From contig JANQRA010000023.1 in assembly GCA_028284765.1 (NCBI GenBank), positions 96,694-160,693 of the forward strand: a stretch of DNA of 64,000 bases, in the 5' to 3' direction. The translations under genes and the position numbers were made by a program. Of the stretch, positions 1 through 64,000 are shown one piece after another. Below the pieces are notes generated by a model. The model worked only from the letters and a program-made list of their open reading frames with translations. It did no database searches and was not told where the DNA came from. This DNA is from Acidimicrobiia bacterium (GTDB lineage: Bacteria; Actinomycetota; Acidimicrobiia; Spongiisociales; ZC4RG35). The stretch's first letter is position 1. The number at the start of each line of letters is the position of its first letter.

Positions 1-483
1 TGGCCCGAAGCAGCCGGCATCAGGCAGCTCCTCTTGGGAGAGGGAGACCCGTCGGCAATGGTGTCGACACTCGAAAGGCAATTGACGTCCACGGTGGGCG
101 CCGCCGAGTCAGGAGTGTCCCGCATCGAATCGGCTCTCCAGCTCATCGAAGCGGATCCTGTGTTGCCGATCGCCGATGTCGCCGCGAGCGTCGATGTCTC
201 ACACTCCCACCTGGTTAGAGAGTTCACATACTTCGTGGGGATCACACCTAGAGCTATGGCCAGACTTCTCCGTTTGCGTCGTCTACTTGAGGGTCTGGAT
301 GTTCGCGATGCGACCGATTGGGCCGATCTGTCGGTCAGTCTCGGTTGGTACGACCAAGCGCACCTCATTCGAGACTTCAAGCGACATACCGGGGTGACAC
401 CAACCGAGTACGTGACTGCCCAGCGAGCGACATTTGGCCAAGTGGCGCCGGAAGATGCGGCTGGATTCGTGCCGCAGTCCTGA
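1..483 (+). CDS. AraC/XylS-family transcriptional regulator, C-terminal HTH part (5' end probably upstream of window)
   Basis: The frame stays open back to base 1. The tail HLVREFTYFVGITPRAMARLLRLRRL...WYDQAHLIRDFKRHTGVTPTEY is the double helix-turn-helix AraC signature. Confidence 0.75.
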   Translation, partial: WPEAAGIRQLLLGEGDPSAMVSTLERQLTSTVGAAESGVSRIESALQLIEADPVLPIADVAASVDVSHSHLVREFTYFVGITPRAMARLLRLRRLLEGLDVRDATDWADLSVSLGWYDQAHLIRDFKRHTGVTPTEYVTAQRATFGQVAPEDAAGFVPQS

Positions 484-560
484 TCGACATCAAATCTGTC
501 CAATACAGATTGCAGAGCCCTCCGCATATTGGTGGCGAGACCAAGGACGAAGGAGACGTC

Positions 561-1121
561 ATGACTGAGCTCACAGGACAGGCAGCCACCCAACTGGCCA
601 ACATCGAGGCAAGTTCGGGCCGAACCCGTGCTGAGTTCACAGCGGAGATTGCCGCCGCGGGCCTCGAGAAGCATGGGGAGATCGTGTCTTATCTCAAACA
701 GAACCATGGCCTCACCCACGGCAACGCAAATCTCGTTGCAAAGCTGGTCCGTGACGACATGGCCGGCGGTCCAGCATCGGACGAGGAGCTCCTTCAAGCT
801 CAATACTCAGGTCCGAAGGCTGCTCTGGTCCCCATCTACGACGAGGTGTCGGCGATCGCGTTGGGATTGGGTGACGATGTCGATCAGGTGATTCAGAAGA
901 CTGGTGTGAGCTTTCGACGAGCGAAGCAGTTCCTTCTCGTCCAGGCCCCTTCCGCAAAGAGAGTTCAGTTGGGACTCAACCTTCCGCACACGCCCAAAGA
1001 CGAGCGTGTGAAAGAGACCAGCGGTATGTGCAGTCATCGGGTCGATATCACGTCACCTGAGGATGTCGATGACAGCGTTGCCTCCTGGATCGCCGCGGCC
1101 TACGAGGCAGCCGACGGGTAG
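561..1121 (+). CDS. DUF4287/DUF5655-type conserved protein
   Basis: ATG at 561 is preceded by GGAG. ANIEASSGRTRAEF...KHGEIVSYLKQNHGLTHGNANLV fits the DUF4287 pattern as I remember it. The tracked start at 318 overlaps the upstream gene and is unlikely. Confidence 0.6.
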   Translation: MTELTGQAATQLANIEASSGRTRAEFTAEIAAAGLEKHGEIVSYLKQNHGLTHGNANLVAKLVRDDMAGGPASDEELLQAQYSGPKAALVPIYDEVSAIALGLGDDVDQVIQKTGVSFRRAKQFLLVQAPSAKRVQLGLNLPHTPKDERVKETSGMCSHRVDITSPEDVDDSVASWIAAAYEAADG

Positions 1122-1159
1122 GGGAGATCAAGGTCTCCGGCGGTAGTACCGTCGCAGAC

Positions 1160-3769
1160 GTGCCAACCCTCGCCCTCATCGACGGCAATTCGATTGCATA
1201 TCGCGCCTTCTATGCCCTTCCCGAAGACCTAGCGACAAAGTCAGGCCAGGTCACCAACGCTGTGTTCGGGTTCACCCGGATGTTGATCCGACTACTGAAA
1301 GACCATCACCCCGAAGCTATCGCTGTCGCTTGGGACGTATCTCGTCAGACCTTCCGGACAGAGTCATATCCCGAGTACAAGGCCAACCGTTCCAAGGCCC
1401 CTGACCACTTTCGAAGCCAGCTGCCCCTGATGGACGAAGTCCTGGAGGCCCTGAACATCACCCAACTCCGCATGGAGGGGTACGAGGCCGACGACATCAT
1501 TGCCACGGTGACCAAGACGGCTGTGTCTGAAGGCTGGGAGGTCCTCATCGTCACGGGTGACCGTGACTCGTTCCAGCTGGTCGGAGGACCGGTGAAGGTC
1601 ATGTACACGAGGCGCGGCATCTCCGACACGGTGATCGCAGATGAGGGCTACATACAAGAGAAGTACGGCATCCCACCGTCCAAGTACGTCGAGTACGCGG
1701 CTCTGCGTGGTGACAGCTCCGACAACCTGCCGGGAGTTCCGGGGGTTGGGGAGAAGACCGCAGCCAGGTTGATCGGTGACTACGGATCGATCGACGGGGT
1801 GTTCGAAGCCGTCGGAGACCAGACGCCAAAGCTCAGAGAGAACCTCTCGGCTTCGATGGAACAGGTGATGCTGAATCGACAACTGATGGCTTTGGTTGAC
1901 GATCTGGATGTCGGACATCAAGTCGCGGAGTTCGAGACCAGGGAGTGGGATAGGTCCACTGTCAAGGACCTGTTCGACAGCCTCGAATTCCATACGATGT
2001 GGTCGGATCTCGAGGAAGCCTTGCCGTCCACCGGCGGTGCTACGGAAGTCCTCGAAGTTGAAACGGAGCTGCTCACCTCGCCAGACGCCGTGTCGCAACT
2101 CGCTGACGCCGACAGCATCGTGGTGGATCTGGTCACCAGCGGGGGCCAGCCTTACGGACTGGCGGTCTCCCTAAATGAAGGTTTGGCGGTTGTTGTCCCC
2201 TTCGAGCACGCCGCCCCCATTCTCGATGCGATGTCTTCAGGCAGGACTTCAGTCGCCGGCCACGACTTGAAGGCATTCGTTCGGGTTCTTCTCGACCTCG
2301 ACCACGACCTGACTGAGCTCGAGATGGATACCGCGCTCGCTGCATATCTCATGAACCCAGCGCAACGCAGCTATGAACTCGAGGAGATCGCCGAGCGAGT
2401 CCTCGGTCTCGAATTGGTGTCTCCCGATACGGAGGACACGACAGGAATGCTCCCCTTCGACGAGGGGCCAGACATTGAACTCGCCGGCCGGAGGGTCGAA
2501 GCAGTACGCAGGCTCGTGGAGAAACTTCGTGAAGAGCTCGAGCAAAGGGACGAGCTCGACCTCTTCTCAACCTATGAGTTGCCGCTGGTTCCAGTCCTCG
2601 CCAGAATGGAACACGCCGGCATCGGTGTCGATCGGCCGTACCTCGAGAGCATGGGTGCGGACCTGAGGGCTCAGCTAGCAAGGCTCGAAACAACCCTGCA
2701 CGACCTGGCAGGTGCCCCTTTCAATGTGAACTCGACGGACCAACTCCGGGTGATCCTCTTTGAACAGCTCGAGCTGCCTGTCATCAAGAAGACCTCCACT
2801 GGGAAGCCGTCGACAGATGCTTCGGTCCTGAAGAAGCTTAACCATCCTCTGGTCACTGCTCTCCTGGAATATCGGGAGCTGGAAAAGCTCCGATCCACCT
2901 ACGTCGACGGATACCTCCCCCTGGTTCACGGTGACGGTCGGATCAGAACCCGCTTCAACCAGATGGCAGCGACGACCGGACGACTCTCGTCCGACAGCCC
3001 AAACCTCCAGAACATTCCAGTCCGATCCGAGACCGGGATGACTATCCGCAAGGCGTTCATCGCCGGCAAGGAAAACGAGTTTCTGGTAGCCGACTACTCA
3101 CAGATCGAGCTGCGGGTTCTCGCCCACATGAGCGGCGATCCGTTCCTGATCGATGCCTTCAGAGACGACCTCGACATTCATACGGCCACGGCGGCACGCG
3201 TCTGGGGGGTCGAGACTGACGACGTTTCGTCGGAACAGAGACGTACCGCCAAGATGATCAACTTCGGGCTGTTGTATGGGATGGAGGCGTTCGGGCTCGC
3301 CGACCGTCTTGGCATCGGTCGAGATGAGGCGAAAGAGCACATCGATGCCTACTTCTCCCAGTTCAACCATGTACAGGAGTTCATGAAGTCGGTAGTCACC
3401 CTCGCCCGAAACCAGGGCTACACGACGACTCTGTTTGGACGACGTCGCTACCTGCCGGAACTGAAGTCAGACAACTTCCGGATACGACAGATGGGGGAGC
3501 GGATGGCGCTGAACGCGCCTGTGCAGGGCACGGCGGCCGACATCATCAAGAAGGCGATGATCGAACTGGATCAAGCACTGCGTGATGAGGGCATGGCCAC
3601 AACTCTGCTCCTTCAGATCCACGACGAGTTGATTCTCGAAGTCCCTGAAGACGAGAAGGTGGTCGCTGAGAAGCTCGTCGTCGAGATCATGGAGGGTGTG
3701 ACCGGCCTCGATGTCCCGCTCAGGGTCGATTCAGCATGGGGCAAAGACCTGGCAGCCGTAAAGGGCTAG
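1160..3769 (+). CDS. polA: DNA polymerase I
   Basis: 869 aa with an N-terminal 5'-3' exonuclease region (LIDGNSIAYRAFYAL). Family-A polymerase motifs are present: DYSQIELRVLAH, RRTAKMINFGLLYGM and QIHDELILE. Confidence 0.95.
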   Translation: MPTLALIDGNSIAYRAFYALPEDLATKSGQVTNAVFGFTRMLIRLLKDHHPEAIAVAWDVSRQTFRTESYPEYKANRSKAPDHFRSQLPLMDEVLEALNITQLRMEGYEADDIIATVTKTAVSEGWEVLIVTGDRDSFQLVGGPVKVMYTRRGISDTVIADEGYIQEKYGIPPSKYVEYAALRGDSSDNLPGVPGVGEKTAARLIGDYGSIDGVFEAVGDQTPKLRENLSASMEQVMLNRQLMALVDDLDVGHQVAEFETREWDRSTVKDLFDSLEFHTMWSDLEEALPSTGGATEVLEVETELLTSPDAVSQLADADSIVVDLVTSGGQPYGLAVSLNEGLAVVVPFEHAAPILDAMSSGRTSVAGHDLKAFVRVLLDLDHDLTELEMDTALAAYLMNPAQRSYELEEIAERVLGLELVSPDTEDTTGMLPFDEGPDIELAGRRVEAVRRLVEKLREELEQRDELDLFSTYELPLVPVLARMEHAGIGVDRPYLESMGADLRAQLARLETTLHDLAGAPFNVNSTDQLRVILFEQLELPVIKKTSTGKPSTDASVLKKLNHPLVTALLEYRELEKLRSTYVDGYLPLVHGDGRIRTRFNQMAATTGRLSSDSPNLQNIPVRSETGMTIRKAFIAGKENEFLVADYSQIELRVLAHMSGDPFLIDAFRDDLDIHTATAARVWGVETDDVSSEQRRTAKMINFGLLYGMEAFGLADRLGIGRDEAKEHIDAYFSQFNHVQEFMKSVVTLARNQGYTTTLFGRRRYLPELKSDNFRIRQMGERMALNAPVQGTAADIIKKAMIELDQALRDEGMATTLLLQIHDELILEVPEDEKVVAEKLVVEIMEGVTGLDVPLRVDSAWGKDLAAVKG

Positions 3770-4005
3770 GGACGCGGCGGTAGCCGTCGACCGACCGGCG
3801 TCTGTTTGGCCGAGGGTTCAGCATCGACCGTCCCTGGGCTGAGCTCGAGTCCCCTGGTACGACCAATTGCAGGGGCTAGGAGGCATGCGGCCAAAGTCGG
3901 TCGACCATCGAAACAGCTTGGCTATTCGCGGGGATTCTGCGTACACTTCAACCATCTGCCGGCGCTCCGCTGGCATTGACTTTCCCAAGAGGTATCCATT
4001 TACAC

Positions 4006-5490
4006 ATGTCCAACGAGCTAGAAACCGCGCCCGTAGCCACTCCCGGCGAGGAGGAGAAGGCCGCAGCGCCCGAGACCGAGGCTGTCGAAGAAGTGACCGC
4101 CCCGGCGACCGAAACCGCAGCTGAAACCAGCGCGGATCCCAAGGCCGAAGAGGCCGCAACCACTGAAGAAGCTGCCGACGAGGAGAAGGCCGAAGAGGCC
4201 AAGCCGAAGTTCGTCGAGCGTGAGGCGTTGGTTGCTCCCGACCTGAGCGATCTCCCCGACGACATCGGTGATGACTTCGAGAGAGCAATCGAGGCGACTG
4301 TCCTCGAGTTCAAAGAAGGCGACATCGTTGAGGGCTCGATCGTCAGCGTCGATTCCGAGGGCGCCCTCGTAGACATTGGATACAAGTCAGAAGGTTTCAT
4401 CCCGACTCGGGAACTCTCGATTCGGAACAACATCGACCCGGAAAAGACTGTCGCCATTGGCGATCGTGTCGAATCGGTCGTTCTCGACAAAGAAGATGAC
4501 GAGGGTCGCCTCATCCTCTCTAAGAAGCGGGCAATGTACGAGCGTGCCTGGGGTCAGATCCAAAAGGTGGCAGACGCCGACGGAACTGTCGAAGGGACCG
4601 TCATCGAAGTAGTCAAGGGTGGCCTCATCGTCGATATCGGTCTCCGAGGCTTTCTCCCCGCATCGCTCGTTGATCTCAGGAGAGTCCGAGATCTCGATCC
4701 CTTCATCGGCGACACCATCACCGCCAAGGTGATCGAACTCGATCGTCAGCGGAACAACGTGGTCCTTTCCCGACGGGCACACCTCGAAGAAGCCCTCGCT
4801 GAGGAGCGGACCGAGTTCCTCGACAACCTCCACGAAGGTGAAGTTCGCGACGGAACCATCTCCTCAGTCGTCAATTTCGGAGCTTTTGTCGACCTTGGTG
4901 GCATGGACGGACTGGTCCATGTATCGGAGCTTTCCTGGCAGCACGTCAACCATCCCAGCGAGCTGGTGAAGGTCGGCGATGAGGTCAAAGTGAAGGTCCT
5001 CGAGGTTGACCGTGACCGTGAGCGGATTTCTCTTTCGATTCGACAGACATCCGAAGATCCATGGGATGTATTCGCAGGAGACCACGAGATCGGAGACGTC
5101 GTGGACGGAACCGTCACCAAAACCGTGCCTTTCGGTGCCTTTGTCTCAGTGGCAGATGGAGTTGAAGGTCTGGTCCACGTCTCAGAGATCGCCGTCCATC
5201 GTGTCGAGTCTCCTGAGCTGGAGCTTTCGATCGGCCAGACTGTCAAGGTCAAGATCACCGAGAAGGACGACGAGCGTCGTCGAGTCTCGCTGTCGATCAA
5301 ACAGGCCCTGCCCGACTACAAGGAGCGCATGGCCGAGGTCGAAGACAAGAAGGGGAGAGGCCCCCGCAAGCCACGTGAATTCGAACGTGAGTTTGGGGCG
5401 GAGGCCGAAGAACGACCGCCGATGCCAGTCGATGCCAGCCTCGAGGCCATCCTGAAGGAATTGAAGGAACGAGGAATCGGTAGGCGATAA
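4006..5490 (+). CDS. rpsA: 30S ribosomal protein S1 with acidic N-terminal extension
   Basis: Repeated S1 domains (GDIVEGSIVSV.., GTVEGTVIEVVKGGLIVDIG, GEVRDGTISSVVNFGAFVDLG, GDVVDGTVTKTVPFGAFVSV). In-frame ATG at 4006 was chosen over the TTG at 3976. Sits after polA, as in other actinobacteria. Confidence 0.9.
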   Translation: MSNELETAPVATPGEEEKAAAPETEAVEEVTAPATETAAETSADPKAEEAATTEEAADEEKAEEAKPKFVEREALVAPDLSDLPDDIGDDFERAIEATVLEFKEGDIVEGSIVSVDSEGALVDIGYKSEGFIPTRELSIRNNIDPEKTVAIGDRVESVVLDKEDDEGRLILSKKRAMYERAWGQIQKVADADGTVEGTVIEVVKGGLIVDIGLRGFLPASLVDLRRVRDLDPFIGDTITAKVIELDRQRNNVVLSRRAHLEEALAEERTEFLDNLHEGEVRDGTISSVVNFGAFVDLGGMDGLVHVSELSWQHVNHPSELVKVGDEVKVKVLEVDRDRERISLSIRQTSEDPWDVFAGDHEIGDVVDGTVTKTVPFGAFVSVADGVEGLVHVSEIAVHRVESPELELSIGQTVKVKITEKDDERRRVSLSIKQALPDYKERMAEVEDKKGRGPRKPREFEREFGAEAEERPPMPVDASLEAILKELKERGIGRR

Positions 5491-5512
5491 CGCCAATCCC
5501 GGCTAGCTTGTG

Positions 5513-5550
5513 AAAGCCCTTGAGACTGATCAGTCTCAAGGGCTTTTGTT
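5513..5550 (+). terminator. Rho-independent terminator after rpsA
   Basis: Perfect inverted repeat AAAGCCCTTGAGACTG/CAGTCTCAAGGGCTTT followed by TTTTGTTT. Confidence 0.8.
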
Positions 5551-5613
5551 TGATCCTTGTTCATGGGTCGGTGTGCCCATAGATTTATGGCCGAAAAACT
5601 TAAGACTGTTAGC

Positions 5614-5649
5614 TGCAGGTCCGACAATCACTGTGTTATCGAACCTGCA
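5614..5649 (+). promoter_or_regulatory. Imperfect 11-bp inverted repeat in the leader of the tad operon
   Basis: TGCAGGTCCGA ... TCGAACCTGCA (one mismatch) about 100 nt upstream of the cpaB ATG. Function unknown; could be an operator or an RNA stem. Confidence 0.25.
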
Positions 5650-5743
5650 AAGAACGGCGGGCTGAGGCTCGCCGGTACTATGCCCTCCCGCTTCCTCGTG
5701 GCAATTGCGATGAGAAGCAGAGGGGACAACCGAAGGGGACTCA

Positions 5744-6688
5744 ATGGGTAGGAGAGCCATCGTTCTTCTTGTGGCCTTGATATTGGCCGGGCTTGCCGCA
5801 TGGGCGGTCTGGAACTTCATGCAAGGGGTCCAAGAAGATGCCGAGGACGCACAGGCCGTCACAAACGTGTTCCGGGCTGGTCCTGGCGGTATCGCCGAAG
5901 GTCAAGAAGGAAGCATTCTCGTCACCGATTTCAACAACGGTGGCTCGCTTGTCGAAGAGAGCACAGACGAGTTCGAGGACACACCGCCGGACGCCATTCA
6001 GTCGGCCGAAGAGCTTCGATCGATCCTCACCGGAAAGGTGGCAGCCGGACCGATCTCGGAAGGAAGCATCCTCACCAGGGCTCAGTGGACTGAAGTCTCG
6101 GTTGATGTCATTCCGCTTTCGGAGCAGATCGCTTCCGGTAACCAGGCCATCACGATCAACACTTCGAACGTTCAGGGTGTTAACGGATTCGTCGAAGCCG
6201 GCGACCGGGTCAACATGATCATCACACTCGACATCGAGTTCGACCTCATCCCGCTGGACGGTGCACCGATCCTTCCGCCAGATGACGGCGGCACGGACAC
6301 AGGCACGACCGATGAAGACGAGGCGGAGACGGTGACGGTCACCTATACCCGCTACGTCCTGCAGGGACTCAACGTTCTGGCCACCGGCCGTGACGTCCGT
6401 CCTGACGAGGAGGAAGATCAGACTGGTCAGGTCGAAGCCGACACCCCGACAACGGGTGAAGACGGCGAAGCGACAGCTGAAGAAGAAGACACAGGTAACT
6501 CGACGACGTTCACTCTCGAGGTCACACCAGACCAGGCCGAGCGCATCGTGTACGCGTTCGAGAACGGCTCAATCTGGCTTACCCTTGTCCCCGAGGACTT
6601 CGTTGAAGTCGAGACCGACGGTGTCACCATTGACAATCTGTTCGGTGGCGACCTGCTCGACGCGGTCTTCCCAGATCTAGATCAGTAG
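5744..6688 (+). CDS. cpaB: Flp pilus assembly protein CpaB/RcpC-like, with an acidic low-complexity insertion
   Basis: N-terminal TM anchor (AIVLLVALILAGLAAWAVW) followed by a SAF-like region. First gene of the tad operon. Contains a D/E/T-rich insert (TDEDEAET.., EEEDQTGQVEADTPTTGEDGEATAEEEDTG). Confidence 0.75.
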   Translation: MGRRAIVLLVALILAGLAAWAVWNFMQGVQEDAEDAQAVTNVFRAGPGGIAEGQEGSILVTDFNNGGSLVEESTDEFEDTPPDAIQSAEELRSILTGKVAAGPISEGSILTRAQWTEVSVDVIPLSEQIASGNQAITINTSNVQGVNGFVEAGDRVNMIITLDIEFDLIPLDGAPILPPDDGGTDTGTTDEDEAETVTVTYTRYVLQGLNVLATGRDVRPDEEEDQTGQVEADTPTTGEDGEATAEEEDTGNSTTFTLEVTPDQAERIVYAFENGSIWLTLVPEDFVEVETDGVTIDNLFGGDLLDAVFPDLDQ

Positions 6689-6712
6689 ACCGGAGAGGTA
6701 AGAGGCAGACCC

Positions 6713-7897
6713 ATGTCAATGGCCGAAAACAATCTCCTGGTGGTTGACCGGGATGACGACTTTGTCGCCAGCGCCAAGACGCTGTTCGACGGTTCGCTCC
6801 CGGTTGCCCGCACCTTGGAGGAGGCCAGCCAGACCGTCACATCGGGTGACGTTCGGATGGTGTTGATTGGCCCGTCGTACAACGACGACGCGGCCATGGA
6901 CCAAATCAGATCACTACACAATCAGGACCCGTCCCTTGTCCTGATGATGGTGGCTGACGTGGTCACAGCCGACATCCTGCGCAAAGGTATGCGTGCCGGT
7001 GTTTCTGATGTCATCGAGGCTCCTCTGGACGAGGCAAAGATCGAGGCGGCCATTGAGCAATTTGCTCATGACGTCCTGAAGCGCCAGGTCACAGACACTT
7101 CCTCGGAGGCGCCAGAGGCGTCTGGTGAGAAGGGCCGGATCATCACGGTGACTTCGGCCAAAGGTGGCAGTGGCAAGACAGTCCTCGCCACCAACCTCGC
7201 TTTGGTGCTCAATAGATTCCCCGATAGCAAGGTCGTGCTCGTTGATGCCGACCTGCAATTCGGCGATGTCTGTCTGGTGCTCCAGCTCGAGCCTCGTTTC
7301 ACGATGGTCAATGCCGCACACGAGCTCCACCAGCTCGATGGTGAACTTCTCGATTCGCTGCTGACAGAGCATCCCAGTGGGTTGAAAGTCCTGGCTGCGC
7401 CGCTAGAGCCGGCGTTCGCCGATGACATCACAACAGCTGGCTTGATGCAGATGCTCGATGTGCTTCGGGACAACTTCGACTACATCGTCGTCGATACGGC
7501 AGCGATGCTCGACGAGTTGATCCTGTCGCTGATCGAGAAGTCAGACGACATTCTCATGTTGGTCGACATGGACCTCCCGTCCGTGAAGAACGCCAAGCTC
7601 GCTCTTGAGACTCTGCGTTTGCTCAAGTTCTCCACCGCCAACGTGAAGCTGGTCATGAACCGTTCCAATTCCAAAGCGAAGCTGGACAACAAGGAGATCG
7701 AAGGAGCGCTGAAGATGGATATCTCCGCATCAGTGCCGTCGGACGCCGTTGTTGCAGCTTCAGTTAATGAGGGTCGGCCTGTGGTCGAGACCGATCCGAA
7801 ATCGAGAGTTTCTAAAGGCTTCGAATCAGTTGCCGAACTCATTGCGGGCAAGGTGCCCGAAGCAGAAGGTCGTAAGAGCGTCTTCGGGCGTAAGTAG
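6713..7897 (+). CDS. cpaE: TadZ/CpaE-type ParA/MinD-like ATPase with N-terminal receiver-like domain
   Basis: Deviant Walker A (SAKGGSGKTVLATNLA) and a receiver-like N-terminus. Lies between cpaB and cpaF. Confidence 0.85.
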   Translation: MSMAENNLLVVDRDDDFVASAKTLFDGSLPVARTLEEASQTVTSGDVRMVLIGPSYNDDAAMDQIRSLHNQDPSLVLMMVADVVTADILRKGMRAGVSDVIEAPLDEAKIEAAIEQFAHDVLKRQVTDTSSEAPEASGEKGRIITVTSAKGGSGKTVLATNLALVLNRFPDSKVVLVDADLQFGDVCLVLQLEPRFTMVNAAHELHQLDGELLDSLLTEHPSGLKVLAAPLEPAFADDITTAGLMQMLDVLRDNFDYIVVDTAAMLDELILSLIEKSDDILMLVDMDLPSVKNAKLALETLRLLKFSTANVKLVMNRSNSKAKLDNKEIEGALKMDISASVPSDAVVAASVNEGRPVVETDPKSRVSKGFESVAELIAGKVPEAEGRKSVFGRK

Positions 7898-7915
7898 GGA
7901 GAAGGGGGCCGAACA

Positions 7916-9277
7916 ATGCCATCACTATCTGAGAGAGTCGCAGCAGCCCGGCAGACAGAGTCGACCGAGCAGGTTTCCAACCGCTCCGATGCTCTGGGCG
8001 AGCTTCGAGGCCGGCTCCACTTCAAGGTTGTAGAGGAACTCGGACCCACCCTGTATGACAGGGGAATGTCCGACGCGGAGCTTCGACTCCGGGTACTCGA
8101 GATGCTGGAGTGGGCAGTCGACCAGGAGCAAGGTCTACCCCTCACCTCCGCCGACCGTCGTGCGCTTCTAAACGAGATCGCCTCTGACGTCCTCGGCTAC
8201 GGACCGATCGATCCGCTTCTTCACGACCCAGAGATCACTGAAGTCATGGCCAACGGCCCGTATGACGTCTACTACGAGAAGTCGGGTCGAATCCAGAAGT
8301 CAGACGTCAAGTTCGTGGACGAAGTCCATCTCCGTCGCATCATCGACAAGATCGTCGGTCAGATCGGCCGTCGTGTCGACGAAGCGACCCCCATGGTGGA
8401 TGCTCGTCTTCCGGACGGATCTCGTGTCAACGCGATCATCGCTCCGCTGGCGATCGGTGGGCCCTACCTGACGATTCGTAAGTTCGCCGTCGATCCATAC
8501 CAGGAAGCTGACCTGATCAGCTTCGGCACCCTCACCCAGCGAGTAGCTGACTTCCTCAGGGCGTGTGTGCGAGGTCGACTGAACATCCTCATCTCTGGAG
8601 GTACCGGTTCCGGTAAGACCACCACCTTGAACGTGGTGTCCGCCTACATCCCCGGTGACGAGCGCATCATCACGGTTGAGGACGCTGCTGAGTTGCAACT
8701 CCACCAGGAGCACGTGCTGACTCTGGAGTCCCGCCCTGCCAACATCGAGGGTCAGGGACAGGTGATGATTCGAGACCTGGTCAAAAACACCCTGCGTATG
8801 CGGCCCGACCGTATCGTCGTAGGTGAGGTTCGTGACGCCGCAGCACTGGACATGTTGCAGGCCATGAACACCGGTCACGATGGCTCGCTGACAACAGTTC
8901 ACTCCAACACACCTCGTGACACCTTGTCTCGTATCGAGACCATGGTGCTGATGGCCGGGTTCGACCTGCCGGTTCGAGCTATCCGAGAGCAGATTTCATC
9001 TGCCGTTGACTTGATCGTGCACGTGTCACGTCTCAAGGACGGCACGAGGCGCATCACTCACGTAACTGAGGTGGAGGGCATGGAGGGTGAAGTCATCACT
9101 CTGCAGGACCTCTTCCTGTTCGACTATGGCATGGGCGTTGACGAAGACGGTCGATACAAAGGCCGCCTGAAGGCAACCGGGATCCGCCCCAGCTTCTCGG
9201 AGGACCTGGAGAACCAGGGCATTCGACTGCCGGCCGACCTGTTCGACCCGGAGCCGTTCGCCCGGAGATCCAATTGA
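7916..9277 (+). CDS. cpaF: Tad secretion ATPase CpaF/TadA
   Basis: Walker [13 protein letters not shown], Walker [10 protein letters not shown], and the [10 protein letters not shown] His box typical of type II/IV secretion ATPases. Confidence 0.92.
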
Positions 9278-11220
9278 GAAAACTCCTGGCCCTCATTGCG
9301 GCCCTGATGCTCGTGGCTGCGCCTGCCCTGGCGCAGACCGGCACCCAGGAGATCGAGATCGTCGATATCGACGGCTCTCGCTATCCCGAGGGTGGCCAGA
9401 CCACGATGGTCGTGGAGTTCAGGAACTTCGCGGAGGCGCCCGACCCTGCGGCCGTCGACATCACCGCTGGCGGTGAGTCGGTCTCCAATCTGGTAGTTGA
9501 GCCGATCGGCGACTCTGCTGTTCCGGTCGGAGTCGTACTCGCGCTGGACGCATCAGGGTCGATGGCGGGTGCCCCTCTGGATGCGGCCAAGACCGCAGCG
9601 TCGGACTTCATTCAGCAGGCCCGTCCGGAAGACCGAATTGCGATCATCTCGTTCGCTGACGAGGTGCAGGTTCTCGCCGGGTTCACCAACAACAAGGATT
9701 CTCTGACCTCCACGATCGAAGGGATCGAAGCCGGGGGAGAGACATCTTTCAACGACGCAGTCATCAGGGGCGTCGAACTGTTCGATGCGGTCACAGCCCA
9801 GGACCTTCTGGCCAACCTGATCGTCTTGACCGATGGAGACGACACAGCTTCGGTTGCCACTTTGGAACAAGCAGTTTCGACGGTCTCGGCCAGTGGTGTC
9901 AGAACCTTCGGTGTCGCCCTCGAGTCGCCAGACTTCAACCCTGACCCCGTCGAGCAGATCGCCACGGCCGGCGCAGGGCTCTTCTTGTCGACACCAGACC
10001 CAGAACAGCTTTCCAGCCTGTATGGCGAGATCAGCCGTGAAATCTCGAACACGCTCGTCGCGAGGTTCGTGTCACCCATCTCGACGCCTGGCGATGTTGA
10101 GTTCCAAGTTGCGTACGAGGGCCTATCCGCCACTCAAACCTTTGCAGTCTCTGGCTTTGCGACGACGACCACGACTGGCCCGACCACGACGACAACGCTC
10201 GCCCCAATCACGACGATTGTCAGCGAGTCGAGTCTTCCGCTCCCCGCGAACACTCTGTTGCTCATGGGTGCAGGCGGCATCGGTCTCACGCTGTTCTTGT
10301 TCCTCATCATCCTTTTCGGACGTGAGGATGAAGACGATCCCGGTCGCTTTGCCAAGCGTCTCCAGCAATACGGCCGCCGCAGCCAGCGCCCCGACGAAGA
10401 GAAGGGCTCGATTCTGGAGCGCATACCGCTCCTGAACCGATTCACTCAGGCTGCGGAGGAAGAGGTCAGGCGTCGTGGCATGCTCTCGGGCGTCAACTCG
10501 GCTCTCGAGCAGGCCAACATCCCAATGAGCCCTGGCGAGGCCATTCTGGGAATGATCGGTCTCTCTGCCGTCGGTGGAATCCTGGTTGCGATTTTCAACG
10601 GTGTGTTGGTGGGGCTAATCGCCTTCGGCATCTTCTTGTTCATCGTGATTTTCCTCATTCGCTACGCGGGCTCGCGTGAAAAGAAGAAGTTCGAGGCTCA
10701 GCTGCCGGACACGTTGACCTTGATGTCGACGTCACTGCGGGCTGGCTACTCGCTTCTCCAGGCGACCGAGGCCGTCTCGTCCGAGGCTCCGAACCCGACA
10801 GCTCGCGAGTTCGGAAGAGCAATCGCTGAGGCACGATTGGGCCGCACAGTCACCGGTTCTCTCGAAGGTGTGGTCGAACGTACCCAGTCGAAGGACTTCG
10901 AATGGGCAGTGATGGCCATCGAGATCCAGCGTGAGGTCGGCGGTAACTTGGCTGAGGTTCTTCAGACAGTCGCTGACACCATGCGAGCTCGAAACCGTCT
11001 CAAGGGTGAGATCAAGGCCCTCACCGCTGAGGGTCGGATCTCAGCGATCGTCCTGGGAGCCCTCCCATTCGCCGTTGGTGCGTTCCTCTGGGCCACCAAC
11101 CCGGACTACCTCGAGCCGCTCCTGACGACAACCTTTGGTCGCATCGCTATCGCAATTGGTCTGCTCCTGATGGGGGCCGGCATCTACTGGTTGAAGAAAG
11201 TCGTGGACATCGAGATATGA
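9274..11220 (+). CDS. tadB: Fusion protein: signal peptide + VWA (MIDAS) domain + Thr-rich linker + TadB-type platform (T2SSF) domain
   Basis: Signal peptide [21 protein letters not shown]. DxSxS MIDAS motif (LDASGSM) with downstream TDGDD. Linker TTTTTGPTTTTTLAPITT, then a TM helix. The C-terminal half matches TadB (LPDTLTLMSTSLRAGYSLLQA...GGNLAEVL...LTAEGRIS). Has a 4-nt overlap with cpaF. Confidence 0.85.
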   Translation: MRKLLALIAALMLVAAPALAQTGTQEIEIVDIDGSRYPEGGQTTMVVEFRNFAEAPDPAAVDITAGGESVSNLVVEPIGDSAVPVGVVLALDASGSMAGAPLDAAKTAASDFIQQARPEDRIAIISFADEVQVLAGFTNNKDSLTSTIEGIEAGGETSFNDAVIRGVELFDAVTAQDLLANLIVLTDGDDTASVATLEQAVSTVSASGVRTFGVALESPDFNPDPVEQIATAGAGLFLSTPDPEQLSSLYGEISREISNTLVARFVSPISTPGDVEFQVAYEGLSATQTFAVSGFATTTTTGPTTTTTLAPITTIVSESSLPLPANTLLLMGAGGIGLTLFLFLIILFGREDEDDPGRFAKRLQQYGRRSQRPDEEKGSILERIPLLNRFTQAAEEEVRRRGMLSGVNSALEQANIPMSPGEAILGMIGLSAVGGILVAIFNGVLVGLIAFGIFLFIVIFLIRYAGSREKKKFEAQLPDTLTLMSTSLRAGYSLLQATEAVSSEAPNPTAREFGRAIAEARLGRTVTGSLEGVVERTQSKDFEWAVMAIEIQREVGGNLAEVLQTVADTMRARNRLKGEIKALTAEGRISAIVLGALPFAVGAFLWATNPDYLEPLLTTTFGRIAIAIGLLLMGAGIYWLKKVVDIEI

Positions 11221-12152
11221 GCGGTTTTGATCCAATCCTTCTAGCCGTAGTGGCGGTGTTCGCCCTCGTGCTGTTCATCGTCGTGTGGACTGGCATGGGT
11301 GTAACCAGGGCACGTGAGGACATGGCCAATCGGCTCGAGCTGTATGGCCGGGACAACGTGGCGGGAGCCCGTGAAGACGAGCTTGCGAAACCGTTGGCAC
11401 AACGGACTGTTGGTCCGGTAGTCATTGGCATCGGGAACTTCCTGAAGAGATTCACACCGGTGGGTTATCTGGAGAAGAAGCAGCGCAAGCTGATGCTTGC
11501 TGGATACCCCGGCAATCTCGATGCTCCGGCGTTTGTTGTCATCAAGCTGCTGACGACCGCCCTTGGTTTGCTCGCAGCTTTCTTCATCGTGGACTTCGCT
11601 GGATCGAACTTCCAGAGGATCGTACTGTTTGCCATGCCGATCGTGCTCGGTTTCTTCGGACCTGACGCTTGGTTGGAGAGGAAAGTCGATGAGCGCCGGC
11701 AGGCCATGCTCAGAGCCCTTCCAGACATCCTCGACCTTCTGGTTATCTCGGTGGAAGCCGGGTTGGGTTTCGACTCTGCGCTTTCGAGGGTTGTCGCAAC
11801 GGTCCCTGGCCCTCTTTCTGAGGAATTCTTCAGAATGCTTCAGGAGACCCGAGTCGGTGTCAGCCGTAGGGACGCAATGCGCCACTTGATGGATCGGACC
11901 GACCTCGACGAGCTGCGATCGTTCTTGCTTGCCATGATTCAGGCAGAGGCGTTCGGTGTGACGATCGCCCGGGTTCTGCGTGTACAGGCCGACGAGATGC
12001 GTGTTCGCAGGCGTCAAAGGGCGCAGGAGAAGGCCTTTGCGGCACCGGTGAAGCTCGTCTTCCCCCTGGTCTTCTGCATCTTCCCGTCGCTGTTCATCGT
12101 ACTGCTGGGCCCGGCCGCGATCTCGATCTCCGAGAACTTCATCAACCGATGA
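11217..12152 (+). CDS. tadC: Tad platform protein TadC (T2SSF family)
   Basis: LPDILDLLVISVEAGLGFDSAL...RRQRAQEKAFAAPVKLVFPLVF, with TM helices at both ends. Has a 4-nt overlap with tadB. Confidence 0.88.
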   Translation: MSGFDPILLAVVAVFALVLFIVVWTGMGVTRAREDMANRLELYGRDNVAGAREDELAKPLAQRTVGPVVIGIGNFLKRFTPVGYLEKKQRKLMLAGYPGNLDAPAFVVIKLLTTALGLLAAFFIVDFAGSNFQRIVLFAMPIVLGFFGPDAWLERKVDERRQAMLRALPDILDLLVISVEAGLGFDSALSRVVATVPGPLSEEFFRMLQETRVGVSRRDAMRHLMDRTDLDELRSFLLAMIQAEAFGVTIARVLRVQADEMRVRRRQRAQEKAFAAPVKLVFPLVFCIFPSLFIVLLGPAAISISENFINR

Positions 12153-13501
12153 CCATTGCGGCGGCGGCAACGCCGTCCGGCAAACGAATCTCCTTCGGGC
12201 ATTTGTTGCTTGCCCTGCCGTGGATCGCCATTGTCATTGATGCGTGGGCGCCTATACGGGACAACTCGTTCCTGTGGCACATACGGGCCGGGACCATGCA
12301 GAGCGATGCCGGAGCGGTGCTTACCAACGACCCGTTCAGTTTCACCATGGGTGGCGAGCCATGGCTGACTCAAAGTTGGTTGGCAGAGTTGGTCTACGCA
12401 GCGGGTGAGACTGCGTTCGGAGGGCTGGGCTTCGTTCCGCCGATGATGCTCCTTCTGACGACGATCACCTTCGTATCTCTGGGCTTAGTGGCGTACCTGC
12501 GTAGCGACAGCATCACCTCGACAGGAATTGTCCTCCTGTTGGCGACGATCACGCTCATCTCGTTCCTCGTTCCCAGGCCGGTGATCTTCTCTTTTGCGTT
12601 GTTCGGGTTGGTCTTAGTCGCTTGGGAAGTGCCGAAGTTGCGCTGGACTCTCCCGTTCCTCTTCTGGGTATGGGCATCGGCACATGGGAGCTTTGCCATA
12701 GGCTTGGCGTATGTCGGACTGACCCTCCTGGCCGAGAAGGAGTGGAAATGGCTGCCTACGGTCGTTTTCGCCGGTCTGACAACGTTGCTGACGGCTCACG
12801 GGCTTGGTGTGGCACAGATGCTCCTCGACTTCGCCGGCGCACGAGAAACGCTGTCTCTGCTCAGCGAATGGCAACGTCCCGGCCTCACCGATCCTGTGTT
12901 CCTGCCATTTGTGGCTGCCGTAGCGATCATTGGGTTGGGTCTGATTCGCCGGAACGTCCCCGTGTCTCACCTCTTGGTCATCGTGCCGTTTGTCATGCTG
13001 GGAATGACTTCTTTACGAGCTGTGCCACCTGCCTTCCTTGGTCTTGTGCCGTCGCTGGCCTTGGCACTCAAGGGTCTTAAGGTCTGGACCGCTCCTCGTC
13101 TTTCGACAGGACCAGCAGCAATCGCTCTGACTGCCATCGTGGTCATGCCGTTCTTGGTGAGAGGTGACGGGCAGTTGGCGGACGACCGTTTCCCGATCGA
13201 GGCTCGGCTGGAGCTAGCCCATGTGAACACCTTTCACGACGACCGATCAGGCGGCTTCCTGATCTACACCGAAGGGCCGGAGTTTCAGGTGTTCATAGAC
13301 GATCGCGCTGAGCTCTACGGCGACCGTATGGCCGAGTTTGTGGCCGTAAGGGACGGAGAGGCCGATTGGGAGCCGCTCTTCGAGCGGGACGGAATCGAGC
13401 AGGTTCTGATGCCCACCGGATCAGAATTGTTGGCCTCGGTTGAATCTGAAGGCTGGAACACGGTCTACGAGGACGACTCCTTCACGATCCTGCGCCCGTA
13501 G
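12149..13501 (+). CDS. Polytopic membrane protein (about 10 TM) with a C-terminal soluble domain; function unknown, GT-C-like by general shape only
   Basis: 450 aa and hydrophobic throughout, with a roughly 110-aa hydrophilic C-terminus. Has a 4-nt overlap with the tadC stop, so it is probably the last gene of the tad operon. Confidence 0.7.
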   Translation: MTIAAAATPSGKRISFGHLLLALPWIAIVIDAWAPIRDNSFLWHIRAGTMQSDAGAVLTNDPFSFTMGGEPWLTQSWLAELVYAAGETAFGGLGFVPPMMLLLTTITFVSLGLVAYLRSDSITSTGIVLLLATITLISFLVPRPVIFSFALFGLVLVAWEVPKLRWTLPFLFWVWASAHGSFAIGLAYVGLTLLAEKEWKWLPTVVFAGLTTLLTAHGLGVAQMLLDFAGARETLSLLSEWQRPGLTDPVFLPFVAAVAIIGLGLIRRNVPVSHLLVIVPFVMLGMTSLRAVPPAFLGLVPSLALALKGLKVWTAPRLSTGPAAIALTAIVVMPFLVRGDGQLADDRFPIEARLELAHVNTFHDDRSGGFLIYTEGPEFQVFIDDRAELYGDRMAEFVAVRDGEADWEPLFERDGIEQVLMPTGSELLASVESEGWNTVYEDDSFTILRP

Positions 13502-13532
13502 GAACTAACTCTGCGGGATTCTCACCCAACAG

Positions 13533-13560
13533 AAAAAGACCCGCCGAGGCGGGCCTTTTC
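13533..13560. terminator. Bidirectional terminator between the convergent tad operon and flp genes
   Basis: AAAAAGACCCGCCGAGGCGGGCCTTTT: a short GC stem flanked by an A-run and a T-run. Confidence 0.55.
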
Positions 13561-13582
13561 CACTTAGATCGGTAATTGGCTA

Positions 13583-13756
13583 CTAGTCGAGGCTAGAGCC
13601 GATCTCGCTGAAGGTCTCGGAGACTGCGTCACCAGCAAGCGACACTGCAACGAGTGCCACGATGGCGATCAGCACCACGAGGAGGGCGTACTCCACCATG
13701 GAAGCACCCTTCTCTTCCTTCAGCCAGAGCGTTACCTTGGTCCACAGAGCAAGCAT
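13583..13756 (-). CDS. flp: Flp-family type IVb prepilin (57 aa), not in ORF track
   Basis: Hand translation: MLALWTKVTLWLKEEKGASMVEYALLVVLIAIVALVAVSLAGDAVSETFSEIGSSLD. It has the Flp processing motif G/ASMVEY plus a hydrophobic helix. AAGGAGGGG lies 4 nt before the ATG. Confidence 0.85.
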   Translation of the reverse strand: MLALWTKVTLWLKEEKGASMVEYALLVVLIAIVALVAVSLAGDAVSETFSEIGSSLD

Positions 13757-13846
13757 TAAACCCCTCCTTGGGTCAGATATATCTGGCTTTCAATGGGCAA
13801 ATTAGCCCACCTGGTCCCGAAAACCATGGGTCTTCCGGACCATCGA

Positions 13847-14020
13847 TCACGGACCTGCATTCGACAGATCCGAACCGATTTCGGAGTATGTCTCCGAAAG
13901 CGCGTTCCCAGCGAGTTCAACGGCAACAAACGCCACGATTGCGATCAGAACAACCAGTAGGGCGTACTCAACCATTGAGGCGCCTTTTTCGGTTGTCATC
14001 CACATTCTTATGCGTGTCAC
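13847..14020 (-). CDS. flp: Flp-family type IVb prepilin (57 aa), second copy, not in ORF track
   Basis: Hand translation: VTRIRMWMTTEKGASMVEYALLVVLIAIVAFVAVELAGNALSETYSEIGSDLSNAGP. AGGAGG lies upstream of tandem GTG codons (start 14020 or 14023). An internal ATG start is also possible. Confidence 0.8.
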   Translation of the reverse strand: MTRIRMWMTTEKGASMVEYALLVVLIAIVAFVAVELAGNALSETYSEIGSDLSNAGP

Positions 14021-14075
14021 CACAGTCCTCCTGTAAGTACACGGTCAAGTTATCGGCACTTTTGCTCATGACTGA

Positions 14076-14091
14076 TGGGTCAAATGACCCA
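14076..14091. promoter_or_regulatory. Perfect 7-2-7 palindrome TGGGTCA-AA-TGACCCA; candidate operator
   Basis: Lies between the response-regulator stop (14095) and the flp gene start (14020). The 7-2-7 geometry is the one known for NarL-family sites. Too short and too tight a loop for a good terminator. Confidence 0.4.
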
Positions 14092-14094
14092 ATC

Positions 14095-14745
14095 TCACTG
14101 AGGTCTTGCAATGCCTATTCGGATGGCCTCGATGGCTGCCTGAGTGCGGTCGCTCACGGCCAGCTTCTGGAAGATTGAGGCCAGGTGGTTCTTGACGGTT
14201 TTCTGTGAGATGTAGAGACGGTCGGCAAGCTCGTCCGTCGCAGAAACACCGATAGCGAGGAGTTGAAGAATCTCCCGCTCCCTCGCTGTCAGGGATGCCG
14301 CTCCTGGGTCAAGCTGAGCTTCACGGTAGGTCTCCAGGAGCTCATCTCGCTGCTCATCGTCGAGGTCGAGGAGGTTCTGGTCATCGGCGACTGCCCTGAC
14401 TGCGGCAGCGAGGGTGGTCAATGGAACACCCTTGGAGAAGAACCCCTTGGCACCGGCAGCGGCGGCACGCGCACGTTGCTCGTCTGAGACGTGCATCGAC
14501 ACCACAATCGCCTTCGCTTGTCGACCGATGGCACCTATGGCGTCTATGCCGTCTCCTTCGGGCATCTCGATGTCGACGATCGCCACTTCTGCCGGCTGGT
14601 TGTCGAGGGCCTCTTTCAGGGCCGGACCTGAGTCGACAACACCCACGACTCGAGCGTCGGGCAGGCTATTCAATGCCTGACTGAGACCGTCGGCAAACAG
14701 TTGGTGATCATCAGCAATCATCACTCGAATCATTTCGTCCCCCAT
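14095..14745 (-). CDS. NarL/LuxR-family response regulator
   Basis: Receiver domain (VMIADDH..VDIEMPEGDG) plus a LuxR HTH (TAREREILQLLAIGVSATDELADRLYISQKTVKNHL). An alternative ATG at 14733 forms an ATGA overlap with the kinase stop. Confidence 0.9.
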   Translation of the reverse strand: MGDEMIRVMIADDHQLFADGLSQALNSLPDARVVGVVDSGPALKEALDNQPAEVAIVDIEMPEGDGIDAIGAIGRQAKAIVVSMHVSDEQRARAAAAGAKGFFSKGVPLTTLAAAVRAVADDQNLLDLDDEQRDELLETYREAQLDPGAASLTAREREILQLLAIGVSATDELADRLYISQKTVKNHLASIFQKLAVSDRTQAAIEAIRIGIARPQ

Positions 14746-16238
14746 TCAACAGTTATGGCAGTTCCGACCCCTGGTTTTGAGTCGAATTTGATTGCGGCCC
14801 CGATCTTCGAGGCCCTTTCCTTCATTCCGGTCAAGCCGTAGTGGCCTTCGGGCTCATAAGTCGGATCGAATCCGATCCCGTCGTCAACGACTGAGATGGA
14901 TCCTCGAGCCCGGTCGACCTGGCCTGATATCACGACCTTGGTCGCTTGAGAGTGGTTGTGCGCATTTCGGGCAGCCTCGGTGATGATTGATGTCAGATCC
15001 CCAATCTGCGCCGGTCGTGGCGGACGACGTTCCTCGAGGTCGACGATCACCGGAGGATCGCCATCCAGGGGCGATATTGACTGATGGATTCGGGCGGTGA
15101 GCGTGGGACCCGGCTCGTTTCGAAGGTCAGCTACAGATGCTCGAACATCTTCCACGAGCTTGGTCACATTCGACCGCAAGACCTGGATATCCGCAGCCAG
15201 TTCGGGATGATTCGCCTGTTGCATTGCGGTCATATCCAAGGCCAGCCCTAAGGACGCCAAGGCCGGGCCAATCTCGTCGTGCATTTCTCGAGCGAGTCGT
15301 ATGCGTTCCTCTGATACCGCGGACCCGACAATGTCAGTCAGAAGACGCAGATTGGCGAAGGCCACACCAACTGGTCTGATGATCGACTCGACCGCCGACT
15401 TCTGGTCATCATCCAACTCATCTTTGGCCATCAGTTCGAGCTGGCCGACTTCATCCTCAGAGGTCGACAGCGGAAAAGTGTATTTGTGTGCGTTTTCGTC
15501 CGGGATTCCTCGAGCTGCAAGCACGACCGGGCCGTTGTCGCCGTCGATCGAGAGCTTTCCGGATGACCCAGGGAACTGCTCGAGGATTGCATCCAGCGTG
15601 TCCGCACCTACCTCAGTTGCGTTCAGCCGACCGGTGGACACGTCCTCCGCCAGCTTGAGCAGCGCGTTGTGGGTTTCTTCCAACCTCTCCAACTGAACCG
15701 TGGCTGTTTGCTTCTCGTCCGCCAGCGTGCGTGCCTGGGCGTGGATGTCGTCGAGTAGCCGGCGAATAACGCCAACGAGCAGCACGAAGATGAGATACAG
15801 CGCCATTGCGGGAGCGGCATCGATGATGGGCAGGTCCCGTGCGACCGTAACCAGAACCAGCAGCGCCCCTGACAAAGCACCGGTGGTGAGCCCGGAGCGA
15901 AAACCCCCGTAGATGGTGGCGAAAATGGGCGGACCCATTGACAGCAGCAGGTATGGGCTGGACGCTCCGCCGGTCATAGTCAGAGCGATGAGGATGACTA
16001 TCGCCCCACCGAGCGAGAAGGCTTCGGCGCCAAAGCGGACCCGAAACAGAGATTCGGGGAGCAGCGTCGTGCCGATCACATAGACACTTGCGATACCCAT
16101 GGCCACGAGAGAGCTGCTCGAGCCGTCCGACGCGATCAGCGTTGAGACGATCCCAACGGTCAGGGCCACCCATTGACCGGCGACAACTGTGCGATGGACC
16201 CGGCTCTCCCATGGAGCGGGCGTGGATTGCATGGTCAA
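14730..16238 (-). CDS. Sensor histidine kinase (HisKA_3 type) with multi-TM N-terminus
   Basis: About 5 N-terminal TM helices. H-box REMHDEIGPALASL and HATPase boxes (EAARNAHNH, VVDDGIGF, GLTGMKERA). Start is TTG 16238 or ATG 16232. Confidence 0.88.
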   Translation of the reverse strand: MTMQSTPAPWESRVHRTVVAGQWVALTVGIVSTLIASDGSSSSLVAMGIASVYVIGTTLLPESLFRVRFGAEAFSLGGAIVILIALTMTGGASSPYLLLSMGPPIFATIYGGFRSGLTTGALSGALLVLVTVARDLPIIDAAPAMALYLIFVLLVGVIRRLLDDIHAQARTLADEKQTATVQLERLEETHNALLKLAEDVSTGRLNATEVGADTLDAILEQFPGSSGKLSIDGDNGPVVLAARGIPDENAHKYTFPLSTSEDEVGQLELMAKDELDDDQKSAVESIIRPVGVAFANLRLLTDIVGSAVSEERIRLAREMHDEIGPALASLGLALDMTAMQQANHPELAADIQVLRSNVTKLVEDVRASVADLRNEPGPTLTARIHQSISPLDGDPPVIVDLEERRPPRPAQIGDLTSIITEAARNAHNHSQATKVVISGQVDRARGSISVVDDGIGFDPTYEPEGHYGLTGMKERASKIGAAIKFDSKPGVGTAITVEWGTK

Positions 16239-16256
16239 AGGCTACCTTTGGGTCTC

Positions 16257-16823
16257 ATGGGTCACGGGAACCGGTGGATGTTGAGTGGTGGGCTGGCTTC
16301 GGGGAAGTCTCATGTCAGGAAGCTTCTCGCCGAACACGGCATCTGGACGCTGGACGCTGATTCTGTGGGACATCAGCTGCTGGAGCCTGGGGGAGAAGCG
16401 GTGGAGTCGATCACTGACCGATGGCCGGCAGCCGTTTCGGCCGGCACCATCGACAGGGGAGTATTGGCTTCGATCGTCTTCAAGGATCCGAGTGAGCTTC
16501 GAGAACTCGAGGCGATAACCCATCCACTGATTTTCGGCACAATTCAGCAAACAGTGGAGGAGATTCGAGGACCGGCCGTGGTTGAGCTTCCCTTGCTCAA
16601 ATCACTGGGAGACGAATGGTCGAGAATCGTTGTTGATGTCGAGCCGGCCAACCAACTCCGATGGGCCATCGATCGAGGGATGGATGAGGACGATGCGCAG
16701 GCTCGACTTCAGAGTCAGCCCGCACGGTCCGAGTGGCTGGCTGCCGCCGACGTTGTGGTTCCGAACCACGGCAGCAGGGAGGATCTTGAGCTAACGGTGA
16801 TGGCCCTTCTAGACGATCTATAG
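16257..16823 (+). CDS. coaE: Dephospho-CoA kinase
   Basis: P-loop LSGGLASGKSHV close to the N-terminus if ATG 16257 is used. The tracked start at 16173 overlaps the divergent kinase gene. The position between rpsA and uvrB matches actinobacterial synteny. Confidence 0.8.
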   Translation: MGHGNRWMLSGGLASGKSHVRKLLAEHGIWTLDADSVGHQLLEPGGEAVESITDRWPAAVSAGTIDRGVLASIVFKDPSELRELEAITHPLIFGTIQQTVEEIRGPAVVELPLLKSLGDEWSRIVVDVEPANQLRWAIDRGMDEDDAQARLQSQPARSEWLAAADVVVPNHGSREDLELTVMALLDDL

Positions 16824-16826
16824 ATC

Positions 16827-18335
16827 ATGTCCGCAACGATCTCTAGAGGCTTCTTGAGGCTGCGAGGTGCCCTCCTGGCGCTTCTAGCCGTCGCAGCTAC
16901 TCCTCTGCACCTCTACGCAGCAAACCCGGTTGGCATACCGAGGCCGGAGCGCCTACTTGGACTGACTATCGCCGTCTGGCTTTGTGCCATCGCCGTTTTG
17001 TTTTTTCTTCAACGTGCGGGCGTTCGACAGGTGGTCGCTGAGAACTCGGTGTTTGTGGGGACCGCCCTTCTTATGGTCGGCGGGGCCGTTTTCGGACGGT
17101 TCGGCCCTGCACTCATGCTTCTCGCGACGCTGTGTTCGATTGCTGTGTCGGTCCTGGTCTTCCGTGCCTTCGCTGACCATTGGGTGGTCATGGGGTTGAT
17201 TACTGCAGTTGCAGTTGGGCTGATGGTCGGCCCCCTGTTCACGTATCTGGAATCGAGGTCGTCGCAGGCAGGCCCGAGCGCTGTGCAACCGCCCGGCCCG
17301 CTGGAGATAGAAATGACCAAGAAGCCTGATATCTACGTCGTCGTCTTCGATGGGTACCCAGGGTCGCTCGCACTTGCTCAGGACGAGATTGGAGATGGAG
17401 AGGTTGACCTACACGCGGAACTCAATTCCCGTGGGTTCCAGGTCCCAACGAGTTGGACCTCCTACTGGACCACGACCCTTGCTATCCCAAGCCTTCTAGA
17501 AATGGGATATCCGGTCACTTCAGGAGACCCCACGTCCCTCGAAAGCATCGACCGTTTACAGAAGAGCATCGGCGGAGACAACGAGACTCGAAGAGTGTTG
17601 GAGGAGAACGGGTATCGGACTCACATGGTCGAAGCAGGGTGGAGCGGTGGCTCCTGCGGGAGTGGATTCGACCAATGTGAGCCGTCCCCGATGCTCGACG
17701 ACGTCATGTTTCTCACGACATATCGAACCGCAGCCCGTCCCATCCTGGGCCTATCTGCAGGACCGTTCGCTGTAGGAACGCTCGCGGCATTTGATTGGTT
17801 GATCGAAAATGGGCCGTCCCTATCGACGAACGCGAGCCCCGATTTCGTTTTCACTCATGTGGTGGCACCCCATGCTCCGTACGTTTTACAGGGAGACTGC
17901 TCACGGACTGGCGACGAGCGAACGGTTACGGCCGGTTTCGTCGACGAGGAATCTACGGTCAGCTCCGGAGAGGGGCTGGAGGCGCAGATGGACTGTGTCG
18001 AGAGTCTGATGGTGGATTTCGTCGATCGCTTGCAGGAAGACGACGTCGTCGTCCTGGTTTCCGATCACGGCTCGGCCAGTCGTGGCCAACTCGACGAATC
18101 AAATGCCCCTTGGACACAGGAGGCAATTGTCGAGAGGATGAACAACCTCGTTGCAGCACGTCTCCCCGACTCGTGCAGAGTCGCTGACCCTGTGATGCTC
18201 CCAAACGTCATGCGTCACGTGTTCTCTTGCTTCTCGAGTCAAGAACTCGCGCCATTGCCAGAGCGCATGTGGGTCAATCCTATGGTTGAGATTGAGAGCG
18301 ATGTTCTCGCATCCCTTCTCGGCATGGCTCCCTGA
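16827..18335 (+). CDS. Membrane-anchored alkaline-phosphatase-superfamily transferase (EptA/LtaS-like), paralogue 1
   Basis: About 5 N-terminal TM helices, then [59 protein letters not shown] and VVLVSDHGS. No sulfatase C/SxPxR motif. Starts 4 nt after the coaE stop. Confidence 0.7.
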
Positions 18336-18358
18336 CACCACTTTCTGTCCCAGAGCAC

Positions 18359-20380
18359 TTGTACCCTTGTGCTGTGCCTCGCTTCGAAGTCCTTTCTGAG
18401 TTCCAACCTGCCGGTGACCAGCCGAAAGCCATCCAAACCCTGGCCGAGGGGATCAACCGTGGGGATCGTTTCCAGACCCTTCTCGGGATAACGGGTTCTG
18501 GTAAATCGGCAACTATCGCCTGGACGATCGAGCAGGTGCAGAAGCCGACCCTCGTGTTGGCGCCGAACAAAGCGTTGGCAGCCCAATTGGCCAACGAGTT
18601 CCGACAGTTCTTCCCGAGCAATCGGGTCGAGTACTTCGTCTCGTACTACGACTACTACCAGCCAGAGGCCTATATCCCTCAGTCCGACACGTTCATCGAG
18701 AAGGACGCCACGGTAAACGATGAGATCGATCGGCTCCGGCATGCAGCGACGGCCGGTCTGCTGGTCAGGGACGACGTGATCATCGTGGCTTCGGTGTCTG
18801 CGATCTATGGCCTCGGCTCGCCTGAGCAGTATGAGGGTCAGCTTCTGAGGCTTGTTCAAGGCGTTGAATACCCGATGCAAGAGGCCATCAAACGTCTGGT
18901 TGAGATTCAATACGAACGCAACGAGGTCAATCTGATCCGCGGCAAGTTCCGGGTGCGGGGCGACACGCTGGAGGTCTTCCCTTCATACGACGAAACGATC
19001 GTCAGAGTCCAGTTCTGGGGTGACGAGGTGGAGAGGATTGTCAGGCTCAACCCGGTGACGGGAGAGGTCGTGGAAGAGCTGACTGAGCTCTTTGTGTTTC
19101 CGGCCACCCACTACGTAACTGAAAGGGAGCGTCTCCTTAAGGCGATCGCGGGCATCGAGCAAGAGCTCGGAGAAGAACTGGGGAAACTGGAAAGGGGTGG
19201 AAAGCTGCTCGAAGCCCAAAGGCTTCGAATGCGGACCCACTACGACCTCGAGATGATGCGAGAGGTTGGTTTCTGCAACGGGATCGAGAACTACTCGCGG
19301 CATCTCGACGGGCGTGACCCCGGCCAAGCCCCCTACACCCTGCTCGACTACTTCCCTGATGACTACTTGACGATCATCGATGAGTCACATGTGACGGTTC
19401 CCCAGATCGGGGGGCAATACGAGGGAGACCGATCACGCAAGGATGTACTGGTTGAGCACGGGTTTCGATTGCCCTCCGCGAAAGACAATCGTCCGCTTCG
19501 CTTCGACGAGTGGCTTGACCGCGCCAACCAAGTGGTTTTCCTGTCAGCCACGCCGTCAGACTTCGAGATCGGACACTCGACCCAGGTGGTCGAACAGATC
19601 ATCAGGCCTACTGGCTTGGTGGACCCGGAAGTGATGATCCGACCCACCAAAGGTCAGATCGACGATCTCCTGGACGAGATCAAAGAGCGTGCGGTACTGG
19701 ACCAGCGTGTCTTGGTCACGACTCTGACCAAGAAGATGGCGGAGGACCTGACTGACTATCTGTTGGAGATGGGAGTTCGAGCCCGATACATGCACTCAGA
19801 GATCGACACGTTGGAACGAGTCCAGATCATGCGAGAGCTACGTCTGGGAGAGTTTGACGTGCTGGTTGGCATCAACCTCCTCCGTGAGGGGCTAGATCTT
19901 CCCGAGGTTTCACTGGTGGCGATTCTCGACGCCGACAAGGAAGGATTCCTTCGCTCTGAGACCTCGTTGATCCAGATCATCGGCCGTGCGGCACGAAACG
20001 TCGACGGGCAAGTCGTGATGTATGCCGACAACATCACGGATTCGATGAAGAAGGCGATTCACGAGACCAATCGACGACGTCAGGTTCAGCAGGATTGGAA
20101 CGAGGAGCACGGGATTGACCCACAGACCGTTCGGAAGCGGGTTTCGGATATCCTCGAACTGGTTCAGAGCGATGCACCTTCGGCGGATCGGCGGCGACGA
20201 GAGGTGGAAAGGCGGGCACCGATCGACCTTGAAGGTGAAGACCTGGCGCGTCTTGTGTTGAGTCTCGAAGAAGAGATGCACGAGGCAGCCAAGGATCTGC
20301 GCTTCGAATACGCAGCGCGACTTCGTGACGAGGTCAACGAGTTGAAACGTGAGCTACGTGAGGTGGCTGAGGCGGGCTAG
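18359..20380 (+). CDS. uvrB: Excinuclease ABC subunit B
   Basis: GITGSGKS Walker A, the beta-hairpin region [10 protein letters not shown], helicase motifs, and a C-terminal UVR domain ([11 protein letters not shown]). The start may be GTG 18374. Confidence 0.95.
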
Positions 20381-20432
20381 ATAGCCCAAGCTAGGATCTG
20401 GACTGGGGATTCAGATCGGTCTTGGAGGCGGT

Positions 20433-21941
20433 TTGGCGATTCGAGTGGGCTTCGTTTTGGTTGTCGCGGCGGTCTATGTGCCGCTCCGAGTGCTCATCTC
20501 CAATCACGACAAGTTTCCGCACTTGGAGCGGTTTGCGGCGATAGTTGCTGTGTATCTAGTCCTGGCTGTTGTCTTCTTCGTTGTTGCTCGCCGGTTGGGA
20601 GCAGCTCATTTGCCGGCGCTCTTCGGTTCCGCCGTCTGGATCGTGTTGCTCTCGTCCGGGCGTAACCTGGCTGTTCAGCTCCCATGGAGCCTCGCCCTAG
20701 TGCTGACACTGATTGTGGCCGCCATGATCACTTTCATCGTGGGGAGGCTTCCCGACGGGTTTCAGCGGATCGCACCGATGGGGTTCGCGTTGTTTCTCCT
20801 TGCCGGTTTGGTACTTCCGGCGCTCGATATCCTCGAAGACATTTCCGAAGCCGATGTTGAAACGGCAGTTGCCACACCCCGCTCCAGCTTGCCGGAGTCA
20901 GCAGCCAGCACACCAGACGTGTTCCTGATCGTGCTCGATGGGATGGTGGGTGACGCGGCTCTGCGCACGGCTTATGGCGTCGAAGGCGGTGCGCCTCAAC
21001 ACAACACTCCCACCGCGAGTGGCTGGTCGAGCTACCCCGTCAGTTTGGGATCGATGTCAAGCGTCCTCAATATGGATCACACGCTTGAAGCTGGTTCGAT
21101 ACTTGACGGCCCCACACGCTCACAACTAGCGGAGATCATCAGTGGGGACAATCGGGCTACCACTTGGTTCAAAGAGGCTGGATACGAGACGACACTGGTC
21201 GAGTCAGGGTGGTCGCGGTCCTACTGCGGTTCGGCGATCGACACGTGTGTTGACTCCGCTTTTCTCGATGAGGGGATCTTCGAGGTTGTTCGTCAATCAG
21301 TGTTGGGCACTTTGCTGGAAAAGACCCTTGGGAGCGCCCTCACGATAGGAGCGCAACACTCGATGGAATGGCTACTCGAAAACACCCCACGGATCACCTC
21401 TGATGAGACTCCCGATTTCGTCTTCGCGACAGTCCTAGTCCCACACCCTCCACTCTTTCTGGACAGCGAGTGTGAGTTTCGGTATGACCCGATTCTCGGC
21501 GGGAACGGAATGTACATCGGTGGGTTGGCTGCTGGCGAACGAGAGGCGGCATATCTGGAGCAGTTCGAATGCGCCCAGCTCTTTGAGGCTACGTTCCTCC
21601 AGGTGGTGGAGCCGGACGACGTAGTTTTGATAATTTCGGACCACGGTTCTGACAAGGCCGGCCAGCTCACCAAGCAGGCCGAAGAATGGACTCTCGAAGA
21701 CCGCGTAGAGCGGTTGAACGTGCGAGCCACGACTCAGCTGCCCGATGGATGTGAGGAAGTCGATCCACTCATGCTGGTCGATGTACTTCGAAGGACACTC
21801 TTCTGCTTGGCCGGGATCCCCAACAGCCAACCGTTGGAGCATCGGATATTCATCTCAAGTCTGGTCGACGAGCCGAAGGTCCTTCTCATCGATGAGATGA
21901 CTGGTGGAGAGCTTGTCGAGTTGCTCGACGTCGGGCGTTAG
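20433..21941 (+). CDS. Membrane-anchored alkaline-phosphatase-superfamily transferase, paralogue 2
   Basis: N-terminal TM block, then TPDVFLIVLDGMVG, SYPVSLGSMSSVL (Ser at the presumed nucleophile position), GYETTLVESGWSRSYCG, PDFVFATVLVPHPPLF and VVLIISDHGS. Confidence 0.7.
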   Translation: MAIRVGFVLVVAAVYVPLRVLISNHDKFPHLERFAAIVAVYLVLAVVFFVVARRLGAAHLPALFGSAVWIVLLSSGRNLAVQLPWSLALVLTLIVAAMITFIVGRLPDGFQRIAPMGFALFLLAGLVLPALDILEDISEADVETAVATPRSSLPESAASTPDVFLIVLDGMVGDAALRTAYGVEGGAPQHNTPTASGWSSYPVSLGSMSSVLNMDHTLEAGSILDGPTRSQLAEIISGDNRATTWFKEAGYETTLVESGWSRSYCGSAIDTCVDSAFLDEGIFEVVRQSVLGTLLEKTLGSALTIGAQHSMEWLLENTPRITSDETPDFVFATVLVPHPPLFLDSECEFRYDPILGGNGMYIGGLAAGEREAAYLEQFECAQLFEATFLQVVEPDDVVLIISDHGSDKAGQLTKQAEEWTLEDRVERLNVRATTQLPDGCEEVDPLMLVDVLRRTLFCLAGIPNSQPLEHRIFISSLVDEPKVLLIDEMTGGELVELLDVGR

Positions 21942-22150
21942 AACGACCTCTCGAGCTCTTCGTCCGAGGGCTCACTGGCACTTGGGTTCACGTGGGATTC
22001 CGTCCCCGACTCCCCGCGCAGTCGCGCCATCATTATGTTGAAACCTCGTCGAACGTATTGCCAGCCAAGTCCCACCACGGCCAACGCACCGAGGAGAACT
22101 TGCATGATGGCGGAGCCCGTGACCGGGTCGAGGTACGCAATAATCGTCAT
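21938..22150 (-). CDS. Small single-TM protein (70 aa) with AYLDPVTGS N-terminus
   Basis: MTIIAYLDPVTGSAIMQVLLGALAVVGLGW, then a basic patch and an acidic tail. Starts 10 nt downstream of paralogue 3. Paralogous to the ORF at 28585..28767. Confidence 0.6.
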   Translation of the reverse strand: MTIIAYLDPVTGSAIMQVLLGALAVVGLGWQYVRRGFNIMMARLRGESGTESHVNPSASEPSDEELERSF

Positions 22151-22159
22151 GCTCTGAAT

Positions 22160-23767
22160 CTAACCTTCGCTATTCCTTCCGGTCTCTAAGTCGGCAGACT
22201 CATCCGGATCCTTGAGAGGTATGACGGGCCCCTCGTACGTCGCGGCGTGGTACGAGCCCGGGAGCAGGCTTAGCTGGTTTGGTTGGATACACGAGAGCGC
22301 TATGCGCAGCAGATTGACCAGGTCCAAGTCTTCCGGTACCTCGGAGTCGCAGGAGGCAGGCAGGCGCAATGCGGTCATCGTCGCAAGACGCTCCCAGAGT
22401 TGGGTCTCGGTCCAACTTGACACGTCTGCGCCGAGCGTTCCTTCTGAGTCGGGTCCGTGGTCGGCCGTGATAATCACGATCTCTTCACCGGACAACTGTG
22501 TCAGGAAGTCTTCGATGACGGCGTTAGCGCAACGTAATTGTTCGATGTATGCGTCCTTTCTGAGCTCGAGGTGCTCTTCGGAGGTGACTTCCCACGTCAT
22601 AGTGGGGCCACCGAACCCTTCGCGCACATCGACATCGCAATCTGCGTCGAGATAGAAGGGCGGATGAGGGAGCTCGAGGTGGAGGAACGCAAAGACGGGA
22701 GCCGAGCCCCACTCGCTTCTGATTGAGCGCCAGCTACGAAGCTGATCGATGCGTTTCAGGTTCAGGTTGGTCTCCGGCTCCCCCGTGCGCGGATAAAGGA
22801 ATGGACCCAGTGGAGTGTCGGCGAGCAATCTGAAGACCGTTGCCTTTATGGGCGGACCGGGCAAGCAAATGTCGACCTCGTCTGTGCAGCGATTGATCCA
22901 GGTTTGCGTGTCACCGTGTACGTAGGTGTATCCGGAGCTCTTCAGGTATCGAACGGTGTTGTTGTCGCCGCCCATCATTTCTGCGAGCCGATCAAGATCT
23001 GCGGCTCCCAACGAAGTTCCGTCCTTGATTGGGTAGGCGAGGTCAAGGACTGAAGGGACGGAAGAGTGGGTGCCCGTGTAGTTAGCGCGAGCGTGTGAGG
23101 GAACAGTGAATCCCTGCGCCTCAAGGCCGCTGATGAACGCAGAATTGTCGTAGCCGTATAGATCCAGAAGCACGTCGCCGCGGGCGTACGAATCGACGAC
23201 GACGAACACAACATCCGGTTTGGCAGTCGCCGTACCAAGCTCGGGTTGCTCCGTTGCTGCAACCACCGGATCTGGCGTAGACGCGATTGATACCGCCAGC
23301 AAAACCAACATAGTTCCGGACAACGTGACGCTTGCCACGAACGCTCCCTTGCGTAGCAGGAGTGATGAGGAGAATCGTCTGGCCGCTGCGATGACAGCGG
23401 CTGCCACCAGAAGCGTGAGAACGGGTACACCTAACAGCTCGCCAGTGCTGCCAAAAGCGCCCCAATGCCAGAAGAAGAGCAGTGCAGCAGATGTCATCTC
23501 CAGGCTCGCCCACGATCCGACGGCCCGTCGCAACAGGGCGTGGGCAACCAGCGACAGAGCGAACACGAGGGCTCCGGTCAGAAGGGCCTCGGATTCCGAA
23601 GCTAGGGACCGTTGAGATCCGGTGAGAACGGAAAGGGGTATATGGAACGAGAGCGCTCCAAGCTGAAGGGCCACCCACCAAGCCGGAGGGCCGGTGTCGT
23701 CGGGTCGGCCCGAAGACAGGTCAGCCGTCGTTTGATCGGGTTTCATCAGTTTTGGTGATTGTCGCAT
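22160..23767 (-). CDS. Membrane-anchored alkaline-phosphatase-superfamily transferase, paralogue 3
   Basis: N-terminal TM block, then KPDVVFVVVDSYARG, NYTGTHSSVPSVL, GYTYVHGDTQTWINRC, PVFAFLHLELPHPPFY and IVIITADHGP. Confidence 0.7.
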   Translation of the reverse strand: MRQSPKLMKPDQTTADLSSGRPDDTGPPAWWVALQLGALSFHIPLSVLTGSQRSLASESEALLTGALVFALSLVAHALLRRAVGSWASLEMTSAALLFFWHWGAFGSTGELLGVPVLTLLVAAAVIAAARRFSSSLLLRKGAFVASVTLSGTMLVLLAVSIASTPDPVVAATEQPELGTATAKPDVVFVVVDSYARGDVLLDLYGYDNSAFISGLEAQGFTVPSHARANYTGTHSSVPSVLDLAYPIKDGTSLGAADLDRLAEMMGGDNNTVRYLKSSGYTYVHGDTQTWINRCTDEVDICLPGPPIKATVFRLLADTPLGPFLYPRTGEPETNLNLKRIDQLRSWRSIRSEWGSAPVFAFLHLELPHPPFYLDADCDVDVREGFGGPTMTWEVTSEEHLELRKDAYIEQLRCANAVIEDFLTQLSGEEIVIITADHGPDSEGTLGADVSSWTETQLWERLATMTALRLPASCDSEVPEDLDLVNLLRIALSCIQPNQLSLLPGSYHAATYEGPVIPLKDPDESADLETGRNSEG

Positions 23768-23864
23768 TGAGCCTCAACTTCTCGCCTGATATACCGAGAA
23801 GAGTTGAAATCCCCATCGGCATGCCGCCTTGGCAGCCCTAACAACTGCGAAGCTTGGAGGCAAC

Positions 23865-25187
23865 ATGAATCCTTCGAATCACTACAAAGAAACATCGGCA
23901 ACGGTCTATGTCGCCATGAGTGCAGATATTGTCCACCCTGGGCACATCAACATTCTCGAACACGCCCGCCAGTTGGGTCAGGTAACGATTGGGTTACTGA
24001 CAGACGAAGCCATCGCTAGCTACAAGCGCGCCCCCCTGATGTCATACGCCGAACGTGAGGCAGTAGTGGCAGTCCTTAAGGGCGTCACGAACGTCGTGCC
24101 GCAATCGACACTGGACTACCGGCCCAATCTCGAGCGACTCAAGCCTGACTATGTCGTCCACGGCGACGACTGGAAAGAAGGTGTTCAGGCGAAAACGAGG
24201 CAGCAGGTGATTGACGTTCTCGAGACTTGGGGTGGGGAGCTTGTAGAAGTTCCTTACACCGAAGGAATCTCATCGACACGCGTCCATCAGGCTATAGCTG
24301 CCAACGGGACTACCCCCGCCCTTCGTCGTCGCTACCTGAAGCGATTGCTAGACGTGAAGTCGCCAGTCAGAGTCATTGAAGCCCACAGTGGGCTGTCGGG
24401 TCTCATAGTTGAACACGCTTCTGTCTCGTTGGATGCAGGAGCAACGGCGAGCTTCGATGGAATGTGGTTGTCGAGCCTCACTGACTCGACGGTGAAGGGA
24501 CGGCCGGACACCGAATACGTCGATCTCACGTCTCGCATGTCCACGATCGGAGATGTCATGGAGGTCACGACTAAGCCGATCATCTACGACGGGGACACTG
24601 GTGGCTTGCCGGAGCACTTCGCGCTGAAGGTCAAGAGCCTTGAGCGCTTGGGGGTTTCCGCAGTGGTGATAGAGGACAAGATCGGTCCGAAACGGAACTC
24701 TCTGTTTGGAACAGAGGTCCATCAGATTCAGGATGACCCGGACTCGTTTGCTGAGAAGATCCGAATTGCCAAAGACGCGCAGGCGACCGACGACTTCATG
24801 GTTATCGCCCGGATTGAGTCACTAATTCTCGACCAGGGACCCGAGGACGCAATCAAACGCGGCAACACCTATATAGATGCTGGGGTCGATGGCCTAATGA
24901 TCCACTCTCGCGACCAAGACACGACGGTCCTTAAGAGTGTGATGTCGGAGTTCAAAGGTCGCACGCCGCTAGTCAGCGTGCCTTCAGCCTTTCCGCAAGA
25001 GACCGAGGAAGACCTGGCTGAAGCTGGAGCGAACATCGTTATCTATGCGAACCATCTACTCCGGGCGTCTTATCCGGCGATGGTGTCGGTTGCGGAGTCG
25101 ATTCTGCGACATGGCCGTGCGCTCGAGGCGGAAGAACTCCTTCTCCCGATTTCGGAGGCCCTGAAGCTGATACCAGGAAACCAATGA
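23865..25187 (+). CDS. pepM: Fusion: TagD/GCT-type cytidylyltransferase + phosphoenolpyruvate mutase
   Basis: GGAGG lies 4 nt before ATG 23865. The N-terminal domain has HPGH (HxGH) and YTEGISSTR (RTxGISTT-like). The C-terminal domain has [11 protein letters not shown] and the PepM discriminator EDKxxxxxNS ([10 protein letters not shown]). Confidence 0.85.
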
Positions 25188-26299
25188 TCGACCCGGCCCG
25201 GTTTGTCGAGGTCATTCAGGAGGAGGGGATTGAACTCTTCGCTGGGGTTCCCGATTCCCTCCTGAAGGCACTGAACACAGAACTCGACTTCGGGTCCGCA
25301 ACCAATGTTGTCGCTGCCAACGAGGGAGCTGCTGTCGCTCTCGCAGCGGGCCATTACATCGCTTCGGGGAAACCAGCGGCGGTCTACATGCAGAACTCGG
25401 GACTTGGCAATGCTGTGAACCCTTTGGCCTCCTTGACGAGTCCGGAGGTGTACGGGATACCAATGCTGTTGCTGATCGGGTGGCGTGGCGAGCCCGAAGT
25501 GCCAGACGCAGAACAACACCGACTCCAAGGGAAGATCACGCAGAACACGCTGGAGGACCTTGGCATCCCAAACTGGATGCTCAGGTCAGATTCGTCGGGG
25601 TGGGAGCAATTGGTTGGCGATGCCATCGAGGTGAGCGTCGAGCGATCAAGACCCGTTGCGTTCCTCATCTCGAAAGGCACCTTCGACACGCAACCGTCAC
25701 GTCCCGACCAAGATCCGGTTGGCTTGACTCGTCGTGCTGCGATTTCCGCCATCGTCGCAGGCATGCCGGATCGCACCCTGTACGTATCGACAACGGGGTA
25801 CACGTCCCGAGATCTTCACTCGATCCGTCGTGAACGCCGCGAGGCCGGCCGGCGCGACTTTCTTATGGTCGGCTCGATGGGGCACGCTATCTCAATCGCA
25901 CTCGGTGTCGCTCTCGAACGGCCGGACACTCCTGTCGTGTGTCTCGACGGAGATGGAGCGATGGCCATGCACATGGGGGCGTTGACGATGGTCGGTCAGG
26001 CAGTCCCCGCGAATCTCACACACGTCCTGCTCGACAATGGTGTTCATGAATCTGTAGGCGGGCAGCCGACTTCCCTCAACGGATTCGATTCTGCGGCCAT
26101 TGCTGCTGCTTGTGGCTACCGGTCGGTTCATTCGGTGAAAGATGAGGGGTCACTTGCGGCTCTGCTTATGCAGGTTCCCAACGTCCAAGGGCCAACATTC
26201 ATATCGATCAAGACTCGAGTGACTTCAACTGAGGGTGGCGACCGACCGTCCGACTTCTCAGGCCGTTTGGCCGCCTTGCGAAGCGACCTTGGCTCCTGA
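25184..26299 (+). CDS. ppd: Phosphonopyruvate decarboxylase (ThDP-dependent)
   Basis: N-terminus [24 protein letters not shown] and the ThDP motif [14 protein letters not shown]...LLDNGVHES. Has a 4-nt overlap with pepM. Confidence 0.85.
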
Positions 26300-27401
26300 A
26301 CTAATCCTCGGTCGCGGAAGCATCGATGGAATTCTGGAACTGGTACCTGATGCGACAGAAAGCATCCTGATAGTGCGCGGTTCCACTTCCTTCGAAGCGT
26401 CAGGTGCACGGGGCCGCCTTCGGCTTTCACTCGGAGGATTCGGACTAACCGAATACGTCCATTCCGCGCAACTGCCTAGCGCAGAGGAAGCCTTGGTGGC
26501 TGCCGGCGAGTTAGCCGCTCCCGACTTGATCGTTGCCGTTGGTGGGGGAGGTGTGATCGACACCGCAAAGCTCATTGCGGCAGCGTTGAGCAACGACCTG
26601 GACATCCGATCGCTTCTGGACGCGAGATTCTCGAACGCGATTCCAATCATTGCCGCTCCAACCACCGCGGGATCGGGGGCTGAAAGAACTCCTTTCGCCG
26701 TTGCCTATCAAGACGGGACGAAGTACTCGGTTGAAGACCCGTCACTACTTCCAGTCGGAGCAATTGTGGATCCGAGTCTCATGGAGTCGGTGCCCTCCAA
26801 CATCGCCGCCGCCGCGCTGTTCGACGCTCTTGCTCATGCGCTTGAGTCGATGTGGGCTGTGCGTTCCACCCCGAAGTCGCGGCTGTTGGCGAAGGACGCC
26901 TGCGAACAGATTCTGTCAGGGTTCTCGCAGGGGGGCTCATCCACGGCAAGCCGCGACCGCCTCGCATTTGGAGCGACCCTCGCCGGCGCGGCGATCGCTG
27001 TCGCGCGAACGACCGCTGCACACGCATTGTCTTACCATTTGACGAGCGAGTATCAGGTCCCTCACGGCGCAGCAGTAGCGTTGACTTTGGGTGCAATTCT
27101 CCGCTTGAACGCTGACTGCGACGATTCCAACTGCGTAGACCCACGCGGGTCTGCACACGTCCGTTCGGCAATCCGCGAGGCGTGCGACCTGCTGGGCGTC
27201 GACACACCGTTGGAGGCTCAGCGAGCGCTGCGTGCATTACAGGTTGACCTCGGATTGCCGCAGCGACTTTCTGAAGTCGGTTTGGTCGCTGCTTCTCAGC
27301 GACAACGATTCGCGGCGGCAGTGAACCAGCAACGTTTGGCCAACAATCCTCGACGTCTCGATGCAGTTGATATCCGTGACCTAGTTGAGGAGTTGGCCTG
27401 A
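26289..27401 (+). CDS. Group-III iron-containing alcohol dehydrogenase (candidate phosphonoacetaldehyde reductase)
   Basis: GGGGVIDTAK and PTTAGSGAE motifs. The start is uncertain: TTG 26289 gives a family-typical N-terminus, and the tracked GTG 26235 is also possible. The stop overlaps the next start by 1 nt. Confidence 0.75.
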   Translation: MAPELILGRGSIDGILELVPDATESILIVRGSTSFEASGARGRLRLSLGGFGLTEYVHSAQLPSAEEALVAAGELAAPDLIVAVGGGGVIDTAKLIAAALSNDLDIRSLLDARFSNAIPIIAAPTTAGSGAERTPFAVAYQDGTKYSVEDPSLLPVGAIVDPSLMESVPSNIAAAALFDALAHALESMWAVRSTPKSRLLAKDACEQILSGFSQGGSSTASRDRLAFGATLAGAAIAVARTTAAHALSYHLTSEYQVPHGAAVALTLGAILRLNADCDDSNCVDPRGSAHVRSAIREACDLLGVDTPLEAQRALRALQVDLGLPQRLSEVGLVAASQRQRFAAAVNQQRLANNPRRLDAVDIRDLVEELA

Positions 27402-28546
27402 TGGGCTTGCGGGATGCCTTGAGAGAGTCTTCGGAGATTGGAGCGATCCTGGCAACGCCGCCGGGTCAGCGGCCAGTGTTGTTCTACGCGGAAGACTCTC
27501 ATACCTATATCCAATTCGAGGGGCTAGTCCGCGAGTTGGTTCAGCGTCGCATACCTGTGACCTATGTGACCTCGCAACCAGACGATCCCATCTTCGGCCG
27601 GTCGGACGAGTTGCTGACCGTGAGATTCTTGTCCCGCCAGCTGGCGAATCTCATGAAACGCATCGAAGGGTCTCTAATAGTGATGACGATGCCGGACTTA
27701 GGGCGATTTCACGTACCCAAACCCGAAAACGCTCGTGTGCTCTACCTTTTTCACTCGTTGAACAGCCTCCACACCTCGTATAGGGATGGCGCCTTCGATC
27801 ACTATGACCACTTCGCTTGTACGGGTCCACATCACATCAAGGAGTTGGAGCGCCTTGCCGAGATCAGACAGAAGCCAGTCGCACAGTTCCACGAAGTGGG
27901 CTACTACAAGCTCGATCGGATCGAACGCCATCATTCCACCTTTTCCCCCCCGGGTTCAGCGAGGCCACGAGTTCTTCTTGCACCATCGTGGAGTCCGGGA
28001 AATCTTCTAGAAGCTCATGGCCGGCAGATTGTCCACGGTCTGCTCGCTGCGAAGATGAGTGTGATTGTTCGACCCCATCCCCAGTTCTTTCACTCCCTGT
28101 ACCCGACCGGCCGTGAGGTCGTTGATCAACTGGTCCAAGAGTTCCAATCGAGTCCCGATGTCGAGTTCGAGCTGACAATCGACTCCGAGGACTCGTTTCA
28201 CACAGCGGATCTAATGGTGAGTGACTGGTCGGGGGCCGCGTACGAATATGCACTAGGCACCAGACGCCCTGTCATGTTTGTCGATACCCCCCAGAAGCTG
28301 TTCAATCCAGAATGGGCCGAGGTGGGACTTCCCGCATTCGAGGAGGCCAAGCGGCACGAAGTCGGAATCATCCTTTCCTCGGCCGAGATCGAGGCGGTCG
28401 GCGACAGATCTCGGCAGCTGATCGAAGGGCGTGAATCGTGGTCTGAGAAGTTGAGTGACCTGCGCAAGCAGTTGGTGTTCAATCCGGGAAGCTCGAGCGC
28501 AGTTCTCGGCGATTTGGTTGAGTCACTAATTCAACGACGGGTCTGA
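27401..28546 (+). CDS. TagB/TagF-family (CDP-glycerol glycerophosphotransferase-like) transferase
   Basis: LYLFHSLNSLH, VLLAPSW, VRPHPQ and DLMVSDWSGAAYEYALGTRRPVMFVD resemble the Glyphos_transf motifs (WHG, HP, SDYSS..PxIFF). Confidence 0.6.
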   Translation: MGLRDALRESSEIGAILATPPGQRPVLFYAEDSHTYIQFEGLVRELVQRRIPVTYVTSQPDDPIFGRSDELLTVRFLSRQLANLMKRIEGSLIVMTMPDLGRFHVPKPENARVLYLFHSLNSLHTSYRDGAFDHYDHFACTGPHHIKELERLAEIRQKPVAQFHEVGYYKLDRIERHHSTFSPPGSARPRVLLAPSWSPGNLLEAHGRQIVHGLLAAKMSVIVRPHPQFFHSLYPTGREVVDQLVQEFQSSPDVEFELTIDSEDSFHTADLMVSDWSGAAYEYALGTRRPVMFVDTPQKLFNPEWAEVGLPAFEEAKRHEVGIILSSAEIEAVGDRSRQLIEGRESWSEKLSDLRKQLVFNPGSSSAVLGDLVESLIQRRV

Positions 28547-28584
28547 GTTCAAGTTTTGAGGATCTCGTTGCCGATAGTGACGGA

Positions 28585-28767
28585 ATGGATACCCTTTTTG
28601 CGTACTTGGATGCAGGCTCAGGAGCGCTGCTCGTACAGCTGTTGGTGGGCGGCCTCGCTGGTATCGCTTCCTTCGCGCGATTCAGGTGGCGCAAACTGTT
28701 CCGTCAGGAGAATCCCGAGGCTGGCGGCTTGGCGACTGAAGGCGGAGAGTCAGAATCGAGCCGCTGA
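28585..28767 (+). CDS. Small single-TM protein (60 aa) with AYLDAGSGA N-terminus
   Basis: MDTLFAYLDAGSGALLVQLLVGGLAGIASFARFRWRK, then an acidic/Gly tail. Paralogous to 21938..22150. Lies directly upstream of paralogue 4. Confidence 0.6.
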   Translation: MDTLFAYLDAGSGALLVQLLVGGLAGIASFARFRWRKLFRQENPEAGGLATEGGESESSR

Positions 28768-28841
28768 GGCGCTGATCCTCGAACGGTCAGTAGGGACACG
28801 CGTGACCTGGCGGATTCGGTCAGCCTCGGTCCTATAGAGAA

Positions 28842-30350
28842 GTGAGTTCGACGAAACGACAGACTGCGCGGCCCACCAAGGGTGAGTTGGTGCTTCTTGC
28901 GGTTCCAGCTCTATGGGCACCAGCTCGTCTCGTGTCCGACAACTTCGTCGGCATCCCACACTTCGAGCGTCTGTTCGCTCTGGCAGGCATTCTGTTTCTG
29001 ATTGGCATCTCGTGCCGATGGCTTCTCATGAAAGCCGGAGTGGCTGCACGCACTTGCACATATACCGCCTTCTTCCTCCTGGTAGGACTGGTCGCGGCCG
29101 GCCCTTTCGTCAGGCAGTTCGGATCGGTGATTGGCATTGGGGTTGTTGTTCTGGCGGTTGGCGTGATTGCGGCACTCTCGCATTTGCGCCCTGAGTCCAC
29201 TGTCGCGGACGCCATTGTCGTAGCAACAGCAGTTGCTCTGATTTCGGGTCCAATTGTGGCTTCATTGGAGACGGCCTCCGCGTATGGCGAGTCGACAGTC
29301 GACATGTCAGTTTCGACCAACCTCGAACTCTCGAGCAAACCCGATATCTGGCTGGTCGTTTTTGATGGTTACTCGGGCCGAATTTCCATGGAGAAGGACT
29401 TAGGCGTGCCATGGGAGGAACAACTCTTGGCATCGCTACAGGAGGCGGGCTTCGTTGTCCCCAACTCGGTATGGGCGTCGTACCCGAATACGAAACTCAG
29501 TGTCCCCAGCCTGCTCAACATGGACTACCCCGCGAGTCAGTGGGTCGACAATGGGGCCACAACCCAAGACCTCTACGACGTGATAGCCGGGGAGTCTGTC
29601 GTTGTGCAAACACTGCTCGCGAACGGCTATGAGACCCATATGGTGGAGTCGGGTTGGAGCGGCAGTTCTTGTGGTGACGGTTTCCAGGTTTGTGTTGCCT
29701 CACCGATCTATGACGCAGGTATGAACTACATCGCATTCAATTCGATCCTCGGAGACACCGGGCTCGTGCGGCCCGGATTCGCATTTGCTCATGGGGCTCA
29801 AAGCATGATGGATTGGATGGTCGGCAACGCTGAGAGGATCAGCCATGACGGGCGGCCCTCGTTTGTGTTCGCTCACCTTGTCACTCCGCATCCCCCATTC
29901 TTCCTTGACGAAGGATGCGAGACGGTGGTGGACGAGCAAAGAGATGGCTTCTTCTTTCCCCATCCGGGTGTCTCAGATGAGGATCGCAACGCGTTCTTTC
30001 GCGATCAGCTCGAATGCGTGGACAACTTCGTTTCCGAATTCTGGCCGCTGCTGGCTGAGGATGATGTTCTCATCTTGACTTCGGATCACGGTATGGGGCG
30101 GTATGGGCAGATGGGGGCAGATCCCTCGGAGTGGACATATGAAGACGTTCGGGAACGCCTCAACGTGCTTCTAGCACTTCGAGGAACCGACCAGTGTTTC
30201 GACGAGAGTCCGATATTCCTTCCGCAGGTAATGGCGAGACTGTTCGGATGTCTGTCTGGTGACACGCCTGACCTTGTTACACCTAGGATTTTCCTCGGGC
30301 CCGACACTGAAGTTGGTACACGAACGCTCGAACGGCTACTTCGAGAGTGA
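28842..30350 (+). CDS. Membrane-anchored alkaline-phosphatase-superfamily transferase, paralogue 4
   Basis: N-terminal TM block, then KPDIWLVVFDGYSG, SYPNTKLSVPSLL, GYETHMVESGWSGSSCG, PSFVFAHLVTPHPPFF and VLILTSDHGM. Confidence 0.7.
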   Translation: MSSTKRQTARPTKGELVLLAVPALWAPARLVSDNFVGIPHFERLFALAGILFLIGISCRWLLMKAGVAARTCTYTAFFLLVGLVAAGPFVRQFGSVIGIGVVVLAVGVIAALSHLRPESTVADAIVVATAVALISGPIVASLETASAYGESTVDMSVSTNLELSSKPDIWLVVFDGYSGRISMEKDLGVPWEEQLLASLQEAGFVVPNSVWASYPNTKLSVPSLLNMDYPASQWVDNGATTQDLYDVIAGESVVVQTLLANGYETHMVESGWSGSSCGDGFQVCVASPIYDAGMNYIAFNSILGDTGLVRPGFAFAHGAQSMMDWMVGNAERISHDGRPSFVFAHLVTPHPPFFLDEGCETVVDEQRDGFFFPHPGVSDEDRNAFFRDQLECVDNFVSEFWPLLAEDDVLILTSDHGMGRYGQMGADPSEWTYEDVRERLNVLLALRGTDQCFDESPIFLPQVMARLFGCLSGDTPDLVTPRIFLGPDTEVGTRTLERLLRE

Positions 30351-30457
30351 GGCTCGCCAAGTCTCGACACCGATTGGGGGTGAAGGTGCGGGGAGGGAAT
30401 GCCCGGACATCCAGATTCCCTTCAATATCGTTGGCGCTTGCCGATAAGTAGGAACTC

Positions 30458-31831
30458 ATGAAGCTCTCAGTCCTAATGCCCGTCTACAACGAGTCGCGCA
30501 CGCTGCGCACGATCGTTGAAAAGGTCCTCGCAGCACCGGTCGACATCGAAATCGAGTTGGTCTGTGTAGACGACTGCTCCAAAGACGATTCCCTCGAAAT
30601 CCTCCGCGAACTTGCTGAGCAGGACGACCGGATCAAGGTCTTCGCCCAACCGGTGAACATGGGGAAGGGCAAGGCAATCCGAACTGCGATCGACAAGATG
30701 ACTGGCGACATCGCCATCATCCAAGACGCCGACCTGGAGTACGACCCTGATGAGTACCCGTTGGTTCTGGCTCCCCTCCTCGAAGGTCGTGCCGACGCGG
30801 TCTACGGATCACGGTTTGCTTCGAGCGAGCAGCGACGAGTTCTGTTCTTCTGGCACTCGCTGGGTAACAAGCTTCTGACGCTGCTCTCCAACATGGCCAA
30901 CGATCTGAATCTCACTGACATGGAGACTTGCTACAAGGCTGTCCGAGCCGACGTCCTGAAGCGGCTTCGACTGACGAGTGACCGGTTCGGCCTTGAGCCT
31001 GAAATCACCGCACGTTTAGCTTCGTGGGGTGCCCGGATATATGAGGTTCCGATCAGCTATCACGGGCGCACCTACGCCGAAGGAAAGAACATCGGTTGGC
31101 GTGACGGTGTGGAGGCCATTTGGTTGATCTTCAAGTTCAGGTTCTTGGACAACAGGGCCACGGACGAAGACTCGGTGGTCACGAGACAGGCATTGGGCAA
31201 AGCCTCGAGATTCCGGAAGTGGTCGCTTTCGGCCTTCGACGGATATATCGGAGATCGCGTTCTGGAGCTCAACGCCGGGCCGGGCCACACCACCAGCCAC
31301 CTGCTGGGAGCCGAACAACTGATAGTTACCGACAATGACCCGGTGCACGTCGAAACGTTGCGCAGGCGGTTCGGCCACATGGAGAACGTTGAGATCCGCC
31401 TGGCTGAAGACGGTGACGGCGCCGAAGTCGACACGGCGATCGTCTTTGACGGGCTCCAGCGGGTAGGCGAGCCCAAGGAACTGCTCACACAAGTGGCATC
31501 GTCTGTTCGTTCAGGCGGTCATATCCTGATTCAAGTACCGGCTGGCCCTGAGCTTTTTGGTACGACTGACGAGGCTGCCGGCCATGTTCGCCGCTTCGAT
31601 AGCCAAGAGCTGCGTGAGGTCATTCAGGGAGCTGGCCTCGAACCCGTTCAGGTGAACGGCTTCAACAAGCTAGGAGCCATCGGATGGCGTTTGCATCACG
31701 CATTCGGAGCGGGCCGGATTACTGCGTCAGAAGCAAGGGCCTTTGATTTGATGGTTCCCATTGCAAGGCGTTTAGAGCCTCTGCTCCCCGGTGACAGCTT
31801 GAGTCTCTTGGCTGTCGCCAGAGTCCCGTAG
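30458..31831 (+). CDS. Fusion: family-2 glycosyltransferase + class I SAM-dependent methyltransferase
   Basis: The N-terminus has LMPVYNE, VDDCSKDDS and QDADLEYDP. The C-terminal half has VLELNAGPGH (SAM motif I) and an IVFDGL..GGHILIQVP region. Confidence 0.75.
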   Translation: MKLSVLMPVYNESRTLRTIVEKVLAAPVDIEIELVCVDDCSKDDSLEILRELAEQDDRIKVFAQPVNMGKGKAIRTAIDKMTGDIAIIQDADLEYDPDEYPLVLAPLLEGRADAVYGSRFASSEQRRVLFFWHSLGNKLLTLLSNMANDLNLTDMETCYKAVRADVLKRLRLTSDRFGLEPEITARLASWGARIYEVPISYHGRTYAEGKNIGWRDGVEAIWLIFKFRFLDNRATDEDSVVTRQALGKASRFRKWSLSAFDGYIGDRVLELNAGPGHTTSHLLGAEQLIVTDNDPVHVETLRRRFGHMENVEIRLAEDGDGAEVDTAIVFDGLQRVGEPKELLTQVASSVRSGGHILIQVPAGPELFGTTDEAAGHVRRFDSQELREVIQGAGLEPVQVNGFNKLGAIGWRLHHAFGAGRITASEARAFDLMVPIARRLEPLLPGDSLSLLAVARVP

Positions 31832-31838
31832 GAGAGCC

Positions 31839-32912
31839 ATGCGAAAGGCGGGCCCGCTTGCCGTTGCCCTGGTGGGCGCTCTCATCATGGGAGGGATAGC
31901 CGTCAGGGTTCTATCCGAAGTTGATTGGGATCCCACGATCTTCGTCGCTTTTGGGGAAGAGGCCGCTCCGACTACCGAATACGCAATGGAGCGACTCGGG
32001 GAAGACATCTTCCTCCGGCCATCTCAGGGCCACGATGGCAAGTTCTTCTTCGTCCAGTCCAATGACCCCTGGATTCTCGATCCAGATGAGAACGCTCTCG
32101 TCCTCGATCGACCCCTCTACCGCAGTCAACGAATGCTGTATCCGGTCCTTGCTGGAGGTGCGGGTTTGTTCGGGCCAGAGGCGATCACGTGGGCGATGTT
32201 GATCGTGAACATCCTTGCGATGGGTGCCGGGACTTGGGTTGTGGCTCGGATCGCTATGGAGATGGGCGGTTCGCCATGGTGGGGCCTGGCCTTCGCCCTC
32301 AACCTTGGCTTCATAAGCGAGGTCAACATTGGGGGAGCAGGAGTCGTGGCTGCGGCGGCTGCCTATGGTGCAGTCTTGGCTGCGATGAGAGGTCGAAAAA
32401 CGGCGGCTGTCGTCTTGCTAGCTATTGCCGTCTTGTCGCGGGAAGCGATGCTCCTGGCCGCGGCGGGGACTGCGCTCTGGCTTTGGTTCAATCAAGAAAG
32501 ACGGTTTGCTGTTTGGACGGCGGTCGTACCTGTGGGGGTAGTGGCCTCTTGGGCTGCGTATCTCCGGTTGCGTATCGCTGAAGGCAATGTCGTCTCCCAG
32601 GTTCAAGAGATCGGTATTCCGTTCCAGGGTTTCATCGAAGCCTTCTCCTCTTGGGTCGAAGAGCCGATCAACCTCGCCGCCGGGGTGGCGATCATGATGC
32701 TGTTCGTTCTGTATGTGCGGAGGGTTGTGATTTCGCGACACCTAGTTGGAGTGGCCTTCGTCGGCTTCGTCCTCCTCGGAGTGCTCTTCACAGAACAGGT
32801 CTGGGGTTCCTACTTCGATATCACGAGAGCCGTGGCGCCGATCATCACCAGCTTCGTGCTCATGGTGTTCATAGCTTCAAAAACATCAGAACGAACAGGT
32901 GTTCGGGTCTAA
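31839..32912 (+). CDS. Polytopic membrane protein, paralogue A of a three-member family
   Basis: 357 aa. Shares QGHDGKFFFVQSNDPW...YRSQRMLYPVLAG and a C-terminal ...TRAVAPII pattern with 36707..37753 and 35805..36761. Confidence 0.65.
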   Translation: MRKAGPLAVALVGALIMGGIAVRVLSEVDWDPTIFVAFGEEAAPTTEYAMERLGEDIFLRPSQGHDGKFFFVQSNDPWILDPDENALVLDRPLYRSQRMLYPVLAGGAGLFGPEAITWAMLIVNILAMGAGTWVVARIAMEMGGSPWWGLAFALNLGFISEVNIGGAGVVAAAAAYGAVLAAMRGRKTAAVVLLAIAVLSREAMLLAAAGTALWLWFNQERRFAVWTAVVPVGVVASWAAYLRLRIAEGNVVSQVQEIGIPFQGFIEAFSSWVEEPINLAAGVAIMMLFVLYVRRVVISRHLVGVAFVGFVLLGVLFTEQVWGSYFDITRAVAPIITSFVLMVFIASKTSERTGVRV

Positions 32913-32956
32913 TCTGGGATTACACTCACGTAACTCAAGGTTGACCAGGCGGAGCA

Positions 32957-35779
32957 TTGTCCACCGAATCCATACTCATCAGGGGTGCCCGCGAGCACAA
33001 TCTCAAGAACCTCACGGTTGAACTGCCCCGAGAACAACTGATCGTCTTCACCGGGCTTTCTGGATCAGGAAAGTCTTCTCTCGCGTTCGACACAATCTAC
33101 GCTGAAGGCCAACGTCGCTATGTCGAGTCGCTGTCGGCCTACGCCCGACAGTTCTTGGGACAGATGGACAAGCCGGACGTCGATTTCATCGACGGTTTGA
33201 GCCCAGCCATATCCATCGACCAGAAGACGGCATCACGCAACCCGCGATCCACCGTTGGGACCGTTACCGAGGTGCATGACTATCTGCGTCTGCTCTATGC
33301 GCGAATCGGCATCGCTCACTGCCCGAACGACGGAACGGTCGTTGAGCGACAGACTCCGCAGCAGATCGTCGACCGCATCCTCGAGTTGGAGGAAGGGTCT
33401 CGGTTCCAAGTGCTTGCTCCGGTAGTCCGCGGACGCAAAGGCGAATACGAGACGTTGCTATCGGACCTCGCCAAGCAGGGTTTCGCGCGGGCACGAATCG
33501 ATGGCGAGATCCGAGAGCTCACCGATGAGATCCGTCTCGACCGCTACTACCAGCACACCATCGAGGTCGTCGTCGATCGATTGGTCCGCAAAGACGGAAT
33601 GGAGCAGCGTCTCACACAGTCGTTGGAGACTGCACTGTCCTTGGCCGAGGGTGTCGCCGACATCGAGGTCACGGAGGGACCGACTCTCACCTTCTCTCAG
33701 CATCTCGCTTGCGGGGAGTGTGGTCTGTCCTTCGAGGATCTTCAGCCGAGGAACTTCTCGTTCAACAGTCCTTACGGCGCCTGCCCTGAGTGTTCCGGCA
33801 TCGGCACCCGCTATCAGGTAGACCCGGAGTTGGTGATCGGAGACCCAGATCTGTCCCTCAACGATGGTGCTATCCCGATGTGGTCGTCCAATCGGATGCG
33901 CTATTACCACCGTCTGCTGACCAGTCTCTCCTCAGTCTTTGACTTCTCGATGGACACTCCATGGCAGAAACTGCCCAAGAGGATTCAGAAGAAGATTCTC
34001 TACGGGACTGGCGACGAGCAGATCACCGTCGAGTACGTCAACCGGTTTGGCAGGAAGCGGAAGTGGGATGCGACCTTTGAAGGGGCCATCCCGTTCCTGA
34101 ATCGTCGGCACGAATCAGCAGAATCCGATGGAGCCAGGGAGTACTACCAGGAGTTCATGGCGATCGTTCCGTGCGATGCCTGTGGCGGCGGCCGCTTGAA
34201 CCCGGTATCTCTCGCCGTGACCATCGACGACCGCAACATCGCCGAAGTCTCGGACCTGAGCTTGTCCAACTCGTTCGAATTCTTCGATTCGCTTGAGCTA
34301 TCAGAGCGTGACGCCGCCATCGCTGAGCGAGTGCTCAAAGAGGTCAGGGCCAGGATCAAGTTCCTGCTCGATGTAGGCCTGGACTACCTCACACTCTCGC
34401 GCTCCGCGGCCACCCTTGCCGGAGGTGAGGCACAGCGGATACGTCTGGCTACCCAGATCGGGTCAGGCCTGGTGGGGGTTCTCTACATCTTGGATGAGCC
34501 CTCGATCGGGCTTCATCAGCGTGACAACCAGAGGTTGATCGAGACACTCCTGAGGTTACGTGACCTTGGCAACACGTTGATCGTCGTCGAGCACGACGAG
34601 GAGACCATTCGGATTGCTGATCACATCGTCGACATCGGGCCCGGTGCTGGTGAACACGGTGGTGCGATCGTGGCTCAGGGTGACCTCAAGACCATCACCT
34701 CGAGCAAAGACTCAGTCACCGGCGACTACATGGCAGGTCGTCGTCAGATCGAGGTGCCATTGCTCCGCAGGCAGGGCAATGGAGACGTGATCTCAGTTCT
34801 CGGAGCGTCCGAGAACAACCTGCAAGGTTTGGATGTCGAGTTCCCGCTTGGCGTTTTCACAGCTGTCACCGGAGTGAGTGGATCGGGCAAGTCGACTCTC
34901 GTGGAGGAGATTCTCTGGAAGTCACTTGCTGCCAAGGTCAACCGGGCGCGAGTGGTGCCCGGTCGTCACAAGAAGGTGAAAGGTGTCGACGCCATAGACA
35001 AGGTCATCGATATTGATCAATCGCCCATCGGACGGACACCACGCTCGAATCCGGCCACCTACACCAAGCTTTTCGATCGGATCCGGACGCTCTTCTCCCA
35101 AACCCCAGAGTCCAGAGCCAGGGGCTACAAACCCGGCCGCTTCTCTTTCAACGTCTCAGGCGGGCGATGTGAAGCCTGCAAAGGGGACGGGACGATCAAG
35201 ATCGAGATGCACTTCTTGCCTGATGTCTACGTGCCGTGTGAGATCTGTGGTGGCAAGCGGTACAACCGTGAGACTCTCGAGATTCTCTGGAAGGGCCACA
35301 ACATCAGTGACGTTCTTGAGATGTCAGTCGAGGAGGCGCTGACCTTCTTCGAGAACCAGCCCAAGATTGTGCGGATCCTGCAGACCCTTTATGACGTCGG
35401 TCTCGGTTATGTCCGACTTGGCCAACCTGCAACCACTCTGTCCGGCGGCGAGGCGCAGAGAATCAAGCTCGCATCCGAGCTGGGGAAGCGCTCGACCGGG
35501 CGGACTTTCTACATCCTCGACGAGCCGACGACCGGGCTCCACTTCGAAGACATCCGCAAGCTGCTGCAGGTTCTCCAACGGCTGGTTGACAGTGGGAACA
35601 CTGTCGTGGTCATCGAGCACAACCTCGACGTCGTGAAGTCGGTCGATCACATCATCGACCTGGGTCCGGAGGGTGGGACCGGCGGCGGGCGCATCGTTGC
35701 CCAGGGTACGCCGGAGGAAGTGGCCCAGGTAGGGGAGAGCTACACCGGAAAGTTCCTGAGGGAAATGGTGGGGTCGTAG
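32957..35779 (+). CDS. uvrA: Excinuclease ABC subunit A
   Basis: 940 aa. Two ABC modules ([20 protein letters not shown]) and several CxxC zinc-finger pairs ([31 protein letters not shown]). Confidence 0.96.
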
Positions 35780-35804
35780 GGGCGATCTGCCGAAACTTGT
35801 AGTC

Positions 35805-36761
35805 GTGGCCCGCCAGCGACGACTCGAAATCGCAATCCTGATCGCCATCGTCGCGCTCGTCGCTTTGTGGGCTCGTCACTCCTACATCCCCACATTCCAC
35901 GATCGACATGTCGAGGTTTCGGAGCAGAAGTACAACTTCGATGTCGGCAATCCGGGCCCTTGGTTCTCTGCCTGGTCGCTAGGCGACGGGCAGGCGTATG
36001 TACTCATCGCACTAGATCCGACCGGCGGGAAGCTCGACGAAGAGATCGATGAGGCCGGTTATAGGTTTGCCAGGGCCTCGTATGGCTGGGCGACGGCAGC
36101 TGCGTCCCTGGGCCGGAACACCGCGATCCCGTATGCGTTGGCCGCTGTCGGGTTGGCGTCCCTCATCGGGTTGGTCGTTGTTACAACTCGTTTGGCCGAG
36201 CGGCTGGGACGCAAGGCATGGTTGGTAGTTGTGAATCCGGCGATCTATATCGGCTTCGCCGGGGATACACCGGAACCGCTGGCGGTTCTACTTCTCGCAC
36301 TCTCCATGTCTGGAGCTGGCTTGTGGGCCAGTGCAGTGCTGGGGGTCACTCGGCCTACGTACCTCATCGCACTCTGGGGTCAGTGGCGACGCTTTGTCGT
36401 GGGCGCAGCGGCTGCCACCCTGCTCGCCGTTTACAGCGCTCTGGCGTTTGGTCTCGGCGCCATGAGTCCGGCCGGAGGACGACTGGGACTGCCGTTGGCT
36501 TCCTACATCGAGCATTCTTCGAGCTGGGGATGGCTTCTTGCCCTGGTCGCCTTAGCGACGCTGGTAGTCGGTTGGCGCAGAAGGGATTGGGCTTGGGTCC
36601 TTGCTGCTGCGTTTGTCCTGTGTTTCGGCGACGACGTCCTCAGGGATCCGGTCAACGCTTGGCGGGCTGCTGGGTTTTTGCCGGTGTTGTGGGCGTTCGG
36701 ACGGGGTTATCGAGTTCCTGCCAGAAATCGCTCCGATGCAGAGGCTTCCGCCGTCGGCTGA
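35805..36761 (+). CDS. Polytopic membrane protein, paralogue B
   Basis: 318 aa with LGDGQAYVLIALDPTG...GYRFARASYGW and a C-terminal NAWRAAGFLPVL. Its last 55 nt overlap the convergent paralogue C. Confidence 0.6.
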   Translation: MARQRRLEIAILIAIVALVALWARHSYIPTFHDRHVEVSEQKYNFDVGNPGPWFSAWSLGDGQAYVLIALDPTGGKLDEEIDEAGYRFARASYGWATAAASLGRNTAIPYALAAVGLASLIGLVVVTTRLAERLGRKAWLVVVNPAIYIGFAGDTPEPLAVLLLALSMSGAGLWASAVLGVTRPTYLIALWGQWRRFVVGAAAATLLAVYSALAFGLGAMSPAGGRLGLPLASYIEHSSSWGWLLALVALATLVVGWRRRDWAWVLAAAFVLCFGDDVLRDPVNAWRAAGFLPVLWAFGRGYRVPARNRSDAEASAVG

Positions 36762-37753
36762 GCCCCGGCGATCGCTACGAGAACGATGATCGGCGCGAAT
36801 GCTCTGGCGGCATTATTTCCAAAGTCCCATACCCAGTTGGAGGAGATGACGGCCAGAAGCGTCCATGCGGCGATGGGAAGACGCAGCCATGTTCTCTTCA
36901 GAGAGAAGTAGGCACCGAACGCAGCCGACAGGAGCGCAAACGCAAGAAACACCCACTCCCGCCCGTCCAAGGTCGCCCAGTTGGAGCTTGCGGTCACGAT
37001 TCCGGCGAACGGCCAGTCCAGATTGCCGCGAGAGGCGAACCCGTCACCAAGAGTCAACTCCAGGTAGAGCATCCAGCCCCCCAATGCCGCGAGCGGCACA
37101 ATCGCTCTCGAAATGCGGCGAGGACGCTCGAGACTCAACGGCAAGGGCGTGGCGAGCGAAACGTCTTTGGCTAGTCCCGACAAGGCGAAGAGGCTGTCCG
37201 ACTTGATGCCGGGGGAGATCCACCACAATCCCGCAACCATCAAGGCGACTGACGTCGCGTCTGAGGTAAGCAGTTGAACTGACAGCCACATGCCAGGGTT
37301 CAGCAGCACCACCAAGGGGAGTAGAGCTGTAGGTCGGGGCTTTCCGGCCACCCAGGCACCGAGGAGACCTGTAGCACCGGCAAATGCGAGCAGGTTCATT
37401 GCGATCATCGAGTAGAGAAGTGCCCAACCGTCGAGTACACCGCCAAACGAAGCGACAAGGGGGAAGAGAATTCGCCGATACCGGTAGGAGGCGTGGTCGA
37501 GCAGAGGGCCGACCTCGTCTCCGCTGAGGTCGAGAGCGATGGCGTAGAAGATCTGTCCGTCGTGACCGGGCCCCTCAACTATCGGGATGGAACCGAGCTG
37601 GTTCTCGATCAAGGGCCGGAGATTGCTGGTCTCGCCCACCTGAAGAAGCCCCGCGATCCCACCGGTGGCCAAGGACTGGATCCACACCAGAAACAGGCCG
37701 GCGCCGAACCCGACTGCGGCCCATCTCCAGAATGCACGTCTATCCATCAACAC
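36707..37753 (-). CDS. Polytopic membrane protein, paralogue C
   Basis: 348 aa with [18 protein letters not shown]...[13 protein letters not shown] and a C-terminal [10 protein letters not shown]. Clearly homologous to paralogue A, which supports this strand over the antisense ORF 36218..37174. Confidence 0.65.
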
Positions 37754-37801
37754 GGCAGTCTCACACGCTTCGCATCACTCAACTGGAATCGGAATCTGCC
37801 G

Positions 37802-38818
37802 ATGTACTCTGAAACCGCTTTGGAGGAACAATTGTTTGATATGCGTCGCTCGGCTCTGGGTGGATTTCAGGAGCTCGAGGGCAAGCACGCCGTCGTCATG
37901 GGCGGGGCCGGTTTCCTTGGTTCACACGTCTGCACCTGGCTCGTCTACTCGGGTGCCCGAGTCACTTGTCTCGACAACCTGATTACTGGCAACGCCGCCA
38001 ACGTCGCTCACCTGATGGGGGACAAGAAGTTCAGGCTCATCGACTACGACGTCACCGACTACATGCACATCGCCGGAGAAGTCGACTACGTGCTCAACTT
38101 CGCGTCGCCAGCGTCACCGGTCGACTACCTCAAGTGGCCAATTCACACCCTCAAAGTCGGTGCTTTTGGCACCCACAAGGGTCTTGGGTTGGCCCTCGAC
38201 AAAGGCGCCACTTTCTTCCTCGCATCGACCTCGGAGGTCTATGGAGATCCTCAGGTCAATCCTCAGCCCGAGAGCTATTGGGGCAACGTCAATCCAATCG
38301 GCCCTAGGGGTGTATACGACGAGGCCAAGAGGTTCGCCGAGGCGATGACACTTGCCTACCACCGCGAGCACGGGCTCGACACCAGGATCGTCCGCATCTT
38401 CAACACATACGGCCCGCGTATGCGTCCCAATGACGGTCGGGCAGTGCCGGCATTCTTCAAAGCTGCTCTCGAGAACAAGCCTCTGCCGGTATTCGGTGAC
38501 GGCGGTCAGACACGTTCGCTTTGTTACGTGGACGACGAAGTCGAGGGGATTCTGCGGCTTCTTCTCTCCGATGAGAACGAACCGGTGAACATCGGCAACC
38601 CTGAAGAGGTCACGATGCTGGAGTTGGCAGAAGCCATCCAGGACGTGGTTGGTAATCACCCTGGCATTGAGTTCCACCCGTTGCCGACAGATGATCCAAC
38701 CGTCAGACGACCCGATACGACCAAGGCCGAGGAGATCCTGGGTTGGAAAGCGCAGATCTCGTTGCGCCAGGGATTGGAACGCACCCTCCCGTGGTTCAAA
38801 GAGGTCCTCGGCTACTGA
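37802..38818 (+). CDS. UDP-glucuronate decarboxylase (UDP-xylose synthase), SDR family
   Basis: [11 protein letters not shown] Rossmann motif, YDEAKR (YxxxK) and [14 protein letters not shown], which is close to the UXS signature. ATG 37802 was chosen; the tracked 37493 start overlaps the divergent gene. Confidence 0.8.
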
Positions 38819-38830
38819 CATAATCCTGCC

Positions 38831-39490
38831 GTGGACTGGTTGCGGCTTTCAGAATGGTGGGTCGATGAGGTCAACTCGGACCCCGCCTACGAAGAAGTCG
38901 TAACGCCATTGCTTCTGGCGGTTCTGGATCCAAGCCCTGAGAACTCGTACATCGATCTTGGCTGTGGAGAAGGGCGGGTCATGCGCGAATTGGCGGCCCT
39001 CGGTGTTCGTTCACATGGTGTTGACCTATCCGAGCATCTCATTTCCAGGACTGACGGCGGTGTCGTGGGGGACATCGAGGAACTTCCTATCCGGTCCGGC
39101 GCCTTCGACGGCGCATTCTCAGTCCTGACTGTTGAGCATCTGGAAGACGTCCGGCCCTTCTTCCAGGAGGCTGCAAGGATCGTCGTTCCCAAAGGAGTCC
39201 TCGCCGTGGTGCTCAATCATCCAGCTTGGACAGCACCCGGCAGCACCCCCATAGAGGACTCCGACGGAGAGGTGCTTTGGCGACCAGGGGAGTACTTCTC
39301 ATCGGGATCTTCTGACGTGCGTGCAGGCGATGGCACCGTTACCTTTCACCATCGTCCGGTGTCTGCCCTTGTGAACGCGGCGGTCGACGCTGGTTGGTGG
39401 CTCGAGAAAATGGTGGAACAGCCACATCACGAACTCCCGGACCAAACCGGGATCCCTCGGCTGATGGCCTGTCGGTGGTTCCTAGCGTGA
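38831..39490 (+). CDS. Class I SAM-dependent methyltransferase
   Basis: YIDLGCGEGRVMREL (motif I), with downstream FDGAFSVLTVEHL and GVLAVVLNHP. Confidence 0.75.
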   Translation: MDWLRLSEWWVDEVNSDPAYEEVVTPLLLAVLDPSPENSYIDLGCGEGRVMRELAALGVRSHGVDLSEHLISRTDGGVVGDIEELPIRSGAFDGAFSVLTVEHLEDVRPFFQEAARIVVPKGVLAVVLNHPAWTAPGSTPIEDSDGEVLWRPGEYFSSGSSDVRAGDGTVTFHHRPVSALVNAAVDAGWWLEKMVEQPHHELPDQTGIPRLMACRWFLA

Positions 39491-39541
39491 GTCGGTGGCC
39501 GGAAGTCCAAATGCTTCGCACCCACAGGGTTACTACCTACC

Positions 39542-40468
39542 GTGGACTCCGACATGGATGAGATGAGTACCTACGACGTAACTGTCGTCTTGCCTGTCTA
39601 CAACGAAGTCGACCACTTGGAACAAGAAGTCAAGAGGATTCGCAAGGCGCTCGAGGACGCGGAGATGAGCTTTGAGATCATCGTCGTGGACGACGGTTCG
39701 ACCGATGGATCTGGCGAGCTCGCAGAGAGGCTGCAAGGTGTCAGGACGATGCGGTTCTTGACCAATCGCGGGTCTGGCTCGGCTCGGAAGTATGGGAGCC
39801 TCGCTGCACGAGGTGAAGTGGTGGTTTGGACGGACGTCGACATGACCTATCCCAACGATCAGATTCCGAACCTCGTCAAGGAACTCGCTGGCTATGACCA
39901 GGTCGTTGGTGCCAGGACCACCGAGGAAGGAACGGTCAAGTTCCTTCGGAGACCGGCCAAGTGGTTGATCCGAAAGCTCGCCGCTTATCTATCCGGGACG
40001 AACATCCCAGACCTCAACTCCGGATTCAGAGCCTTCCGAAAGGATGTTGGCGATCAGTTTCTCTACCTGTTGCCACGCGGATTCTCATGCGTGACCACCA
40101 TCACCATGGCATTTCTTAGTAACGGCTACTCGATCAAGTACATACCAATCGAGTACGCCCAGCGCGCGGGTAAGTCGAAGTTCCACTGGTGGAAGGACAC
40201 CCGCAGATACCTGCTCCAAGTCGTTCGTATGATCCTCATGCATGAGCCCCTGCGCTTCTTCGGGCCACTCTCTCTGGCAATCGGAGCTGCCGGGGTCGGC
40301 AAGCTGATTTTCGACCTAATTGACAAGAACTTCAGGGTTGCCACCAACACGATCGTCATACTGGGCGTGGCATTCGCCTTCGCTGGTGTTGGTTTGATCG
40401 CCGATCTGCTCGTACAGACGAGCAAGAGACGCCATGACGTCATTCCCGCGACAGCTCCTCGGGACTGA
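39542..40468 (+). CDS. Family-2 glycosyltransferase with C-terminal TM helices (GtrB/DPM1-like polyprenyl-phosphate sugar synthase type)
   Basis: VVLPVYNE, VVDDGSTDGS, TDVDM and two C-terminal hydrophobic helices. The start could be one of the nearby in-frame ATGs (39554 or 39560). Confidence 0.75.
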   Translation: MDSDMDEMSTYDVTVVLPVYNEVDHLEQEVKRIRKALEDAEMSFEIIVVDDGSTDGSGELAERLQGVRTMRFLTNRGSGSARKYGSLAARGEVVVWTDVDMTYPNDQIPNLVKELAGYDQVVGARTTEEGTVKFLRRPAKWLIRKLAAYLSGTNIPDLNSGFRAFRKDVGDQFLYLLPRGFSCVTTITMAFLSNGYSIKYIPIEYAQRAGKSKFHWWKDTRRYLLQVVRMILMHEPLRFFGPLSLAIGAAGVGKLIFDLIDKNFRVATNTIVILGVAFAFAGVGLIADLLVQTSKRRHDVIPATAPRD

Positions 40469-40483
40469 ATCGACTCTCTGCTG

Positions 40484-41713
40484 ATGTCCAGTCCGACCGT
40501 CGCTGTCCTTGGCGCAGCGTTATCTGCGAACAAAGGGGCCGCTTCAATGTTGTTGGCTCTTGTGGACCAGATAGACGACTACATCCCCGAGGCGCAGGTT
40601 GTGAGCCTCAGCACGTATCCGACGCAGGACAGGGTCGAGGCCAAAGGTGAGAGTCTCGAGATCGTCTCTTACAAGCCACCGACCATGGCGATTCTCGTTC
40701 TCCCGCTCGCGTTGTTGGTCTGGGTGGCACGGGTGCTCGGCTTCACGGGGCGCGTCTTTGCCCGGACCAAAAGCCTCCGTGTGCTGATGGATGCCGACGT
40801 TGTGGCCGACCTAGCTGGCATCAGTTTCTCCGACGGTCGAGGGCTACCGACCCTCACGTACAACACCTTGATGACCGGGATTCCGCTCCTCGTCGGCACT
40901 CCAGTAGTCAAGTGCTCCCAAGCACTCGGGTCCTTCGACAGTTTCGACACCCGATTTGCCGCAAGACTTGTTCTTCCCAAAGTGGTCTCAATTGTCGCCA
41001 GGGGACCAGGGACAGCAGAGCATCTGAAAGGACTTGGGCTGTCCAACTTCACAGAGGGTTCCGATCTGGCCTTCTCGATGAAGGAAGGGGCCGGCTCACA
41101 TTCCGCGGCGGAGTCCCTTTTGCGGAACAGCGGAGTCGGCAGCCCTTATTTCGTGGTCAGTCCAAGCAGTGTGGTCAAAGCACTATGTGAGTCACGAGGC
41201 ATTGACTACGCCCAGACGGTCGCGGAAGTCACCAACGCACTCATGGAGCAACTCGATATGCCGGCGGTTGTGGTGGCGCACTCCGCACGACCTGGCCAGC
41301 CCGAAACGCGTATGAATGATCTGCCAGTCTGCCAGGAAGTGTTCGATCGGCTTGATGGCGGGGCGGTCTATCTGGATGACAGCCTCGACCCGCGTGTTCT
41401 TCGGGCCGTGGTTGACATGTCTGAGATGCTCATGACGTCGAGGTTCCACGCGATGATCTCTGGCCTTGCGACTGAGACGCCGACGGTGGTAGTCGGTTGG
41501 AGCCACAAGTACAGAGAGGTCATGGCTGAGTTCGGTCAGGAGCGGTTCGTTGTCTCCTTCGAGGGTTTCGAAGTCGAGCAGCTCATCGACCTCGGCCTCG
41601 AGGCGGCAAGGAACAAGCAACAGATCGTGGCGCAGATCAGTGCGCAGCTTCCGAGTGTCAAGGAAGCGAGTGCAGTGTCGTTCGAAGAGCTTGCGAAGGC
41701 CATCGATGTCTGA
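40484..41713 (+). CDS. Polysaccharide pyruvyl transferase family protein
   Basis: N-terminus VAVLGAALSANKGAASML and the C-terminal motif MTSRFHAMISGLATETPTVVVGWSHKYREV, typical of the CsaB/WcaK-type family. Confidence 0.7.
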   Translation: MSSPTVAVLGAALSANKGAASMLLALVDQIDDYIPEAQVVSLSTYPTQDRVEAKGESLEIVSYKPPTMAILVLPLALLVWVARVLGFTGRVFARTKSLRVLMDADVVADLAGISFSDGRGLPTLTYNTLMTGIPLLVGTPVVKCSQALGSFDSFDTRFAARLVLPKVVSIVARGPGTAEHLKGLGLSNFTEGSDLAFSMKEGAGSHSAAESLLRNSGVGSPYFVVSPSSVVKALCESRGIDYAQTVAEVTNALMEQLDMPAVVVAHSARPGQPETRMNDLPVCQEVFDRLDGGAVYLDDSLDPRVLRAVVDMSEMLMTSRFHAMISGLATETPTVVVGWSHKYREVMAEFGQERFVVSFEGFEVEQLIDLGLEAARNKQQIVAQISAQLPSVKEASAVSFEELAKAIDV

Positions 41714-43064
41714 ATCAATACATACGAGCTTGAAGTCCGTTCGAGAGTCGGATCTCTGCATCGGATGTGGAGCCTGCGTTCATGCCGATCCGACGCTCCA
41801 GCTGACTTTGGATCCCACGAAGCAGATGTGGGAGCCGAGTCACGACGGAAACGAGTTGGCGGCGAGCGTCTGCCCGGCGATTAGCGTTGACTTCGAAGGA
41901 CTCCAGAAGCGGCTGTTCCCAGGATCGGAGATCGGCCCATTTGGTGTCGTTGACAGTGTGATGCTGGCCCAGTCGGTCGACTACGAGCGAAACCGGGCCG
42001 CGTCGTCTGGTGGGTTGATCAAGGAGCTGTTGGTCTCTCTTCTCGAATCCCCAGATGTAGACGGAGCAATCGCTCTGAAAGAGGTTCATGGGCTTGATTA
42101 CAAGCCAACGTTGATCACGAGGGCGAGCGAGGTGGACGACCTACCTGGGTCGATTTATCACAACCTTCCCAAGGACGACGTGATCAGGTTGCTCAAGGAA
42201 CTGGAAGGAAAGTACGTCCTCGTCGGCATCCCATGCGAGTTCGAAGGGATATATCAGTACATCTTTCAGGCAGAGCCCGGACTCGCCGAGCGGATCCACT
42301 CGACAATCGGGCTTCTGTGTGGCTGGCAATACTCGTATCACGCGATCAGAGCGATCTGTCAGTACAAAGGTGCCGATTTTGACGAGATCGAGGAGATCTC
42401 GTACCGCGGTGGTGGCCCCGTTGGCAAGCTTCGGATGAAGACTCCTGCGGGTGAGTCGAGCGCGAGCAGGCGCATCGACTTTGGCTACCAAGCGGCGTTC
42501 GACCGGACTTTCAACACACCGAGATGTCATCTCTGCATCAACCACTCCAATTTCCTAGCCGACATCGTGGTCGGGGACGCCTGGCTCCCGAGCACGGTCG
42601 GCACGAAGACCGGGATCTCGCTCGTCATCAACAGAACCGAATCGATGACCCGACTCATGCGCGAGCTCGTCAACACACAGCGGATTGTGGTGTCGGACGT
42701 TACGACCGAGGAGATCAAAGAGTCGCAGAAGCCCAGAATCGCATTTGGAAACTTCGCCTATGCCTACGCCGAGTACCGCGAGAGGAATGGCCTGCATACC
42801 CCCGACATGGTCGGCCCCAATAGGGAGTCAGCCCAGCTTGTGGACGAGGCGGAGGTCGACAGGTTCTATGGCGAACTCGTCCGTAAGCTCGAACTGCAAA
42901 GGCAACGGCGCTATCGCTTCCTGTACTGGAGGAAGGCGACCAAAGAGCTTCCGAAGTTGTTCGGCCGCTATTGGGAGTGGTTCACAGTTCGAATACTGAG
43001 GGTCAAGAGCCTCAAGGGGGAGCGCGAGGAACTCAGCCGGGATCAGATTTCGATCTTCCGCTAG
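41706..43064 (+). CDS. Coenzyme F420 hydrogenase/dehydrogenase beta-subunit-like (FrhB family) Fe-S flavoprotein
   Basis: ATG 41706 overlaps the upstream stop by 8 nt. N-terminal CIGCGACVHADP cluster motif. Its length and its pairing with a pyruvyl transferase are as seen in other polysaccharide loci. Confidence 0.65.
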   Translation: MSESIHTSLKSVRESDLCIGCGACVHADPTLQLTLDPTKQMWEPSHDGNELAASVCPAISVDFEGLQKRLFPGSEIGPFGVVDSVMLAQSVDYERNRAASSGGLIKELLVSLLESPDVDGAIALKEVHGLDYKPTLITRASEVDDLPGSIYHNLPKDDVIRLLKELEGKYVLVGIPCEFEGIYQYIFQAEPGLAERIHSTIGLLCGWQYSYHAIRAICQYKGADFDEIEEISYRGGGPVGKLRMKTPAGESSASRRIDFGYQAAFDRTFNTPRCHLCINHSNFLADIVVGDAWLPSTVGTKTGISLVINRTESMTRLMRELVNTQRIVVSDVTTEEIKESQKPRIAFGNFAYAYAEYRERNGLHTPDMVGPNRESAQLVDEAEVDRFYGELVRKLELQRQRRYRFLYWRKATKELPKLFGRYWEWFTVRILRVKSLKGEREELSRDQISIFR

Positions 43065-43959
43065 CCGCAAAGACGGTGGAGATCCCCGCACCTCCGAGGT
43101 CGACCGCTATGAACGCCACCCGCGCCAGGAGGGCCACGGTGGCCGCCACGGCTGGGTCAGTGGTTCCTGCCAAGGCTACGAAAACGGCTTCTCGAACCCC
43201 CAGGCCGCCGGGGAGCCCGACGATGACGAAACCGAGGAACCACGAGAAGCACGTTGCTACCAGAACCCGGTCAAACGGCATGCCACTGTCGACAGACTGG
43301 GCAACGAGATAGGTCGCGGTCGAAATCCCAAGCCAGGTCGGGACGTGGGCGAACACGAATCTGACGCCTAGTCCCCACGACAAACTTGGAATCTCGACTT
43401 CTCGTCCAGTGACCCTTCTCGCTAGCCGCAACACAAGTGTTGCGAGGGAGGGGTGGACAAGGAGTAGTGCGATTGGAGCTGCAATCGAGAGGAGCACCGC
43501 CCACCAAGGAACAGCTTCTCCTTGGACGAGGGCCAAGGCCGTTCCCAGACCTCCGACGAGGAGCGCCGCGAGGTAGGTGGTCGCCAATGACAGCAGCGTT
43601 CCTCCGTACGCCGGTGTGCGCTCCACCCCTCCTCGATATGCCATCTCTGCCCGCCCAACTATTGGCCAGATACCACCCGGGACGTACTTGCCGAGCTGCC
43701 CGACGAAATACTGATTGAGCCGGCTGCGCGGTACACCTGGATCTGCACCGAGCTTGGCCATGATCTGGCGCCAGACCAGTCCAATAAGGGTCATGGCCAC
43801 GAGTCCAACCAAGACCGCAAGTACGAAGAGCATCCAGTCAGCTCGTCTGAGCGAGTCTGTTGTTTGCTCCCAATCACGCGCAACCGTGACGACCACAAAG
43901 ACAAGGCCTGCAAGCCCAATGGCTAGACCAACCATGCCTGCGAATCGCCGATTATTCAC
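43033..43959 (-). CDS. UPF0104 / lysyl-phosphatidylglycerol-synthase-TM-like (flippase-like) membrane protein
   Basis: 308 aa with about 8 TM helices and GQLGKYVPGGIWPIVGRAEM. Convergent with, and overlapping, the FrhB-like gene by 32 nt. Confidence 0.6.
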   Translation of the reverse strand: MNNRRFAGMVGLAIGLAGLVFVVVTVARDWEQTTDSLRRADWMLFVLAVLVGLVAMTLIGLVWRQIMAKLGADPGVPRSRLNQYFVGQLGKYVPGGIWPIVGRAEMAYRGGVERTPAYGGTLLSLATTYLAALLVGGLGTALALVQGEAVPWWAVLLSIAAPIALLLVHPSLATLVLRLARRVTGREVEIPSLSWGLGVRFVFAHVPTWLGISTATYLVAQSVDSGMPFDRVLVATCFSWFLGFVIVGLPGGLGVREAVFVALAGTTDPAVAATVALLARVAFIAVDLGGAGISTVFAASGRSKSDPG

Positions 43960-44060
43960 TCAGCGCCTGGGATCGGTGGGGCCACGCCACAGTTGTACCC
44001 GCTACCTGCTCACTTGTTCAGCCTTTGGCGGCTTGTCGGTGGCTCCTCCTACGCTGAAGG

Positions 44061-45890
44061 TTGATGTTCGAACGACCGAAACCAGCTGAGATTCCCGCCA
44101 AACCAGGCGCATATCTCTTTCGTGACCGCCACGGTCGGGTCATCTATGTCGGTAAGGCGAAGTCATTGCGGAGCAGGGTCTCGTCCTACTTCGGAACCGG
44201 CCTGCACCGTCGTACCCAAACCATGGTCGACACAGCCCGTTCGGTCGAGTGGATCATCACGGAGTCCGAGGTCGCAGCCCTCATGTTGGAGTACTCGCTC
44301 ATCAAGGAGCACCGACCACGGTTCAACGTCAAGCTCGTCGATGACAAGTCATACCCGTTTTTGGCCATCACCCGGTCACACGAGTGGCCCCGGGCCATGG
44401 TCATGCGGGGTAAGAAACGCAAGGGCAACGAATACTTCGGGCCTTTCGCTCACACATACGCAATCCGGAAAACGCTCGATCAGCTTCTTCGGACCTTCCC
44501 CGTTCGTACCTGTTCCAATGCCATGCTGGAACGGCAGAAGGCCCAGGGTCGCCCTTGTCTTCTCTTTCACATTGAGAAGTGCTCCGGACCGTGCATCGGA
44601 GAAGTCGAGCCGGCCGACTACGAGAAGATGGTCGACGGTTTGGCCGCCTTCCTTTCCGGTGACACCGAGGGCGTCATCGCTGATCTCGATGAGTCGATGT
44701 GGCTTGCGTCGGAGCGTCAAGAATTCGAGCTAGCTGCCCGCTATCGAGACCGGATCGAAGATGTGCGGAAGGCAACGCTTCGACAGGAAGTCGTCACAGA
44801 GAAGCCTGAGAACTTCGACCTCATCGCCCATCACGGTGACGAACTGGAGACTGCGTTCACTGTCTTGAACGTGCGGCGAGGACGCGTAGTGGGGGAGCGG
44901 AGCACGATCGTCGACCGGGTAGAAGAACTGACAGACGAAGAGCTGATGGGTCGGATCGTTAGAGAGCTCTACGGAGATTCCGAGCCGCCACGACAGGTTC
45001 TGGTTTCTATCGAACCCGCCGAAGCCGAACTCCTGACCGAGTGGCTCTCGGACCTCGGTGAGCGGAACGTGAGTCTCCGAGTCCCGCAGAGGGGAGCCAA
45101 GCGTCGACTGATGAAGACTGCTTCGACAAACGCTGCCGACACCTTCGGTCGTCATCGGCTCAGTCGACAGAAGGACCACAACGCTCGGGCCAAGGCGTTG
45201 AAGTCGCTCCAAGACGAACTCGGCCTCGTCGACGCACCACTGCGGATCGAGGCCTACGACATCTCAACACTCCAAGGGACCAACACCGTCGCCTCGATGG
45301 TCGTCCTGGAGGATGGGCTCCCGAAACGCAATGAGTACCGCCGCTTCAAGATGAAGACCGTTCAGGGTCAGGACGACTTCGCATCGATGGAAGAGACCAT
45401 CCGACGCAGATTCACTGCCTACCTGGTAGAGCAGCGAAAGCCCGCATCCGAACAAGGCAAGTTTTCATATCCGCCGAGTCTCGTGGTCATCGACGGCGGT
45501 GCGGGCCAACTGGGACGTGCGGTGAAAGTGCTCGACGACCTCGATCTCGATATCCCTGTGATCGGGCTGGCCAAGAAGATGGAGGAGGTCTATCTCCCGG
45601 GACGCCCCGAGCCGATCCAGATCGCCCGAGACGCAGAGGCCCTCTACCTGTTGCAGCAGGTGCGGGACGAGGCACACCGGTTCGCTGTCACCTACCACCG
45701 TCAGCTCCGGTCGAAGTCAATGGTCGACTCTGTGCTCGATAGCGTCGCGGGTGTGGGGCCGAAGCGAAAGAAGGCGCTTCTACGTCACTTCGGATCATTG
45801 AAGAAGATGAGAAACGCTTCCGAAAGCGAACTATCGGAGGTTGTGCCAGAGCAGGTTGCATCTGACCTGTACGCTGCGCTCCACACCTGA
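44061..45890 (+). CDS. uvrC: Excinuclease ABC subunit C
   Basis: GIY-YIG N-terminus (PGAYLFRDRHGRVIYVGKA), UVR domain (EFELAARYRDRIE) and a C-terminal HhH region. Confidence 0.95.
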   Translation: MMFERPKPAEIPAKPGAYLFRDRHGRVIYVGKAKSLRSRVSSYFGTGLHRRTQTMVDTARSVEWIITESEVAALMLEYSLIKEHRPRFNVKLVDDKSYPFLAITRSHEWPRAMVMRGKKRKGNEYFGPFAHTYAIRKTLDQLLRTFPVRTCSNAMLERQKAQGRPCLLFHIEKCSGPCIGEVEPADYEKMVDGLAAFLSGDTEGVIADLDESMWLASERQEFELAARYRDRIEDVRKATLRQEVVTEKPENFDLIAHHGDELETAFTVLNVRRGRVVGERSTIVDRVEELTDEELMGRIVRELYGDSEPPRQVLVSIEPAEAELLTEWLSDLGERNVSLRVPQRGAKRRLMKTASTNAADTFGRHRLSRQKDHNARAKALKSLQDELGLVDAPLRIEAYDISTLQGTNTVASMVVLEDGLPKRNEYRRFKMKTVQGQDDFASMEETIRRRFTAYLVEQRKPASEQGKFSYPPSLVVIDGGAGQLGRAVKVLDDLDLDIPVIGLAKKMEEVYLPGRPEPIQIARDAEALYLLQQVRDEAHRFAVTYHRQLRSKSMVDSVLDSVAGVGPKRKKALLRHFGSLKKMRNASESELSEVVPEQVASDLYAALHT

Positions 45891-45903
45891 CCAAGGCGCT
45901 CTT

Positions 45904-46776
45904 TTGGATCTCTTCGCAAACGACGCACCTCATGTATTGGTAGTCACCGGTATGTCCGGTGCCGGTCGATCTTCGGCGGCCAATGTGCTCGAGGACATCG
46001 GCTACACCGTCATTGACAACTTGCCTCCGCAACTCCTGGCGTTGGCCGTTAAGTCCCACGACATTCCTGAAGAAGACGAGCACCTAGCCGTCGTGATCGA
46101 CAGTCGTGGGGGGCTCCCAATCGACGGCCTTCACAACGCTATGAACGAACTCGAGCGAGAAGGGGTCGACACTCGAATCGTGTTTCTCACCGCGGAGGAC
46201 GATGTGATCGTGCGGCGCTACAAGGAGAATCGTCGACCCCACCCCCTGGGACTCGACACCATCACTGAAGCAATAGAAGCTGAACGTGACATGCTTGCTG
46301 AACTCCGGTCGATGGCAGATGTTGTGATCGACACGTCTTCTCTGAACGTCCACGAACTCAGAGAGCGATTGACGTCCTTGTTCCAGGAAGACGAGAACAG
46401 AAGGCCGATGCGTGTTTCGATCAGGTCGTTCGGCTTCAAACACGGCGCACCTCGTGACACAGACCTGGTGTTCGACGTGCGTTTTCTGCCGAATCCTCAT
46501 TGGGTTCCTGAACTAAGGGACCAGCGAGGGACCGACTCGGATGTCAGTGAATATGTGTTGTCGTCAGACGGTGCCGCCGAGTTCGTTGATCGAATCGACG
46601 AGCTCCTGGACTTCCTGATCCCCCGCTATCAGGTGGAGGGCAAGTCGTATCTCTCGATTGGCGTCGGTTGTACCGGAGGACATCACAGGTCGGTGGCGAT
46701 CGCCGAGGAACTGGCGCGAAGGGTCGCCGATGAGGAAGTCAACGCCGTAGTCAGACATCGGGACATCGACCGTTGA
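45904..46776 (+). CDS. rapZ: RNase adapter protein RapZ (P-loop NTPase)
   Basis: VVTGMSGAGRS P-loop near the N-terminus when TTG 45904 is used, plus C-terminal GCTGGHHRSV. Conserved position after uvrC. Confidence 0.88.
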   Translation: MDLFANDAPHVLVVTGMSGAGRSSAANVLEDIGYTVIDNLPPQLLALAVKSHDIPEEDEHLAVVIDSRGGLPIDGLHNAMNELEREGVDTRIVFLTAEDDVIVRRYKENRRPHPLGLDTITEAIEAERDMLAELRSMADVVIDTSSLNVHELRERLTSLFQEDENRRPMRVSIRSFGFKHGAPRDTDLVFDVRFLPNPHWVPELRDQRGTDSDVSEYVLSSDGAAEFVDRIDELLDFLIPRYQVEGKSYLSIGVGCTGGHHRSVAIAEELARRVADEEVNAVVRHRDIDR

Positions 46777-47738
46777 AGCCACAGACCGACACAGCCCTCG
46801 AACCCCTCCTTCTCGACCCCAACGGACCCTCAGTGGTGGCAGTTGGCGGGGGCCACGGTCAGGCCGCAGCCCTGGAGGCAATCCAAAGCTACGCCGGTCG
46901 GATCGGTTGTCTGGTCACGGTTGCGGACGATGGTGGATCGAGCGGGCGCTTGACGTCCCTTGGAATTCCACCGCCAGGCGACGTCCGACGGTGTCTCCTC
47001 GCCCTGACGCCAGAACCCACCCTTTGGTCGGAGCTGTTCGCTCATCGCTTCGAAGGAGCCGACGTCGATGACCACTCCCTCGGCAACCTGATCCTCGCTG
47101 GACTCACCGACCTCTTTGGCGACTTCTCATCTGCCGTCAGCACCGCTGGGAGGATGCTTGGTGCGCTGGGTGAAGTCATCCCCGTTTCGAACGAACCGGT
47201 CACGCTTTCAGCAGTTGTAGATGGACAGCGGATTACTGGCCAGGTTGCCGTTGCTCTCTCCAGGGGCCATATCTCGGAACTCAGTTTGGAGCCCGAGGAC
47301 GTGCTGGCGACGAGGCAAGCGCTCGCGGCGGTGTCTCAAGCCGATCAGATCGTGTTCGGACCTGGGAGCCTCTACACGTCGGTTATGGCAGCCTTGAAGG
47401 TGCAGATGCTGGCTCCCGCGGTGATGGATGCCAGGGCACAACGAGTGCTAGTGCTCAATCTGATTAGTCAGGATGGGGAGACGCTGGGTATGCAGGGTGG
47501 CGACCATTTGGACGCACTCGCCGAACATGTCGGCATCACCGGGCCCGGGGTTGTAATCGTCAATGACGGACCGGTTGACGTTCCGGATGGGCACGAACAG
47601 GTAGGGATCACCAAGGATGACGCTGCAAGACACGGCTGGGACGTTGTCTCGGCCGATCTCGTAGACAGGTGGGCGGAGTGGCCAGCGCACGATCCGATCA
47701 AGTTGGGATCTGTTTTGGAAGAGGTCCTCGATGCCTGA
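46773..47738 (+). CDS. yvcK: YvcK/CofD-like gluconeogenesis factor family protein
   Basis: VVAVGGGHGQAA and VTVADDGGSSGRL motifs. Has a 4-nt overlap with rapZ. Confidence 0.88.
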   Translation: MKPQTDTALEPLLLDPNGPSVVAVGGGHGQAAALEAIQSYAGRIGCLVTVADDGGSSGRLTSLGIPPPGDVRRCLLALTPEPTLWSELFAHRFEGADVDDHSLGNLILAGLTDLFGDFSSAVSTAGRMLGALGEVIPVSNEPVTLSAVVDGQRITGQVAVALSRGHISELSLEPEDVLATRQALAAVSQADQIVFGPGSLYTSVMAALKVQMLAPAVMDARAQRVLVLNLISQDGETLGMQGGDHLDALAEHVGITGPGVVIVNDGPVDVPDGHEQVGITKDDAARHGWDVVSADLVDRWAEWPAHDPIKLGSVLEEVLDA

Positions 47739-48870
47739 CTATTTGACTTTGGCCGACGTCGATCTCGCCGGTAAATCCGTTCTGGTTCGTTCAGACCTCA
47801 ACGTCCCGCTCAACGATGGCCAGGTAGCTGACGACTTTCGGGTCAGGGCGGCATTGCCCACACTGGAGACGTTGGTCGCGGCGGGAGCCGACGTGACTGT
47901 CTGCTCACATCTGGGCAGGCCAAAAGGCGTTCCCGATTCGAAGCTCTCGCTGAGGAGTGTTGCAACTCGGATGAACGAGCTCACCCGATACGAGGTGGGA
48001 TTCGACGACGGCGGTGCCATCACGGTGCTCGAGAACACGCGGTTCGCCGCCGGCGAGACCGGGAACGATCCGCTGACGGCCGACTCCCTGGCAGAAGGCC
48101 ACGACCTTTTTGTCCAAGATGCCTTTGGCAGTGTTCATCGCGCACATGCCTCAACGGTTGGGGTTGCGGAGCGTTTGAGGAGCGTGGCCGGTCCTCTCCT
48201 CGATGAGGAGCTGAGGGCCTTTCGGAGGCTGACGGTCGATCCTGCAAGGCCCTACGCAGTGGTTCTCGGCGGGGCCAAGGTGTCAGACAAACTGGGGGTG
48301 CTTCGCGAGCTGCTGGGGAAAGTGGACCGGGTACTCATTGGAGGCGGCATGTGCTTCACGTTCCTCGCCGCCAAAGGCATGAGTGTTGGCACCTCCCTAG
48401 TGGAAGAAGACCTGATCGACATGGTCAAGAGGCTGATGGACGGGCCCGATGGTCGGAAGATCATCCTTCCTGTGGATGTCGCAGTTGGCGAATCCTTCTC
48501 GCCCGACGCCGAGAGACGGGTCGTCGACGTCTACGCGATTCCCGACGATGCGATGGGACTCGACATCGGGCCGGCAACATGTTCCGGGTTTCGGAACCTC
48601 ATCGCCTCTGCCATGAGCGTTTTCTGGAACGGGCCGATGGGTGTCTTCGAATGGGAATCGTTTCGGTATGGGACCGACTTCGTGGCGCGGGCGGTGGCGG
48701 CAAGCGACGGATTCACCATGGCCGGGGGAGGGGACACCGTGGCTGCCCTCAGGCTGGTCGGCTTGGATGACACCGTGAGCCATCTCTCGACGGGCGGCGG
48801 CGCCGGACTGGAGCTGTTGGAGGGCAAGGAATTGCCCGGCGTGGCGGTTCTGGAAAAATGGGTTGAATGA
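47731..48870 (+). CDS. pgk: Phosphoglycerate kinase
   Basis: KSVLVRSDLNVP N-terminus, LENTRF, and STGGGAGLELLEGKELPG at the C-terminus. Confidence 0.95.
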   Translation: MPDYLTLADVDLAGKSVLVRSDLNVPLNDGQVADDFRVRAALPTLETLVAAGADVTVCSHLGRPKGVPDSKLSLRSVATRMNELTRYEVGFDDGGAITVLENTRFAAGETGNDPLTADSLAEGHDLFVQDAFGSVHRAHASTVGVAERLRSVAGPLLDEELRAFRRLTVDPARPYAVVLGGAKVSDKLGVLRELLGKVDRVLIGGGMCFTFLAAKGMSVGTSLVEEDLIDMVKRLMDGPDGRKIILPVDVAVGESFSPDAERRVVDVYAIPDDAMGLDIGPATCSGFRNLIASAMSVFWNGPMGVFEWESFRYGTDFVARAVAASDGFTMAGGGDTVAALRLVGLDDTVSHLSTGGGAGLELLEGKELPGVAVLEKWVE

Positions 48871-49628
48871 GTGACAGAAGACCGCTGATCGTCGGCAATT
48901 GGAAGATGAATGGAAACCATCTCGAGGCGATCCAGATGGTTCAGAAGCTGTCGTACCGGCTGGAGGAAACGGACTACGAGAGCGTCGAGATCGTCGTCGC
49001 CCCTCCGTTCACCTCGCTGCGCTCGATTCAGATCGTTCTCGAACAGGACAGGATCCCAATGAAACTCGGCGCCCAGAACGTCTATTGGGCGGAGAAGGGG
49101 GCCTACACCGGAGAAGTCTCAGCCACGATGTTGGCGAAGATGAACGTCACCCACGTCATCGTCGGCCACTCAGAGCGGCGAGCGATCTTTGGGGAAACGG
49201 ACTCAGATGTGAACAAGAAGGCGAAAGCCGCGCTCAGCGCCGACATGACGCCAATCGTGTGTGTCGGCGAGACGCTCGAGCAGCGTGAGGCGGGCGAAGC
49301 TGAAGCCGTAGTCACCAACCAGCTCAACGGTTCGATCAAGGGGCTGGAGGGAGCGTTTGTGGTTGCTTATGAGCCGGTCTGGGCAATTGGAACGGGCCGG
49401 AATGCGCTGCCGGAAGACGCCGCTTTGATGGCGCGGGTCATTCGCGAAGGTCTGCGAGAACGAGTTGGTTCGGATCGTGCGGAGCTCACGTCCATCCTCT
49501 ACGGAGGATCGGTCAACCCCGTCAATATCAAAGATCTGATGGCCAAATCAGACATCGATGGAGCTCTGGTCGGCGGCGCATCCCTCGATCCGGATAAGTT
49601 TGCATCCATCATTCGGTACCGCATATGA
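48867..49628 (+). CDS. tpiA: Triosephosphate isomerase
   Basis: [26 protein letters not shown] and GGASL. Confidence 0.95.
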
Positions 49629-50368
49629 CCCACACGCTGATTCTTCTCCGACATGGCCAGTCCGAATGGAACCTCGCCAACCTGTTCACGGGATGGACTG
49701 ACATCGGTCTGACCGAGCAGGGCCAACACGAAGCTCGGGAAGCAGGACGGTTGCTGGCGGAGGAGGGTCTGGCGCCTGACGTGCTCTACACCTCGGTCTT
49801 GGATCGGGCAATTGCTACCGCCGATCTCGCCTTCGAGGCGGCCGGATGGGATGAGATCCCGACCCACCGCAGCTGGAGGCTCAACGAGCGTCACTACGGG
49901 GCCCTTCAGGGGCTGAACAAGAAGGAAACCGCTGAGAAGTATGGATCCGACCAGGTCCTGGCGTGGCGGCGTTCCTATGACACACCGCCGCCGGCCCTGG
50001 ATGTCGACGATTCGCGACATCCATCGCACGACCGAAGGTACGACAGGGTGGATCCTGAGGATCTCCCAGCAACCGAGTGCCTGGCTGATGTTGTGGATCG
50101 ACTACTTCCGTACTGGGACAAAGTGATTGCACCCGACATTCGATCAGGCAAGACCGTGATGATCGCGGCGCATGGAAACTCGCTTCGTGCTCTGGTGAAA
50201 CACCTCGACGGAGTCTCGGAGGAGGAGATCGTGAGCCTCAACATCCCGACAGGGATCCCGCTGGTCTACGAGTTGGATGAGAGTCTGCAGCCGATTTCCA
50301 GCCGCTACTTGGGCGATGAGGAAGCCGCTCAGGCAGCCGCCGATGCGGTCGGAAACCAGGCGGGATAG
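49625..50368 (+). CDS. gpmA: 2,3-bisphosphoglycerate-dependent phosphoglycerate mutase
   Basis: [20 protein letters not shown] and [10 protein letters not shown]. Confidence 0.93.
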
Positions 50369-50443
50369 GCCAACCGACAGCATCCTGGTAACATGGACCG
50401 CCCGCCGACCGGTGGGGTTTTCAACGTCTCGAAACGAATACTC

Positions 50444-50683
50444 ATGGGATTTCTGACTGCACTCTTCATCATTGTTCACATCATCCTCTGCATCGGCCTC
50501 ACTGTGTTGGTGCTCCTTCACTCGGGTAAAGGTGGAGGTCTCTCTGATGTGTTCGGTGGAGGCATGTCGACCTCGAACCTGACAGGTTCGACGGTTGTAG
50601 AGCGAAACCTGGACCGGCTGACGGTGATCGTTGGCATCCTGTTTGCGATCAGCACGTTCACTCTGACCTTCGTCTTGAGCTAA
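50444..50683 (+). CDS. secG: Preprotein translocase subunit SecG
   Basis: Two TM helices around LHSGKGGGLSDVFGGG. ATG 50444 gives a typical 79-aa SecG; the tracked ATG 50393 is also possible. Confidence 0.85.
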   Translation: MGFLTALFIIVHIILCIGLTVLVLLHSGKGGGLSDVFGGGMSTSNLTGSTVVERNLDRLTVIVGILFAISTFTLTFVLS

Positions 50684-50717
50684 CGCGACAGATAAGATCG
50701 CACCCCTAGTCACACCT

Positions 50718-50804
50718 GTCGGAGTGGCGGAATTGGAAGACGCGCCAGACTAAGGATCTGGTGGGGTTTATAGCCCCGTGGAGGTTCGAGTCCTCTCTCC
50801 GACA
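50718..50804 (+). tRNA. tRNA-Leu (class II, long variable arm); hand-folded anticodon AAG
   Basis: Acceptor GTCGGAG/CTCCGAC plus discriminator A. D-arm GCGGAATTGGAAGACGC. Anticodon stem CCAGA/TCTGG with loop CTAAGGA. Variable arm GGGGTTTATAGCCCC. T-arm GGAGGTTCGAGTCCTCT. Collinear with the E. coli tRNA-Leu sequence as I remember it. Confidence 0.85.
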
Positions 50805-50816
50805 CCCCTAACCCTT

Positions 50817-50850
50817 GGAGTCGTGGAGACTCCGGGGGCTTTGTGCTTTC
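50817..50850 (+). terminator. Weak hairpin plus T-rich tract after the tRNA
   Basis: GGAGTC-GTGGA-GACTCC followed by GGGGGCTTTGTGCTTTC. Confidence 0.3.
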
Positions 50851-50927
50851 TGCAGGTGCCCACTCGTCAATTCGGAAACGTTGGCGCACAGCTCGGCTGA
50901 TGTCGCCGGGTAGGTTTCAAGACCATA

Positions 50928-51374
50928 TTGAGGCCTGGCACCGTGCGATTGCTACTTGCAGGACTAATTGTGGTCTCTGGCTGCGCCTCAACTGCAGATG
51001 CTTGTGAGCCGACTGTTATCGACTCATCGGGTGACGTGCAGGCCACCTCCGACGAAATCGAAGTCTGGGCACTCTTCTTCGCCACATACGACGGCCTTGC
51101 TCCCGGAGAGCCCGTCTTCGTTCCAAGGAGTCAGGAGATGAAGATTGTTTGGCGTTCCACGGGGGTGGGTGACGTGTCGTTCCAAGCGACCGGTCCAGAC
51201 GGTTCCACGATTTCTCCTATTTGGGGCCCCGATGGTCCGCGAGAGTCCAATTGGGACTCACACCCCGGAGAGGAGTGGGGTACAGGATGGTTGTTCCCTG
51301 AAACTGGGTGCTGGTCGATGGAACTCCGTCGCGGTGACGACATAGCGGTTCTCGATGTTGATGTCAGGGCCTGA
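50928..51374 (+). CDS. Putative lipoprotein, function unknown
   Basis: Signal peptide with a lipobox (LLLAGLIVVSGC). 148 aa and hydrophilic after the Cys. Confidence 0.55.
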   Translation: MRPGTVRLLLAGLIVVSGCASTADACEPTVIDSSGDVQATSDEIEVWALFFATYDGLAPGEPVFVPRSQEMKIVWRSTGVGDVSFQATGPDGSTISPIWGPDGPRESNWDSHPGEEWGTGWLFPETGCWSMELRRGDDIAVLDVDVRA

Positions 51375-51460
51375 CCTACTGGGTTCGAACCCCACTTCGG
51401 GGAGACGATGAACACTGCACTCCGGGGAACTCAAAGCGCCGCCGAAGGCGTCAGACAGTA

Positions 51461-53170
51461 ATGCGGCATCTCGCACGTCGGCTGTCGACACTCACGCTCT
51501 GCGGTGGATTGCTGCTCGCAGCCTGCTCGGAAGACCCTGCAATCTCGGATGTGAATGCAACCACGACCCAACCTGTTGGGTCTGGGCAAGGAGAGTGGAC
51601 AGCGCCCTCGGGCTACGCGTACACCCTCGAATCGCGATGTGGGGAGAGTTGGCTGATTGGGGCCTTTGAAGTCGAGGTCACCGATCATGCTGTGACCGAA
51701 GCCGTTGCCCTCGACCAGAGTGCAGAGTCCTTGCTGGCCAGCACAGGGCTTCAGTACATCCCAACCATTCAGGAACTGCTCGATGACTACTCGGCTGCCG
51801 TAGGTGAGGCCGACAGGGCGGAGATTGAGTACGACTCTCTCGACGGGTTCCCAACAAGAATCTTCATTGACTGGGATGCGGAGGCCATTGATGACGAAGC
51901 TTGCTACACGATCTCCGCCTACACACCGCTGGTCGAGTCGACCGACGGTCGACCCAACACAACCACGACCACCGAGCCTCTGACGGGAGAGATTCCCTTC
52001 GACGAGATTCAATGCTCGTTTGCAACTGCATCGTGGAGCATCCAGCCCCCAAGACCTGGCCCGGTAGACTCCGATGTGGTTGAGGCTCTCGAAGTGCTGG
52101 CAGCCGACCCCGAACACGCTTTTCTTCTTGACCTCCCTGACCCATCTAACCCTGAATTTCAATTTGAGTTCGGACTCTGGTCCAAGACTGACACTGAGCT
52201 TCTTGTCCTTGGGGTTGCCACCGACAACTACAACCACACAATGCTTCAGTTGGTTCCCAGCGAAGATGGATGGGCCCTCGCTCGCGTGTCGTTCTGCGTC
52301 TGGCGTTCGAAGGCAAATGACTTGGCTCCCGCCTCGATGTCTTTGGCCGAAGTGCCAAGCAAGTCTTCGACAAGCGTCCGCCTGTTCGTGAGTGGTGTGC
52401 CATGTGAAAACAACCAGCCGCCGAGCGAACGAGAAGTCGTTACGTCCGTGGTCGAGAACTCCGAGGCGGTCATCGTCTTTGTGGGCTTCGGACCCACGTC
52501 GGGACCAAATACGTGTCTATCCAATCCTGCCCTCGCCGTTGTGGTGGATCTCCCGTCGCCGCTTGGCGACAGGCCACTGTTGGACGGCCGCACGGTCCCA
52601 CCGCACCTCATATTGGGGCCGGGTGGTGTCGACTCTACCGAGTCCCAGCAAGCAGATCCTGAATGGCCAGAGACCACCGCAATCGGAGTCTTCGATTCCG
52701 GAGAGCTCGACGTCCAACTGGACGGCATCTTCCTCGACGAGCCGTGGATTGCTGTCGGCCCCGGCATCTTGACCCTTGCGAACGAATCAACTTGGACCAT
52801 CAACGAGAGCATCTTCACCAACAGCACGTGCCTCGAGTGGATTGCCCCAGATTCCGGATACACCAACGAGACCTCTGGGTGCCTTGTCCTCCTGAATGCT
52901 GACGGTGATCAAGTCCGTGAGCTCCTACTGATTCCGAGGGCTGACCACGAGGAGTTCGGTGGGGGTGAATTCCTGCTCCTCCAGCCGGTCGTGGATTTCA
53001 ACGAGACTCACGCCTTGATCGAAACCGACTTTGGGTTCTTCAAGGTCCCGATTGATGACGGTGTCGACACTGCCAGGTTGAGGGGCCCTTGTTTGGGCGG
53101 TGGTCCCAAGTGGTTGGCCATCAGTGAACAAGGTGTGCTGTTCGATTTCACATGCCCGGTGGGTGCCTGA
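51461..53170 (+). CDS. Putative lipoprotein (569 aa), function unknown
   Basis: Signal peptide with a lipobox (GGLLLAAC), a Thr-rich linker (NTTTTTEP) and several Cys pairs. Confidence 0.6.
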   Translation: MRHLARRLSTLTLCGGLLLAACSEDPAISDVNATTTQPVGSGQGEWTAPSGYAYTLESRCGESWLIGAFEVEVTDHAVTEAVALDQSAESLLASTGLQYIPTIQELLDDYSAAVGEADRAEIEYDSLDGFPTRIFIDWDAEAIDDEACYTISAYTPLVESTDGRPNTTTTTEPLTGEIPFDEIQCSFATASWSIQPPRPGPVDSDVVEALEVLAADPEHAFLLDLPDPSNPEFQFEFGLWSKTDTELLVLGVATDNYNHTMLQLVPSEDGWALARVSFCVWRSKANDLAPASMSLAEVPSKSSTSVRLFVSGVPCENNQPPSEREVVTSVVENSEAVIVFVGFGPTSGPNTCLSNPALAVVVDLPSPLGDRPLLDGRTVPPHLILGPGGVDSTESQQADPEWPETTAIGVFDSGELDVQLDGIFLDEPWIAVGPGILTLANESTWTINESIFTNSTCLEWIAPDSGYTNETSGCLVLLNADGDQVRELLLIPRADHEEFGGGEFLLLQPVVDFNETHALIETDFGFFKVPIDDGVDTARLRGPCLGGGPKWLAISEQGVLFDFTCPVGA

Positions 53171-53205
53171 CTCACGGCCAAGAACCCGCCCAGGCCGTTG
53201 CACTC

Positions 53206-54147
53206 CTATATGTCGAGGGTGGCTCCGACGAATTCGACGCTGAAGGCCTCGCACCAAATGAGCACGGTGTACGCACCGGGGTCCAATTGCGTGCCAGCAG
53301 GTAGGTCGTAGTTCTGGTCGCCGATGTTGCCCTTGAGGGCGCCGAGGTGGATCGATCCGTCCGGCAGCGACGTTTGATCAGCCCCAGGTACGAGGTAGAC
53401 CTCGAGGTCCGGTCCGTTCTCGATATCGAAGTTCTCGAATCGCAGCAGAAGTGATCCGTCTGGGTTCTCGAAGATGGCGGCATCGCCAGTTCCGGAGTGT
53501 CCGGCAAGACCTACGAATTGACCAGCCCCAAGCAGCACGGGTCCAGATGGCTCGGGGGGTGTCTCCGGCTCTTCATCATCCGGCACGGCTGAGTCATCCT
53601 GAGCAGCTGGCGGCTCGTCATCGGCCGGCTCTGTTGGGGGAGTGGAATCTGCAGTTGGCTCGTCGTCGGAGCTCGACCCGACCACTTCATCATTCGACTC
53701 TTCGAGTTGTTCAGAGATAGAGGTGGAGAATCCTTCGTCGACCACGTCGTCGATGAAGTAGGGAGAGATAAGCCACCAATTGACGATCACGAACGGCACC
53801 AGCAGCACCACCATCCGCACTGCGACCGGCACCCGATACCAAAGCATCAGGGCAAAAGCACCGGCGGCTATCGCTGTGCCACCGAATGTGAACAGGATGG
53901 TCAAGGCGTTTTCGAAGGGAGCTTCAAGGATGTCGGGCTCGATCAGGATCAACGCCAACATGACTACGGCGATCAACACCCCGGCGATGATCTCAGCTCG
54001 GGAGATACGGTTTATCAGCTCCCGGAGGAGGGGTCTGCGTCCGGGGTCGTCGTTGCGACCCGTTGAAGACTGGGTGGATGTTTGGCTCACGAGTGGTTGA
54101 AACCGCCTGTCTCTTTCATCTAGTCCCGATTCTGGGAGGAACGACAT
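53206..54147 (-). CDS. Membrane-anchored DM13 domain protein
   Basis: The C-terminal roughly 110 aa (GQFVGLAGHSGTGDAAIF...FENFDIENGPDLEVYLVPG...LGALKGNIGDQNYDLP...YTVLIWCEAFSVEFVGATL) match the DM13 pattern. Also has 3 N-terminal TM helices and an acidic/Pro-rich linker. Confidence 0.7.
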   Translation of the reverse strand: MSFLPESGLDERDRRFQPLVSQTSTQSSTGRNDDPGRRPLLRELINRISRAEIIAGVLIAVVMLALILIEPDILEAPFENALTILFTFGGTAIAAGAFALMLWYRVPVAVRMVVLLVPFVIVNWWLISPYFIDDVVDEGFSTSISEQLEESNDEVVGSSSDDEPTADSTPPTEPADDEPPAAQDDSAVPDDEEPETPPEPSGPVLLGAGQFVGLAGHSGTGDAAIFENPDGSLLLRFENFDIENGPDLEVYLVPGADQTSLPDGSIHLGALKGNIGDQNYDLPAGTQLDPGAYTVLIWCEAFSVEFVGATLDI

Positions 54148-54174
54148 AAACGGAGCATTAGGTCGAATACTCGC

Positions 54175-56337
54175 CTAGGAAAACGCCTGGTAACTCCCAA
54201 CGAGAATCTCGCTGTACCTGATCTCGGGAAACGCTCCGGTGAGGTGACCGGTGGCCTCCTCGAGGATGAGGCCGTCAACACCCAAGCTGAGCACCTTCGC
54301 ATCGCCGAGGCTTATGGCGGCGTGGTAGTAGTCAGCGGTGTTGTTGTAGTCACCCCACTTGAGGCTCCCCGTTATCACCGATCCTCGAGGTGCGTCCGAT
54401 TCGAGAGTGCGCCCATCGTCCATGAGCTCCTCGCCCACGTTGGGACCAACCCCAGATTGGGTTCCCGAGAGGTAGGCACAGAAGTGCACGAACTCGGTGC
54501 TGCTCATAGTCCTCGTCTCCACGGGAACAACTGTCCGCGAAGGAGTCGGGTCAGGCGACCAGCTGAACCACGGCTCATCAAAGACCCGGAGATGCCAGTT
54601 ATTGAAGTGGTAGAGATCCAGGGCAACAGCCGCGAGATCGCGTGAGCCACGGTTGGCTTCGATGACCTTCACAAGACGCCATGCACGCTCGTCCTCGGGG
54701 TCTTCGGGACTCTCAGATTCGAGAAGAGAGCTCCTCACGGCAGGGGCCACCGCCTTTTCTGCGTCTGAGTTGTCGAGACACTCTCGGTAGGCCTCGTACG
54801 CCATATCGGCCGCGCTCTGCGCATCAAACAGGGCCACCTTTGCCTCCTCCGACCTTTCACGTCGCTCCTCCTCTGCGGATAGAGAAGTCGAAAGCAGATG
54901 CTGCAGTTTCTGCTTGTTCTCGATTTGGCGATCGGTCTCCGCTGACAGCTCCTCTCGATACTCGGGACCGTCAACTTGTCTCCACGCTTCTCTGATCTGC
55001 CCGGGCCCAACTTCACCACGACGGAAGTCATCCCAAAGTCGACCCAAACCGACACGGAGAGCGTGCAGATCGCCTGGCGACACATTCGAATCTTGGTCGT
55101 CCTCGCTGGAGCTGGTCTCATCGTCTTCGCACGCTGTAGGCCACTTCCAACAAAGATCCTCGAGTTGCTTCTCTAGGTCCGCACTCAGCTGGCTGGTCAA
55201 TTCGACGTCGTGGATGCTCGACCCGAATTGCGACTCGGCCACCTCGAGATCGCGAAGAGACGATTCCCACAGGTCCCGTTCTGTCGAACACGGGTCCGAT
55301 CGCGATGCCAGCAGGAATCTGGCTCCGACCGCAGCTGCCGCCAGGCCCGACAATCCGAGAAGAACTGCGAGCAGGGGAGGGCCGGAGCCCTCAGAAACGA
55401 GGTCGTCGGTTGCCTCAGTGGTGTCGGAAGCAGTCGAGGTTGTCGTTGTAGGCGCACTTGTTGTCGTGGTCGGGGGAGCCATGTTGCCGACGTCGAGCAA
55501 GCCTGACTCCGGGACCTCCCACAATTCGCCCGGCATCCCGGTTCCGAAGGCTATGAGGGATTCCGACTCCTCTGTTGCGCCGAACCCGCCGTCATGGATG
55601 TGTGCGGCGAAGCCGAACAACAAGTCCGACTGGTCAGCCCCGGCGATATTCGCGCTATCGACGCCGAGAACGATCGTGTCTGCGGCTATCAGCCCGAAGC
55701 CACTGAAGGGGGCCGCAGCGAGCGTTCCGTCGGCCTGCACTTCGTTGAGGCCAAGGTTCCAGGGATTCGGGCCGTAAGTCATGAACGGCATCGACGATGA
55801 GTTCGCCCAAGTGTCGTAGGGAAAGGCTTCCGTTGGCGTCCAAGTCAGTCCGCCCGGTACGGCGATCGGAAAGGACCAGTTCTGGAACAGAAGTAAAGGT
55901 TCTTCTATCGGCACCACCCCGTCTACCTGCGCCCACATCAACAGGTACTCGACCTCGCTCTCCGGACCACCCGAAGCTACGAACAAGGCATCGTCGATGA
56001 CTGAGGGTTCGTCGGGAAACTGTGGTGTGTCCTCATCTGACATCCATACCGCACGGGCAAAACCGATTCGGGTTGGGACTCCCCACGGCTCGGACTCAGG
56101 ATCAATAGTCGGAGGATCGAGTGACGAAGCGAAGTTGAAAAGCGTCGGCTCTTCCAAGTCGAGGGTGTTCGCGAACACCAACTCCATATCGAACGAGTCG
56201 AAGTTGAGGCGCTCGAACGCAGCAATGAGACTCGCATCGGTTGGGTCCAGCTCTTGAGCAGCTGCTCCAGGAGCGCTCAACAACAACACCGCTAGGAGCA
56301 GCGCTGCCGCCTTAGATGTCGGCCTGATCCTTCTCAT
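54175..56337 (-). CDS. Orphan bitopic protein (about 720 aa): signal peptide, extracytoplasmic domain, Thr-rich stalk, TM helix, cytoplasmic coiled-coil and globular C-terminal domain
   Basis: Start at ATG 56337 gives MRRIRPTSKAAALLLAVLLLSAPGAAAQ. Stalk PPTTTTSAPTTTTSTAS, then TM helix PLLAVLLGLSGLAAAAVGARFLL. I recognise no family motif. Confidence 0.6.
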   Translation of the reverse strand: MRRIRPTSKAAALLLAVLLLSAPGAAAQELDPTDASLIAAFERLNFDSFDMELVFANTLDLEEPTLFNFASSLDPPTIDPESEPWGVPTRIGFARAVWMSDEDTPQFPDEPSVIDDALFVASGGPESEVEYLLMWAQVDGVVPIEEPLLLFQNWSFPIAVPGGLTWTPTEAFPYDTWANSSSMPFMTYGPNPWNLGLNEVQADGTLAAAPFSGFGLIAADTIVLGVDSANIAGADQSDLLFGFAAHIHDGGFGATEESESLIAFGTGMPGELWEVPESGLLDVGNMAPPTTTTSAPTTTTSTASDTTEATDDLVSEGSGPPLLAVLLGLSGLAAAAVGARFLLASRSDPCSTERDLWESSLRDLEVAESQFGSSIHDVELTSQLSADLEKQLEDLCWKWPTACEDDETSSSEDDQDSNVSPGDLHALRVGLGRLWDDFRRGEVGPGQIREAWRQVDGPEYREELSAETDRQIENKQKLQHLLSTSLSAEEERRERSEEAKVALFDAQSAADMAYEAYRECLDNSDAEKAVAPAVRSSLLESESPEDPEDERAWRLVKVIEANRGSRDLAAVALDLYHFNNWHLRVFDEPWFSWSPDPTPSRTVVPVETRTMSSTEFVHFCAYLSGTQSGVGPNVGEELMDDGRTLESDAPRGSVITGSLKWGDYNNTADYYHAAISLGDAKVLSLGVDGLILEEATGHLTGAFPEIRYSEILVGSYQAFS

Positions 56338-57625
56338 CCGTTGACTCCACAGCCACGTCGCCAGGATCGTGATTCTTCTTGAAGTCGGGACCGTACGTAT
56401 CTGTCCAGATGACTGTTGTGAATAGCCAGAGGGCACACGCGATCAGAACCAAAGGGAAGAGTCTCGCCACCCACGGGTAAGTCTCCTCGGAGTCTCCAAG
56501 CCATCCTCCGATCAGGGCTCCAAGCGGCAGCGTGGCCCACCCAATAGCCCTCGCCGCGGTGATCACGCGACCCAACATGGCCTCGCCTGCGTAGATCTGG
56601 CGGATGGTCGCGAGCGGAATGTTGATCAGCGATATACCGAACATGAACAGGAAGAGCAGCGCCATAGCCACCAATCCGTACGTGGTGAACATGACAGCCA
56701 GCAGAGCGACCCCTGCGCCAGCCAGACCGATTGTCATGGCTCTTCCGAGACCGAATCGGCGAGTGAGGGCCGGTGCGTAGAGAGCACCGATCAGTCCTCC
56801 GGCCCCCATGGAGAAGAACAGAATCCCGATTTCCGTTTCATCTTGGGCGGCGAGAACGACTGTCGCGAGGATGACGATGGTTGCTTCGAGAAACCCGACC
56901 ACGAAGTTGGGAACAGCTGACGAGATCGTCGAGATACGGAGTCTTGGCTCGCTCCAAAGATGGCTGATCCCTGCTCGAAACTCCGTGAAGAACGGAGCGC
57001 GCTCGTGATCGGGGTCTCTGTGATGGGAAACCCGCCCGACGTACTTGAGCATCCAGGCTGAGACCAAGAAGGTCAGGCCGTTGACGAAGAGGCCGACAGC
57101 CGGCCCGGCAAAGGCGGTAGCCAGGAGGCCACCGAGAAGGGGACCGAGGGCGAAATTGGCTTGGATCGAAACCGTGACGAACGAGTTGGCATCCGCCAGT
57201 CGATCCTTCGGTACCAGCGCGGGGATGATCGCATAGAGCGCGCCGTCGAAGAACGTGGTCATCGATCCGATGAGGAACGCCATCACGAAGACGGTGCCGA
57301 CGCCGTAGCTGCCAACTTGAGCGGCCAGGTAGAAGAAGGCGGTCGCTCGAAGAAGGTCGGTTGCGATCATCACCGGGCGAAGATGAACCCGGTCGAGGAG
57401 GACTCCGCCGACCAGGCCGACTAGAAGCGTTGGTGCCGTCTCGGCCGCGTAGGCGATGGCGAATTCGAAGGTGCTGAGGTCCTCGTCAGCAGCCTCCTGG
57501 ATGAACAGGATCAGCAGGGGAATCGTGATGACGGCCACGGAGGTGCCGAGTTGGGAGATCGTCTGGCCCACCCACAGAGCGAGATACCTCGGGCCCAATG
57601 ACCGCAAACTGGCTACGAAATGCAC
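56312..57625 (-). CDS. MFS transporter
   Basis: About 12 TM helices and an N-terminus SLGPRYLALWVGQTISQLGT, typical of the MFS_3/EntS-like group. GTG 57625 was chosen because ATG 57697 would overlap the divergent gene. Confidence 0.8.
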   Translation of the reverse strand: MHFVASLRSLGPRYLALWVGQTISQLGTSVAVITIPLLILFIQEAADEDLSTFEFAIAYAAETAPTLLVGLVGGVLLDRVHLRPVMIATDLLRATAFFYLAAQVGSYGVGTVFVMAFLIGSMTTFFDGALYAIIPALVPKDRLADANSFVTVSIQANFALGPLLGGLLATAFAGPAVGLFVNGLTFLVSAWMLKYVGRVSHHRDPDHERAPFFTEFRAGISHLWSEPRLRISTISSAVPNFVVGFLEATIVILATVVLAAQDETEIGILFFSMGAGGLIGALYAPALTRRFGLGRAMTIGLAGAGVALLAVMFTTYGLVAMALLFLFMFGISLINIPLATIRQIYAGEAMLGRVITAARAIGWATLPLGALIGGWLGDSEETYPWVARLFPLVLIACALWLFTTVIWTDTYGPDFKKNHDPGDVAVESTDEKDQADI

Positions 57626-57684
57626 CTTTCGGCACGTTACCCCTGGGTGGCGGACTGTCCAGCGCTTGTTAGATTCTTTGCCAC

Positions 57685-57987
57685 ATGACCGATCCACGTG
57701 AGATCCCGCAACTGACGAGCGAACTCGTCGAGATGTCGCGGGAGTATCTGCGACAAGAGACGATTGAACCAGCGAAGGCCCTCGGCAAAGAGGCCGGGAT
57801 GGGCGTCGGTGGTGCTCTTGTCATGGCGATCGGAGCGATCTGCCTGACCTGGGGCTTTTATTATGGGCTCATTTGGGCGTTGCCCGAAGGGGAGTGGTGG
57901 GTCGTGTTATCGAGGCTCCTCACAGCGCTCGCAGCCGCTGGTGCAGCTGGAATCGTCGGATGGAGGATCTCCGTTGACAGTCAGTAG
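57685..57987 (+). CDS. Small membrane protein (actinobacterial holin-X/DUF1469-like)
   Basis: 100 aa with an amphipathic N-terminus and two TM helices (GVGGALVMAIGAICLTWGFYYGLIW, LLTALAAAGAAGIVGW). Confidence 0.5.
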   Translation: MTDPREIPQLTSELVEMSREYLRQETIEPAKALGKEAGMGVGGALVMAIGAICLTWGFYYGLIWALPEGEWWVVLSRLLTALAAAGAAGIVGWRISVDSQ

Positions 57988-58168
57988 AGAAGACATTGAG
58001 GCCAAGGCTTTGGAGCTGTCGGGAGCTCTGGACACCACAAGAGAACAGGCCAAGAACACTGCCGTCGTGGGAGTTGTGGCCATTGCAGGCCTTGTCGCGT
58101 TGTCTTTCATCGTCGGCCGACGCCGCGGCAAGCGGTCGAAGACCGTGGTCGAGGTCTACCGCACCTAG
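57974..58168 (+). CDS. Small C-terminally anchored membrane protein (64 aa)
   Basis: TTG 57974 lies 5 nt after GGAGGA and overlaps the upstream stop. Hydrophilic helix, then TM helix VVGVVAIAGLVALSFIV, then a basic tail. Confidence 0.45.
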   Translation: MTVSREDIEAKALELSGALDTTREQAKNTAVVGVVAIAGLVALSFIVGRRRGKRSKTVVEVYRT

Positions 58169-58171
58169 TTG

Positions 58172-58450
58172 CTAAAGCTCCGGATCTGGCTCTCGGATTT
58201 CGAGCCGGGTCGGAGTTCCCGGTTTGGCGTTTCTCACCGTCACGTGGGTGCCCGGAGCCAATACTTGGCTGTAGATCAGTTCTTTGCGCGGTCGGGTCCT
58301 GCGCATGTATGTGAAGCCGAGGAGTGCCAGGCCAAGGACCAGATCGGTCCGGTCGCCCGTTCGCAACCCGGTTAGCGTCCTTCGATAGCCCGCCGTGAAA
58401 GCCGTGGGACCCCCTAAAAGTTCCTCTGTCATGTCAGTGATGCGAGACAT
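58172..58450 (-). CDS. Hypothetical protein (92 aa)
   Basis: An ORF with one hydrophobic segment (DLVLGLALLGFTYM). No recognised motif. Confidence 0.4.
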   Translation of the reverse strand: MSRITDMTEELLGGPTAFTAGYRRTLTGLRTGDRTDLVLGLALLGFTYMRRTRPRKELIYSQVLAPGTHVTVRNAKPGTPTRLEIREPDPEL

Positions 58451-58492
58451 TGTGTCTACCGTTGCCTTTCAATCCTCAACCATTAAAACACC

Positions 58493-58588
58493 ATGCAGAA
58501 CAAGAAGTTTGTCCGAGTTGTCATCTGGGTCGTCGTCATCGGGATGGTCTTGAGCCTGGCTGCGTTCGGGATCTCAGTCTTCGCGTGA
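58493..58588 (+). CDS. Possible 31-aa hydrophobic peptide
   Basis: Hand translation: MQNKKFVRVVIWVVVIGMVLSLAAFGISVFA. Its TGA overlaps the GTG start of trmI (GTGA). No clear SD. Confidence 0.3.
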   Translation: MQNKKFVRVVIWVVVIGMVLSLAAFGISVFA

Positions 58589-59388
58589 AGTTCGCCGAGG
58601 GCGACCCGGCGCTTCTGATCGACAGCAAAGGCCGGCATTTCTTACTCAGGCTCGATCCCGGGCGCACCTTCCAGTTTCACCAAGGGAGCGTTCCTCACGC
58701 GGACCTGATTGGTGCTGAGGATGGCACCTGGGTCTCATCGTCCAACGGGGCATCACTGTTGCTCTTGAGCCCCCGATTGCCTGACTTCGTCCTCAAGATG
58801 AAACGTGGGGCCCAGGTGGTCTATCCCAAGGATGTGGGTCCAATCCTGGTCTATGGCGATGTTGCACCCGGTCATACGGTCCTAGAAGCCGGCACCGGGT
58901 CAGGGGCTTTGACGTTGGGTTTGGTTCGAGCAGTTGGGCCTTACGGCAAGGTGGTCACCGTTGACAAGCGTGAAGACCACTCTGCGCACGCTGCGAAGAC
59001 CCTCGATCGCTTCTTTGGTGGGATGCCGGAGACCGTGGAGATGGTGGTCGGAGACGTCACTGACTTCGTCGAGTCCGTGAAGCCGGACCGGCTGGTGCTC
59101 GATCTGCCGGAGCCTTGGCACGCAATCGCAGTGGCAGCCGATCACATGCCCGGGGGTGGGGTGGTAGCTGCTTACCTGCCAACTGTCCCTCAGGTTCAGA
59201 AAACCGTGTCGGAGGCCGAAGAGACGGGAGGGTATTCGGAGGTCGAGGTGAAGGAATTTCTGCACAGAGAATGGAACGTCAGCGGTCGTTCAGTGCGGCC
59301 GGAACACCAGATGGTCGGGCACACGGGGTTCCTTGTCTTCATGAGAAAAACGGCACCAAAACCCAACGCAGCTAACCCGAAGAAGTAG
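58585..59388 (+). CDS. trmI: tRNA (adenine58-N1)-methyltransferase TrmI
   Basis: From GTG 58585: VKFAEGDPALLIDSKGRHFLL... and the SAM motif VLEAGTGSGALTLGL. Conserved position upstream of arc. Confidence 0.85.
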   Translation: MKFAEGDPALLIDSKGRHFLLRLDPGRTFQFHQGSVPHADLIGAEDGTWVSSSNGASLLLLSPRLPDFVLKMKRGAQVVYPKDVGPILVYGDVAPGHTVLEAGTGSGALTLGLVRAVGPYGKVVTVDKREDHSAHAAKTLDRFFGGMPETVEMVVGDVTDFVESVKPDRLVLDLPEPWHAIAVAADHMPGGGVVAAYLPTVPQVQKTVSEAEETGGYSEVEVKEFLHREWNVSGRSVRPEHQMVGHTGFLVFMRKTAPKPNAANPKK

Positions 59389-59439
59389 CCAGAGGCGTTC
59401 GTATACTGACTTGAGGCGACCGAAAGCCAGGAGGTAGCC

Positions 59440-61161
59440 GTGGAAGAAGGACGATCACAAGAGGATGCGGCGCAACTTCGTAAAGTTGTGACCGCACTTG
59501 AAGAGGAAGTCTCGTTCCTGCGACGCCGTTTGCGTGAGGCCCCGGAACGAACCGAAGAACTCGAAAAGGAGCTGTCGCGTGTCCGCGATCGGCTCGACCG
59601 CGCCGCTTCCCAGAACGACAAGCTGGCCAACCTCCTCGAAGAGGCCAGGGAACAGCTGGGTGTGCTCAGAGAAGAGGTCGAGAAGCTCACTCAGCCACCA
59701 AACAACTTCGGAACTGTGCTCAATGTTTCAGACGACGGCACGGTTGACGTCCTGACCGGAAACCGAAAGCTAAGGGTGGCTGCCCAACCCAGCGTGGAGG
59801 TCAAGAAGCTCCAAGTCGGCCAGGAAGTCCTCCTAAATGAGGCCTTCAACATCATCGACGTGCGGTATTTCGAGGCGGCGGGCGACATCCTGCGAGTCCG
59901 CGAGGTAATGGCGGACGGTCGCGTCGTTGTAATCGCTCACGCTGACGAAGAGCGGGTGCTGAAGCGGTCGGAAGCGATGGCTGACACATACCTGCGGGCT
60001 GGGGACTACGTGCGGATCGACCCCAAAACAAGCCTGATTCTCGAGAAGCTCGAGCGCCCCGAAGTAGAAGAACTCGTCCTCGAAGAGGTGCCCGACATTA
60101 CGTATCTCGACGTGGGCGGCTTGGCCGAGCAGATCGAAATGATTCGGGACACGGTCGAGCTTCCTTACATGCACCGTGATCTCTTCAAGGAGTACGAGCT
60201 GGAGCCGCCCAAGGGCATCCTTTTGTACGGCCCCCCAGGGTGTGGGAAGACGCTCATCGCGAAAGCCGTCGCCAACTCACTCGCCAAGAAGGTCTCGGAG
60301 CGAACCGGAGATCCCGACGTTCGATCCTTCTTCTTGAACATCAAGGGACCTGAGCTGCTCAACAAATGGGTCGGAGAGACCGAGCGCCAGATACGTCTCA
60401 TCTTCCAGCGCGCCAAAGAGAAGTCGGATCAAGGTGTCCCGGTAATTGTCTTCTTCGACGAGATGGACTCCCTCTTCCGCACCAGAGGCACCGGCATCAG
60501 CTCCGACGTCGAATCGACAATCGTTCCTCAGTTGCTTTCTGAGTTGGATGGTGTCGAGTCGCTGAAGAACGTCGTGGTCATCGGCGCATCAAACCGCGAA
60601 GACCTGATCGACCCCGCCATTCTCCGACCGGGGCGTCTCGACGTGAAGATCAAGATCAACCGACCCGATCCAGAGTCGGCGCGAGAGATCTTCAGGATCT
60701 ACATGACCGATGAGACTCCCATCGAAGAAAGCGAGATTGGAGACGGAGAGGTCGGCGAGGCCATTGAACGGATGATCGCCCAAACCGTGGAGGACATGTA
60801 CTCCGAGGGTCCGGAGAACGAGTTCCTCGAAGTCACCTATGCGAACGGCGATCGTGAGACCCTGTACTTCAAGGACTTCGCCAGCGGGGCCATGATTGAG
60901 AACATCGTGCGTCGAGCGAAGAAGGACGCCATCAAACGTCAGATCGCAGGCGGCCCGATTGGTGTCCGGACATCTGATCTCAAGGCGGCGATCAAGCAGG
61001 AATTCACCGAGCATGAAGATCTCCCGAATACGACCAATCCCGACGACTGGGCAAAGATCTCCGGTAAGAAGGGCGAGCGGATCGTTTATGTGCGGACGCT
61101 CGTTGGTGGGGACGAGGAGAGTCGCCTCATCGAGAAGGTCTCGGGCGGCCAGTACCTCTGA
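59440..61161 (+). CDS. arc: Proteasome-associated AAA ATPase ARC/Mpa
   Basis: N-terminal coiled coil, Walker A GPPGCGKT, Walker [10 protein letters not shown] and the C-terminal tail GGQYL. Confidence 0.95.
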
Positions 61162-62630
61162 TGGCCCTCCACAAAGTACTCGGCACCGAAACCGAGTACG
61201 GGATAGTTGTGCGAGGCGATCCTGGCTTCAATCCTGCCGTCGCATCGTCCCTGGTGGTCAACAGCTATCCGGGTGAGAGAGTCAAGGTCCAATGGTCGTA
61301 TGAAGAGGAGTCTCCCGGCCGCGACGCACGCGGATTCGGGCATGACACATACGGCCTGATCGATCCGGAAGGAGCGGTCGTCAACTCGGTGTTGTCGAAC
61401 GGGGCTCGTTTGTACGTCGACCATGCCCATCCCGAATACTCGGGACCCGAGAGCTTCGATCCCAAAGAAGCCGCGTTGTACGACAAGGCGGGTGAGGTGG
61501 TCATGCACCTCGCGTCGGTGGCGGCCTCCGAAGCCTCCGGTCGCGAGCTCTCGCTCTACAAAAACAACTCGGATGGCAAGGGCAACTCCTATGGCTCGCA
61601 CGAGAACTACCTGCTGAGCCGCGAAACGCCCTTCGGAGACGTGATCAGATACGCAATGACCTTCATGGTCACCCGTCAGATCTTCACAGGAGCCGGAAAG
61701 GTCGGTAAGGAAAACGACCGCGAAGACGTTGACTTCCAGATCACACAACGTGCTGACTTCTTTGAAGAAGAGGTCGGTCTCGAAACCACGCTCAAGCGGC
61801 CGATCATCAACACCCGCGACGAACCCCATGGCGATCCAGCCACCTACCGCCGTCTTCACGTGATCATCGGGGACGCCAATCTCAGCGAATACCAGAACTT
61901 CTTGAAGCTCGGTTCAACGGCCCTGATGCTGGCCGCTGTCGAGGATGGAGCCCTTCCTGACTCACTCGATCTTTTCGACCCGGTCGAGGCGTGCTGGCAG
62001 GTGAGCCACGACCTCAGTCTGAGTCGACCTCTCGAGCTCGACGGAGGAGGGTCGGCAACAGCTCTCGAGCTTCAGCATCGCTATCTGGAATGGCTAACCA
62101 AGTACGTAGAGAAAGAACTCGATGACCCTGTCTGGACCGAGGTGATCGAAGAGTGGGAGCGAACCCTCAACCTGCTCGAAACGAACCCGGACAAACTGGC
62201 AGATACGCTGGACTGGGCTGCCAAAAAGAGGATGCTCGAGGGTTTCCGAGACCGAGACGGACTTGAGTGGACCAACTCGAAGTTGAGAGCGCTAGACCTT
62301 CAATATCACGATGTGAATCCGCAACGGGGCCTCTACCAACGGCTTGCCAACAGAGGCTCGATGCGCCGTCTCTTCACTGACGACGAGATCGAGCAAGCTA
62401 CAACCGCACCGCCCAAGAGGACGCGGGCCTATTTCAGAGGAAGATGTGTCAGTGATTTCTCCGATTCGCTGGTGGCTGCAAACTGGGATTCACTGGTCTT
62501 CGACGTTGGCGAGTCTCACCTCAAACGGGTTCCTATGATGGAACCACTTCGTGGAGTCGAGTCTCTAGTAGGAGAGGTCCTAGACGAAGCTGAAGACGCC
62601 GCAGACCTGCTGCGACGTCTGGAAGGATGA
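61161..62630 (+). CDS. dop: Pup deamidase/depupylase Dop
   Basis: The N-terminus KVLGTETEYGI belongs to the Dop/PafA family. Called Dop from its position between arc and pup. Confidence 0.85.
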   Translation: MALHKVLGTETEYGIVVRGDPGFNPAVASSLVVNSYPGERVKVQWSYEEESPGRDARGFGHDTYGLIDPEGAVVNSVLSNGARLYVDHAHPEYSGPESFDPKEAALYDKAGEVVMHLASVAASEASGRELSLYKNNSDGKGNSYGSHENYLLSRETPFGDVIRYAMTFMVTRQIFTGAGKVGKENDREDVDFQITQRADFFEEEVGLETTLKRPIINTRDEPHGDPATYRRLHVIIGDANLSEYQNFLKLGSTALMLAAVEDGALPDSLDLFDPVEACWQVSHDLSLSRPLELDGGGSATALELQHRYLEWLTKYVEKELDDPVWTEVIEEWERTLNLLETNPDKLADTLDWAAKKRMLEGFRDRDGLEWTNSKLRALDLQYHDVNPQRGLYQRLANRGSMRRLFTDDEIEQATTAPPKRTRAYFRGRCVSDFSDSLVAANWDSLVFDVGESHLKRVPMMEPLRGVESLVGEVLDEAEDAADLLRRLEG

Positions 62631-62633
62631 AAG

Positions 62634-62822
62634 ATGTCTGATCGCGAACGCAGCCAAGGCGAAAGCCGGCGCAAAGAAACCGAAGAAGAGCAATCGACTG
62701 AAGCGGTCGAAACCGAAGCCGACACCGAGGCTTTGGACGACCTGCTCGACGAGATCGATGAGGTTCTCGAAGAAAACGCTGAAGAGTTCGTCAAGAACTA
62801 CGTCCAGAAGGGTGGCGAGTGA
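62634..62822 (+). CDS. pup: Prokaryotic ubiquitin-like protein Pup (C-terminal GGE)
   Basis: 62 aa, acidic and predicted disordered, ending in ...[13 protein letters not shown]. Confidence 0.93.
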   Translation: MSDRERSQGESRRKETEEEQSTEAVETEADTEALDDLLDEIDEVLEENAEEFVKNYVQKGGE

Positions 62823-63607
62823 CCGACCGTCCGTTCGGGCCACTCCCTCTAGATATTCCAGCTCCCGGGTCGAGTTTCTCCGACCTTCTGGAGAGTGTTG
62901 GAGCGGCCCCAAAGCTGACATTGCCCGAAGGTGCAGTCTCCGCACCTGAGGGAACGACTGTCCTTGCCCTCAAGTATGACGGTGGAGTTGTCATGGCCGG
63001 CGACCGGCGGGCGACTGAGGGCCATTTGGTCGCTCATCGGCGTATCCGCAAGGTTTTCCCCGCTGATCGCCAGTCAGCGGTGGCCATCGCCGGCACTGCT
63101 GGCCTGGCTATCGACATGGTGCGACTGTTCCAGGTCGAGTTGGAGCACTACGAGAAAATCGAAGGTCTGGCCCTTTCTCTGGAGGGCAAGGCTTCGTTCC
63201 TCGCCCGCCTCGTGAGAGGCCAACTCCCTTTGGCCATGCAGGGCCTTGTCGTCGTGCCACTGTTCGCCGGATACGACACCCGCGACGAGTCCGGCAAGGT
63301 CTACACGTTCGACGTTGTCGGCGGCAGATACGAAGAAACCGATTTCGGCAGCACTGGTTCGGGTTCCCGGTTGGCCAAGGCCTACCTGCGCACGGTTTAC
63401 GAGGAGGCCTTGGACGGCAGCACCGCCGTCGAGATAGCCGTCAACGCCCTGGTATCCGCCTCTAGAGAAGACACAGCCACTGGAGGCCCCGATCTGCGAC
63501 GAGGGATTCTTCCGAACATCGTCCGCATCGATTCGTCCGGGCTCGAAGAGATGAGCGACGACGTGTTGTTCCCGCTCGCGGAAGCCGCAGTGGAGAGTGT
63601 GAGATGA
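62819..63607 (+). CDS. prcB: 20S proteasome beta subunit
   Basis: Propeptide followed by [20 protein letters not shown] (Thr-1 nucleophile context). Confidence 0.93.
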
Positions 63608-64000
63608 GCATCCCGTTCTACGTCGCCCCCGAACAGCTCGTTCGCGACAAGGCCGAGTTTGCTCGCAAGGGCATCGCGCGTGGTCGATCGATTGTCGCCA
63701 TCGACTACGCAGATGGCGTTCTTCTCATGGCCGAGAACCCATCCAGCGCACTCCGCAAGATCTCCGAGGTCTATGACAGGATCGCGTTCGCTGGTGTAGG
63801 GAAATACAACGAGTTCGAGACGCTGCGCAAGGCAGGCATCCGCCAGGCGGACCTCATGGGATATCTCTATTCACGCGAGGATGTGACTGCGATGGGGCTG
63901 GCCACGGCCTTTGCGCAGACACTGGGCATGATCTTCACCCGAGACCCCAAACCATTTGAAGTTGAAGTGCTTCTTGCCGAACTCTCCGAAGACGGGACCG
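63604..64000 (+). CDS. prcA: 20S proteasome alpha subunit (3' end beyond window)
   Basis: ATG 63604 forms an ATGA overlap with the prcB stop. Hand translation: [29 protein letters not shown]...[16 protein letters not shown]. Confidence 0.9.

What the first reader, a model, noticed from the sequence alone, without database searches (positions are those of the whole stretch)
23865..28546. Phosphonate operon built from teichoic-acid-type parts: TagD-like cytidylyltransferase::PepM fusion, Ppd, Fe-ADH, TagF-like transferase
Seen: four + strand ORFs are chained by overlaps at 25184-25187, about 26289-26299, and 27401, so they look translationally coupled. ORF1 is a fusion. Its N-terminal ~135 aa carry HPGH and YTEGISSTR, the HxGH and RTxGISTT motifs of TagD/GCT/ECT cytidylyltransferases. 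The rest carries the PEP-mutase discriminator EDKxxxxxNS ([10 protein letters not shown]). ORF2 has the ThDP motif and N-terminus of phosphonopyruvate decarboxylase. ORF3 is a group-III iron ADH (GGGGVIDTAK, PTTAGSGAE), the class used as phosphonoacetaldehyde reductase (PhpC/FomC/DhpG). No aminotransferase is present, so the predicted product is 2-hydroxyethylphosphonate (HEP) rather than 2-AEP. ORF4 looks like a TagB/TagF glycerophosphotransferase. Established: CMP activation of phosphonates exists (PntC, FrbH), and HEP-decorated phosphonoglycans have been isolated from Glycomyces and Stackebrandtia. Inference: here the activating and transferring enzymes are the wall-teichoic-acid pair rather than LicC/LicD types. 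HEP keeps a free 2-OH, so a TagF-type enzyme fed CMP-HEP could cap a glycan. In principle it could also polymerise HEP into a teichoic-acid analogue with C-P bonds in the backbone. I know of no described polymer of that kind.
Basis: partly seen in the sequence, partly recalled or inferred. Interest (0 to 1): 0.8.

Follow-up and report, generated by a model that had tools for sequence, protein, structure and literature searches.

The report
Hydroxyethylphosphonate cell-surface decoration gene cluster
This is a real four-gene operon that should make the carbon-phosphorus compound 2-hydroxyethylphosphonate, activate it with CMP and hand it to a teichoic-acid-polymerase-like transferase; its core is already known from fosfomycin and phosphonoglycan producers, while the transferase belongs to an uncharacterised family tightly linked to phosphonate genes in many uncultured bacteria.

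Summary
Four overlapping + strand genes encode a cytidylyltransferase::PEP-mutase fusion, phosphonopyruvate decarboxylase, an iron alcohol dehydrogenase and a TagF-like GT-B protein.

The cytidylyltransferase domain is not a borrowed TagD. It is 66% identical to the Fom1 domain that makes CMP-HEP in fosfomycin biosynthesis, and such fusions make up about 24% of all PEP mutases. The same three-gene core, with neighbouring PF04464 (TagF-like) genes, is present in Glycomyces sp. NRRL B-16210, a proven HEP-phosphonoglycan producer.

ORF4 itself looks new:
- It founds a large uncharacterised clade of TagF relatives (3540 representative clusters).
- In 26 of 31 species-level genomes, all MAGs from about eight phyla, it lies beside PepM, Ppd and Fe-ADH.
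- Membrane-anchored alkaline-phosphatase-superfamily proteins lie next to it in 22 of 31 loci, and the window holds four paralogs.
- Elsewhere the family is fused to YidC-like and LtaS-like domains.

Best reading: CMP-HEP is made in the cytoplasm and ORF4 transfers the phosphonyl group to a lipid- or glycan-linked hydroxyl for surface display. A poly-HEP teichoic-acid analogue is not excluded but has no positive evidence (about 0.1).

The parts
23865..25187 (+). ORF1: bifunctional Fom1-type HEP cytidylyltransferase (about aa 12-144) fused to PEP mutase (about aa 155-440)
   Evidence: PF01467 plus PF13714, and TIGR02320 above its cut-off. 66% identity to the Fom1 CyTase domain 5X3D; the PepM domain hits 5UNC and 1M1B. 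67%/56% identity to the Glycomyces NRRL B-16210 protein. Motifs [12 protein letters not shown] and [10 protein letters not shown] are present.
25184..26299 (+). ORF2: phosphonopyruvate decarboxylase (ThDP-dependent)
   Evidence: TIGR03297 scores 402 bits against a 312-bit cut-off; TPP_enzyme_N and TPP_enzyme_C are present. ATGA overlap with ORF1.
26235..27401 (+). ORF3: group III iron alcohol dehydrogenase, probable phosphonoacetaldehyde reductase. The start is GTG 26235 or, more likely, TTG 26289.
   Evidence: Fe-ADH plus ADH_Fe_C. The best NCBIfam model is the phosphonate-cluster Fe-ADH TIGR03405, below its cut-off. A homolog is conserved next to Ppd in 26 related loci.
27401..28546 (+). ORF4: soluble GT-B protein of a divergent TagF-like clade; candidate CMP-HEP:acceptor phosphonyl transferase
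   Evidence: PF04464 at 28.2 bits, and in 32 of 37 relatives. AF2 model pLDDT 94; TagF 3L7K is the top Foldseek hit. The family profile hits only TarL, Cps3D and TagF, and H226 aligns with TagF H584. No TM segment. Adjacent to PepM/Ppd/ADH in 26 of 31 genomes.
22160..23767 (-). Membrane-anchored alkaline-phosphatase-superfamily protein (paralog A), divergent from ORF1
   Evidence: PF00884 at 53.7 bits. N-terminal TM segments, ADHG and PHPP motifs, no C/SxPxR sulfatase signature. Orthologs flank the cassette in L005-L008, L023, L027, L029 and L030.
28842..30350 (+). Membrane-anchored alkaline-phosphatase-superfamily protein (paralog B), downstream of ORF4
   Evidence: PF00884 at 41.8 bits. About five TM segments. 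29-34% identity to the other three paralogs. T217 is nearly invariant at the nucleophile position.
20433..21941 (+). Alkaline-phosphatase-superfamily paralog C
   Evidence: No Pfam hit on its own, but 30% identity to paralog B over 466 aa, E 3e-62. SDHG and PHPP motifs are present.
16827..18335 (+). Alkaline-phosphatase-superfamily paralog D (upstream of uvrB)
   Evidence: 34% identity to paralog B over 482 aa, E 1e-68. Weak PF00884 match, E 0.007.
30458..31831 (+). GT2 (polyprenyl-phosphate-sugar-synthase-like) fused to a SAM methyltransferase
   Evidence: PF00535 plus Methyltransf_23. NCBIfam matches are AglJ-, ArnC- and PpgS-like. Syntenic at 58-78% identity in L005-L008, L023 and L027.
31839..32912 (+). 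Ten-TM protein related to the AZOBR_p60025 'cell surface glycopolymer formation' family
   Evidence: NF046093 E 1.8e-34, 119 bits, below its 150-bit cut-off. TM prediction; synteny.

Best explanation
The locus is a cell-envelope phosphonate ('phosphonoglycan-type') cluster.

Step 1, strongly supported by homology. The PepM domain of ORF1 converts PEP to phosphonopyruvate. ORF2 decarboxylates it to phosphonoacetaldehyde. ORF3 reduces that to 2-hydroxyethylphosphonate (HEP).

Step 2, strongly supported by homology. The N-terminal Fom1-type cytidylyltransferase domain of ORF1 condenses HEP with CTP to give CMP-HEP.

Step 3, inferred. ORF4 is a cytoplasmic TagF-like GT-B enzyme. It uses CMP-HEP as TagF uses CDP-glycerol: an acceptor hydroxyl attacks the phosphonate phosphorus, CMP leaves, and the acceptor carries -O-P(O)(O-)-CH2CH2OH. 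The acceptor is probably a membrane-bound intermediate, either a lipid or a polyprenyl-linked sugar.

Step 4, weaker inference. The product is flipped across the membrane. The four membrane-anchored alkaline-phosphatase-superfamily paralogs have a threonine at the nucleophile position and no sulfatase signature. They would move or process the phosphonyl head group outside the membrane, by analogy with LtaS and EptA. The final target would be a surface glycopolymer made with the adjacent GT2-methyltransferase, the AZOBR_p60025-like membrane protein, and the sugar-modifying genes between uvrA and uvrC.
For: Steps 1 and 2:
- Curated equivalog models are passed for PepM and Ppd.
- The CyTase domain is 66% identical to the structurally and biochemically characterised Fom1 CyTase domain (PMC6697681).
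- The trio has the same gene order, at 67/56/43/37% identity, as in Glycomyces sp. NRRL B-16210, from which a HEP-phosphonoglycan was isolated (Li & Horsman, PMC8942020).
- JGI annotates homologs as 'PEP phosphomutase / 2-hydroxyethylphosphonate cytidylyltransferase'.

Step 3:
- Three independent lines give TagF-like homology, including conservation of the TagF H584 equivalent. It is one of only two invariant residues across 124 sequences.
- ORF4 homologs at 32-56% identity lie beside PepM, Ppd and Fe-ADH in 26 of 31 species-level genomes from about eight phyla. Gene order varies: downstream, upstream or divergent.
- In Terriglobia the four genes stand alone among housekeeping genes.
- The partnership survives replacement of the PF01467 domain by a PF12804 nucleotidyltransferase.
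- A second, distant PF04464 clade sits beside the same core in Glycomyces.

Step 4:
- TM-anchored PF00884 proteins of three subfamilies neighbour ORF4 homologs in 22 of 31 loci.
- Single polypeptides combine YidC-like, ORF4-like and sulfatase/LtaS-like domains. Two of the four examined lie in phosphonate-type contexts.
- The paralogs lack C/SxPxR.
Against: - No biochemical data exist for any ORF4-family member. The donor, the acceptor, and single versus repeated transfer are all inferred.
- The Pfam match of ORF4 itself is short (80 aa, 28 bits). Single-sequence and narrow-profile PDB searches found nothing.
- Foldseek E-values for ordinary GT-B glycosyltransferases are only about three orders of magnitude weaker than for TagF.
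- The equivalent of the second TagF catalytic histidine (H444) was not mapped.
- ORF3 scores below the equivalog cut-off for the phosphonate-cluster ADH.
- Two loci with adequate flanks (L020, L025) have an ORF4 homolog without PepM nearby. Two fusion proteins (L039, L040) show no phosphonate genes nearby.
- The role of the AP-superfamily paralogs rests on co-occurrence and motifs only. They could be hydrolases, and no usable structure model was obtained.
Confidence: 0.7

Rival explanations
1. Poly-HEP polymer. ORF4, or the LtaS-like paralogs working outside the cell, add HEP-phosphonyl units repeatedly to the free 2-OH of the previous unit. The result would be a teichoic-acid analogue with C-P bonds in its backbone.
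For: The closest solved relatives of ORF4 (TagF, TarL, Cps3D) are all polymerases. CMP-HEP is isosteric with CDP-glycerol and keeps a free hydroxyl (chemistry). The window has four LtaS-architecture paralogs, recalling the multiple LtaS paralogs of Bacillus (own knowledge). The bare four-gene cassette in Terriglobia has no glycan genes nearby.
Against: The only characterised HEP conjugates are decorations on polysaccharides (PMC8942020). The same Pfam family includes single-addition primases such as TagB (own knowledge), so homology cannot show processivity. No TagO/TagA-type primer genes or TagGH-type exporter were seen among the Pfam-scanned ORFs of 180 aa or more between 14 and 46 kb. The neighbours are glycan-type genes: GT2s, methyltransferases, a pyruvyl transferase.
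Confidence: 0.1
2. ORF4 is an ordinary GT-B glycosyltransferase, or a CDP-glycerol/ribitol transferase, that builds the glycan. HEP is attached by another enzyme, for example the AP-superfamily proteins or an unlinked LicD.
For: Many GT-B glycosyltransferases match the model at E 1e-9 to 1e-7. The Glycomyces cluster also carries LicD-like genes that could be the HEP transferases there. Rice et al. proposed LicD-like enzymes for AEP.
Against: The only sequence-level relatives in Pfam and the PDB are TagF-family phosphotransferases. No LicD is present in the window or in the minimal cassettes. The only nucleotidyltransferase in the cassette is the HEP-type one, so CMP-HEP is the only activated donor encoded. 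Linkage to PepM in 26 of 31 genomes is hard to explain for a generic glycosyltransferase.
Confidence: 0.12
3. The operon makes a diffusible small-molecule phosphonate, fosfomycin-like, in which CMP-HEP is only a transient intermediate.
For: Fom1, Fom2 and FomC are the closest characterised homologs of ORF1-3, and CMP-HEP is a fosfomycin intermediate.
Against: No radical-SAM/B12 methyltransferase (Fom3), HppE-type epoxidase (Fom4) or FomD-type hydrolase family was found among the scanned neighbours. The neighbours are membrane and glycan enzymes. The same core sits in a proven phosphonoglycan cluster.
Confidence: 0.04

Closest known systems
Fom1/Fom2/FomC, the early steps of fosfomycin biosynthesis in Streptomyces wedmorensis
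   Same: Same bifunctional architecture: an N-terminal PF01467 cytidylyltransferase plus a PEP mutase. 66% identity to the Fom1 CyTase domain (5X3D). It is followed by Ppd and an Fe-ADH, and the predicted intermediate is CMP-HEP.
   Different: No Fom3, Fom4 or FomD was detected. CMP-HEP is predicted to be a donor for transfer, not a substrate for C-methylation.
HEP-phosphonoglycan clusters of Glycomyces sp. [quoted passage not shown] 2014, cited in PMC8942020)
   Same: Same core order, CyTase-PepM | Ppd | Fe-ADH, at 67/56/43/37% identity. PF04464 (TagF-like) genes lie directly beside the core, with glycosyltransferases nearby. S. nassauensis PepM is likewise a PF01467 fusion.
   Different: The Glycomyces TagF-like proteins (571 aa with an N-terminal TM region; 1147 aa fused to GT2) belong to a different clade: 28.6% identity to ORF4 over 126 aa. 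Glycomyces has two TPR-LicD genes and no PF00884 gene within 10 kb. The window has no LicD and four PF00884-type paralogs.
TagF/TarL/Cps3D: CDP-alditol-dependent teichoic-acid and capsule polymerases (PF04464)
   Same: GT-B fold with TagF as the best structural match. Shared APxW(R), R-x-H and (S/T)D(W/Y)S(G/S) motifs. H226 aligns with TagF H584.
   Different: Very low identity (13% in the structural alignment). The Pfam match covers only part of the profile. The protein is only 381 aa, with no membrane-targeting or extra domains. The predicted donor is a CMP-phosphonate rather than a CDP-alditol.
Pnt pathway (PntC cytidylyltransferase plus LicD-like transferase) for AEP decoration
   Same: Same logic: nucleotidyl activation of a phosphonate, then transfer to a surface glycan. 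Some ORF4-family members lie in PntC/AEPT/LicD contexts (L037).
   Different: Here the nucleotidyltransferase fold differs (PF01467, not PF12804). The phosphonate differs (HEP, not AEP), and so does the candidate transferase fold (GT-B, not LicD).
LtaS/EptA/OpgB-type membrane-anchored alkaline-phosphatase-superfamily transferases
   Same: An N-terminal multi-TM anchor plus an extracytoplasmic PF00884-type domain. Conserved Asp, DHG and His ligands. Thr at the nucleophile position and no formylglycine motif. The AP domain of fusion protein P0229 best matches LtaS and LtaP, weakly.
   Different: No significant direct sequence match of the window paralogs to LtaS or EptA structures; the best PDB hits are arylsulfatases at E 1e-8. 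The substrate is unknown, and no structural model was obtained.

Membership tests
PEP mutase (Ppm/PepM) | EDKX5NS motif that separates Ppm from isocitrate-lyase-family relatives | tested here: met
   [10 protein letters not shown] at ORF1 aa 270.
PEP mutase (Ppm/PepM) | Score above the curated equivalog cut-off, and above paralogous models | tested here: met
   TIGR02320 scores 351.4 bits against a 319.6-bit cut-off. PrpB scores 85 and phosphonopyruvate hydrolase 135, both far below their cut-offs.
Phosphonopyruvate decarboxylase | Curated equivalog model plus ThDP-binding domains | tested here: met
   TIGR03297 scores 402 bits against a 312.5-bit cut-off. TPP_enzyme_N and TPP_enzyme_C are present, with a GDG...N motif.
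Fom1-type HEP cytidylyltransferase domain | PF01467 fold with HxGH and a C-terminal (R/Y)TxGISST motif, fused N-terminally to Ppm, with close similarity to the characterised Fom1 domain | tested here: met
   PF01467 E 2.5e-15. HPGH and YTEGISST are present. 87/131 (66%) identity to 5X3D, E 9.5e-56.
Fom1-type HEP cytidylyltransferase domain | CTP + HEP -> CMP-HEP activity | not testable with these tools
   Requires an enzyme assay.
TagD/GCT glycerol-3-phosphate cytidylyltransferase | Curated equivalog model TIGR01518 | tested here: not met
   48.2 bits against a 165.4-bit cut-off. The PDB match to 1COZ is E 2.9e-10, against 9.5e-56 for Fom1.
Phosphonoacetaldehyde reductase (PhpC/FomC-type Fe-ADH) | Group III Fe-ADH fold with NAD(P) and metal motifs | tested here: met
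   PF00465 plus PF25137. GGGGVIDTAK, DALAH and H...H motifs are present.
Phosphonoacetaldehyde reductase (PhpC/FomC-type Fe-ADH) | Curated phosphonate-cluster Fe-ADH equivalog (TIGR03405) | tested here: not met
   It is the best-scoring model, but at 167 bits against a 424-bit cut-off. The function is inferred from conserved position after Ppd in 26 loci.
TagF-like CDP-alditol phosphotransferases (PF04464) | Pfam model above its gathering score | tested here: met
   ORF4 scores 28.2 bits against 22.1, covering only profile positions 225-292. 32 of 37 relatives match, and fused relatives cover profile positions 24-350.
TagF-like CDP-alditol phosphotransferases (PF04464) | GT-B fold closest to TagF | tested here: met
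   AF2 model pLDDT 94.1. The Foldseek top hit is 3L7K (TagF), E 5.4e-12, TM 0.57. Bcs3 8A0C, which I recall (own knowledge) contains a TagF-like polymerase domain, is also hit.
TagF-like CDP-alditol phosphotransferases (PF04464) | Active-site histidines: H584 and H444 of S. epidermidis TagF (roles recalled from Lovering et al. 2010, own knowledge) | tested here: inconclusive
   The H584 equivalent is present: ORF4 H226 aligns to it and is invariant in 124 sequences. H444 lies outside the aligned region. H118 (nearly invariant across 124 sequences) and H124 (invariant in the 37-sequence set) are candidates but were not mapped.
TagF-like CDP-alditol phosphotransferases (PF04464) | Use of a CDP-alditol donor, and polymerase versus primase behaviour | not testable with these tools
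   Needs assays with CMP-HEP, CDP-glycerol and acceptors.
Formylglycine sulfatases | C/S-x-P-x-R signature | tested here: not met
   Absent from all four window paralogs. A Thr occupies the aligned nucleophile position.
LtaS/EptA-type membrane phosphotransferases | N-terminal multi-TM anchor plus an AP-superfamily domain with a Thr nucleophile | tested here: inconclusive
   TM segments and PF00884 are present, and T217 is nearly invariant. There is no significant direct match to LtaS or EptA. The single-sequence AF2 model was unusable, pLDDT 37.7.
Fosfomycin biosynthetic cluster | Fom3 (B12/radical SAM), Fom4 (HppE) and FomD present | tested here: not met
   None of these families appears among the Pfam-scanned ORFs of 180 aa or more between 14 and 46 kb.

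The most novel reading that the evidence does not exclude
The ORF4 family, together with the LtaS-architecture paralogs, forms a previously undescribed 'make, flip, transfer' machine. In some bacteria it is fused into one YidC-like/TagF-like/LtaS-like polypeptide. In this reading it polymerises or caps with HEP-phosphonyl units, producing a teichoic-acid-like envelope polymer whose backbone contains C-P bonds and therefore resists phosphodiesterases.
Probability: 0.1. Interest if true: 0.85.

Novelty: new variant of a known kind. Interest (0 to 1): 0.45.

Why it matters
How phosphonates get from CMP-conjugates onto cell surfaces is an acknowledged gap. Rice et al. 2019 call the tailoring steps 'enigmatic'.

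This locus does not reveal a new pathway. The fusion, CMP-HEP and HEP-phosphonoglycans are all known.

What it does provide is a clean, widely conserved candidate for the missing transferase. The family has about 3500 representative clusters, almost all from uncultured soil and sediment phyla. It is the only transferase in a self-contained four-gene cassette.

The recurrent AP-superfamily neighbours and the YidC/TagF-like/LtaS-like fusions suggest a testable route across the membrane. Confirmation would give the first enzyme for HEP transfer. It would also help explain the origin of esterified phosphonates in environmental organic phosphorus.

Tried and rejected
Searches and models that gave nothing usable:
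- phmmer of ORF4 and a 37-sequence profile against the PDB found nothing. Only the 124-sequence profile reached TagF-family structures.
- A single-sequence AlphaFold model of paralog B was unusable (pLDDT 37.7), so no fold comparison of the AP-superfamily proteins was possible. I should have supplied an alignment.
- tblastn of ORF4 against 72,556 plasmids gave no match.
- Yu et al. 2013 and 2014 and PMC3466329 (the id I recalled for Metcalf et al. 2012) are not held. The Li & Horsman supplement is not held. So I could not read how the published Glycomyces and Stackebrandtia clusters were annotated.
- The RefSeq-length PepM proteins of S. nassauensis and Glycomyces were 'not on record'. The 436-aa Glycomyces version worked. 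The S. nassauensis neighbourhood itself was not examined.
- Literature searches combining phosphonate terms with TagF or glycerophosphotransferase found no paper linking them.

Readings considered and rejected:
- A fosfomycin-type cluster: no Fom3, Fom4 or FomD.
- True sulfatases: no C/SxPxR.
- TagD recruitment: the TIGR01518 test fails and the Fom1 identity is far higher.
- An obligate TagD+TagF pairing: L022 uses a PF12804 nucleotidyltransferase instead.

Full report
OBSERVATION

The four + strand ORFs are real and tightly packed.
- ORF1 starts at ATG 23865, behind a GGAGG, and ends in an ATGA overlap with ORF2 at 25184-25187.
- ORF2 stops at 26299. ORF3 starts in frame at GTG 26235 or TTG 26289, so it overlaps ORF2 either way.
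- The ORF3 stop and ORF4 start overlap in TGATG at 27399-27403.
- All quoted motifs are present.

Profile searches confirm the domain calls.
- ORF1 is PF01467 CTP_transf_like plus PF13714 PEP_mutase. It passes the curated PEP-mutase equivalog (351 bits against 320) and fails the methylisocitrate-lyase and phosphonopyruvate-hydrolase models.
- ORF2 passes the phosphonopyruvate decarboxylase equivalog (402 bits against 312).
- ORF3 is a group III Fe-ADH. Its best NCBIfam model is the phosphonate-cluster ADH, though below that model's cut-off.
- ORF4 has one Pfam match, Glyphos_transf (28 bits, gathering score 22), over only 80 residues.

THE ACTIVATING ENZYME IS A KNOWN, PHOSPHONATE-DEDICATED TYPE

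The N-terminal domain of ORF1 matches PDB 5X3D, the cytidylyltransferase domain of Fom1, at E 9.5e-56 and 66% identity (87/131). It matches TagD/GCT (1COZ) at only E 2.9e-10, and it scores 48 bits against the 165-bit cut-off of the glycerol-3-phosphate cytidylyltransferase model.

Rice et al. (PMC6697681) record two relevant facts. The Fom1 domain cytidylylates HEP to CMP-HEP. And 23.6% of all EDKX5NS-bearing Ppm proteins are fused to PF01467.

A database search seeded with the S. nassauensis PepM gave at least 8000 such fusions at E <= 1e-50. Many are labelled by JGI 'PEP phosphomutase / 2-hydroxyethylphosphonate cytidylyltransferase'.

THE KNOWN HEP-PHOSPHONOGLYCAN PRODUCER HAS THE SAME CORE AND ALSO TagF-LIKE GENES

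The Glycomyces sp. NRRL B-16210 locus (L041) reads as follows:
- a 571-aa PF04464 protein
- CyTase-PepM
- Ppd
- Fe-ADH
- two TPR-LicD proteins
- a 1147-aa GT2 + PF04464 protein

ORF1-3 are 67/56/43/37% identical to the Glycomyces core. The combination of TagF-like genes with a HEP core is therefore precedented in a chemically validated cluster. However, the Glycomyces TagF-like proteins are only remotely related to ORF4: 28.6% identity over 126 aa, and 24 bits to the ORF4-family profile.

WHAT ORF4 IS

ORF4 is a soluble 381-aa protein with no TM segment. Its family is highly conserved; a 37-sequence alignment shows 56 invariant columns.

An alignment-based AlphaFold model is confident (pLDDT 94.1, pTM 0.91). 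Its best PDB match is the teichoic-acid polymerase TagF (3L7K, E 5.4e-12, TM 0.57). Generic GT-B enzymes follow, along with Bcs3 (8A0C), which I recall (own knowledge) contains a TagF-like domain.

PF04464 is the only Pfam family hit, in 32 of 37 members. In fused relatives the match extends over profile positions 24-350.

A 124-sequence family profile hits only three things in the PDB: TarL (1.1e-7), the TagF-like capsule polymerase Cps3D (1.6e-6) and TagF (1.6e-4). Three motifs align: GYxxLD, APxW and (S/T)D(W/Y)S. H226 falls on TagF H584 by my count of the printed alignment. H226 is one of only two invariant residues in the 124 sequences. The second TagF active-site histidine (H444, from memory of Lovering et al. 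2010) lies outside the aligned region and was not mapped.

ORF4 is thus a divergent member of the TagF-like superfamily, not an unrelated GT-B family.

GENOMIC LINKAGE

A scan of one genome per GTDB species returned 31 loci with ORF4 homologs (32-56% identity). All are MAGs: Acidimicrobiia and other Actinomycetota, bins labelled Acidobacteriota or Terriglobia, Planctomycetota, Gaiellaceae, Vulcanimicrobiota, Xenobia, Myxococcota, Chloroflexota and Alphaproteobacteria. The scan used two strict peptide patterns, so more divergent cultured carriers could have been missed.

- In 26 of 31 loci, PepM, Ppd and Fe-ADH lie next to the ORF4 homolog. Three of the five exceptions are contig fragments.
- Gene order varies. 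ORF4 lies after the ADH, before PepM, or divergent from it. That argues for selection on linkage.
- In a Terriglobia genome the four genes stand alone between a copper ATPase and aconitase.
- In Xenobia (L022), PepM carries a C-terminal PF12804 (LicC/PntC-type) nucleotidyltransferase instead of PF01467, yet keeps Ppd, Fe-ADH and a divergent ORF4 homolog. So there is no obligate TagD-type plus TagF-type pairing. The constant elements are HEP synthesis, nucleotidyl activation and ORF4.
- An exhaustive profile search counts 3540 representative clusters at E <= 1e-3, and 1008 at E <= 1e-30.

A FIFTH, OVERLOOKED COMPONENT

The window holds four paralogs, 26-34% identical to each other, at 16827-18335, 20433-21941, 22160-23767 (-) and 28842-30350. 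Each has about five N-terminal TM segments followed by an alkaline-phosphatase-superfamily domain.
- They lack the C/SxPxR sulfatase signature.
- They keep the Asp, PH(A/P)P and (S/A)DHG motifs.
- They have a nearly invariant Thr at the position that aligns with the sulfatase nucleophile.

TM-anchored PF00884 proteins of three different subfamilies flank ORF4 homologs in 22 of 31 loci.

Some ORF4-family members are single polypeptides that combine a genuine YidC core, the ORF4-like domain and a sulfatase/LtaS-like domain.
- In P0229 the YidC core matches 5MG3 at E 1.6e-13, and the AP domain best matches LtaS 2W5R at E 0.026.
- P0229 follows LicD x2, an Aminotran_5 gene and a PF12804 gene.
- P0225 lies two genes after a Ppd homolog.
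- Two other fusions show no phosphonate genes nearby.

This supports a functional link between the cytoplasmic TagF-like step and an extracytoplasmic AP-superfamily step. The direction and chemistry of that second step are inferred by analogy with LtaS and EptA (own knowledge).

SURROUNDINGS

The window is an actinobacterial-type core region. In order it carries:
- polA, rpsA, tad-pilus genes, a two-component system and coaE
- uvrB
- the cluster
- uvrA
- an epimerase/dehydratase, a methyltransferase, a GT2, a polysaccharide pyruvyl transferase with an FrhB-like partner, and an LPG_synthase_TM protein
- uvrC, rapZ, a CofD-like gene, pgk and tpiA

Directly after paralog B come a GT2::methyltransferase (AglJ/ArnC/PpgS-like) and a ten-TM protein related to the AZOBR_p60025 'cell surface glycopolymer formation' family. 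Both are syntenic in the closest relatives. The context is therefore surface glycopolymer synthesis and modification. No Fom3, Fom4 or FomD-type family was seen.

MECHANISM AND CONFIDENCE

- Steps to CMP-HEP: about 0.9, by homology to characterised enzymes.
- ORF4 as the CMP-HEP phosphonyl transferase: about 0.65, from fold, family and linkage.
- Envelope glycoconjugate as the destination: about 0.6, from context.
- AP paralogs as extracytoplasmic transferases: about 0.4.
- A poly-HEP backbone is chemically feasible, and the nearest solved relatives are polymerases. Nothing here distinguishes a polymerase from a single-addition enzyme, and known HEP conjugates are decorations. I give it about 0.1.

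VERDICT

It rests on a mistaken premise of novelty for the fusion and for the teichoic-acid pairing.

The locus is a new variant of the known HEP-phosphonoglycan type. Its value is a conserved, uncharacterised TagF-like clade that is the best available candidate for the missing HEP transferase.

Noticed in passing
window 16827-18335 (+), 20433-21941 (+), 22160-23767 (-), 28842-30350 (+): Four paralogous proteins, each with about five TM segments plus an alkaline-phosphatase-superfamily domain, surround the operon. Three are exactly 502 aa. They have no sulfatase C/SxPxR motif and carry a Thr at the nucleophile position.
   Followed up: partly
P0229, P0252, P0225, P0219, P0260, P0266 (loci L037-L040): ORF4-family domains occur fused to a genuine YidC/Oxa1 core and to a sulfatase/LtaS-like domain in single proteins of 630-1360 aa. 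This probably explains why JGI labels many stand-alone 380-aa homologs 'YidC/Oxa1 family membrane protein insertase'. I know of no description of this architecture.
   Followed up: partly
window 37493-43959: A second block of glycopolymer genes lies between uvrA and uvrC: an NAD-dependent epimerase/dehydratase, a methyltransferase, a GT2, a polysaccharide pyruvyl transferase overlapping an FrhB/FdhB-like protein, and an LPG_synthase_TM protein on the minus strand.
   Followed up: no
window 5744-12152: Tad/Flp-type pilus genes (RcpC/CpaB, a ParA-like ATPase, CpaF-type T2SSE, two T2SSF proteins). The first T2SSF protein (9274-11220) carries an N-terminal von Willebrand factor A domain.
   Followed up: no
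window 12149-13501; 35805-36761; 36707-37753 (-): ORFs with no Pfam match. The first is a 450-aa protein with at least seven TM segments, just after the tad genes. The latter two sit between uvrA and the epimerase and have syntenic unannotated counterparts in L005.
   Followed up: no
L004/L009 about 12469-14750: In this MAG the Ppd gene appears split. A 543-aa product combines Sulfatase/Phosphodiest hits with TPP_enzyme_N, followed by a separate 140-aa TPP_enzyme_C protein. This could be a fusion, an insertion or an assembly or frameshift artefact.
   Followed up: no
L022 5746-7434 (-): Here PepM is fused at its C-terminus to a PF12804 (LicC/PntC-type) nucleotidyltransferase rather than at its N-terminus to PF01467. 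The rest of the HEP/ORF4 cassette is kept.
   Followed up: yes
L012, L014, L018, L019: Multi-TM DUF6020 proteins recur immediately downstream of ORF4 homologs in Acidimicrobiia-type loci. They may be the membrane glycosyl or polymer transferases of that lineage.
   Followed up: no
L006, L007, L009, L023 (record titles): Several MAGs labelled 'uncultured Acidobacteriota' share the actinobacterial uvrB-cluster-uvrA synteny and 54-70% identity with the window. Their taxonomic labels may deserve checking.
   Followed up: no
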